Below are positions 1-32,000 of a stretch of 32,000 nucleotides of DNA, in pieces. Positions within the stretch are counted from its first letter, which is position 1, and every line of letters starts with the position of its first letter. The DNA is from an uncultured archaeon. GTDB taxonomy: Archaea > Asgardarchaeota > Thorarchaeia > Thorarchaeales > CAZPUN01. A program made the translations under genes and the position numbers. The stretch is taken from contig CAZPUN010000018.1 of assembly GCA_964589775.1 (NCBI GenBank), positions 1 through 32,000 of the forward strand, in the 5' to 3' direction. The notes beneath the pieces were generated by a model, which saw only the letters and a list, made by a program, of their open reading frames with translations, did no database searches and was not told the origin of the DNA.

Positions 1-1227
1 AATATCAATTATCTTTTTAGCTATTTCTCTTTTGGGAGCCAAATCCAATTTTATTGAATCGTTTTTAGATACAACCACAACCTCATTAGTATCATATCCG
101 AATGCAGCTCCTTTTCGTAATGAATCATTACCCACTATCAGATCAATTCCGTATTTTTCAATACGCTCCCGACATCTTTGAATCAGTTCATCATCGGAAA
201 TACCTGTTTCAACTTTAAAACCAATTATCTTCAGATTAGGATATTTACTGCGCACTTCAGAAATTATCTTAGGAGTTGGCTGTAATTTCAAAGTTAATTG
301 CTCAACATCAGATTTTATTTTAGAATCTTCGGTTTTTATGGGTACAAAGTCACTAATAGCAGCTGCAGAGACAAAGATATCGTAAGGATTCTTTGCTAAA
401 TTATTCATTACCGCATTATACATATCATCAACAGTAATTACGTGCTCAACAGGGATATAAGAGGGAACGGAAATATTAGTTGGCCCAAGGATCAGTCGTA
501 CATTAGCGCCTCTAGCTACAAATTCTTTTGCAATTTCAACACCCATTTTTCCAGATGATGGATTTGTAATAAACCGTACGGGATCAATGTACGCGCGTGT
601 AGGACCTGCAGTAATTAGTACATTTTGCCCCTCAAGATCTTTCTCAGTGAGAGCTGCAATAACTGCCTCTACAATTTCATCCTGCTGAGCGATTTTTGCT
701 TTTCCTTCTTCAAATCTTGGACCAACGAAACGAACTCCGTATCTTTTTAATTTTTCAATGTTTTCTTTTACAATAGGATGATTATAAAGTGATGAATGCA
801 TGGCGGGAACTATAATAATCGGAATACCGGAACCAAACGCGGTACTCACAACGGTTGTAACAGGTGTATCATCAATTCCACATGCAATTTTACTTATGGT
901 ATTTGCAGTAGATGGCGCAACGAGAATTAGATCCACATGCTTTGCATGGTCACCCGCAAGGTTTACATGTTCAGTTTGCCCGGTAAGCTTCGTAGTTACG
1001 GGATTTCCAGTTGCCCAGCCTAGTAGGTCTGGACCAATTAATTCCTGAGCTGCAGCAGTCATAACAACATATACATCTGCACCATGACGAATCAGTTCAC
1101 GTGCAAGCTGAGGAGTTTCTACAGAAGCTACACTTCCAGTGATACATAATGCAATTTTTTTCCCAGAAAGCAAATTACTTTTAGTACCCATAATTCGTTT
1201 TGAAGCATAACCATCCCAAAATGTCAA
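1..1227 (-). CDS. coaBC: Bifunctional phosphopantothenoylcysteine decarboxylase/synthetase (CoaBC/Dfp), 3' end truncated by the window edge
   Basis: Not in the ORF track; translated by hand from TTG at 1227, immediately after the panE stop: MTFWDG...KKIALCITGSVAS...ARELIRHGADV...EHV...LVAPSTANTISKIACGIDDT...PAMH...VLITAGPTRAYIDPVRFITNPSSGKMG...SAAAISDF...IGFKVET. The frame is open to position 1. Confidence 0.95.
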   Translation of the reverse strand, partial: MTFWDGYASKRIMGTKSNLLSGKKIALCITGSVASVETPQLARELIRHGADVYVVMTAAAQELIGPDLLGWATGNPVTTKLTGQTEHVNLAGDHAKHVDLILVAPSTANTISKIACGIDDTPVTTVVSTAFGSGIPIIIVPAMHSSLYNHPIVKENIEKLKRYGVRFVGPRFEEGKAKIAQQDEIVEAVIAALTEKDLEGQNVLITAGPTRAYIDPVRFITNPSSGKMGVEIAKEFVARGANVRLILGPTNISVPSYIPVEHVITVDDMYNAVMNNLAKNPYDIFVSAAAISDFVPIKTEDSKIKSDVEQLTLKLQPTPKIISEVRSKYPNLKIIGFKVETGISDDELIQRCRERIEKYGIDLIVGNDSLRKGAAFGYDTNEVVVVSKNDSIKLDLAPKREIAKKIIDI

Positions 1228-2208
1228 TTAGAATCCCTCTTTGTATGCCAATTGTTCTGTACGGATCAAATCAACAACGGATGCTTTTGAAGGTAAATAG
1301 CTTCGTTCTTTAGCCTTGATTAAAGTTGTTAGAATACGATTAATAGGCGCATCTATACCAAATTTCTGTCCAATATTTACAATTGCACCATTAATGAAAT
1401 CAATTTCTGTCGGTTTTCCAGCCTCTATATCTTGCAACATAGAACTTTTATTATTTCCTGTACGTTTTAGAGTTCCCAAAACATATCGAATAGGCTCATT
1501 AGTTGGCAGGTCAATTCGGACAGCACGAGCAACTTGTAATGATTCTTTGATTACATCCAGCATAAGATGACGGATGGATTTGTTAGAATACAGTTCGCCA
1601 TTTCGCAAATGAGTTAGAGCTGATATTGGATTTATGGCTGCATTTGCAATAGCTTTGAGCCATACAGTACCGAGTACGTTATCACTCCAGCGCATTTCAA
1701 ATCCTGCATTTCTGAAAATATCGACAATTCTGGTACCAAATTCAATCATTTCCGGAAAATTACTTCCAATCTCGGTATTTCCTTTTCCGGTCCAACGTAC
1801 AATACCGGGAGACTCTATCATTGCGCCATTACAAGTAATTGCGCGTAAAACTTTATTGCTATTTAAAAGTTCGCTAACGAGGTCTTCATTACCCAATCCA
1901 TTTTGCAATACAATTATTGGAACATTGGAAAAATGCCTAAGAGATTTTACAGCTTCAGAAATACTGTAAGCTTTCGTTGTTAATAATATAAAATCAGGAA
2001 CTTCTACTTCATCAATACTTATATGCGGAATAGGATGCGATATTACTTCATCATCACCAATCTGTATTTTTAAACCATTTTTTGCTATCGCATCCATATG
2101 GTGGGGTCTACCGACTAAATGAACGTTCTGGCCGGAATATGCCAACATTCCACCATATAGCGAGCCGATAGCACCCGCACCGAATATTAAGATGTTCATC
2201 AAGCTCAC
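1228..2208 (-). CDS. panE: Ketopantoate reductase (PanE/ApbA)
   Basis: Rossmann GAGAIG, TTKAY, LQNGLG, WLKAIANAAINP, SSMLQD...TEIDFING; lies in a CoA operon. Confidence 0.95.
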   Translation of the reverse strand: MSLMNILIFGAGAIGSLYGGMLAYSGQNVHLVGRPHHMDAIAKNGLKIQIGDDEVISHPIPHISIDEVEVPDFILLTTKAYSISEAVKSLRHFSNVPIIVLQNGLGNEDLVSELLNSNKVLRAITCNGAMIESPGIVRWTGKGNTEIGSNFPEMIEFGTRIVDIFRNAGFEMRWSDNVLGTVWLKAIANAAINPISALTHLRNGELYSNKSIRHLMLDVIKESLQVARAVRIDLPTNEPIRYVLGTLKRTGNNKSSMLQDIEAGKPTEIDFINGAIVNIGQKFGIDAPINRILTTLIKAKERSYLPSKASVVDLIRTEQLAYKEGF

Positions 2209-2999
2209 TCCATCTTTATGAACTGTCCTTTCTTAGACAGTTCTTGTAATCTCTTCGACATGTAACTTAGTGCACGAGAAAGTATTTTACTATTATTATA
2301 ATTACCAAGTATCTGTTTGAGTTCATCAGGGGTCTTATTTTTGAATTCATGCACGATACTTATGAGATTTGGCATAACGCGTATCAAGTTATCAACAATT
2401 GTGATATCAGCCCATTGTGCAGTTCGGCTCATTGGATTTAAGTCAATAGTAATTACCTTCTTGCCTAATTTTTTTAATGCTTCAGTTCGATCGCCATCTT
2501 CTAAGGGCACAACAACCACGTCGGCTTTTGCGATACCCTCAGAATCCACACGACGACGCCAACTTTCAAGCCCGGGCAATTCAACTAGCGGTCGTCCTGA
2601 AACGCCATATACTTCTGTTGCACCTGCAGAAAGTAAGGCATTTTTAATCGCATCTTCACGTTCTTTACGATAATAGAATAGGTTAATCTCTAGAGGTGCA
2701 GGAATTAATTTTCCAAGCTGTACTACTTCATTAGGCACTAATGCTGCAACGTTACCATTCACACTAATTACAGGATGTTTAGCTAATAGTAGCATAGCTA
2801 TCGCTGCATGACATGAATCCAACGCAAAATCAGTGGTTTTCTCTCCGATCAGATAATCAAATGCTTCACCACGACCATGTGCAAATAAGCCGGCAGTCGC
2901 AACAATATTACGTTCAAATCCATCAATTAGCTTCTCGCGTATTTCGAGGGATTTCTTTCTAGGATGACTATCAGGGATCAAGGATTTATCAAACTTCAT
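2205..2999 (-). CDS. pps: Archaeal 4-phosphopantoate--beta-alanine ligase (phosphopantothenate synthetase)
   Basis: IPDSHPR..SL..RE, AHGRGEAFDYLIGE, VISVNGN, VPLEDGDR, IDLNPMSRT. Start moved from 3017 to the ATG at 2999, which overlaps the pok stop (ATGA). Confidence 0.93.
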   Translation of the reverse strand: MKFDKSLIPDSHPRKKSLEIREKLIDGFERNIVATAGLFAHGRGEAFDYLIGEKTTDFALDSCHAAIAMLLLAKHPVISVNGNVAALVPNEVVQLGKLIPAPLEINLFYYRKEREDAIKNALLSAGATEVYGVSGRPLVELPGLESWRRRVDSEGIAKADVVVVPLEDGDRTEALKKLGKKVITIDLNPMSRTAQWADITIVDNLIRVMPNLISIVHEFKNKTPDELKQILGNYNNSKILSRALSYMSKRLQELSKKGQFIKME

Positions 3000-3898
3000 A
3001 TCAGATGAGCTCCACAAACGTCAATTTCAGATATTCCATGCGTAAAATCTGGAAAATTATTTTTAAGAAATTCTAATTCGCGCAATGCCTCAGACTTTGG
3101 AAGGACCGAAAAAATTGAATGCCCTAACATAATCATACTACTATTTTTGAATCCTTCCTTTTTCAACAGATCTAGAATCTCAACAATTTCATCGGGCATT
3201 AATCCGGATTCTCTTGCAAACTCATATGAAAGTTCCATAAAATTATCAATTGATGGATTCTTTAGAATTTCGTCGATTTTCTTAAGCCCCGCTTTGTTTA
3301 TTTCATTACGAAAAACAGGATCGCTTAAGACCGAACTTGTTTTCATACCACTTTTAGAAATAAACACAACACGCTTATTTGGACTTATCAAATACTTGTT
3401 CACATGACCAATCCCTGGGGCCCCGTGCTTAATACGAACTTCTAAACTCCCGGTGACTTGTGCAATTACATCGCCAAGCCCTGTACGATTTTGAACTTCA
3501 GCACGATGTGCATATTGAGCCGCTTCATTAATTGTAATAGGTATATCCGCCGCAGAAAAAATGCCCATAGCAACACCTAATGCACCAGCGCCAGATGCAC
3601 CCAATCCAGCTTCATTAGGTATATCTGAATATTGCGAAATATGAATATCTATACCTTCAAGGGGTATTTCCTGCATAATCATTTGTGCGGTATCGAAACT
3701 AACTTGAGGAAAAACATCATATGGCGTATCAAAAATAATTTTTCCATTACCCTCTTGAAGATTAATTTCTGTTGTAATACCGAGTCTCAAGTTAATTCCA
3801 GCACCTAATGAACCCTTTTTTAATGGATCTGCAGATGCATCACGAATAACAAAGAATCCTGTAATATGTGCAGGAACGAATACTCGAGACGAATTCAT
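2996..3898 (-). CDS. pok: Pantoate kinase (GHMP kinase family)
   Basis: PAHITGFF, GSLGAG, GHMP motif PNEAGLGASGA, AHRAEV...TGLGDV, GAPG; directly upstream of pps. Confidence 0.92.
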   Translation of the reverse strand: MNSSRVFVPAHITGFFVIRDASADPLKKGSLGAGINLRLGITTEINLQEGNGKIIFDTPYDVFPQVSFDTAQMIMQEIPLEGIDIHISQYSDIPNEAGLGASGAGALGVAMGIFSAADIPITINEAAQYAHRAEVQNRTGLGDVIAQVTGSLEVRIKHGAPGIGHVNKYLISPNKRVVFISKSGMKTSSVLSDPVFRNEINKAGLKKIDEILKNPSIDNFMELSYEFARESGLMPDEIVEILDLLKKEGFKNSSMIMLGHSIFSVLPKSEALRELEFLKNNFPDFTHGISEIDVCGAHLI

Positions 3899-4008
3899 AT
3901 AAATGCCTCACAAATTACTAACTGTTACTAAATACATTAAAACTGTATAATAAAAATAGCTCTAATTAACCAAACATTGTGAGAAAAGAAAACATTCATA
4001 AAAAAGAG

Positions 4009-4224
4009 CTATTTTGAAGTTACAGAAACTTCATCTAGAATTTGTTCAGCATCAGCCACCGCAAAATGAGAATCCAAATACACTACTAAAGTATGATCGT
4101 TATGATGTACAATTATGGGAAACGGATAACGCTTAACATTAGCAACTTTATCCTTGTCAATTTTGATATAAATTGTCTTTTTACAGACGGGACACATAAG
4201 CCAGATTAGATCCTCCATAGCCAT
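4009..4224 (-). CDS. Small putative Zn-binding protein (CxxC...HxxH)
   Basis: 71 aa: CPVC, then YPFPIIVHHNDHTLVVYLD. SD-like AGGTGG upstream; fills an otherwise empty gap. Confidence 0.7.
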   Translation of the reverse strand: MAMEDLIWLMCPVCKKTIYIKIDKDKVANVKRYPFPIIVHHNDHTLVVYLDSHFAVADAEQILDEVSVTSK

Positions 4225-4378
4225 ACTGTTAGACCACCTACATTTCGAAAGATTATCATCAAATATAATATATAAAGATTGTTAGTTATATCTATATAAT
4301 TCTAAGATATAACGTTATCGCAAATGGGATGCTTGAAAAATATATCACAAATACACTAATAAAGTTAGGGGAAAAAGA

Positions 4379-4810
4379 TTACTCGATAGCGAATAGATCC
4401 AAATCAAATGCAGGATCCTTCTTACGTTCGATAGTCTCTTTTGATTCGAGTATGAACAATTCCCCTGTAACTGATATGATGTTGCCTTCTAACAAATGCC
4501 CACCATATGTTTTTCCAGTTTTATCTGATACGTGTATATGTGCATGTACAAAAGGTTTACCATTTTTTAGAGAGATATTACCACTAACACCGGAGATTTC
4601 ACATGGCTCATTAATTTCATGGACTTCATACTTTCGACTTTCTTCATTAAAATAGCCGATTCGTGCCTTTGCCACAGCACCAATCATCCACAAGACTCCA
4701 GTTTTTATATCGTTGTCCAAAACGATCTTTGAAAGCGATTTATAAATATCATCGCCTTTTTCGAGCTTTGCTATTATCAGTCGATTTGGAGCACTAATTT
4801 TAACTTTCAT
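4379..4810 (-). CDS. PPC-domain (DUF296) protein
   Basis: LEKGDD, IGAV, EISGVSGNI, PFVHAHIHV, YGGHL, TGELFI motifs. Confidence 0.9.
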   Translation of the reverse strand: MKVKISAPNRLIIAKLEKGDDIYKSLSKIVLDNDIKTGVLWMIGAVAKARIGYFNEESRKYEVHEINEPCEISGVSGNISLKNGKPFVHAHIHVSDKTGKTYGGHLLEGNIISVTGELFILESKETIERKKDPAFDLDLFAIE

Positions 4811-4920
4811 TCGAACTCACCCGTATCACTTTTATAATACAATAAAATTTATCCTATTAAACCATTATGTAAATGTAAGAAATAAAAATATCTATCTCAA
4901 TACTACAGGTGGATAAAATT

Positions 4921-7674
4921 ATGCCAGAACAAACTTCATTATTTGATTTTATTGATGACGAAAAAAGTAAGGAAACACAAGAAGAGAAAAATAAAGAAAA
5001 ACCCGAAAAGAAAAAAGTTGAAGCTCCCAAGAACGATAAAGAAGATAAAAAACCACCTGTAGAGAAACCAAAACTAGAAGTAAAACAACCCCCAGAACCT
5101 GAAATAGTAAAGCATGAAAGTAGAAAACTCACACTAAAAATTCCAAAAAGAGAGCGTCCGTTTAATTTTCCTTCTGCAACACTTATTTCAGTAGATTATG
5201 ATGGACAGGCATCAAAAGCTTATGCACGACTCGTAGCAAAGAAGGGAAAACTCGTATTCTGGTATGATAATACAAATCATTTGCCATACTGTTATACAAA
5301 TCTTAATGAAGATATATTACGCTCTGAAAAACGAATAACCCAACATGAAGGGTTCGTAACAATTGAGCCGGTGGAGCTTACAGATTTACTAAAAGATAAG
5401 AAGATCCTTGTAAGTAAAGTAATTGCACGTGATCCTTTATCAATTGGTGGTAAAGCAAATTCATTAAGAGAAATTATAAAATCAATGGGCGGAAAAGCTT
5501 GGGAAGCTGCAGTTAGATATCGCAATTCATATGTTTATGATACAAACTTGATTTTAGGCATGCCGTATAAGATCGTGGAAGGAAACCTAATACCAGATTT
5601 TCCTGAGATTCCAGATGATATTAGAAAAGCTTTGTATGAACGTTTTAAAAATGAAAGCCCAGAGATGATGAAACTAATCGATGAATATATTCCATTATTT
5701 TTCGCACCAGCTCAGGATTTAAAACGTGTAGCATTAGATATTGAAGTTTATACTCCAAAACATAACGTTGTTCCGGATGCAAATAGAGGAGAACAACCAA
5801 TTACTGCAGTCGGTCTTTCGGCAAATGATGGCATGAATCGGATTCTTGTATTAAAACGCCATGATGTGCCTCTAGGCACTAAAAATGAATTACCAGATAA
5901 TGTAAAAATAGAATTCTATGAGCGTGAAGATGATTTACTTATGGAAGTTTTTAATGTAATAAATGAGTACCCAATTGTACTGACTTTCGTTGGCGATGCT
6001 TTTGACTTGAAATATATATATAATCGCGCACAAAACTTAGGAATTCCAAGGGATCTAATACCTATACAGATGAGCCACGATAATGAAATGGCGCTTTTGA
6101 AACATGGAGTTCACATAGACCTTTACAAATTCTTTAAGAACCCATCTCTTAGAATATATGCATTTTCAGGTGCATACGATCAAACAAATCTTGAAACAAT
6201 TGCACAAGGATTACTAAAAGAAGGAAAAATCGAACTCGATAAAGAAATTTCACAATTAAGCTTGTATGACCTTGCGCATTATTGCTGGCAAGATGCAAAT
6301 CTAACACTACGACTCACACAGTATGATGATAACTTAGTAATCAAATTAATGATGTTGTTCATACGAATTTCAAAACTATCTTTAGAAGACATGACACGCC
6401 AAGGGATTTCTTCATGGATTAAAAGCCTATTCAGATATGAACATAGAAAGCGAAAATATCTGATTCCAAATCAAGAAGATATCAACGAAATGAAGGGTAT
6501 TAGCGAAACTTCCGCTATGATTAAAGGAAAGAAATTCAAAGGAGCCATCGTCGTCCAACCAAAAGCAGGCATACATTTTAATACGGTTGTATTGGACTTT
6601 GCAAGTCTGTACCCTTCGATCATAAAAACATATAATTTGAGCTATGAAACTGTAAGATGCCCTCACAATGAATGCCGTAGCAATAAAGTACCAGATACAA
6701 ATCACTGGGTTTGCACGAAGAAAAAAGGCATTATTAGCTTGGTTGTAGGCCTTTTCAGAGATATACGAGTAAAATGGTTTAAGCCCATGTCTAAAAACAA
6801 AGCACTCCCCGAAGATGTTCGGAGCTGGTACGATGTTGTTCAACGTGCATTGAAAGTATTTGTAAATGCATCATATGGAGTCATGGGCGCTGAACACTTT
6901 GAATTATACTGCCCACCAATGGCAGAATCAGTTACGGCAATTGGTAGATATGCCATCAAAAAAACAATAGAAAAATCAGAATCAATGGGCGTTTCAGTAC
7001 TCTATGGGGATACAGATTCAGTTTTTCTTGAGAATCCTACAAAAGAACAAATAGAAGAATTGATCAAATGGAGTGAAAAGGAACTAGGTATTGAACTCGA
7101 TGTGGATAAAGTCTACAGATATGTTGCATTGTCTGGAAGAAAGAAGAACTACTTTGGCGTTTTTGAAAATGGAAAGGTTGACATAAAGGGATTAACCGGT
7201 AAGAAGAGCAATACACCACCTATAATTCAAAAAGCATTTTACAAAATGCTAGAAATTCTTAGCAAAGTCGATACAGAAGAAGATTTCGAGAAAGCTCGAG
7301 ATGCCATTAAAAATATTGTTCTTGACTTTAAACATAGGCTGGAAAGCGGAGATTACGACATCAATGAACTTGCTTTTAGAATACAAATGACAAAATCACT
7401 GGACAGATACTCAAAAGTTAAACCGCAACATGTTAAAGCTGCTGAGATTTTACAAGAGAAAAAAGGCGTCAAAATAGAACGCGGACAGATAATTGAATTT
7501 ATAAAGGTAAGAGGTAAAGAGGGCGTCATGCCTGTAGAACTGGCGCAAAAGTCTCAAGTAGACATAGACAAATATATGGATACACTCAGATCCACTTTCG
7601 AACAAGTATTGGATGCACTAGGCTTAGACTATGATGAAATCATGGGAAGAACAACATTAGACCAGTTCTTATAG
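4921..7674 (+). CDS. polB1: Family B DNA polymerase, B1 type
   Basis: Exonuclease motifs DIEVY, GDAFDLKY, YCWQDA; polymerase motifs DFASLYPSII, QRALKVFVNASYG, YGDTDS, KKNY. The N-terminal QTSLFDF and YDNTNHLPY resemble PolB1. Start at ATG 4921 or GTG 4909. Confidence 0.93.
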   Translation: MPEQTSLFDFIDDEKSKETQEEKNKEKPEKKKVEAPKNDKEDKKPPVEKPKLEVKQPPEPEIVKHESRKLTLKIPKRERPFNFPSATLISVDYDGQASKAYARLVAKKGKLVFWYDNTNHLPYCYTNLNEDILRSEKRITQHEGFVTIEPVELTDLLKDKKILVSKVIARDPLSIGGKANSLREIIKSMGGKAWEAAVRYRNSYVYDTNLILGMPYKIVEGNLIPDFPEIPDDIRKALYERFKNESPEMMKLIDEYIPLFFAPAQDLKRVALDIEVYTPKHNVVPDANRGEQPITAVGLSANDGMNRILVLKRHDVPLGTKNELPDNVKIEFYEREDDLLMEVFNVINEYPIVLTFVGDAFDLKYIYNRAQNLGIPRDLIPIQMSHDNEMALLKHGVHIDLYKFFKNPSLRIYAFSGAYDQTNLETIAQGLLKEGKIELDKEISQLSLYDLAHYCWQDANLTLRLTQYDDNLVIKLMMLFIRISKLSLEDMTRQGISSWIKSLFRYEHRKRKYLIPNQEDINEMKGISETSAMIKGKKFKGAIVVQPKAGIHFNTVVLDFASLYPSIIKTYNLSYETVRCPHNECRSNKVPDTNHWVCTKKKGIISLVVGLFRDIRVKWFKPMSKNKALPEDVRSWYDVVQRALKVFVNASYGVMGAEHFELYCPPMAESVTAIGRYAIKKTIEKSESMGVSVLYGDTDSVFLENPTKEQIEELIKWSEKELGIELDVDKVYRYVALSGRKKNYFGVFENGKVDIKGLTGKKSNTPPIIQKAFYKMLEILSKVDTEEDFEKARDAIKNIVLDFKHRLESGDYDINELAFRIQMTKSLDRYSKVKPQHVKAAEILQEKKGVKIERGQIIEFIKVRGKEGVMPVELAQKSQVDIDKYMDTLRSTFEQVLDALGLDYDEIMGRTTLDQFL

Positions 7675-7747
7675 TTTCGATTCAGATAGGAAATGTTATT
7701 AATGACTAATAGCAAATATAATACTAGGGAATTAAGAAGGGATAACC

Positions 7748-8083
7748 ATGGAACAAGAATGGATAAGTAGAATCGAAAAAATAATAGGCGGTTTTCCCGA
7801 ACCACATAAGGAGATCGTAAGGGGACTATGGAACAAGTGGTTAAAGTTAAATCCAACACCAATTTACTTTGAAAGCTGGGATAAATTCATTGAAAAGAAT
7901 TATACTCCAGACCCTCTATATGATGAGGTAATGATTTTCATAAAGCGCATTAGTAATGAACTTAAAGAACTAGAATTTCCACCGAAAGGTTGGCAGAAAG
8001 TTACAAAAGTGCTAGCAACAGCTACCGGAGCATTAGTCGTAGGGGTTATGATTCTATCAAGAATATTAAGAGCAACAGAATAA
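7748..8083 (+). CDS. Hypothetical protein, Trp-rich helical domain with C-terminal hydrophobic helix
   Basis: 111 aa, ATG with AAGGGA upstream; C-terminal VLATATGALVVGVMILSRIL. Confidence 0.75.
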   Translation: MEQEWISRIEKIIGGFPEPHKEIVRGLWNKWLKLNPTPIYFESWDKFIEKNYTPDPLYDEVMIFIKRISNELKELEFPPKGWQKVTKVLATATGALVVGVMILSRILRATE

Positions 8084-8098
8084 AGCACCTTCTTTTTT

Positions 8099-8121
8099 AA
8101 ATTCAGATTTTTTCTGAATTT
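8099..8121. repeat. Perfect 9-bp inverted repeat (terminator or operator)
   Basis: AAATTCAGA-TTTTT-TCTGAATTT, just after a T-tract following ORF 7748-8083. Confidence 0.5.
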
Positions 8122-8185
8122 CCACCATAATAGTTGTACTAATATACAAATATACATTTTTTATTCATGAAACGAGGCAGATAAA

Positions 8186-9691
8186 ATGAGAATTTGTGAT
8201 ATACTACCAGAAGGTCTCAGAGAAGAAATAGAAAAAGCTGCAGAGATCATTAAAGGTTCAGAACACGTTCTGATTGTATCACATATTGATACTGATGGGA
8301 TTACATCACTTGCAATTCTTATCAGAGCATTGGAACGCGCATTAATAAACCCCACGTGGATGAATCTAAAACAATTAAATGCACAGACCTTGAATCAAGT
8401 TCTTGACATATTATCGCGTAATAATTATGATACATTAATTTTCTCGGATATGGGTACCGGACAGATTATAGAGGTTCTAAGAGCTTTAAAACCAGGAATG
8501 ATCAATAATCTAATAGTCATAGACCATCATTTGGCACCTCACAATATCTCACTTTCTAGAGAATATGCAGATAGCTTGAATATTACACTAACACACGTTA
8601 ATCCACTACTTTTCGGCTTGAATGGTAGTAAAGATGTATCAAGTTCAGGTATTGCATTTTTAGTAGCAATTTGTTTGAATGAAAACAATTACGATCTTGC
8701 AGATCTTGCAATTATTGGCGCAACTGGCGATATGCAATATTACTACGGCAAGGGATATACTGGAATAAATGGCGAAATAATCAAATTAGGCGAAGAAATG
8801 GGAATATTAAGGCTCGAAAAAGATCTTACATTCTATGGCAGAGAAACACGAATCTTACCTATTCTTTTAGAATACGCTACAGATCCATTTCTACCAGGAC
8901 TTACAGGAAACCGTGATGAATGTATTAATTTTCTAAATTATGTTGGAATTGAATTAAAAGATGGAGAGAAATGGCGTACGTGGAGAGATCTTGAATCAGA
9001 AGAAAAAGCTGCCCTGATAGAAGCAATAATCGAACATTTAATTACAAATAGTAATGAGCAAAATATCCAAATCATTGGAGATTGTGTATCACTATTAAAT
9101 TGGCCTGAAGGAACTGAATTACATGACGCAAAGGAATTCTCGACCTTGCTAAATGCATGTGGTAGAAATGGAAAACCAGAAATCGGTGTAAAAATTTGTC
9201 TCAGGGATAGCGAAGCATACCAAAAGGGTTTGTATTTATTACAAACACACAGAGCGAACCTTGCAGCCGCATTGTCAAAAATACAAGAAAAAGGCGTCGA
9301 AGACCGTGGAAACTTCTACATTTTTGAAGATAATGAGATTTCAGAAACTATAATTGGTATTGTTATTGGTATGGCAATCGGTTCGCGGCTTATACCAATC
9401 GATAAGCCTGTTTTTGGAATTACACGAAGTAAAGAAGAATCAAAAAACCTAGCAAAAATATCTGGCAGACTTGGAAAAAACTTGCTATCAAAGGGTATCA
9501 ATTTGAAAGAAGCTCTACAATATGCACAAAATGAACTGAATTCAGAAGTGGGAAGAGTTGTTGCAGAATCCGGAGGACATCCCATGGCGGCGGGAGCTTT
9601 TGTGGAATTTGAATTCTTAGACGACTTTTTAGCATTTTTAGATCTAGCAATAGCAGAACAAATAGCAAAAAAGAAAAAGAGTAAAAGATGA
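8186..9691 (+). CDS. DHH/DHHA1 RecJ-like nuclease, GAN/Cdc45 type
   Basis: SHIDTDG, FSDMGTG, IDHH, HVNP..FG.NG..DVSSSG, GATGDMQ, DAKEFSTLLNACGR, SGGHPMAAG. Confidence 0.88.
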   Translation: MRICDILPEGLREEIEKAAEIIKGSEHVLIVSHIDTDGITSLAILIRALERALINPTWMNLKQLNAQTLNQVLDILSRNNYDTLIFSDMGTGQIIEVLRALKPGMINNLIVIDHHLAPHNISLSREYADSLNITLTHVNPLLFGLNGSKDVSSSGIAFLVAICLNENNYDLADLAIIGATGDMQYYYGKGYTGINGEIIKLGEEMGILRLEKDLTFYGRETRILPILLEYATDPFLPGLTGNRDECINFLNYVGIELKDGEKWRTWRDLESEEKAALIEAIIEHLITNSNEQNIQIIGDCVSLLNWPEGTELHDAKEFSTLLNACGRNGKPEIGVKICLRDSEAYQKGLYLLQTHRANLAAALSKIQEKGVEDRGNFYIFEDNEISETIIGIVIGMAIGSRLIPIDKPVFGITRSKEESKNLAKISGRLGKNLLSKGINLKEALQYAQNELNSEVGRVVAESGGHPMAAGAFVEFEFLDDFLAFLDLAIAEQIAKKKKSKR

Positions 9692-9693
9692 AA

Positions 9694-10134
9694 TTAATCT
9701 GCAGTTAATGATGCACCAATTGCACCAGGAATAAATACTGAACCAAATGCAGCTCCGAGGTCTATTGCCATATTCTTAGCTAGACCAGTCCAAGTAGATG
9801 GATCTGCTCCAGAAATTAATGCAATACCAACAAAGTAAATTGCAATGACAAATATCGAAGCAAAGAACATTCTGACCCCACTCTTAGAAATAAGACCGCC
9901 AATAAATCCACCTGCTGCAAGTGCAATTATTGGGCCATATACCGGAGTAGCTGCAGTTGCAGAGCTATATGGTGTCAATAAAAAGTAAAACACCAAGAAT
10001 CCTAAACCTTTTAATGCATTAGTATCTCCAACGATAGTTTGTAACTGAGATATAGTCAATCCAAATGCTTGGAATACGACAATTACTATAGAAACAATCA
10101 ATACAAATAATGTTGCCATTATTGTTCTAAACAT
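9694..10134 (-). CDS. Integral membrane protein (4-5 predicted TM helices), unknown function
   Basis: Several long hydrophobic segments with GxxxG motifs; SD AGGAGAGA upstream. Confidence 0.8.
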   Translation of the reverse strand: MFRTIMATLFVLIVSIVIVVFQAFGLTISQLQTIVGDTNALKGLGFLVFYFLLTPYSSATAATPVYGPIIALAAGGFIGGLISKSGVRMFFASIFVIAIYFVGIALISGADPSTWTGLAKNMAIDLGAAFGSVFIPGAIGASLTAD

Positions 10135-10398
10135 GTTTTATCTCTCCTTTTGAAAGGATTTTAGTTCTCCTTCCAGTTCCTTGTCTTGAAATATATATGA
10201 ATTGGAATATATATATCTTTTTCCACTAATTATAATTTATTTTTAATAACATATATGACAAAACAGATTAACAAAATCATCAAGAATGATAAGAATAATG
10301 TAATGTCATTAACAAAAAGGTTAATTAGATTACAAATTTTAAGGAAAAAACAAATAAATGTTTAATTTAGTAATTAACATAGGCAAAAGGAACGCGCG

Positions 10399-11457
10399 GT
10401 GACTTACATGAGAATATATAAGATGAAAAAAGAAGCCCTATCTGAGTTTTTAAACTCCTTAAAAGAGTTTGGAGATCTATGGGCTCCAGTCAAGAAAAAA
10501 GATGGCTATGCATTTGAAAAAATTGATGACGTTTCCAAAGTTGACCTAACATATACACGAACAACAATACCCTTGAAAAAATTCTTTGCCCCACCAAAAA
10601 CACCCTTAGTAAAGTACGACTTAACCGGATATGAAAAAGAACACGAAATTGTTGAATATGTCAGAATGAATGAACAACGGAAACAAATTATCTTTGGAGC
10701 TCATCCATGTGATATCAATGCAATCCTAATATTGGATAAATTATTCTTGAATAACTATGCAGATCCATATTATCTTGCGAGACGCCAGAATTCTATAATT
10801 ATTGGTCATTCATGTCTTCCGGATGATAAATGTATGTGTAAGAGTACAGACACGGATACTGTCGACGAAGGATTCGACTTATTCTTCACAGAATTAGATG
10901 ATCACTATTTAGTCTGGGTTGGCTCAAGCTTAGGAGACGACCTAATTCGAGCAAACAGCAAATTCTTTGATGAAAACATAACAAACAAGGATATTGCTGA
11001 ATACAGTCAATGGAGAAAGAAAAGAGATAATATGTTCAAAACAAAAATTGATTTTGATTCGATGCCGGATTTTATGGAATTAGCATACAATTCCCAACTT
11101 TGGGATGAACTCGGTTCAAAATGTCTTTCATGTGGATCTTGCAGTATGGTATGTCCAACTTGCAATTGCTACAATGTTTTTGATGATATAGATATCCCTG
11201 AGTTTACTGGCGAGCGATATCGCGTGTGGGATTCGTGTATGTTTAAAGAATATTCCTTAGTTGCAGGCGGACATAATTTTAGAGAAGCTAGATCTCAAAG
11301 ATTAAAGCTATATTACACGCACAAATTAAAAGCTTACATTGGACAATATGGAAAACCTAGCTGTGTGGGTTGTGGTAGGTGTGTTGCTGCATGCCCAGTA
11401 AATATCAACGTCTTAACTGTTGCAAAAGCACTTACTGAGGAGGTTATTGTTAAATGA
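10399..11457 (+). CDS. hydB: Group 3b [NiFe] hydrogenase (sulfhydrogenase) beta subunit, 4Fe-4S
   Basis: FGAHPCD, DPYY..RR, CLSCGSCSMVCPTCNC, WDSC, CVGCGRCVAACP. The start could be ATG 10408 or 10423. Confidence 0.9.
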   Translation: MTYMRIYKMKKEALSEFLNSLKEFGDLWAPVKKKDGYAFEKIDDVSKVDLTYTRTTIPLKKFFAPPKTPLVKYDLTGYEKEHEIVEYVRMNEQRKQIIFGAHPCDINAILILDKLFLNNYADPYYLARRQNSIIIGHSCLPDDKCMCKSTDTDTVDEGFDLFFTELDDHYLVWVGSSLGDDLIRANSKFFDENITNKDIAEYSQWRKKRDNMFKTKIDFDSMPDFMELAYNSQLWDELGSKCLSCGSCSMVCPTCNCYNVFDDIDIPEFTGERYRVWDSCMFKEYSLVAGGHNFREARSQRLKLYYTHKLKAYIGQYGKPSCVGCGRCVAACPVNINVLTVAKALTEEVIVK

Positions 11458-12329
11458 TTTCAAATTCATTTTCCGAAGAATATTGTAAATGTAAGAGTGA
11501 AGGAAATCCATACTCTGCAGAACCGGCAAGAATAGTCAATATGTATGATTTAACAAAAGATGTAAGATTCTTCCAAATTCGCTTTACAGATATGGACAAG
11601 GCAATGAATTTTAATTACAAGCCGGGACAATTCATTATGTTTTCATTATTTGGTGTTGGTGAAGCACCTATTTCAATATCATCTACACCATCACGACCAG
11701 GATTATTAGAATTCTGTATCAGAAAGGTAGGAAAGCTAACGAGCGCGATTTTTGACTTAAAAGAAAACGACCGTGTTTGGCTTCGCGGACCATATGGAAA
11801 TGGATTCCCAATCGAAGAGATGCAAGGAAAGAACTTGATAATAGTTGCGGGAGGACTGGGCGCAGCACCACTTAGATCATTATTGCTCTACGCATTAGAT
11901 AATCGAAACTTATTCAAAGAGATCCACTATTTGCATGGAGCTAGGTCACCTGAAGATATGTTGTTTAAAGATGAATGCCTTAAAATGCGACACAGAGACG
12001 ATCTAAAATGCTATCTAACAGTAGATAATGCGGATAAAGATTGGCCATGTAGAGTAGGTGTTGTTACAGAGCTATTCAAGGAAATAGGTGATATCAATCC
12101 TGATGAAACATATGCAGCTATTTGTGGTCCCCCTGTGATGTACAAATACGTTATTCAAGAACTCGTGAAATTAAAGATTCCTAAAAATCAAATTTTGATG
12201 ACTTTAGAGAGACGAATGAAATGTGGCGTTGGAAAATGTGGACATTGTGCAATTGATTATGTGTACACCTGTATTGATGGACCCGTATTCACATACTGGG
12301 ATGTATTGCACATGAAGGAGCTGATCTAA
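11454..12329 (+). CDS. hydG: Group 3b hydrogenase gamma subunit (FAD/NAD(P), 2Fe-2S)
   Basis: KPGQF, GEAPISISS, RGPYGNGF, AGGLGAAP, ICGPPVM, ERRMKCGVGKCGHC...CIDGPVF; ATGA overlap with hydB. Confidence 0.92.
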   Translation: MISNSFSEEYCKCKSEGNPYSAEPARIVNMYDLTKDVRFFQIRFTDMDKAMNFNYKPGQFIMFSLFGVGEAPISISSTPSRPGLLEFCIRKVGKLTSAIFDLKENDRVWLRGPYGNGFPIEEMQGKNLIIVAGGLGAAPLRSLLLYALDNRNLFKEIHYLHGARSPEDMLFKDECLKMRHRDDLKCYLTVDNADKDWPCRVGVVTELFKEIGDINPDETYAAICGPPVMYKYVIQELVKLKIPKNQILMTLERRMKCGVGKCGHCAIDYVYTCIDGPVFTYWDVLHMKELI

Positions 12330-13124
12330 ATGGCTAGGTATATTCAGAAAGGAAATGTAAAAGTAGGAATTTATGGATTTACAGGATGCGCGGGTGACCA
12401 GCTTGTTATTGTACATACAGAAGACAAGCTGCTTGACTTTTTTGCATCTGCAGAATTCAAATCATTCGTCATGGCACAAAGTAACAATGATGAGAATTGC
12501 GAATTAGATATTGCGCTCGTAGAAGGTTCAATATCCACGGAAGAAGAAGTTCATGAAATAAAAGAAATCCGAAAGAAATCTAAGATACTCGTAGCGATCG
12601 GAACATGTGCATGCTTCGGCGGCGTTCAAGCGCAATATTATGGAGATGGCGAATGGGAAAAACGATTCAACATGGTCTATCAAGATAAGGTTACCCTAAC
12701 GAAACCATTGGAATCAAAACCCATTAGCGATTATGTAAAAGTCGATTTCATGGTTCCTGGTTGTCCTGTTGATGCAAATCAGATACTACACGCATTCAGC
12801 AAGGCAATTCATGGTATTCCACCTGAATTGTACAAATTCCCAGTATGTACAGAATGCAAATGGCGTGAAAACGATTGCTTGCTAAACAAAGGCGAATTTT
12901 GTTTAGGTCCTATTACTACCGCGGGCTGTGGCGCAGCATGCCCATCTAATAATGTACCATGTAATGGTTGCTTTGGACCGTACTATGACGCAAATTATGA
13001 ATCATATATCAAACTGATGATGGAAAAAGGATTCTCAAAAGAAGAAGTGATCAGACGCATACGCATATTTGGCGGCGCAGAATTTGCCAAGAAGCTTAAG
13101 ACTCTTGAGGAGGTATTACATTGA
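12330..13124 (+). CDS. hydD: Group 3b hydrogenase small (delta) subunit
   Basis: TGCAGD, VEGS, GTCACFGG, PGCP, VCTEC...C...CLGPITTAGCGAACP...CNGCFGP. Confidence 0.92.
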   Translation: MARYIQKGNVKVGIYGFTGCAGDQLVIVHTEDKLLDFFASAEFKSFVMAQSNNDENCELDIALVEGSISTEEEVHEIKEIRKKSKILVAIGTCACFGGVQAQYYGDGEWEKRFNMVYQDKVTLTKPLESKPISDYVKVDFMVPGCPVDANQILHAFSKAIHGIPPELYKFPVCTECKWRENDCLLNKGEFCLGPITTAGCGAACPSNNVPCNGCFGPYYDANYESYIKLMMEKGFSKEEVIRRIRIFGGAEFAKKLKTLEEVLH

Positions 13125-14413
13125 GCAAGAATATTGTAGTTAAGAAACTGGCACGTGTTGAAGGAAACGGTGGAATCACCGTAGAAATCGAGAATAACAA
13201 AGTAAAAGATGTTAAAGTAAATATTTATGAAGGCCCGCGATTAATTGAAGCTGTCGTTGTTGGAAAGACACCAGAGGAAGACTTGACAATAGTACCGAGA
13301 ATCTGTGCAATATGTACAATTTCACACAAGTATGCCGCACTAAGAGGATTAGAAAAAGCCCTTGATGTAAAAATCCCTGAAAAAGTACACCTCTTTAGAA
13401 CATTAATGCACTTTGGTGAAATGATTGAAAGTCATGCGTTACATGTTTTCTTGCTCGCTTTACCGGACTTTTTGGGATTCCCATCTGCTGTCGCAATGGT
13501 TGATAAATATGGCGATGAAGTAACGAAAGGACTCCTCCTCAAGAAATATGGAAACAAAATCATGAGACTTGCAGGCGGAGACCGAATGATCCATGGCTCA
13601 AATCAGATTATCGGAGGCTTTGGTAAATATCCATCAAATGAGGTACTACGTGAACTGAAAGAAGAAGCAAAGAAACTCATACCATACGCAGAAATGGGAA
13701 TTGAACTGATGGGCTCATTAGAAATAGAAGACTATCCCGCTACAGATACAATATTTATGTGTTTGAATCCACCGGATGGAAAATATGGCTTTGTAGGTGA
13801 CTCAGTGCTTATTTCAACAGGAGAAGAAGTAAGCGTAGATGAATACAAAAAGTTAACCAATGAACGAGTAGTACCACACTCATTTGCAAAGAGATCAACA
13901 TATCAAGGTAAACCATTTAGCGTCGGAGCTCAAGCTCGTGTATTGCTCCTCAAAGACCGCCTTACTGGCAAAGCAAAGAAATATTTCGAAAAATACTACA
14001 ATGAACAATGGCACACCAACCCGCTATATAATAATCTCGCACAAGCAATCGAAACATTATACTGCCTTGAAGAAATCCCCAATTTAATTGATAAAATGAT
14101 TAAGCTTAAGGATCCAGAAGTCGCTAAACCAAATAGAACTACAGGTTCTGGAACCGGTGCGGTAGAAGCGCCCCGAGGAATCCTCTACCACCACTATGAC
14201 ATAAAAGACGGATTGATCCAAAAAGCAGACATAATTACACCAACCGCTCAGAACTTAGACGATATTGAACGGCATATCCGTGTTGGCGCCGAAAAACTTT
14301 TAGCAAGAAAAGAAAACGACCAAAGCATAACATTAAAATTAGAGATGGTTGCTAGAGCTTATGACCCATGTATAAGTTGTTCAGCTCACATGGTTCGAAT
14401 CAAGCGAAAATAA
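13121..14413 (+). CDS. hydA: Group 3b [NiFe] hydrogenase large (alpha) subunit
   Basis: RVEG, L1 PRICAICTISH, EAPRG, ITPT, L2 RAYDPCISCSAH followed by a 7-aa cleavable tail; SD GAGGAGGT before TTG. Confidence 0.95.
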   Translation: MSKNIVVKKLARVEGNGGITVEIENNKVKDVKVNIYEGPRLIEAVVVGKTPEEDLTIVPRICAICTISHKYAALRGLEKALDVKIPEKVHLFRTLMHFGEMIESHALHVFLLALPDFLGFPSAVAMVDKYGDEVTKGLLLKKYGNKIMRLAGGDRMIHGSNQIIGGFGKYPSNEVLRELKEEAKKLIPYAEMGIELMGSLEIEDYPATDTIFMCLNPPDGKYGFVGDSVLISTGEEVSVDEYKKLTNERVVPHSFAKRSTYQGKPFSVGAQARVLLLKDRLTGKAKKYFEKYYNEQWHTNPLYNNLAQAIETLYCLEEIPNLIDKMIKLKDPEVAKPNRTTGSGTGAVEAPRGILYHHYDIKDGLIQKADIITPTAQNLDDIERHIRVGAEKLLARKENDQSITLKLEMVARAYDPCISCSAHMVRIKRK

Positions 14414-14425
14414 TTGGTGATTGGG

Positions 14426-14869
14426 ATGGATTTCCCATTTCAAAATGGATGCAAGACAGCATTCATTGGACTTGGAAATAAGGAACGGTCCGACGATAGT
14501 GTCGGACTCCTTATTGTTAATCGATTAAAAGAGAAGCATAAGAACGCATGGACCGAAGAAGACGGTCTTGAAGAAGTTGTATTATCACTAATTGAAGATA
14601 AGGACATAGACGAAGTAGTTTTCATAGATGCCGTAGATTTTGATGGTGCCCCAGGTCAGGTCGATATTTTTACATCAGATGAGGTTCCATTACTTGAGTT
14701 ATCAACACATAAAGTTCCTTTAGGAGTCCTCATGGCATTACTTGAGAAAAACGGTAAGAATACATATTTAATTGGGATCCAACCTGCTTCTACAGATTAT
14801 ACCACAGAAATACATCCATATGTTCAGAATTCCGCCTTAGAAATCATAGAGTACCTATCTAACTTTTAG
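14426..14869 (+). CDS. Hydrogenase maturation protease (HycI/HybD family)
   Basis: IGLGN..RSDDSVG, FIDAVD, STH, LIGIQP. ATG 14426 has GGTGA upstream (ORF track start 14414). Confidence 0.9.
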   Translation: MDFPFQNGCKTAFIGLGNKERSDDSVGLLIVNRLKEKHKNAWTEEDGLEEVVLSLIEDKDIDEVVFIDAVDFDGAPGQVDIFTSDEVPLLELSTHKVPLGVLMALLEKNGKNTYLIGIQPASTDYTTEIHPYVQNSALEIIEYLSNF

Positions 14870-14916
14870 ATAAGTACACTACTTTTTTTACTATTTTTAG
14901 CAATATAAAATAGTGG

Positions 14917-15336
14917 TTGTTACAAATGAAAAGAATCGAGAAATTATTAGATGTGGTTTTAAAAGCGCGAATAAAGATTCAAAAAGCAATCGAAATTACA
15001 AAACACGAAGAAACAATATACGATCTAAAGGGACTCGATAACCATTTGGGATTACTAGAGCGAGTTCTAGGGGAATTTAGTGAAAATGTAAAACACGCAA
15101 GAAATGCCAATGATATTTTAAATGATCCTGCATATACAACTAGAATGGCAGCATGGACCGATGGGCTAATGATTCGAATTGAAGATTATTTGAAAAAATT
15201 AAGGAAATTCAGATATGAAATTGCCCATAAATACTGGGATGCTACCATTGATTATGTGGATACAATCATTAAAAATGTAGATAGGTGGAAAAAAGGAATT
15301 AATCTCATAGGCGACTTACCGGATATTCCCAGTTAA
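14917..15336 (+). CDS. Hypothetical all-helical protein
   Basis: 139 aa of amphipathic helices; likely start ATG 14926; stop overlaps the convergent aRF1 stop (TTAA). Confidence 0.7.
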   Translation: MLQMKRIEKLLDVVLKARIKIQKAIEITKHEETIYDLKGLDNHLGLLERVLGEFSENVKHARNANDILNDPAYTTRMAAWTDGLMIRIEDYLKKLRKFRYEIAHKYWDATIDYVDTIIKNVDRWKKGINLIGDLPDIPS

Positions 15337-16421
15337 TATCGAAGCAATGCAGCAACGCCACCCATAGCTTCCAGTTGCGCTCCAGATTCGGTCTGGGAAC
15401 TGAAGATTACAACATCTGTTCCATATTGTTCTGCAATGTCGATTATTTTGTCGATTAAGTCAGTTTTTTTCTCAGAGATCAGAATAGTATCTACACGACC
15501 TTGTTGCAGCATATCTAAAACTTCTTTCTCACCATAGGTTACGTTTGAATGACCTTTCATAAGGTTTTCAATAAATCGTTCCCAGAGTTGTCGCTCTTTA
15601 TATACTTCAGTTTCTTTTGCAATTCGAGAAATTTCTTTAACAATTTGTAATAGACCCGTTTCATCGACTGTAGATACAGATATAATTTTATCTACAACCT
15701 TTTGTTTGAGACGATAATCAAGCTCACCTTTTTCGAGAAATTCCATAACACGTATTGTATTACCACCAAATACAATGGCATCAATATTATCAAGTTGAGG
15801 TAACAATAGCTCATTCAGGTATTTTCCAAGATGCCTAAAGAAGTTAAGCATTTTTTCTTCACGAATACGTTCAAAACGCCGAGAAGACTGACCACCAGCT
15901 CTAAACTTACCCATAATATAGAAATCTTCCTCTTTTACAAGTTCTATGTGCTTGCCTCTTAAATAACCAACAACATACTTACCACCTTCAATGAGAACTG
16001 TCACAATAAAGTGCCGCGGAGTAAGCATCTGCTCCAATTCATCAGTCTTAAATTCAGAACCACAAATATAAATGAAATTTTTGAGTGGTTCAGGCGGAAT
16101 AATAGCTTCTCGGATCTCGATATTGTTTTGCTCCCCCATAATGCCATAGAAGAAAACAATACCATTTTCAGGAATGTGACCTAATTTTGTCAAATCGGAT
16201 ATAATCGCATTTAAATTATCTGCTACATTTTTTCTATTTGTTTTAGACTTGATGTTATCAGTTCCAGCATATTCCTGCTTCAGAAAGTTTAGAACATCAA
16301 CGATATTTTTACTCGGAGGAATGTATAGAGTGGTAAATCCACTATGTCGACCTTGTAATGATTTTAGATATTCGATCTTTTTTCTTAGTTTCTCTTTCGT
16401 AATAGTTGGGGAAGCAGACAT
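15333..16421 (-). CDS. prf1: Archaeal peptide chain release factor 1 (aRF1/eRF1), compact form
   Basis: LYIPP, NIKS, YICGSEF (YxCxxxF), AGGQSSRRFERIRE, YGEKEV, GGVAALLRY. GGQ and NIKS exclude Pelota. Confidence 0.93.
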   Translation of the reverse strand: MSASPTITKEKLRKKIEYLKSLQGRHSGFTTLYIPPSKNIVDVLNFLKQEYAGTDNIKSKTNRKNVADNLNAIISDLTKLGHIPENGIVFFYGIMGEQNNIEIREAIIPPEPLKNFIYICGSEFKTDELEQMLTPRHFIVTVLIEGGKYVVGYLRGKHIELVKEEDFYIMGKFRAGGQSSRRFERIREEKMLNFFRHLGKYLNELLLPQLDNIDAIVFGGNTIRVMEFLEKGELDYRLKQKVVDKIISVSTVDETGLLQIVKEISRIAKETEVYKERQLWERFIENLMKGHSNVTYGEKEVLDMLQQGRVDTILISEKKTDLIDKIIDIAEQYGTDVVIFSSQTESGAQLEAMGGVAALLRY

Positions 16422-16573
16422 CAGAAAATCCCTCGATAGTTCTTTGCGATTTTTGAACTATCCACTATTTTTTAGTAAATAATTTAAGTGTTATCAAAAC
16501 GCACTTCATTAAAACAAAATTAAAAATAGATTCATGCGAAATATAAAATTATAAAATTGCAAGGGAGCCCATA

Positions 16574-18415
16574 TTGACAGAAATTTCCGATATTTTAAGG
16601 TCAATTCCAGAAAAGCCTGGAATATATATAATGAAAGATATTGATGGAAATATATTGTATATTGGAAAAGCAAAAATATTGAAACGCCGTGTTTCATCGT
16701 ATTTTCATAAAACACATAATAATGAACGCATTAAGAAAATGGTCTCAAAAATTGCAAATATAGAAGTAATTGTAACAAACACAGAAATAGAAGCATTAAT
16801 GCTTGAAAGTACCCTGATTAAAAAGCATAAGCCGCCTTACAATGTTGCATTAAAAGACGATTCGCGATATGTATACGCGAAGATCCATATGGAGGACGAA
16901 TATCCATGGATTGAAATCACTCGTGATTTCAAACGTGATGGCGCACCATATTTTGGACCATATTCAAGTTCACGATGGCTTGAAAAATACATAGATACTC
17001 TAAGAAAAATGTTTCCAGTCCGCACATGCAATTATGACCTCAGGAAAATAAAGCGAGCCTGTATTGATTACCAATTAAAAAGATGCCTTGCACCATGTGT
17101 GTATGAAGTCGATAAAGAGGAATATCAAAACATTGTAAAACAAATGATGACTTTCCTTGAAGGCAGAGGAAAAGACTTGATTGATATTTTAGAAAAACAG
17201 ATGGTTGAGTCCGCAAGCAATCTGAATTTTGAGCGCGCTGCCATATTAAGAGATCGTCTAAAAGCAATAAGAAAATCAATACAAAAGCAAAAGGTCGTAT
17301 CATTAACGCCTGATAATAAAGATATCATTGCACTTGCTAGAACTGAAAATATTAGTTTGGTTCAAGTGCTCTTTATACGTGATGGAAAACTGATAGGGCA
17401 GTCATATTTCGTATTAAATCAAGGGATTGAAGAAGAGAAAAGTGAAATACTTGCAAAGTTCATATTACAATATTATCATGAACGACCGAATCTTCCTGAG
17501 AAAATAATAGTTCAAGAGAAAATAAAAGAACGTGAAATCTATGAAAAAATCCTCTCACAGTTGGAGAATAAACCGGTAAAAATCATAGATGTACCTAACG
17601 ATATTGATCGAGAACTCTTAGCAATGTGTGAAATGAATGCGCGGACAAATCTTGGAAGAATTTTACTAATTGACAAATCAGATGAGATTATTCTTGCAGA
17701 TTCCGTTATAGATCTTCAAAAGCGTATAGGATTATCAAAACCACCAATTATCATAGAAGGATTTGACATTTCAAATATTCAAGGCACTAACCCAACAGCT
17801 TCAATGGTCAGATTCTACAATGGAACTCCGGATAAAAACAATTATAGAAAGTTCAAAATTAAAATAAAATCCACGCCCGACGATTTCGCCATGATGTATG
17901 AAGTAGTATATAGAAGATACAAATCCGTAATTGAAAAGGGACTTCCATTACCAGACCTAATTTTAATTGATGGCGGAAAAGGCCAAGTAAATGCAGCCAT
18001 GAAAGCTTTAAAGGACCTAGGACTTGATTATCTTTCAGTAATTGGGATAGCAAAAAGATTTGACCACTTAATTCCTGCATGGACACTTGAAGAAATTGAA
18101 CTACCGCCAGAATCGCTTGGACTTCGATTGCTCCAATTCGTAAGGGATGAAGCACACAGATTTGCAGTATCATACCACAGAAAGCTCAGACAAAAACAAC
18201 TTGAACATTCGATCTTGGATGAAATAAAAGGAGTGGGTGAAAAAACTCGAAAACGCCTACTGAAAAAATTCGGAACAATAAAAGAAATCGGAAAGGCACC
18301 AGTTGAGGAAATCGCATCTGTACCCGGAGTCAATCTTGAACTTGCGTATAGAATAAAGAAATATATAGAACAAAAAATCGATTTAGAAAGTTCAAAATCC
18401 TTTTTAGAAAGGTAA
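16574..18415 (+). CDS. uvrC: Excinuclease ABC subunit C
   Basis: GIY-YIG (PGIYIM...LYIGKAK..RV.SYF), Cys cluster C/C/CLAPC, UVR NFERAAILRD, FDISN, DDFAMM, PDLILIDGGKGQ, RDEAHRFA, C-terminal HhH. Confidence 0.96.
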   Translation: MTEISDILRSIPEKPGIYIMKDIDGNILYIGKAKILKRRVSSYFHKTHNNERIKKMVSKIANIEVIVTNTEIEALMLESTLIKKHKPPYNVALKDDSRYVYAKIHMEDEYPWIEITRDFKRDGAPYFGPYSSSRWLEKYIDTLRKMFPVRTCNYDLRKIKRACIDYQLKRCLAPCVYEVDKEEYQNIVKQMMTFLEGRGKDLIDILEKQMVESASNLNFERAAILRDRLKAIRKSIQKQKVVSLTPDNKDIIALARTENISLVQVLFIRDGKLIGQSYFVLNQGIEEEKSEILAKFILQYYHERPNLPEKIIVQEKIKEREIYEKILSQLENKPVKIIDVPNDIDRELLAMCEMNARTNLGRILLIDKSDEIILADSVIDLQKRIGLSKPPIIIEGFDISNIQGTNPTASMVRFYNGTPDKNNYRKFKIKIKSTPDDFAMMYEVVYRRYKSVIEKGLPLPDLILIDGGKGQVNAAMKALKDLGLDYLSVIGIAKRFDHLIPAWTLEEIELPPESLGLRLLQFVRDEAHRFAVSYHRKLRQKQLEHSILDEIKGVGEKTRKRLLKKFGTIKEIGKAPVEEIASVPGVNLELAYRIKKYIEQKIDLESSKSFLER

Positions 18416-18459
18416 ACAAAATATCATTTATAGAGTAAAAATAAAGGAGATAGATTGCA

Positions 18460-18981
18460 ATGTCACAAGATGATACATATATCAGAGCTCAATTAATGAA
18501 AATCAATCAGACAATAGAAAGAGTAAATGAAACACTAAATCGTATGATCGAAGTTATATCAAAAATTGGAGACTTAGAAACTGTCGTACTTGGACTGCAA
18601 GAAAAAATCGATAAAGTGAATGAGCGATTTGATGAATTTACTGTAGAAATGCAAAAGACAGTAGCACGAAAAGCTGCAGAGGGCGGCATGGGACCATCGA
18701 AAGCTGCTATTAGTGATGCAATCTCTGTACTTGAAAACCTAGACTCACAAATTAGAAGTGGTATGATGGCATTCGACATGTCCAACAGATTACAAAACGC
18801 AATAAATACGATAGAAAGATACATACCACCATCGCATAATCTGTTCATTCATATGAAGAGATGGATAAGAATTCTAAAATCCTATGGTAAAACAGATCCA
18901 CCATCAGATCAAGACTTTAGAAAATTCAAAGCAGAAATTAGAGATTGGATAAACACTCTAGATAAAGAAAGAGGCGCATAA
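18460..18981 (+). CDS. N-terminal coiled coil fused to a Vps28 C-terminal-like four-helix domain
   Basis: Heptad repeat at residues ~8-67, linker EGGMGP, then ISDAISV...IR...AFD...L...TIER.IPP...WIRIL...D..SD..R...N matching the recalled VPS28 CTD pattern; SD AAGGAG. Confidence 0.65.
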   Translation: MSQDDTYIRAQLMKINQTIERVNETLNRMIEVISKIGDLETVVLGLQEKIDKVNERFDEFTVEMQKTVARKAAEGGMGPSKAAISDAISVLENLDSQIRSGMMAFDMSNRLQNAINTIERYIPPSHNLFIHMKRWIRILKSYGKTDPPSDQDFRKFKAEIRDWINTLDKERGA

Positions 18982-18998
18982 ATTAGTACGCCTTTTTT
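18972..18998 (+). terminator. Putative hairpin plus T-tract terminator
   Basis: AGGCG-N12-CGCCT followed by TTTTT, between convergent genes. Confidence 0.45.
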
Positions 18999-19005
18999 AC
19001 TTATT

Positions 19006-19395
19006 TTATGTGAATTCTCTAAGGATTGCGCCAAATATACCGCCAATTAAACACCAGAGAATCGTAGAAAATATCATCATAACTCCAGACATAAAACCAA
19101 TCATCATTAAAAGAGTGTCGCCACCTAGAAGTAATCCGGGTATTACAAAGAATAAACCAAAGAAAAAGAACGTCGAAACAATTGATATAAATGATGCAAT
19201 TACAGCTTTGCCTAATGAATCTGTAACAAGCCCATTAAATAAATATACCCCAATTGGAATAATCAATGATACAAAAATATTCTCAATAGGTATGAAATTC
19301 ATATATGCAAATACATTAATTGTGGCAACTATAAAGCCAGTTCCAATACCAACAAATATCATCCACAATCGGGATAATAATACCTCTTTTTTCAA
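19006..19395 (-). CDS. Small integral membrane protein (~4 TM), unknown function
   Basis: Four hydrophobic segments, C-terminal GGIFGA; GGTGA upstream of TTG. Confidence 0.75.
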   Translation of the reverse strand: MKKEVLLSRLWMIFVGIGTGFIVATINVFAYMNFIPIENIFVSLIIPIGVYLFNGLVTDSLGKAVIASFISIVSTFFFFGLFFVIPGLLLGGDTLLMMIGFMSGVMMIFSTILWCLIGGIFGAILREFT

Positions 19396-19464
19396 TGATA
19401 ATCACCAGCCAACTAAAAAGATAAAATAAAGATACATAAACAATTCGATTTACGTAATCAATCG

Positions 19465-19833
19465 CTATCGTTTGTATTTCTTAATGAGCTTTAATGCATT
19501 TTCCTCATCTTCTAAAAGTAATTTCAATTCATGATAATCAAGTTTTAATTGCTCAAGTTCCTCAGGACTCATCTCAATCTTACCGGATTCAGCTGCTTTT
19601 ATTTTCTCTTTTAATTCTTTCATCTTTTCTTTTGTGCCAGAATGTGTAATGCGATCACGTAATTCGGCAATTTCATCCAAAACTTTTAGACGTTTCTCAT
19701 TGACTTTATCTAACTTACTCTTAGCCTTTTTCGTATATGTACCATATTTTTTCTTGATTTCTTCTTCCTCTTTGTCGAAACGATGGTATTTGATTATTAA
19801 AGATTCAGCTTCCCTAGATAAATGCTTAGGCAA
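19465..19833 (-). CDS. Highly charged helical/coiled-coil hypothetical protein
   Basis: 122 aa, Lys/Glu rich; strong SD GAGGTGA upstream of TTG. Confidence 0.75.
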   Translation of the reverse strand: MPKHLSREAESLIIKYHRFDKEEEEIKKKYGTYTKKAKSKLDKVNEKRLKVLDEIAELRDRITHSGTKEKMKELKEKIKAAESGKIEMSPEELEQLKLDYHELKLLLEDEENALKLIKKYKR

Positions 19834-19903
19834 TCTTGTTCACCTCTCAGACTCATGATGCACAAGACACTATTTGTATTTTACTATGCATTTATTCAAA
19901 ATA

Positions 19904-19911
19904 TTTATAAA
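19904..19911 (+). promoter_or_regulatory. TATA box of the DtxR-family/ABC operon
   Basis: TTTATAAA preceded by A-rich BRE-like CAAAA, about 50 bp upstream of ATG 19963. Confidence 0.6.
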
Positions 19912-19915
19912 TTTA

Positions 19916-19951
19916 TTAGGTATATCCTTACTTAGTTAGGTACTACCTAAC
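19916..19951. promoter_or_regulatory. Tandem DtxR/MntR-type operators
   Basis: Perfect palindrome GTTAGGTA-C-TACCTAAC (19935-19951) and imperfect TTAGG-TATAT-CCTTA (19916-19930). TTAGG...CCTAA is the DtxR/IdeR/SirR box core. Confidence 0.8.
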
Positions 19952-19962
19952 GAGGGATAATA

Positions 19963-20397
19963 ATGAACGAAGAACTTTCTGATAGAGATGTTGAATATAT
20001 ACTTGCTATATATCAAATCGAAAAAGAGACCGACTGCGCAGTTGGGCCTAAAGCTATATCAGAAAGACTGAAAGTTTCAAGACCTACTGCTTTAGAGATG
20101 TTAAAACGTCTTGAACAGAGAAAAATAGTAAAATATTATCATAAAAAGGGGGCAAAACTCACCAGATATGGAAAGGACTTAGCATTACGAATAATAAGAA
20201 GACAGCGAATATTAGAGACTTTACTATATAATGAGTATAACTTATCTCAAGAGGAGATTCTTGAACATGCAGTAGCCTTGAGAAGTAAAATCAGCGACAA
20301 ATTGATTGATGTATTCTGTGGTCATATGGGCCATCCAAAATTTTGTCCTCATGGAGAGCCTATACCTCAAGGAAAAAATTGCTGTGTTAGGAGGTAG
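19963..20397 (+). CDS. DtxR/MntR-family transcriptional regulator (no FeoA domain)
   Basis: EYILAIY, HTH ISERLKVSRPTALEMLKRL, LTRYG, RRQRILE, CPHGEPIP. Confidence 0.9.
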   Translation: MNEELSDRDVEYILAIYQIEKETDCAVGPKAISERLKVSRPTALEMLKRLEQRKIVKYYHKKGAKLTRYGKDLALRIIRRQRILETLLYNEYNLSQEEILEHAVALRSKISDKLIDVFCGHMGHPKFCPHGEPIPQGKNCCVRR

Positions 20398-21423
20398 ATG
20401 AAAATGAATAGAAAAATTATTCCTGTGTTAATGTTAATGATTTTTATGCCTGCATTGATCGTACCTGTAAATGCACAAGGAACACCATTAAATATTGTTG
20501 CGACAAGCCAATCATTAGCTTCAATAGTTATGGAAATTACGGGAACACGTGACAATGTTACTTATATTTTGCCAGAAGGAACAGATGCTCACAGTTATTC
20601 CTTGACAATGCAAGACATACAAAAATTACAACAAGCAGATTTAGTAATAGTCGCAGATAGTGAAGATCTTTCATTAGAAGCGCAAATGTTAGAAAATACC
20701 GAAGGTATACCTCATCTCGATTTTATAAACTATACATCATACGGTGCGGAATTAATTTCAGTTCCAGGATTTGATAGAAATTACCATGGTTATTGGTTAG
20801 GAATTAAGAATGCACGAGCAATTGGAAGAGCTGTTTTTGATGCAGTAAAGACATTAGATCCTACAGCTATAACTTATTACCAATCACAACTTAATAATTT
20901 TGAAGACAGATTAACAAAATTAAGTAATATGTTAAATGATACTGCAAGTAAATATCAACTAACAGGTAAAAAAGCAGTCGCTGCCGTCCCAGGAGTTGCA
21001 TACGTATTAAATGATCTTGGCATAAAAACCGGAGTCTTACTCTTAAAAGGTCCAGGACAATTTGTAAGCACACAAGAGATTGCGGAGATTGAAGAAGGCG
21101 TTAAGAATGGGACATATTCAATAATTGCATGTGCAGAAGCTCTTGAACAAGCAAAAGCGGGAGATATATCTGAACAAATTTCGAGAGATACTGGAATTCC
21201 AGTAGCATATCTACGTATCTTTTCATTTGGAGATTTAGAAGACTATTTTGCACTTGAAACATACAATACAGCAACTGTTGTATCCATTTTTAGAATTGCT
21301 CAAAATAATGTGGAACAATCTGGCAATTTATTATATTATTATATGATAATAGGAATTCTAGGGATTACCACCTTTATTGAGTTAATTATAATTCTCAATT
21401 ATAGGAGGGAGGAAATAGATTGA
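20398..21423 (+). CDS. Zn/Mn ABC transporter substrate-binding protein (ZnuA/TroA family)
   Basis: Signal peptide (PVNA-Q), NIVAT, LPEGTDAHSY, ADLVI, HGYWL, C-terminal TM anchor. Confidence 0.85.
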   Translation: MKMNRKIIPVLMLMIFMPALIVPVNAQGTPLNIVATSQSLASIVMEITGTRDNVTYILPEGTDAHSYSLTMQDIQKLQQADLVIVADSEDLSLEAQMLENTEGIPHLDFINYTSYGAELISVPGFDRNYHGYWLGIKNARAIGRAVFDAVKTLDPTAITYYQSQLNNFEDRLTKLSNMLNDTASKYQLTGKKAVAAVPGVAYVLNDLGIKTGVLLLKGPGQFVSTQEIAEIEEGVKNGTYSIIACAEALEQAKAGDISEQISRDTGIPVAYLRIFSFGDLEDYFALETYNTATVVSIFRIAQNNVEQSGNLLYYYMIIGILGITTFIELIIILNYRREEID

Positions 21424-22202
21424 GCGAATTTTTAATTGAAACACATAATTTATCCGCAGGATATGAAGAAGAACCAGTTATTAAAGAAATAGATATAAAG
21501 GTCAAACATCCATCATTTTTAGCCATTATTGGTCCAAATGGGGCGGGTAAGAGTACTCTCATGAAAACTATGATTGGCCTTACAAAGGTTTTTGATGGCA
21601 CAATTAGAGTATTAGGATATGATCCCACAAAGGAACCGGATAAAATACGAAAATTAATAGGATATGTTCCGCAACGAGATAAAATTTCAACAAATATGCC
21701 GATTCGTGTAAAGGATGTTGTTTTGTTAGGCAGACTTGCAAGAAAAGGTTTTCTATCCTTAGCATCTAAGAAGGATATCAAAAAAGTCAAAGAATCTTTG
21801 GAGAAAGTAAATCTACTTCATCTCTACAACAAGCGATTTTCTACTCTTTCAATAGGTCAACAACAAAGGGTGCTAATTGCACGAGCCCTTGCACTTTCAC
21901 CGAAGGTTTTACTATTAGATGAACCGTTATCCGCAGTAGATGCACCTACTCAAAAAACTATCATAGACTTATTACACAATTTAGTTAAAGAAGGAATTTC
22001 AGTTGTAATGGTAACTCATGACATTAATCCATTAAGTGAATGCACGGATAGGATCATTCTGCTAAATAAAAAGATGTATGCATTTGGAACTATTACAGAT
22101 GTGTTAAATGAAGAAGTAATGGAAGCTGCCTATGGAGTTCCTGTACCAATTATCGTCAAGAAAGATAGATGCTACGCAATAATAGGTGATGCCCATGCTT
22201 GA
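21420..22202 (+). CDS. Zn/Mn ABC transporter ATPase (ZnuC family)
   Basis: GPNGAGKST, YVPQ, LSIGQQQR, LLLDEP, VTHD. Confidence 0.92.
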   Translation: MSEFLIETHNLSAGYEEEPVIKEIDIKVKHPSFLAIIGPNGAGKSTLMKTMIGLTKVFDGTIRVLGYDPTKEPDKIRKLIGYVPQRDKISTNMPIRVKDVVLLGRLARKGFLSLASKKDIKKVKESLEKVNLLHLYNKRFSTLSIGQQQRVLIARALALSPKVLLLDEPLSAVDAPTQKTIIDLLHNLVKEGISVVMVTHDINPLSECTDRIILLNKKMYAFGTITDVLNEEVMEAAYGVPVPIIVKKDRCYAIIGDAHA

Positions 22203-23013
22203 TATACTAACAAATCCATTTATAATCCGAGCAATTATCGCAATTATTCTGATAGCTGTAGTATCAAGTACGATGGGGAGCTTTACAGTATTTAGAGGAC
22301 AGACATTCATGACTGCAGGAGTTTCACATGCTGCACTTGCGGGAGCTTCGTTTGGTATCTTAATCCAGATGTACTACATACCGGATTTTGACCCAATGAT
22401 CGGTGCAGCTATATTTGCTATTCTAATGGCACTTGCAACAGCATACGCAAGCAAGCATGGAGATCCCAGAAAGACAGACGTAATGATAGGTGTGTCGTTT
22501 GGTATCGCAATGGGTCTCGCAGTATTACTGATATCTGCAATAAAAGAATATGCAGTTAGAGCATGGGGTCTACTTATGGGAGATCTTCTATTATTAACAG
22601 AAAAGGATATCCTACTATTGTTCATAACAACGGTTATCGTAGCATTTGCCACAGTAATACTATATACAAAATTCGTTCTTGTTTCGTTTGACCCAGAAGG
22701 AGCAGAAGCACATGGTATCAGGACAAATCTGTACAACAACATATTACTAATCTTAGTTGCACTTTCAATAATTGTGGTCTTAAAAGGAGTTGGAGCGCTA
22801 TTAGTATATGCACTTATGATAGGTCCGGGCGCAACAGCAAATGAAATTTTCAATTCAGTAATGTCAGTAATGATTGCTGCATTCCTAATAGCACTAATTG
22901 GAGGTATTTTGGGACTTATAATATCGTTCTATGTTCCAGTTTCACCAGGGGCAATAGCTGGAATCTTAACAACCGTAATATACTTCTTTGTAATTCCATT
23001 TTCGAAAAAATAA
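22195..23013 (+). CDS. Zn/Mn ABC transporter permease (ZnuB, ABC-3 family)
   Basis: GVSHAALAG, LMGDLL, SFDPEGAEAHG, VGALLV.AL; multiple TM segments. Start 22186-22195. Confidence 0.92.
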   Translation: MLDILTNPFIIRAIIAIILIAVVSSTMGSFTVFRGQTFMTAGVSHAALAGASFGILIQMYYIPDFDPMIGAAIFAILMALATAYASKHGDPRKTDVMIGVSFGIAMGLAVLLISAIKEYAVRAWGLLMGDLLLLTEKDILLLFITTVIVAFATVILYTKFVLVSFDPEGAEAHGIRTNLYNNILLILVALSIIVVLKGVGALLVYALMIGPGATANEIFNSVMSVMIAAFLIALIGGILGLIISFYVPVSPGAIAGILTTVIYFFVIPFSKK

Positions 23014-23031
23014 AGGAGAAAAAATCTCCTT
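23013..23031. terminator. Putative bidirectional terminator hairpin
   Basis: AAGGAGA-AAAAA-TCTCCTT with T-rich tracts following on both strands, between convergent stops. Confidence 0.6.
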
Positions 23032-24163
23032 ATTTTCTTTTTGAAAAATCAGAAATATCATACCCAAGAGCTTCAAGCCATTGACGCGTGTGTCCGAAAA
23101 TGAGTACAGGCTCATTTTTCAAGTCTGCAATAGTCTTATTTCCAGTTAAATACATAGCAACACGAAGCTCTTCCATAAATTGCTTGATTAACTGTTCAAC
23201 AGCTTTTAATCCACCATTTAAAGCCGCATTCAAGAAGGGAAGTGCTACACCAACATAATCTGCACCTAATGCAATGGCTTTAGCAGCATCCAAACCGCTA
23301 CGAATACCACCAGTTCCAATTATTTTTAGTTTATCTCCACCACATTTACGAGTTTCAATTATACTTACTGAAGTCGGAATCCCCCAATCCCAGAATGTCT
23401 CGCCAACTTTTGCTTTTAGTGAATCTTCATTACGCGAGCGATAAACCTCAACGCCAGACCAGCTGGTACCACCAGCACCACCAACGTCTATTCCGGCAAT
23501 TTTTGCTTTTACAAGAGCTGACGCAACTTTACAGGATATACCCGCACCGGTTTCTTTTGCAATGACCGGAATATTTACTTTCTTTACAAGATTCTCAATA
23601 GCAGCAAGCATACCTCTTGAATCTACATCACCTTCAGGCTGTACAGCTTCTTGTAATGGATTTAAATGAACAGCCAGAACATTTGCATCGATCATTTCTA
23701 TTGCTTTATTCGCAAAGTGAATGTGTGTAGCACCAATGTTACCAATGATAGGAATGTCTGGAGCAACATTTCGAACGACCTTAAAAGAATCCTGCACATC
23801 AGGATTTTCCACTCCAGCTCTTTGACTGCCTACACCCATCGGTATATTATATTTCTGTGCAGCTTTCGCTAAAATTTCATTGATTTTTGTCGTTTCAGGA
23901 TGACCACCAGTCATACCGGCAATAATAATAGGTGCAGAAACAGGATAGCCAAAAAATTCAGTTTCAAGTAGGATCGCATTCTTGTTTATTTCCGGCAAAG
24001 AATTATGTATAAATTCAATATCTGAAAATCCTGGAGATTTCTTAATAGCTTCAACATTTTCTTTTGCAGAAATTATTAAATGTTCGATTTTTCTCCGTGT
24101 GGTATCAGATTTATTGTTCTCAAGGTCATGCAATAATGATTTAGATGCATCAGTACCAGCCAT
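23030..24163 (-). CDS. fni: Type 2 isopentenyl-diphosphate delta-isomerase
   Basis: RKIEH, MTGG, GSQR, NIG, HLNPLQEAVQPEGD, KETGAG, GAGGTSW, WGIPT, GGIRSG. Confidence 0.96.
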   Translation of the reverse strand: MAGTDASKSLLHDLENNKSDTTRRKIEHLIISAKENVEAIKKSPGFSDIEFIHNSLPEINKNAILLETEFFGYPVSAPIIIAGMTGGHPETTKINEILAKAAQKYNIPMGVGSQRAGVENPDVQDSFKVVRNVAPDIPIIGNIGATHIHFANKAIEMIDANVLAVHLNPLQEAVQPEGDVDSRGMLAAIENLVKKVNIPVIAKETGAGISCKVASALVKAKIAGIDVGGAGGTSWSGVEVYRSRNEDSLKAKVGETFWDWGIPTSVSIIETRKCGGDKLKIIGTGGIRSGLDAAKAIALGADYVGVALPFLNAALNGGLKAVEQLIKQFMEELRVAMYLTGNKTIADLKNEPVLIFGHTRQWLEALGYDISDFSKRK

Positions 24164-24230
24164 AGTATATCAACTCGATTAAGAAAGTTAATTTAATTCG
24201 AGATTACAAAATAAAAAATAGAAAATAAAT

Positions 24231-25289
24231 TTATGGTTTCATCTGTGCCAATAAAGTTCGTAATCGGGGCTCTGCAAGCATAGCATTTTCAATCTGACAG
24301 ATCAGCTTTGTAGTAAGACCTTCAATAACACGGTCAACCTCGTCAGTCTTCTTGTCTTCTGCTTTCTTCAGATGCGATTCTGCCTTTTTCTGTAGCATCT
24401 TTAAAATTCGTTTTTCAAGGTCGGGTCCACCCCAATCAAAGCTTAGAAATTCACGGCGACTCTCTGAAATTATAGATTCAAGATTATATTTTGCATCATT
24501 AAGTAAAACAGATGCACTTTCAAAATATTTTGAAACAGCGCGCCTAACACGTTCCTCTTCAGTTGCACTTAGATATTTCTCTTCAGGACGTTTATGCTTT
24601 AATTCAATAAGTAAGCGCGCCCCAGGTGCTTCTGATAATAAAGATTTTACTATGGACATGATTGCCAAAGTTGGAATCTCAATAATTTTATCCATAAGCT
24701 CTGTTCGTGCAGTATATCGGTGTAGTTCTTTTATTGCTTCGCTCCAGAATAACGGAATTATTATGTGTGCCCTACGGGAATAATCATCAATCATTCGTTC
24801 GATATTAGCAACGTAACCGAATCGATCATTAATGTCTTTGGTGCGTTTAAACTCATCTTTTTCGGGCTCGGGAGGTGTTGTGGGAATTAAATCTAATAAA
24901 CCACTCTGAGGCGGATTAGATTGACCGGGAATAGGACCTGTAGGCACAGGAGCACTGCCTTCTATCATTCCTGTAGAAGTTGGTGTTGGCTTTGAAATTG
25001 GGTGTACCTTTGAAAGATTGACCAAGTCTGGTAATAATTGCTCAATTTGAGAGATTCGCTTTACAATTAATGAAAGAATATTTACTGTTGAGGATTTTAA
25101 TGATGAATTCAAAGACATTTCTTCCATCCAGGATCTAGCTCTTGCAAGGCCTTGCCTGAGGCTGTCTACTTTATCGGGATCTACTTCCTGACTCAGTTGG
25201 ATGTTGATTAAGAACTGAATTAGTGTGGCATTTAATGTTGAAACCATTAGCATTTTGTCAATTAGGTCCTCAACAGGATACTCACTCAT
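24231..25289 (-). CDS. Hypothetical two-domain helical protein with Pro-rich linker; third gene of the tubulin-like operon
   Basis: 352 aa; 8-bp overlap (ATGAGTGA) with the tubulin-like gene; SD AAGGAGTG; 13 Pro in residues 97-142. Confidence 0.85.
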   Translation of the reverse strand: MSEYPVEDLIDKMLMVSTLNATLIQFLINIQLSQEVDPDKVDSLRQGLARARSWMEEMSLNSSLKSSTVNILSLIVKRISQIEQLLPDLVNLSKVHPISKPTPTSTGMIEGSAPVPTGPIPGQSNPPQSGLLDLIPTTPPEPEKDEFKRTKDINDRFGYVANIERMIDDYSRRAHIIIPLFWSEAIKELHRYTARTELMDKIIEIPTLAIMSIVKSLLSEAPGARLLIELKHKRPEEKYLSATEEERVRRAVSKYFESASVLLNDAKYNLESIISESRREFLSFDWGGPDLEKRILKMLQKKAESHLKKAEDKKTDEVDRVIEGLTTKLICQIENAMLAEPRLRTLLAQMKP

Positions 25290-26679
25290 TTAGAGGCACT
25301 CCTTCTGTTTCAGCCATATAATAGCTAAACAATTCCTTTACGTCATTTATTGCATCCACAAGTTCTTTTCTGGGAACACCCTTGGAACGCATAAACCACG
25401 ATTGCTTCAATAAGGAAGGACCACTATGCAAATTAACTAACTGAGTTGCTTCATTTATAAGATGCGTCAATTCAGGAATCTTGGGTAGACCAAGAAGTGC
25501 CATAAATGTAGTAGGATGCTCCTCATCCTGATACTGAACATAACAAGGTGTTATTGCTGCACCCGGAGAAAGATATGGCTTCAACGCATCCTTAATATAA
25601 GGACCATATTCCGCACGAGCAACGTTCTTGTGTCCGGAGAATACGTAGAATACACTCTCAGCACTAGGATTATCACCAACATCAGCATAAGAACATTCTT
25701 TAATTGTGTAATCGACCATCGTAGAAATTTGCTTTGGCATACTACCTGCATCAGGAATAAGCCCTACATCATCATACAGTGCAGGAACCACAACAGGATC
25801 TAACCTACGCGAATAATCTGCAAGATCGGTATTCGGAAAGACATCTTTTCCGGGCTCATAAATTCCTGGGTTTAACATATGATCTACTGCTTTAAGAGCC
25901 AATGGGTTTACCAACTCGACGAAAGCTTGCTCCGTACGAAGATCCATTTCAGATTGTGAATCAATTGTAGACGGAACCATCTTTTCAACTTGAGAAACAT
26001 CTGCAATGTCTACATTCAATTCACGATGTAGAAATTCAATTGTTTCTCCACTTCGCCATGCAAGAACACGTTTTAGCATAGTTCGGTTACTTAACAGGAC
26101 CAATAGATCTGCGCCTCTATCTTGCAATTGGGCTCGCAGTAATTTTGAGATCGCCCAAATAGAGTTTAATGCTTCGCTGGATTGCCCCTCAAACGGCAAA
26201 ACGCCCATCACATAAACGAAAATCCTACGGTGTTCTTCTTCTTGAAAGCGTTGTTTCAATAATTCAATAAGAGCAGGAGTACCACCACAACCAGTACCAC
26301 CGCCCAGTGATGTGAAGATTACAAATCCAGATACACCTTCGAACCCTAGAGATCTTAATTGGTCTAAAATAATGTCCTTTGAATCAAGTACATATTGGTA
26401 ACCGTCCATGAAACGGCCACCGACACCTATATCACTGGAACCATATAGTAATGTATTTTCCTTTGGGATGCCATATTTCTTTCGAACTTTCAACAAGTCA
26501 GACCTATCAGTGTTAATTAACAGATACCCTCTAATTCGTTTGGGAAGGGATTTCTCTCTTGCCTGTGCAAGATACGAACCTACTAAGTTTGAACCGGCTT
26601 CTCCAATTCCAATAGCAAAAACTTCTGCAGTCCTACTTAATTCATCGTCAGCTCGTTCTTTTCCAAATAAATGTGACAT
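25282..26679 (-). CDS. Divergent tubulin/FtsZ-superfamily GTPase with tubulin-like C-terminal helices
   Basis: T1 GIGEAG, T2 INTDRSDL, T3 GVGG, T4 SLGGGTGCG, LPF.G...EALNS, LLSN, H7 AF...VN, T7 NTDLAD, C-terminal WF...GV...EL.DA...V.EL.S.Y. Confidence 0.9.
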   Translation of the reverse strand: MSHLFGKERADDELSRTAEVFAIGIGEAGSNLVGSYLAQAREKSLPKRIRGYLLINTDRSDLLKVRKKYGIPKENTLLYGSSDIGVGGRFMDGYQYVLDSKDIILDQLRSLGFEGVSGFVIFTSLGGGTGCGGTPALIELLKQRFQEEEHRRIFVYVMGVLPFEGQSSEALNSIWAISKLLRAQLQDRGADLLVLLSNRTMLKRVLAWRSGETIEFLHRELNVDIADVSQVEKMVPSTIDSQSEMDLRTEQAFVELVNPLALKAVDHMLNPGIYEPGKDVFPNTDLADYSRRLDPVVVPALYDDVGLIPDAGSMPKQISTMVDYTIKECSYADVGDNPSAESVFYVFSGHKNVARAEYGPYIKDALKPYLSPGAAITPCYVQYQDEEHPTTFMALLGLPKIPELTHLINEATQLVNLHSGPSLLKQSWFMRSKGVPRKELVDAINDVKELFSYYMAETEGVPLNE

Positions 26680-26698
26680 TGCATCTATCCCTCAAAGT

Positions 26699-29392
26699 TT
26701 ATTTTCCTTCAATCATAGCTAGTGCAATTTCTTGCAAAGCCCAACTAAGATATGTTGATATATCTTTACGCGAGAATGTTTCTTTTATGCGTTTCTTCGC
26801 ATCTTCAATATACTTATCGCGTTCAGCTGGTGGAGCTCTGGGATTAAATCCACTTAGGTACATACGAAGTGTTTTATGCCAGTCATCAATCTCATCTAGT
26901 TTTCGGCGCCAACGCTCTCGAAGAGCTTGAATTTCTTCATAAGTACCTAGTAATTCAGATAACATACGAGCTTTCAAAAGATTTTCTTCTGCTTGCTCTA
27001 ACTGATTAAGTGGAAAGATTATTTCACTGAAATCGGATTTGTGCTTAGAATACACTCGTTGAACAGTACTGTAATAAGTAGTAGCAGCACGCAATTGCGC
27101 CTCGTAATCTTCTTTTTCCTTTTGATGTATATCTTTCAAGATCTTAAGCATCTCGTCTTGAATATTCGCAAGAGTTAAACATGTATCGAGCAATGGTTTA
27201 ATGCTTCGAGATTTCATTTCTAGCTGCGAAGGTACTTGATCAAGTAATCCTTTTAATTTTGCAATAATGTCAGGATCTACTTTATTACCCATGAGATCTA
27301 CCGCTTTTGTAAGTTGCGCCCATGAATCACGAGCCTTGTTTACGATTTTCTGCCTTAGTTCTGGAGCGGAGGTTATATTGGATAGTTCATCAAAAGCTGT
27401 TGCTGCAGCCTCAACATCAGAATATGACTTTGCACGAATTTCTTCGATCTTTTTAAGCTCCTCTTTTACATCAACACCAATTAATTCAGCCTTTTGTAGC
27501 AAATTAATTATATTGCCCATTTCAGAGTCCAGAATCGAGATAACAGAGCCTGCAATGTTCTTCTCATAGAGTTCGATCATCTTACGGGCAATCTTAGGTG
27601 CTTCAGACATTGAATTTATCGTAATGCCTAGATTACTAAGTTCATTGACAGCCTCAAGCATTTTCTCTGGAATCTCTAGACCCGCATTTAACAATCGGGT
27701 GTTAGCCAAACGAACTTTAACTGTAAGGCGATACCTAAGATTTTCCAATGCATCCTGAGCTTTTACGATTCCAGATTCTTTAACAGTTTTAAGATGATTT
27801 CGAATGGATTGGAAACTATTAAGCGTATCTAGAACATGTAATCCAGTATCCAAATGTGAAATTACAGGAACAAAGATATCCGCATATGCAGGCTTAATTG
27901 TCTGAAAGCCTTCTATCAAAGACATCAATTCTTGCTTTGAAGCATCTTTGAAATTATCAAGTCCTGAATTCACAGCGGCAATTAGATTCTTGAGTGAGGC
28001 AATAAGATAAACTAATGAAACATCTTGTTTGTCTATTTTCGGAATCTTTTTCATAAGTGTAGAAGTATCTAATACACCTTGTGCAGATGCCAATAATTCA
28101 TTTAGCTTTTCAGTGTAATTCTTAATTTCATTCATTACTATTTTTCGAATGTTTTCTAAGAAATCAGTACCACGAAGGTAAAATTTGACAAGCTCTGAAA
28201 TATTTGCTTTCTCAATTTTTTCTTCTACATTATCGACAAATTCTTTTACTTCATTAATATTGGGATATTCAATTAAGTCTTGGTTCTTTATGGCAGCATT
28301 TAGCTCGCTAATTATTGTAGATACTTTTTCTTTCAGAGCAATTCTAACACTAGATTGCCATTCAAGCATCTTTTGATAACCCATAAGCACAATATTTGGA
28401 TCATCAGTCTGAAGATTTTCTTGTGGTGGAGGTGGAATAACTTCGGATGTAGTCGGAATTCCGCCTTCTGCAATTAGGGAGGTTGTTTCATGCTTGATGT
28501 TGATAATTCGGTCTTGAATTAATCTAATTAACTTGGACTTTGCACTCTCATATTGCTGTTCTAATGAAAGCAATGTTGTAAGATTACTAGTCTTAGAAGC
28601 ATCACGTGCAATTAATCGTAAGGATTGTATGAAATCAATTGGAAGTTCAATTCCAAGGCGTGAAGCGGTCTCAGCTGATGCCTGAAGTGATTCTACATTA
28701 ATAATAATATTACCAGAAAGTGCTTTTCCTACTTCACCCTTTCGACCATCAAGGTATTTCTGCTCCACCAGAAGAGTTTCACGCATATCCAGTAAATCCT
28801 CAAGGCGGGTTTCAGCAATAGTCTCACGTGATGATGTAATTGGTACTTCTCCACGATCTATCTTTATGTGTCGATCATATGTATCCAATGTTCTCTTATT
28901 TTCATCAAGTAGAACCTTGAGATCCTTAATCAAACTCGAGATTAATTGCGAATAAATTTTTTCAAACGCAAATGCAAATTCATGTACAAGTTTCAAATCA
29001 TTATCATCAATACATGCGACATCTGGAAATGCAAGAGATTCCAATTGTCTTGCATATTGTGCATTGAACTCTCTAATTCGAGGTAATAGATCTCGAACTT
29101 CACGGTAACGTCTCTTTAAACGGTCATGGGCTAAACGTAATGTTTCGTAAAAGTCTGTTTCAAAATCGCCAGACATTTTATTTAGGCTTTCTTCTAATTT
29201 TTTCTTCTTTAAGAAATTAAGACCTGATGTTGATTTTATTTCGCGCTCAAGTTTGTCCAGCTTACTATATATAGTATAAAGGTTGCGCATCGCAGTTTCA
29301 ACTGCTTCGTTACCATCAGGATTTACAGTGTTCAGAGCACTCCTTATCTCAGAAAGTGTATCAATATTCTTTCGGTATCTTCGTAATTCCAA
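26699..29392 (-). CDS. Large all-helical repeat (rod-like) protein; first gene of the tubulin-like operon
   Basis: About 897 aa from TTG 29392 (SD-like AGGCGGG; ORF track start 29497). No Walker motif or TM segment; helix-cap motif recurring every 61-80 aa. Confidence 0.85.
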   Translation of the reverse strand: MELRRYRKNIDTLSEIRSALNTVNPDGNEAVETAMRNLYTIYSKLDKLEREIKSTSGLNFLKKKKLEESLNKMSGDFETDFYETLRLAHDRLKRRYREVRDLLPRIREFNAQYARQLESLAFPDVACIDDNDLKLVHEFAFAFEKIYSQLISSLIKDLKVLLDENKRTLDTYDRHIKIDRGEVPITSSRETIAETRLEDLLDMRETLLVEQKYLDGRKGEVGKALSGNIIINVESLQASAETASRLGIELPIDFIQSLRLIARDASKTSNLTTLLSLEQQYESAKSKLIRLIQDRIINIKHETTSLIAEGGIPTTSEVIPPPPQENLQTDDPNIVLMGYQKMLEWQSSVRIALKEKVSTIISELNAAIKNQDLIEYPNINEVKEFVDNVEEKIEKANISELVKFYLRGTDFLENIRKIVMNEIKNYTEKLNELLASAQGVLDTSTLMKKIPKIDKQDVSLVYLIASLKNLIAAVNSGLDNFKDASKQELMSLIEGFQTIKPAYADIFVPVISHLDTGLHVLDTLNSFQSIRNHLKTVKESGIVKAQDALENLRYRLTVKVRLANTRLLNAGLEIPEKMLEAVNELSNLGITINSMSEAPKIARKMIELYEKNIAGSVISILDSEMGNIINLLQKAELIGVDVKEELKKIEEIRAKSYSDVEAAATAFDELSNITSAPELRQKIVNKARDSWAQLTKAVDLMGNKVDPDIIAKLKGLLDQVPSQLEMKSRSIKPLLDTCLTLANIQDEMLKILKDIHQKEKEDYEAQLRAATTYYSTVQRVYSKHKSDFSEIIFPLNQLEQAEENLLKARMLSELLGTYEEIQALRERWRRKLDEIDDWHKTLRMYLSGFNPRAPPAERDKYIEDAKKRIKETFSRKDISTYLSWALQEIALAMIEGK

Positions 29393-29629
29393 CGCATTTA
29401 CCCGCCTTTCTTTTTTTTGACCTTTAGAACCTTTATTGAAATTAACATATTTAACTCTTTCAGATTTTAAGCACGCACTATTAAAGTATAGATTCATACT
29501 TCCATATAGGTATAACGTTTTTATTTCAATTAATCCGAAAGTACTAATAAATTAAACTATCAACATTGCTGTGCATCAATAATTTTTTATGGATAATTAT
29601 GTGCATTAACATAAAATTAGCTCAGGTCG

Positions 29630-30697
29630 TTGAAAACAAAAATGATTAGAAAACCAAAAGATAGAGATTTTATTCAAACACAAGAAGATCTCTTTTTCTG
29701 TATTGTTGATTATATTCATCCAGAGAATTATTATACAGCATATCTAAAATATATACCCTCAGATAAAGGGAAATGGCAATTTGGAGATACTCATTATTGG
29801 AGAGTATTGAATTTTTATCATGTATTTAATGTTGAAAAAACATTTGAATTTCTGAAAGAAAGATTTCCACATTATATCAGACATGATAAGTTCAGACATA
29901 TCGAAATGTCTATGGTTCCAAAGGAGAAAATAAAACAGTATTTTATCCCTGAAAACCGCTTTGCAACTATTGTAAATTCTCCAAAAAATAGATTAGAAAA
30001 AGACGCCATAGAAATCGCGGACAAAATCGCAAATGATGCAGGACTTGAGCTTAAGAATTTCGGAATTACAGGGTCTATTTTAATTGGGCTTGCAAATGAA
30101 AAGTTTTCAGATGTGGATCTTACAGTATATGGATTAAAGGAATCCCACAAAGTAAAACATGCATTAATAGAAATTAAGAATAAAAAGGATACAATTTATA
30201 AAATGCCCAGAGAACGCCAAGAAAAATGGATCATGGATAAACAAAAACAATTTGGCATACCTTATTCGCTATCAAAATATCTGTTAGATATGAAATGGAA
30301 TTATGGAATATTACAAAATAGGCGATACTTCTCAATTCATCCAATACGAAAAGATAATGAAATAAATGAAAAGTACGGCGAAAAGGAATATATTGATCTT
30401 GGATATATAAAAATCAAGGCGACTATCGTTGATGATAGCGAGGCAGTATTCTTACCAGCTATTTATAAAATAGAAAATGTTGAGATAATAGAAGGACCCA
30501 AAGTTGATAATCTTGTTAAAATAGTTTCATATGAAGGACTTTTTGGTGACATAACTACAAAAGATATGAAAATTATAGCCGCTGGAAAATTGGAGAAAGT
30601 AATTTGCAAAAATAAGACATATTACCGCGTAGTCTTGGGTGCAGGAGGCTTGAAAAAACCACAGTACATGGGACCTATGGAGTTGATTAATGCATGA
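29630..30697 (+). CDS. Pol-beta-superfamily nucleotidyltransferase, uncharacterised archaeal family (COG1665-like), copy 1
   Basis: FGITGSILIG...SDVDLTVYG; N-terminal DFI...HP...LKYIP; beta-rich C-terminal domain (FLPAIY...GKLE). Start TTG 29630 or ATG 29642. Confidence 0.8.
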   Translation: MKTKMIRKPKDRDFIQTQEDLFFCIVDYIHPENYYTAYLKYIPSDKGKWQFGDTHYWRVLNFYHVFNVEKTFEFLKERFPHYIRHDKFRHIEMSMVPKEKIKQYFIPENRFATIVNSPKNRLEKDAIEIADKIANDAGLELKNFGITGSILIGLANEKFSDVDLTVYGLKESHKVKHALIEIKNKKDTIYKMPRERQEKWIMDKQKQFGIPYSLSKYLLDMKWNYGILQNRRYFSIHPIRKDNEINEKYGEKEYIDLGYIKIKATIVDDSEAVFLPAIYKIENVEIIEGPKVDNLVKIVSYEGLFGDITTKDMKIIAAGKLEKVICKNKTYYRVVLGAGGLKKPQYMGPMELINA

Positions 30698-31680
30698 AGA
30701 AACGAAAGCCAATAGACGGCGATGCAATTCTCACAAATGATGGGTTTTTATTTTACACATTTGGATATGAGCATCCAAAAGGTCGATATTATGGATTCCT
30801 AAAATATATTCCAATAGATTATCAAAAATTATTCAATATTGAATGGTTACCCACAAAATGGATTCTTAATGGGCATACTGTAGTTAGACCGGCTGAGCTA
30901 TATAGTCCTAGATCATATAGAGAAATATTAAACACGTTAAAAGGACATTTCCAGAAATATATTTGGTTTAATGATGATTTAAAAAAAGAAATGATTACGG
31001 TTCCTGAAAATGAAATTGAAAAAATTTATCGTCCTAATGAATCACTCATGAAATTGTATAACAAAAAAGAAAAAGACAAGTTAGAAATAGCAGCAATACA
31101 AATAATTGAATTACTTGCAGAACATTCAGGGGTTTCAATATCAAATTTTGGAATCCATGGTTCAATAAGCTTAGGGTCACATGACCCGGATAGAAGCGAT
31201 GTAGACATTTCAGTATATGGGGCTTTAAACTTCAGGCAAGTTTTAGATTCAATGAAAGCACTTGAAAAGAACAAAATTATACAGATAAGTAGAAGAAATG
31301 ATATAGAGCGAATTAAACAAAATACCGCATTTTATAAAAACACACGGTTTGTAGTAAATGCTACTAGACTACCAGAAGAAATTCCCAGATATGATAGAAC
31401 ACACTATGCAATCGGAATTATTTCTGCAGTTTGTAAAGTTATAGATGATATGGAATCAGTTTTTAGACCAGCCATATATAATGTAAAATGCGAAAATCAA
31501 ACAATTAATGTTCCAATTAAAAATGTTGTAAGCAATATAGGAATGCATAGATTCCTAGCAAAGAAAAATGATAAAATTAGGGTTAAAGGAATATTGGAAA
31601 AAATACATGAAAATAATAAAAAATACTATGAAATAGTAATAGGAACAGGAGCTCCAGATGAATTCTTTAAAGTGCTGTGA
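30694..31680 (+). CDS. Pol-beta-superfamily nucleotidyltransferase (COG1665-like), copy 2
   Basis: FGIHGSISLG...SDVDISVYG; HP...LKYIP; FRPAIY...GILE; ATGA overlap with copy 1. Confidence 0.8.
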   Translation: MKKRKPIDGDAILTNDGFLFYTFGYEHPKGRYYGFLKYIPIDYQKLFNIEWLPTKWILNGHTVVRPAELYSPRSYREILNTLKGHFQKYIWFNDDLKKEMITVPENEIEKIYRPNESLMKLYNKKEKDKLEIAAIQIIELLAEHSGVSISNFGIHGSISLGSHDPDRSDVDISVYGALNFRQVLDSMKALEKNKIIQISRRNDIERIKQNTAFYKNTRFVVNATRLPEEIPRYDRTHYAIGIISAVCKVIDDMESVFRPAIYNVKCENQTINVPIKNVVSNIGMHRFLAKKNDKIRVKGILEKIHENNKKYYEIVIGTGAPDEFFKVL

Positions 31681-32000
31681 CTATTCAAATAGTTTAATGA
31701 CTTGCTCGAAATAATTAGGACCATATGTCAATACAAGTTGGTAATAATCACGTGTTTTTGTAAATACATGTTCGACCATGCCATAAGCATAGCCAATCTC
31801 GTCTTTGAATAATTGCATTCGAAATTCTTCAACGTAATTGACAATACGTTCGATTTCATATTGCGTTATACCATCAATAACATCCAATACTTCAATTCCA
31901 TAAACAGTAGGCATGAATCCATTTCCTAAATCATTAATCACGCGGAATTTAATACCCGTCCATCCAACTTTCTTAATATCAACAATTTCATTATATTCAT
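31681..32000 (-). CDS. C-terminal part of a third paralogue of the same nucleotidyltransferase family (5' end beyond the window)
   Basis: Frame is open to the right edge: EYNEIVDIKKVGWTGIKFRVINDLGNGFMPTVYGIE...IVNY...GMVEHV...YYQLVL aligns with copy 1 EKYGEKEYIDLGYIKIKATIVDDSEAVFLPAIYKIE...IVSY...GKLEKV...YYRVVL. Confidence 0.75.
   Translation of the reverse strand, partial: EYNEIVDIKKVGWTGIKFRVINDLGNGFMPTVYGIEVLDVIDGITQYEIERIVNYVEEFRMQLFKDEIGYAYGMVEHVFTKTRDYYQLVLTYGPNYFEQVIKLFE

Follow-up and report, generated by a model that had tools for sequence, protein, structure and literature searches.

Tubulin/FtsZ-superfamily proteins share the glycine-rich T4 signature GGGTG(S/T)G, and the acidic residues of their T7 'synergy' loop complete the GTPase site of the neighboring subunit. 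FtsZ works with EzrA and Zap proteins, pairing a tubulin-family protein with helical-bundle regulators, and the Btub operon encodes a filament-binding partner made of helical repeats. Where a prokaryotic operon combines a tubulin-family gene with one for an adaptor, it typically serves partition, as in TubZ-TubR-TubY, and for Misato, a divergent tubulin relative, a non-polymerizing role has been suggested. Genes for the archaeal CetZ proteins lie in neighborhoods of pili and cofactor genes (PMC9856176), and the Atub loci have no conserved neighbors beyond the tubulin pair (PMC13394414). A further CetZ-like group, Asg.Tub, was named from four defining sequences (KXH77455.1, OLS30664.1, OLS26264.1 and PWI48967.1) and takes an unstable position between CetZ and tubulins in the published trees (Santana-Molina, del Saz-Navarro and Devos, 2023, Front Microbiol; PMC9871819). 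That study treated the group as sparse, raised possible lateral transfer, and described the neighboring genes as unknown and mostly containing coiled-coil regions, without defining partner families (PMC9871819).

Here we describe a locus in which an Asg.Tub gene (gene B) lies between two genes, A and C, that accompany it across the Asgard archaea. We consider it probable that the three genes form an ancient Asgard module, whose GTPase, Asg.Tub, assembles into filaments, with dedicated partners in A and C. The shared distribution of the genes, their fixed A-B-C order, the conservation of gene B relative to FtsZ and the structural models of A and C are new to this work.

Organization of the locus

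The window, by which we mean the whole 32,000-nucleotide stretch of DNA analyzed, contains the following features, listed in the direction of transcription. Genes were taken from the list of open reading frames (gene B also from Pfam), and the other elements were read from the sequence.

29401..29407, minus strand: SD-like element AGGCGGG, 8 nt before the gene A TTG
26699..29392, minus strand: gene A, 897 aa, 102 kDa, TTG start
26688..26693, minus strand: SD-like element GAGGGA, in the A-B spacer, 8 nt before the gene B ATG
25282..26679, minus strand: gene B, 465 aa, predicted tubulin/FtsZ-superfamily GTPase, ATG start
25299..25305, minus strand: SD-like element GAAGGAG, within the 3' end of gene B, 9 nt before the gene C ATG
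24231..25289, minus strand: gene C, 352 aa, ATG start
24206..24230, minus strand: T-rich tract directly 3' of the gene C stop

Genes A and B are separated by a 19-bp spacer (26680-26698), and the gene B stop and gene C start overlap by 8 bp (ATGAGTGA, 25282-25289). The T-rich tract may be an archaeal oligo-T terminator marking the end of the operon; a bacterial-type promoter and terminator scan gave no excess over shuffled sequences, its model being bacterial and not applicable to archaea. The maximal ORF of gene A spans 26699..29497, and the TTG at 29392 sits 35 codons inside it. This start is backed by more than 100 homologues of 895-898 aa whose N-termini match. On one flank of the operon lie an FMN-dependent dehydrogenase gene and a znuABC/DtxR cluster, and on the other two nucleotidyltransferase genes. 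The layout thus agrees with the sequence-only reading of this DNA, which had described three co-oriented genes with these same spacings, an SD-like element before each, a gene A start at 29392 and unrelated flanking genes. Its suggestion of a probable Asgard archaeon also holds, as the genome shares its GTDB order with Thorarchaeota genomes. Among the sequencing runs listed, the complete locus occurs only in a hydrothermal-vent metagenome, probably the one it came from, and in no RNA run.

Gene B is a predicted GTPase of the Asg.Tub group

Gene B had been recognized from the sequence as a tubulin-superfamily GTPase, and it matches the Pfam Tubulin family (PF00091) over residues 19-203 at 65.7 bits, above the cut-off of 33 (E 8.7e-18). 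Its motifs are GIGEAGSN at T1, GGGTGCG at T4 and a T7-like TDLAD. In an alignment of 34 diverse family members, the T4 signature (G126-G-G-T-G-C-G132), five T1 residues (G24, G26, E27, G29 and N31) and both acids of TDLAD (D285 and D288) are invariant. Against a verified CetZ profile, hhalign returned a probability of 99.96% (E 3.5e-39) over residues 19-419 and 342 columns; the T-D-L-A-D region aligns with the CetZ T7 region, and the second (C-terminal) domain of the tubulin/FtsZ fold is present in this profile-profile alignment. When the gene B profile was compared with the PDB, the top matches were CetZ structures (CetZ1 4b46 at 1e-13, at most 54 bits). Tubulins followed at E values of 7e-7 to 1e-4, covering only residues about 71-200, and no full-length similarity to eukaryote-type tubulins that includes the C-terminal domain was found in this comparison. 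From these profiles and motifs, gene B is predicted to encode a GTPase with the complete tubulin/FtsZ fold, its GTP-binding and T7 loops being intact, and its closest family by the same comparisons is archaeal CetZ, nearer than eukaryote-type tubulins. Two elements are particular to the family: an insertion of ~45 aa at ~205-250 and, at 420-455, an extension of the C-terminus by about 45 aa that is conserved.

We suggest as most likely that the gene B product is a GTP-binding protein whose subunits stack head-to-tail into homopolymeric protofilaments, where the acids D285 and D288 would activate hydrolysis in the next subunit, like those of FtsZ and CetZ. A different role, comparable to that of Misato, would be that of a GTPase that does not polymerize but works as a switch or in a chaperone-like manner, A and C being its clients or effectors. 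The family-specific insertion and C-terminal extension speak for such a role, but gene B keeps both fold domains, and the invariance of the inter-subunit T7 acids is relevant only under head-to-tail stacking, so that we regard the switch as very unlikely.

The relationship to Asg.Tub can be traced through a homologue of gene B (P0115) that is identical to OLS26264.1, one of the sequences listed as Asg.Tub in the supplement of PMC9871819. It has 51-52% identity to gene B and falls inside the gene B family clade in a quick tree, with SH-aLRT support of 96-100. Thorarchaeales members quoted in the supplementary files of that paper carry the same motifs as gene B; accessions of family members are absent from the main text of the papers searched. 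By tree position and motifs, gene B thus belongs to Asg.Tub, an already published CetZ-like group. The sequence-only reading had proposed a candidate new cytoskeletal system: the conserved three-gene arrangement described below stands, but the GTPase family itself was already in the literature.

In the same quick tree Asg.Tub forms a separate, long-stemmed clade, and the gene B tree follows taxonomic groups. Identity among gene B proteins exceeds 50% from Thor to Heimdall, and it compares favorably with that of FtsZ both to a Thorarchaeote (73% vs 66%) and to a Heimdallarchaeote (58% vs 51%). Gene B is by this measure conserved at least as well as FtsZ, and it is under strong purifying selection. 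Among 1.84 billion representatives, only two full-length 50%-identity clusters belong to the family, and beyond these two, scores drop from 638 to 170 bits; the family appears from these searches to be tight and isolated.

The three genes form a conserved module

We considered the distribution of the three genes in 251 Asgard genomes, all from one phylum, where relatedness inflates the counts: gene B is present in 96 of the 251 (the Asg.Tub family thus in about 38% of those sampled), gene C in 96 and gene A in 98. All matches are confined to the same eight GTDB families, and the remaining families, including those of 54, 26 and 10 genomes, have none for A, B or C. Genome by genome, presence and absence of the three agree except in four fragmented assemblies.

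Gene order is equally regular. Gene A lies directly upstream of gene B in all 24 loci examined, and 20 of these, from all eight families, have the order A-B-C, the genes being spaced by a few bases. In the remaining four, all of them second copies in Heimdall, A and B stand with no C beside them; gene C is single copy per genome and lies 8 kb away in one Thor genome. Because of these four copies and the one Thor genome, we conclude that gene C is not obligatorily adjacent. Flanking ORFs common to different families number only 0-2, the module genes carry consecutive NCBI locus tags in independent MAGs, and the identity ranks of A, B and C across lineages run parallel. The module is chromosomal, and no genome has more than two copies.

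A dedicated three-gene module is well supported by the combination of a single phyletic pattern with a single gene order in eight families whose flanks differ. Conservation of the neighborhood across Asgard genomes had been set beforehand as the test of this locus, and the result is strongly positive in all eight GTDB families. One might still view the linkage as a historical accident, that is, synteny among relatives whose genes share no common function, given that the sample is one phylum of related genomes. Against this, order, orientation and few-base spacing persist in eight families while the flanks are almost all different, the presence and absence of the genes coincide, the four fragmented assemblies excepted, and the duplicated Heimdall gene B comes with its own copy of gene A. 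We therefore find an accident extremely unlikely. Since A, B and C accompany one another in all Asgard lineages with the GTPase, they probably constitute one cytoskeletal module, of which the present locus would be the Thorarchaeales-order copy, ancient and vertically inherited. The genes A and C would then be dedicated partners of gene B, co-transcribed and translationally coupled with it and kept or lost together with it.

Structural models of the gene A and gene C products

The AlphaFold2 model of the gene A product is all-helical, with 33 helices, a pLDDT of 86.7 and a pTM of 0.38. An internal repeat of ~130 aa occurs in 3-4 copies in hhalign comparisons: segment 197-331 matches 332-459 with a probability of 83% (E 9e-6) and 460-596 with 78%, a signal that is moderate (55-83%) in a class of proteins, the helical ones, that can yield spurious hhalign matches. 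Homologues in Thorarchaeota are 895-898 aa long with ~40% identity, and the Heimdall proteins are longer by two modules' worth. Of the earlier description of this product as a rod-like repeat protein, the repeat and the helical character are retained, with a period of ~130 aa where about 66 aa had been proposed; with a pTM this low, a rod-like overall shape is tentative.

No Pfam or NCBIfam family scores above cut-off for gene A, and in the ESM Atlas a search by features recovers only its own Thorarchaeota cluster. A Foldseek search with the whole 897-aa model gave as its best match a dynein heavy chain, at E 0.016 and a TM of 0.14. Known helical proteins considered as models for gene A are marked by the GRIP1/GRIP2 helical domains of GCP/Spc97-98 proteins and by the tandem three-helix bundles, about 100-110 aa each, of EzrA and spectrin-repeat proteins. 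Pfam and the whole-model fold search lend no support to a GCP/GRIP, EzrA, TPR, HEAT or tubulin-cofactor identity for gene A; the sole gamma-TuRC chain among its Foldseek matches has an E of 0.67 and a TM of 0.07, in a whole-model search of a kind that can miss domains.

The gene C product is modeled with a pLDDT of 83.4, rising above 90 in the C-terminal domain, and begins with a three-helix bundle (6-95), from which a Pro-rich linker (99-136), predicted as disordered, leads to a helical domain (145-352). Three motifs are invariant in the family alignment: EAPGARLL, WGGPDLEKR and a terminal MKP. No Pfam or NCBIfam family scores above cut-off, the best match of the whole model in the PDB has a Foldseek E of 0.28 (the C-terminal domain was not queried alone), and the ESM Atlas gives TM values of at most 0.31 by shape and nothing usable by features plus the protein's own model. 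Prediction of a complex of gene B with full-length gene C, using alignments, gave ipSAE values of 0.01 and 0.00, which are evidence neither way. There is no homology between genes A and C, and neither shows a recognizable family or fold relative linking it to filaments. The two neighbors had earlier been called soluble, helical and unassignable, a description that fits these models, the family searches and hydropathy, by which none of the three proteins has a predicted membrane span.

We suggest that the gene A product, a 100-kDa chain of helical bundles in ~130-aa modules, is most likely a scaffold that lies along, bundles or spaces filaments. The gene C product, with two folded ends joined by a flexible Pro-rich tether, most likely connects some other cellular structure to the filament or to A. 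Physical binding of both to the gene B product is suggested by the conserved gene linkage. In other words, A may act as a cross-linker or scaffold and C as an adaptor, in a system analogous to a tubulin and its MAPs.

The bipartite, adaptor-like build of the gene C model, together with the TubZ-TubR-TubY precedent for a tubulin-family operon with an adaptor gene, would also suit a TubZRC- or PhuZ-like machine for segregating DNA or plasmids, whose filament moves DNA with C as centromere adaptor and A as a TubY-like modulator; SMC-ScpA genes do adjoin a distant relative of gene B. However, neither A nor C has an HTH or other DNA-binding domain in Pfam or NCBIfam, and no repeat array was noted beside the locus. 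TubZ is not among the close PDB matches of the gene B profile. The chromosomal location, with at most two copies per genome, and the tracking of taxonomic groups also argue against segregation, and there is no link to mobile elements, phages or defense: PADLOC gives no match and PHROGs only weak, sub-threshold ones, for gene A. A TubZRC-type system would be recognized by a TubR-like HTH adaptor, centromere repeats beside the GTPase gene and a plasmid or phage location; Pfam and NCBIfam show no such adaptor here, and the locus lies on a chromosome. We judge a segregation role to be quite unlikely.

A role in cell division would make Asg.Tub a third FtsZ-like ring protein, with A as a regulator similar to EzrA or ZapB and C as a tether similar to SepF or ZipA. 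The FtsZ-EzrA/Zap pattern does match a tubulin-family protein with helical partners, and the source genome has only one FtsZ where the other Asgard genomes checked mostly have two. Yet all five of these genomes encode FtsZ besides Asg.Tub, from two genes in three of them and from a single gene in the other two, and large FtsZ-bearing Asgard families lack the module entirely. In addition, CetZ, whose role is in cell shape rather than division, is closer to gene B than FtsZ is, A and C lack a membrane-binding segment by hydropathy, and Pfam gives no EzrA, SepF or ZapA signal. An accessory role in division is therefore unlikely. We favor cell shape or internal organization over division as the role that the filament-and-partners module would have in the cell, since FtsZ is encoded separately.

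Implications of a probable filament with dedicated partners

To our knowledge, no Asg.Tub protein has been purified or imaged, nor has the family been studied at the bench. Asg.Tub represents a further branch of the tubulin superfamily, found in Heimdall/Hodarchaeales and in Thor-, Hermod- and Sif/Borr-archaea, and the two family-specific partner genes turn what was a phylogenetic footnote into a three-protein system open to reconstitution. Genes A and C themselves define two new protein families, known so far only in the context of a putative tubulin-like filament. Should they bind Asg.Tub, a CetZ-like protein would for the first time have known dedicated partners, and these would provide a test case of the pre-eukaryote origin of filament-associated proteins.

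A bolder proposal, which we offer as possible though on balance doubtful, is that Asg.Tub, A and C constitute a third Asgard cytoskeleton, independent of FtsZ and of microtubule-type systems. It would have been present in the common ancestor of Thor-, Hermod-, Sif/Borr- and Heimdall/Hod-archaea, with A as filament-associated scaffold and C as tethering adaptor, shaping cells, protrusions or internal organization. Were this true, A and C would found two new families of tubulin-family-binding proteins, and a prokaryotic system of a filament plus associated proteins would exist in the lineage from which eukaryotes arose.

Comparison with known tubulin-family systems

The FtsZ systems with EzrA or Zap proteins offer a works-like analogy only, that of a filament regulated by long proteins of repeated helical bundles. 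Gene A has no membrane anchor by hydropathy, and Pfam and the whole-model fold search give no match of it to EzrA; FtsZ itself is encoded elsewhere in the source genome. The mini-microtubule loci BtubA/BtubB-BtubC and, in Asgard archaea, AtubA/AtubB are tight tubulin-superfamily operons, as here. These, however, encode paired eukaryote-type tubulins in contrast to the single CetZ-like gene B, which matches tubulins of that type weakly and over residues about 71-200 (E about 1e-5). In contrast to the helical-repeat partner of Btub, gene A has no TPR match in Pfam.

CetZ (PDB 4B46, 4B45 and 3ZID) is the nearest characterized family to gene B, having both the GTPase and the C-terminal domain, and the two are alike in a T7 loop of the type expected for a single-gene homopolymer. 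Nevertheless, identity is only about 20%, T1 reads GIGE(C/A)GSN in the gene B family and G-G-Q-x-G-G in CetZ, and gene B has the additional ~45-aa insertion and ~45-aa conserved C-terminal extension. The pili and cofactor genes that surround CetZ differ from the A and C partners of gene B, and a large score gap sets Asg.Tub apart from all else, CetZ included. The closest description is that of Asg.Tub itself (PMC9871819), of which gene B is a member by the comparisons above, and the same context of unknown neighbors is mentioned there. In contrast to the picture given in that study, Asg.Tub as seen here tracks taxonomy and is tied, in a constant gene order, to two specific partner families.

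Operon layout in the window

The 24231-29497 interval of the minus strand holds three ORFs in the same orientation, and by Pfam the genes on either side are unrelated to them. The sequence-only reading had described three co-oriented genes with a 19-bp gap, an 8-bp overlap, SD-like elements and unrelated flanks, a layout that proved accurate in every checkable detail.

Genes of the operon and its surroundings
4909-7674: family-B DNA polymerase
8186-9691: DHH/RecJ-like protein
15333-16421 (-): Pelota/eRF1-like gene
16574-18415: UvrC
19963-23013 (+): DtxR-type metal repressor, then ZnuA-like binding protein, ABC ATPase and ABC-3 permease, beyond the dehydrogenase
23030-24163 (-): gene of the FMN-dependent dehydrogenase family, similar to type-2 IPP isomerase; next gene downstream of C, with its own start
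24231-25289 (-): gene C, 352-aa helical protein; GAAGGAG 9 nt upstream
25282-26679 (-): gene B, 465-aa GTPase, 19 bp after gene A; GAGGGA 8 nt 5' of the ATG
26699-29392 (-): gene A, 897-aa helical protein, from the chosen TTG start
29630-31680 (+): two tandem paralogous nucleotidyltransferase genes (355 and 328 aa), upstream of the operon and divergent, each with a weak Pfam NTP_transf_2 match

The maximal ORF of gene A in the ORF listing starts at 29497. The true start is almost certainly the predicted TTG at 29392, because more than 100 homologues have 895-898 residues, their consensus N-terminus fits the sequence from this codon on, and AGGCGGG lies 8 nt 5' of it. Genes B and C overlap by 8 bp (ATGAGTGA), and a T-rich tract directly follows the gene C stop.

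Elsewhere in the window, information-processing genes lie at 4909-18415, and the DtxR-znuABC cluster forms a compact metal-uptake operon. The dehydrogenase is the sole flanking gene shared with another family: two Thorarchaeota loci (L036 and L037) also have a homologue no more than 6 kb from the triad, in a different position.

Gene B is a member of the Asg.Tub family

That the middle gene encodes a tubulin-superfamily GTPase, as originally read, is borne out by its match to the Pfam Tubulin model (65.7 bits; cut-off 33) and to a CetZ profile. Searches of solved structures, with the single sequence and with a 34-member family profile alike, place three CetZ structures first (4B46, 1e-13; 3ZID, 6e-9; 4B45, 4e-8), followed by beta and gamma tubulins, OdinTubulin, BtubA and AtubA at 1e-6 to 1e-5, with FtsZ last at about 1e-4; all of these matches are confined to the N-terminal domain. 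Profile-profile alignment with CetZ, using an alignment confirmed as such by 4B46 at 1e-131, extends over residues 19-419 (probability 99.96%, E 3.5e-39), and both domains of the fold are therefore present. Two features specific to the family also emerge from this comparison: about 45 inserted residues at ~205-250, and an extension of the C terminus at 420-455 that is conserved.

Across the 34 members, which represent all lineages, the T1 loop residues, the GGGTGCG signature and a T7-like TDLAD including D285 and D288 are invariant. Read against the established enzymology of FtsZ and tubulin, the invariant T7 acids are what would be expected of a homopolymeric filament former in which GTP is hydrolysed only when subunits stack.

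Homologues of gene B are 50-75% identical and carry Thor-, Hermod-, Hod-/Heimdall- and Asgard-archaeia labels. Santana-Molina et al. 2023 (PMC9871819) named a 'CetZ-like' Asgard group Asg.Tub, with an unstable placement between CetZ and tubulins and a genome context of 'unknown genes', most with coiled-coil regions. One of the four members in their supplement, OLS26264.1, is exactly our gene B match P0115; gene B is therefore an Asg.Tub. The sequence-only reading, right in proposing a dedicated, conserved module, was wrong only in taking the GTPase as unreported. We found no paper in the searchable literature that purifies or images Asg.Tub or names its partners, and the papers of 2026 on Asgard microtubules deal with the eukaryote-type AtubA/B, CetZ serving just as an outgroup. 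As far as that literature shows, the definition of the gene A and gene C families, the strict linkage that ties both to Asg.Tub across Asgard classes, and the FtsZ-level conservation of the GTPase are unpublished.

An exhaustive Asg.Tub profile search of 1.84 billion cluster representatives returned full-length matches in just two clusters at 50% identity, scoring 697 and 638 bits. A single distant relative, P0328, came next at 170 bits, and the CetZ/FtsZ-like proteins that followed scored below about 86 bits. P0328 (L070:6001-7374 (+), a Logan contig), the only distant relative found, is 29% identical over its full length. Its locus has dihydroorotate dehydrogenase and SMC-ScpA genes upstream in place of gene A, and an overlapping downstream gene (7361-8149 (+), 262 aa) has a weak hhalign match (probability 15%) to the part of gene C around WGGPDLEKR.

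Genes A and C

Neither protein reaches a Pfam or NCBIfam cut-off, and fold searches with the whole models gave no specific match for either; like gene B, both are by sequence soluble and mildly acidic. The gene A model is all-helical, and its local structure, though not its overall shape, can be trusted, since pLDDT is 86.7 but pTM reaches just 0.38. The model repeatedly shows helices 38-44 residues long, and profile comparison of segments cut at these helices identified a module of about 130 residues: 197-331 matches 332-459 in full register (probability 83%, E 9e-6), 460-596 (78%) and 597-731 (55%). Heimdall homologues are about 250 residues longer, and in BLAST one query stretch matches two successive subject stretches, which fits additional modules. 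In the gene C model, a disordered Pro-rich linker at 99-136 joins an N-terminal three-helix bundle (residues 6-95) to a helical domain predicted with confidence (145-352, pLDDT >90), and this domain bears invariant EAPGARLL, WGGPDLEKR and terminal MKP motifs.

Conservation of gene order

The A and C families are each well populated and found only in Asgard archaea. Of 24 loci, drawn from eight GTDB families and from public Heimdall contigs, all 24 have a homologue of gene A directly upstream of the GTPase (one as a truncated ORF) and 20 have one of gene C directly downstream, the other four being a second, Heimdall-specific paralogous A-B pair. Different families have just 0-2 of 5-14 flanking ORFs in common, so general synteny does not explain why the triad stays together. 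The module envisaged from sequence thus keeps its order across eight families while its flanks differ, and the same families recur in whole-genome searches.

The truncated gene A (L044:3989-5968 (+), a 659-aa ORF on one Heimdallarchaeota chromosome) matches the C-terminal two thirds of the family alone (hhalign probability 100%), the N-terminal part being missing or disrupted. The second Heimdall pair is followed, in convergent orientation, by the gene for a conserved protein of 740 aa that begins with a small GTPase domain of the Gtr1/RagA-Arf type (L001:8377-10596 (-) and L049:7374-9596 (-); also L050 and L051), which might replace gene C or merely reflect within-family synteny. In a Thorarchaeota genome (G037, contig C69), gene C (20860-21918) is not adjacent to the GTPase (11277-12614) but about 8 kb downstream, which suggests an insertion into the operon.

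A proposed filament system

The genomic evidence of translational coupling, co-occurrence, fixed order and A-B co-duplication points to A and C as probable partners of B, and a filament system is the best-supported reading of the triad. Gene B would polymerise with GTP; gene A, a long helical protein of modules that would differ in number between lineages, may serve the polymer as scaffold, bundler or ruler; and gene C, whose two folded ends are connected by a flexible tether, could join the filament or gene A to something else.

FtsZ is retained alongside. The window's genome (G000; 2.16 Mb, 96.75% complete) has one FtsZ-type gene plus Asg.Tub, and in the other Asgard genomes checked Asg.Tub is accompanied by one or two FtsZ genes, two paralogues being present in 3/5. 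Because gene B is nearest CetZ and FtsZ is kept separately, we favour a role in shape or organisation over one in division; division-accessory and segregation roles have lower probability. Compared with a Thorarchaeote, the window's genome shows 73% identity in Asg.Tub and 66% in the FtsZ orthologue; compared with a Heimdallarchaeote, it shows 58% and 51%. Selection on Asg.Tub is therefore at least as strong as on FtsZ.

Phyletic pattern and inheritance

Each gene was sought in the same 251 Asgard genomes, of which 96 were positive for B, 96 for C and 98 for A.

Genomes positive per GTDB family (B; C; A)
f2: 54/60; 53/60; 54/60
f12: 15/19; 16/19; 16/19
f22: 15/16; 15/16; 16/16
f16: 5/5; 5/5; 5/5
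f15: 4/4; 4/4; 4/4
f6: 1/1; 1/1; 1/1
f8: 1/1; 1/1; 1/1

An eighth family with the triad is the window's own. None of the three genes turned up in the remaining families of this set, including those with 54, 26 and 10 genomes, and the few mismatches between B and C are in fragmented assemblies. By named records the positive families belong to Thorarchaeota, Hermodarchaeota, Sif-/Borrarchaeota and Heimdallarchaeota. A gene B tree, indicative only (quick search, midpoint root), follows these groups: the window's protein is the sister branch of the Thorarchaeota clade, and the Heimdall/Hod group contains the second paralogue. Across lineages, the ranking of A and of C by identity runs in parallel with that of B. 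Together, the pattern of presence, the tree and the parallel ranks argue for an old, vertically inherited and co-evolving module, whereas from four sequences Asg.Tub had appeared sparse and possibly laterally transferred (PMC9871819).

What the first reader, a model, noticed from the sequence alone, without database searches (positions are those of the whole stretch)
25282..26679. GTPase is a mosaic of FtsZ/CetZ-like and true tubulin-like signatures
Seen, compared by eye with recalled references. FtsZ/CetZ-like: T2 INTDRSDL and the short H1-S2 region. Tubulin-like: IILDQLRSL..EGVSGFVIFTSLGGGTGCG vs alpha-tubulin LVLDRIRKL...TGLQGFLVFHSFGGGTGSG; EALNSI vs EPYNSI; T7-H8 NTDLADYSRRLDP (25795-25833) vs NVDLTEFQTNLVP. 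The acidic catalytic residue is retained, so a GTP-hydrolysing homopolymer is plausible. Unusual: Cys in GGGTGCG and Glu in T1 (GEAG where tubulin/CetZ have GQxG). Inference: a lineage separate from FtsZ, CetZ, artubulin, OdinTubulin and AtubA/B that could inform tubulin origins.
Basis: partly seen in the sequence, partly recalled or inferred. Interest (0 to 1): 0.85.

Follow-up and report, generated by a model that had tools for sequence, protein, structure and literature searches.

The report
Asgard tubulin-like GTPase (Asg.Tub) gene
This gene encodes an intact tubulin/FtsZ-type GTPase of the Asgard-only "Asg.Tub" family, which was named in 2023 but has no bench study that I could find. It sits in a fixed three-gene operon with two unknown helical proteins, so it is probably an unexplored filament system in the archaea closest to eukaryotes.

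Summary
Glu in T1, Cys in GGGTGCG and the T7 Asp are invariant in 21 diverse homologues.

The inference of "a separate lineage" is right but not new. The protein belongs to the Asgard clade that Santana-Molina et al. 2023 called "Asg.Tub" (CetZ-like). A 2026 Asgard-tubulin paper uses what is probably the same clade as an outgroup.

In my trees the clade stands apart from CetZ, FtsZ and Tubulin_C-bearing Asgard tubulins, each with about 97-100 support. Its deep position is unresolved. AU tests reject neither a CetZ-side nor a tubulin-side placement. Profile comparison favours CetZ. The predicted fold ties with OdinTubulin and CetZ.

What I add:
- The family occurs in 126 of 400 Asgard species genomes.
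- It never co-occurs with true tubulins in that sample.
- In 20 of 20 loci from 8 families it follows a ~900-1170-aa all-helical protein. In 18 of 20 it precedes a ~300-380-aa protein.

The likely function is a GTP-driven filament with two dedicated partners; this is inferred, not shown. The scan reached the same reading before on other genomes.

The parts
25282..26679 (-). Asg.Tub gene: 465-aa tubulin/FtsZ-superfamily GTPase (P0001)
   Evidence: ORF. PF00091 scores 65.7 bits. AF2 model has pLDDT 82.4 and pTM 0.85. VIA-align gives Z 35 to OdinTubulin and to CetZ. Family members are 51-98% identical.
26587..26610 (-). T1 loop GIGEAGSN (residues 24-31), with invariant Glu27 where tubulin and CetZ have Gln
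26281..26304 (-). T4 signature GGGTGCGG (residues 126-133), with invariant Cys131
25930..26061 (-). Insertion of about 40 aa between H6 and H7 (residues ~207-250). It is specific to the family and partly low-confidence in the model.
   Evidence: The alignment shows it is absent from CetZ, FtsZ, tubulins and the sister sequence P0125. pLDDT is 54-66 over residues 221-250.
25816..25833 (-). T7 loop NTDLAD (residues 283-288); Asp288 is the presumed GTPase-activating residue
   Evidence: Invariant T284, D285 and D288. It aligns with FtsZ NLDFAD and OdinTubulin NMDLME.
25315..25476 (-). C-terminal helices (residues 402-455), which superpose on tubulin H11-H12 in the predicted model
   Evidence: Helices at 402-417, 423-432 and 437-455. 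Tubulin alignments run to model residues 458-462, whereas solved CetZ chains stop at ~416-426. The profile match to the tubulin H12 region is weak: E 0.005 over 33 columns.
26699..29497 (-). Upstream operon partner: 932-aa all-alpha protein with no Pfam family, 19 nt before the GTPase gene
   Evidence: No Pfam or NCBIfam hit. Homologues lie directly upstream of Asg.Tub in 20 of 20 further loci and in L003, L005, L006 and L032. The C-terminal half models as helical-bundle repeats at pLDDT 90.5.
24231..25289 (-). Downstream operon partner: 352-aa protein with an N-terminal helical part, a Pro-rich linker and a conserved C-terminal domain. Its start overlaps the GTPase stop by 8 nt.
   Evidence: No Pfam hit. 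Homologues lie directly downstream in 18 of 20 loci and in L003, L006 and L032. Alignment A2.
24200..24230 (-). T-rich tract just after the last gene of the operon; possibly an archaeal oligo-T terminator (inference)
   Evidence: Sequence printed.

Best explanation
The gene encodes a member of Asg.Tub, an Asgard-restricted branch of the tubulin/FtsZ superfamily. The branch is related to CetZ-like proteins but lies outside canonical CetZ, FtsZ and true tubulins.

Shown:
- It has the complete two-domain tubulin fold, by prediction.
- It has all nucleotide-binding loops.
- It has an invariant acidic T7 residue.

Inferred:
- It binds GTP and polymerises head to tail into protofilaments. Asp288 of one subunit would complete the GTPase site of the next, giving a dynamic homopolymer.
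- The filament works with the two proteins encoded in the same operon. One is a ~900-1170-aa rod of helical-bundle repeats, a possible scaffold, cross-linker or anchor. The other is a ~300-380-aa two-domain adaptor.
- The module is a cytoskeletal or membrane/shape system separate from FtsZ-based division, because FtsZ is encoded elsewhere in the genome.
For: Family assignment:
- 120 listed homologues, all Asgard-labelled where named, are 51-98% identical.
- The C-terminal half matches the published Asg.Tub alignment.
- P0112, from Heimdallarchaeota LC_3 and 454 aa long, matches the published member's organism and length.
- The clade has SH-aLRT 98.

Fold:
- The AF2 model has pLDDT 82.4.
- VIA-align gives Z 35.5 to OdinTubulin with 367 residues aligned, Z 35.0 to CetZ, and Z 34.6 to beta-tubulin.

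Catalytic set-up:
- Invariant G24, G26, E27, G29 and N31 in T1.
- Invariant GGGTGCGG in T4.
- Invariant N172.
- Invariant T284, D285 and D288 in T7.

Operon:
- A 19-nt gap and an 8-nt overlap between the genes, with a T-rich tract after the last gene.
- The same gene order in 20 of 20 (large partner) and 18 of 20 (small partner) loci from 8 GTDB families.
- Pairwise BLASTP E-values of 1e-19 to 9e-33 for the partners across classes.

Separate from division: the genome also has a canonical FtsZ with an FtsZ_C domain on contig 17.
Against: - There is no biochemical or cell-biological evidence for this family. No paper beyond the phylogenetic mentions was found.
- Ser/Thr to Cys in T4 and Gln to Glu in T1 could change nucleotide handling.
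- The partner proteins have no recognisable family, and physical contact is inferred from conserved, translationally coupled gene order only.
- The second paralogous copy in one family lacks the small partner, so the triad is not obligatory.
Confidence: 0.7

Rival explanations
1. It is simply a divergent orthologue of CetZ, the euryarchaeal cell-shape tubulin-like protein, and works as CetZ does.
For: - The best sequence hits in PDB are CetZ1 (4b46, E 6e-11) and M. thermophila CetZ (3zid).
- hhalign of the family profile against a CetZ profile gives E 1.4e-27 over 349 columns covering both domains. Tubulin and FtsZ profiles align only over the N-terminal domain.
- One member is annotated 'Tubulin-like protein CetZ'.
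- Santana-Molina et al. judge the group closer to CetZ than to tubulin on indels.
- The AU test does not reject Asg.Tub+CetZ as one group (p 0.076).
Against: - Proteins carrying Pfam CetZ_C form their own clade (SH-aLRT 98) that excludes Asg.Tub.
- 0 of 21 members hit CetZ_C even at E<=10, while CetZ representatives score 1e-16 to 1e-54.
- T1 has Glu where CetZ has Gln, T4 has Cys, there is a ~40-aa insertion, and there is an extra C-terminal helix pair.
- The gene context is unrelated to that of CetZ.
Confidence: 0.15
2. It is a stem or sister lineage of true tubulins retained in Asgard archaea: a 'proto-tubulin' that fills the role of tubulin in lineages lacking AtubA/B or OdinTubulin.
For: - The constrained tree joining Asg.Tub and its sisters with the Tubulin_C clade had a log-likelihood 7.7 higher than the free quick-search tree (p-AU 0.74).
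- Santana-Molina's Figure 4 also placed the group basal to tubulins.
- The H3-T4 segment is the only part that alpha-tubulins match in phmmer.
- The predicted C-terminal helices superpose on tubulin H11-H12.
- In 400 Asgard genomes, 126 carry Asg.Tub and 8 carry Tubulin_C proteins, with no overlap at genome or family level.
Against: - T2, the short H1-S2 loop and the T1 'GSN' ending are FtsZ/CetZ-like.
- There is no Tubulin_C hit.
- The profile match to tubulins is confined to the N domain and is weaker than to FtsZ.
- The backbone support is 43, and both stems are long, so long-branch attraction is possible.
- The non-overlap rests on 4 tubulin-bearing families. About 2.5 overlaps would be expected by chance, and the genomes are not independent.
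Confidence: 0.12
3. It is a second division protein that stands in for the FtsZ paralogue missing from this genome.
For: This genome shows one FtsZ_C-bearing gene, whereas 12 of 12 relatives in the same order show two.
Against: - Those relatives, which have both FtsZ paralogues, also carry Asg.Tub, so it is not a replacement.
- The genome is 96.75% complete, so the missing FtsZ may simply be unassembled.
- There is no FtsZ_C domain and no FtsZ-type tail.
Confidence: 0.03

Closest known systems
Asg.Tub (Asgardarchaeota 'CetZ-like' tubulin paralogues; Santana-Molina, del Saz-Navarro & Devos 2023, Front Microbiol 13:1100249, PMC9871819)
   Same: - Same family. The C-terminal half matches the published four-sequence alignment block by block: FVELVNPLAL, TDLADYxRKLDPVVVPALY, LGLPKIPEL, LVNLHSG, WFMRSKG.
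- Restricted to Asgard archaea.
- Neighbouring genes encode coiled-coil or helical proteins of unknown function.
- Unstable deep position between CetZ and tubulins.
   Different: Nothing differs in kind; this is a further member, 98% identical to a protein already in NCBI. The paper had 4 sequences (2 Heimdall, 2 Thor). Here the family is seen in 126 of 400 Asgard species genomes across at least 8 families, with a fixed three-gene order.
CetZ (Haloferax volcanii CetZ1/CetZ2, PDB 4b46/4b45; Duggin et al. 2015)
   Same: - The best PDB sequence hit.
- Full-length profile alignment at E 1.4e-27.
- Fold Z 35.0.
- FtsZ/CetZ-type T2 and a short H1-S2 loop.
   Different: - No Pfam CetZ_C hit in 0 of 21 members.
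- A separate clade.
- Glu instead of Gln in T1, and Cys in T4.
- A ~40-aa H6-H7 insertion.
- About 40 more C-terminal residues that model as a further helix pair.
- A different gene neighbourhood.
Asgard and eukaryotic tubulins (OdinTubulin, PDB 7evb; AtubA/B, PDB 9f6t; alpha/beta-tubulin)
   Same: - Fold Z 35.5 with 367 residues aligned, including the C-terminal helices.
- Local similarity in the H3-S4-T4 stretch.
- A T7 N-x-D-x-x-acid motif.
   Different: - No Tubulin_C domain.
- No long H1-S2 loop.
- T2 is NTD, not DLEP, and T1 is GEAGSN, not GQxGNQ.
- The profile match covers the N domain only.
- A single gene, so no A/B heterodimer pair.
- Never found in the same genome as Tubulin_C proteins in the sample.
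Tubulin-family filaments with operon-encoded accessory proteins (BtubA/B-BtubC; TubZ-TubR-TubY)
   Same: A tubulin-superfamily gene in a tight operon with dedicated non-enzymatic partner genes. This is a comparison by analogy, from general knowledge.
   Different: The partners here share no detectable sequence or fold family with BtubC, TubR or TubY. No DNA-binding domain or centromere-like repeats were looked for or seen.

Membership tests
Tubulin/FtsZ superfamily | GTPase domain matching Pfam PF00091 above the gathering score | tested here: met
   65.7 bits against a cut-off of 33, residues 19-203. 21 of 21 family members match.
Tubulin/FtsZ superfamily | T4 signature GGGTG(S/T)G | tested here: met
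   GGGTGCG: Cys replaces Ser/Thr and is invariant in the family. All glycines and the Thr are kept.
Tubulin/FtsZ superfamily | Two-domain fold (Rossmann-like GTPase domain, core helix H7, C-terminal activation domain) | tested here: met
   AF2 model with pLDDT 82.4. VIA-align Z 34-35.5 to tubulins and CetZ over residues ~17-460. This is a predicted structure, not a solved one.
Tubulin/FtsZ superfamily | Acidic catalytic residue in T7 (FtsZ NxDFAD, alpha-tubulin E254) | tested here: met
   NTDLAD, with D288 invariant and aligned to the FtsZ Asp and the OdinTubulin Glu.
Tubulin/FtsZ superfamily | GTP-dependent polymerisation and polymerisation-dependent GTPase activity | not testable with these tools
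   Needs purified protein.
Asg.Tub (Santana-Molina et al. 2023) | Close sequence kinship with the published members, including their family-specific C-terminal domain | tested here: met
   The published C-terminal alignment matches residues ~245-465 throughout. P0112 (Heimdallarchaeota LC_3, 454 aa) is 52% identical at E 3e-151.
Asg.Tub (Santana-Molina et al. 2023) | Monophyletic Asgard-only group outside canonical CetZ, FtsZ and tubulins | tested here: met
   The clade has SH-aLRT 98. The other clades have 97-100. Named homologues are all Asgard, apart from a few mis-binned MAG labels.
Asg.Tub (Santana-Molina et al. 2023) | Neighbouring genes encode coiled-coil or helical proteins of unknown function | tested here: met
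CetZ | C-terminal domain matching Pfam CetZ_C (PF21011) | tested here: not met
   0 of 21 members at E<=10. CetZ representatives score 1e-16 to 1e-54. hhalign of the C domain alone gives a weak match: E 7.8e-5, probability 61%.
CetZ | Placement inside the CetZ clade | tested here: not met
   The CetZ_C-bearing rows form one side of a branch (support 98) without Asg.Tub. A sister relation is not rejected (p-AU 0.076).
CetZ | T1 motif GxGQxG | tested here: not met
   GIGEAG, with an invariant Glu.
FtsZ | FtsZ_C domain (PF12327) and the TIGR00065 equivalog score | tested here: not met
   No FtsZ_C hit. TIGR00065 scores 29.2 bits against a cut-off of 295.2. The genome's real FtsZ is on contig 17.
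Tubulin proper (eukaryotic, OdinTubulin, AtubA/B, BtubA/B) | Tubulin_C domain (PF03953) | tested here: not met
   No hit in 21 members at E<=10. Asgard tubulins score 1e-12 to 4e-28.
Tubulin proper (eukaryotic, OdinTubulin, AtubA/B, BtubA/B) | Tubulin-type T1 (GQxGNQ), T2 (DLEP) and a long H1-S2 loop | tested here: not met
   Alignment.
Tubulin proper (eukaryotic, OdinTubulin, AtubA/B, BtubA/B) | C-terminal H11-H12 helical hairpin on the outer surface | tested here: inconclusive
   The predicted helices at 402-455 superpose on tubulin to residue ~460. However, this is a model, the profile match is weak (E 0.005), and full-length CetZ tails are not in the solved chains.

The most novel reading that the evidence does not exclude
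Asg.Tub and its two fixed partners form an Asgard-specific filament system. This system would be the closest surviving relative of the tubulin lineage, and it would fill the tubulin role in the many Asgard lineages (Thor, Hod/Heimdall, Baldr and others) that lack AtubA/B or OdinTubulin. It would then be a missing step between CetZ-like filaments and microtubule-forming tubulins.
Probability: 0.12. Interest if true: 0.85.

Novelty: new member of a known kind. Interest (0 to 1): 0.45.

Why it matters
[quoted passage not shown] Asg.Tub is widespread in them: about a third of sampled species genomes, and near-universal in Thorarchaeia-type and several Heimdall/Hod-type families. It is strongly conserved, with 51-74% identity across classes. 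I found no bench study of it.

Three observations turn a phylogenetic footnote into a testable three-protein module:
- The fixed operon with two lineage-specific helical proteins.
- The absence of the family from genomes that carry true tubulins.
- The ambiguous placement between CetZ and tubulin.

Tried and rejected
- **Complex prediction.** Asg.Tub (alignment A1) with the small partner (alignment A2) scored 0.00 and gave no verdict. This is not evidence either way.
- **ESM Atlas.** Look-ups for both partner proteins gave no usable relatives. The large partner only found its own Thorarchaeota cluster.
- **Fold search, large partner.** Foldseek of its C-terminal half against PDB found nothing at E<=0.001.
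- **EzrA lead.** The VIA-align wide search gave as best hit the cytoplasmic domain of the FtsZ regulator EzrA (4uy3, Z 10.2, rmsd 9.9 Å, 122 residues aligned). That is below the roughly Z 13 noise level for helical repeats, so the EzrA-like reading is a lead and not a finding.
- **Family libraries.** Pfam and NCBIfam found no family for either partner.
- **Sister protein's neighbour.** The downstream 262-aa gene next to the sister protein P0125 is not homologous to the small partner.
- **Canonical CetZ, FtsZ or tubulin.** Each was considered and rejected because a defining C-terminal domain or clade test failed.
- **FtsZ replacement.** Considered and rejected because relatives with two FtsZ genes keep Asg.Tub.
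Full report
**What is there.** The minus-strand ORF 25282..26679 encodes 465 aa. Pfam places residues 19-203 in the Tubulin/FtsZ GTPase domain PF00091, at 65.7 bits against a cut-off of 33. No C-terminal domain model matches: not FtsZ_C, Tubulin_C or CetZ_C. NCBIfam's FtsZ equivalog scores 29 bits against a cut-off of 295.

The window has about 36% G+C. It also carries archaeal housekeeping genes: family-B DNA polymerase, UvrC, an eRF1/Pelota-like protein, ZnuABC and an FMN-dependent dehydrogenase-family gene. The assembly is 2.16 Mb and 96.75% complete.

**Motifs against references.** I aligned the protein with FtsZ from this genome and its relatives, CetZ_C-bearing proteins, and Tubulin_C-bearing Asgard tubulins.
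- T1 is GIGEAGSN. Glu stands where tubulin and CetZ have Gln, and the 'SN' ending is FtsZ-like.
- T2 is NTDRSDL, close to FtsZ NTDAQDL and CetZ NSARVDL. Tubulins have DLEP.
- The H1-S2 loop is short.
- H3-S4-T4 (…GVSGFVIFTSLGGGTGCG) is closest to tubulins (…LQGFLIIHTLGGGTGSG). In a phmmer search of PDB, alpha-tubulins match only residues 95-153 (E about 1e-4). CetZ1 (4b46) matches residues 22-222 at 6e-11.
- T7 is NTDLAD. Asp288 sits in the column of the FtsZ NLDFAD Asp and the OdinTubulin NMDLME Glu.
- An insertion of about 40 aa (residues ~207-250) lies between H6 and H7. It is absent from all the other groups.

In 21 homologues that are 51-74% identical, E27, C131, T284, D285 and D288 are invariant. 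The mosaic description is therefore accurate and describes a family, not an accident of one sequence. Glu in T1 also occurs in two neighbouring divergent groups, so it is not unique.

**Family and literature.** The big-database search returned 156 relatives at E<=0.001, of which the best 120 are listed. Where named, they are Thor-, Loki/Promethe-, Hod-, Heimdall-, Hermod- and 'Asgardarchaeia' MAG proteins, nearly all 'hypothetical'. One LC_3 protein is named 'Tubulin-like protein CetZ'. A further 50%-identity cluster is labelled Baldrarchaeia/Odinarchaeota.

Santana-Molina, del Saz-Navarro & Devos (2023, PMC9871819) describe 'Asg.Tub' as follows:
- It is an Asgardarchaeota paralogue group.
- It branches between CetZ and tubulins, or with CetZ, depending on the dataset.
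- Its C-terminal domain matches nothing else.
- Its neighbours are coiled-coil genes of unknown function.
- The authors judge it closer to CetZ on indels.

Their supplementary C-terminal alignment has four sequences: two Heimdall, including LC-3, and two Thor. It is visibly the same family as residues ~245-465 here. No other paper uses the name. [quoted passage not shown] This is probably the same clade, which I could not verify. I found no functional study.

**Phylogeny.** I searched 1.84 billion representatives with the family profile. Only 163 hits came back at E<=1e-3, and the family collapses to two full-length 50% clusters. I combined the full-length hits with two other sets:
- Tubulin_C-bearing proteins from eight Asgard genomes.
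- FtsZ_C-bearing proteins from this genome and its relatives.

FastTree on 131 rows and IQ-TREE (LG+C20+F+G4 PMSF, 56 rows by 393 columns) agree:

| Group | SH-aLRT |
|---|---|
| Asg.Tub | 98 |
| Asg.Tub plus four divergent sequences (P0125, P0136, P0134, P0149) | 97 |
| CetZ_C-bearing proteins | 98 |
| FtsZ | 97 |
| Tubulins | 100 |
| A 'GGGTGNG' CetZ-like group | 100 |

The backbone support is only 43. AU tests gave two results:
- Holding Asg.Tub with CetZ costs 13.9 log-likelihood units (p 0.076, not rejected).
- Holding it with the tubulin clade gave a tree 7.7 units better than the free quick search (p 0.74).

The deep position is open and long branches are involved. Artubulins, TubZ and PhuZ were not in the data.

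**Profile and fold comparison.** hhalign of the family profile gave these matches:

| Target profile | E-value | Coverage |
|---|---|---|
| CetZ | 1.4e-27 | 349 columns, both domains |
| 'GGGTGNG' group | 3.3e-29 | 329 columns |
| FtsZ | 5.8e-19 | N domain only |
| Asgard tubulins | 5.4e-16 | N domain only |

The C domain taken alone matches CetZ at 7.8e-5 and tubulin only over 33 columns at the last helix (E 0.005).

None of 21 members hits CetZ_C, FtsZ_C or Tubulin_C at E<=10. CetZ representatives hit CetZ_C at 1e-16 to 1e-54.

The AF2 model (pLDDT 82.4, pTM 0.85) ties between three structure groups in VIA-align:
- OdinTubulin: Z 35.5, 367 residues aligned, model residues 16-459.
- CetZ1, CetZ2 and M. 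thermophila CetZ: Z 35.0, 324-329 residues aligned, model residues 18 to ~420.
- Beta-tubulin and BtubB: Z 34.6.

No FtsZ appears in the Foldseek top 50. The extra C-terminal helices (423-455) superpose on tubulin H11'-H12. This rests on a prediction, and solved CetZ chains lack their tails.

**Distribution.**
- Among 400 species genomes of the phylum, 126 have the gene at E<=1e-30.
- Positive families: 76 of 86 in the order that holds this genome, then 21/22, 15/19, 5/5, 4/4, 2/2, 1/1 and 1/1 in seven other families.
- Families with no hit: 0/135, 0/31, 0/14, 0/12 and 0/12 in five others.
- Tubulin_C proteins occur in 8 of the same 400 genomes, spread over four families.
- None of those 8 genomes or 4 families has Asg.Tub.
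- By chance about 2.5 overlaps would be expected and the genomes are related, so this is an observation and not a test.

**The operon.** In the window a 932-aa ORF (26699..29497) ends 19 nt before the GTPase gene. A 352-aa ORF (24231..25289) starts 8 nt before the GTPase stop. A T-rich tract follows the last gene. Neither neighbour has a Pfam or NCBIfam family or a transmembrane-like segment.

The same order was seen in Hod/Heimdall, 'Asgardarchaeia' and Baldr contigs, with significant pairwise similarity: 1e-19 to 9e-33 for the large protein and 2e-19 to 6e-24 for the small one. I then cut 20 further loci from 18 genomes of 8 families and searched them with HMMs of the partners.
- 20 of 20 have the large gene upstream on the same strand.
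- 18 of 20 have the small gene directly downstream.
- The two exceptions, and locus L005, are a second paralogous large-plus-GTPase pair found in one family.

The partners evolve faster than the GTPase. The small partner is 42% identical between this genome and Thorarchaeota, against 73% for the GTPase. The C-terminal half of the large protein models confidently (pLDDT 90.5) as a chain of helical bundles. Fold searches gave only generic helical matches. The top one was EzrA at Z 10.2, below the noise level for such folds.

**Mechanism.**
- Shown: an intact tubulin-superfamily gene with a conserved nucleotide pocket and T7 acid, under strong purifying selection, in a conserved and probably co-translated three-gene unit. 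A canonical FtsZ is encoded elsewhere.
- Inferred: GTP-dependent head-to-tail polymerisation with Asp288 activating hydrolysis. The rod-like large protein and the two-domain small protein would act as dedicated scaffold and adaptor. The role would be cytoskeletal rather than divisional.
- Not shown: any binding, polymerisation or expression.

**Verdict.** This is a new member of a known but biochemically unstudied family.

Earlier follow-ups of this scan on other genomes reached the same family assignment and the same three-gene cassette. I reached both independently before reading them.

Noticed in passing
G000 contig 17: 23201-24103 (locus L001); compare loci L019-L030: This genome shows only one FtsZ gene (FtsZ_C-bearing, ~376-382 aa). 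All 12 sampled relatives in the same order have two: one of ~420-460 aa and one of ~378 aa. The longer type is missing here. It may be lost or may lie in the unassembled ~3%.
   Followed up: partly
L031:8001-9374 (P0125) and P0136: These are a sister group to Asg.Tub from unnamed metagenome contigs. They share Glu in T1 (GIGEGG), Cys in T4 (AGGTGCG), an ADLMDY T7 and LGAPKIxEL. They lack the H6-H7 insertion and the large upstream partner. The 262-aa downstream gene is not homologous to the small partner.
   Followed up: partly
P0140, P0141, P0147, P0162, P0163, P0166, P0177, P0188, P0192 and others (one search hits): A well-supported clade of CetZ-like proteins has T4 GGGTGNG and often G(A/S)GE(G/A)G in T1. 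It has no CetZ_C domain. Some members are labelled Methanosarcinales or 'CetZ' by JGI. It is the best profile match to Asg.Tub (E 3.3e-29) but groups weakly with tubulins in the tree.
   Followed up: partly
L005:3569-8326; L046:2560-7331; L052:6003-10790: In one Heimdall/Hod-type family, many genomes carry a second paralogous pair (large partner plus Asg.Tub) without the small partner, in addition to the complete triad.
   Followed up: partly
L003:1-37; L005:8377-11905; L006:3532-4113: Arf-family small GTPase genes lie within a few kb of the operon in three of three first-sampled loci. One lies directly upstream of the large partner in L006. None is in this window. Small GTPases are abundant in Asgard genomes, so this may be chance.
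   Followed up: no
L006:7001-8323: In this 'Asgardarchaeia' contig the Asg.Tub gene is called as 389 aa plus a 42-aa fragment, which suggests a frameshift or an assembly error near the C-terminus.
   Followed up: no
window 29630-31680 (+): Two adjacent paralogous ORFs of 355 and 328 aa have only marginal hits to the nucleotidyltransferase domain PF01909. They are divergently oriented from the operon's upstream region.
   Followed up: no
window 26699-29497 (-): The annotated ATG at 29497 gives an N-terminus (MNLYFNSACLK...) that is not conserved in homologues. The true start of the large partner may lie further downstream.
   Followed up: no
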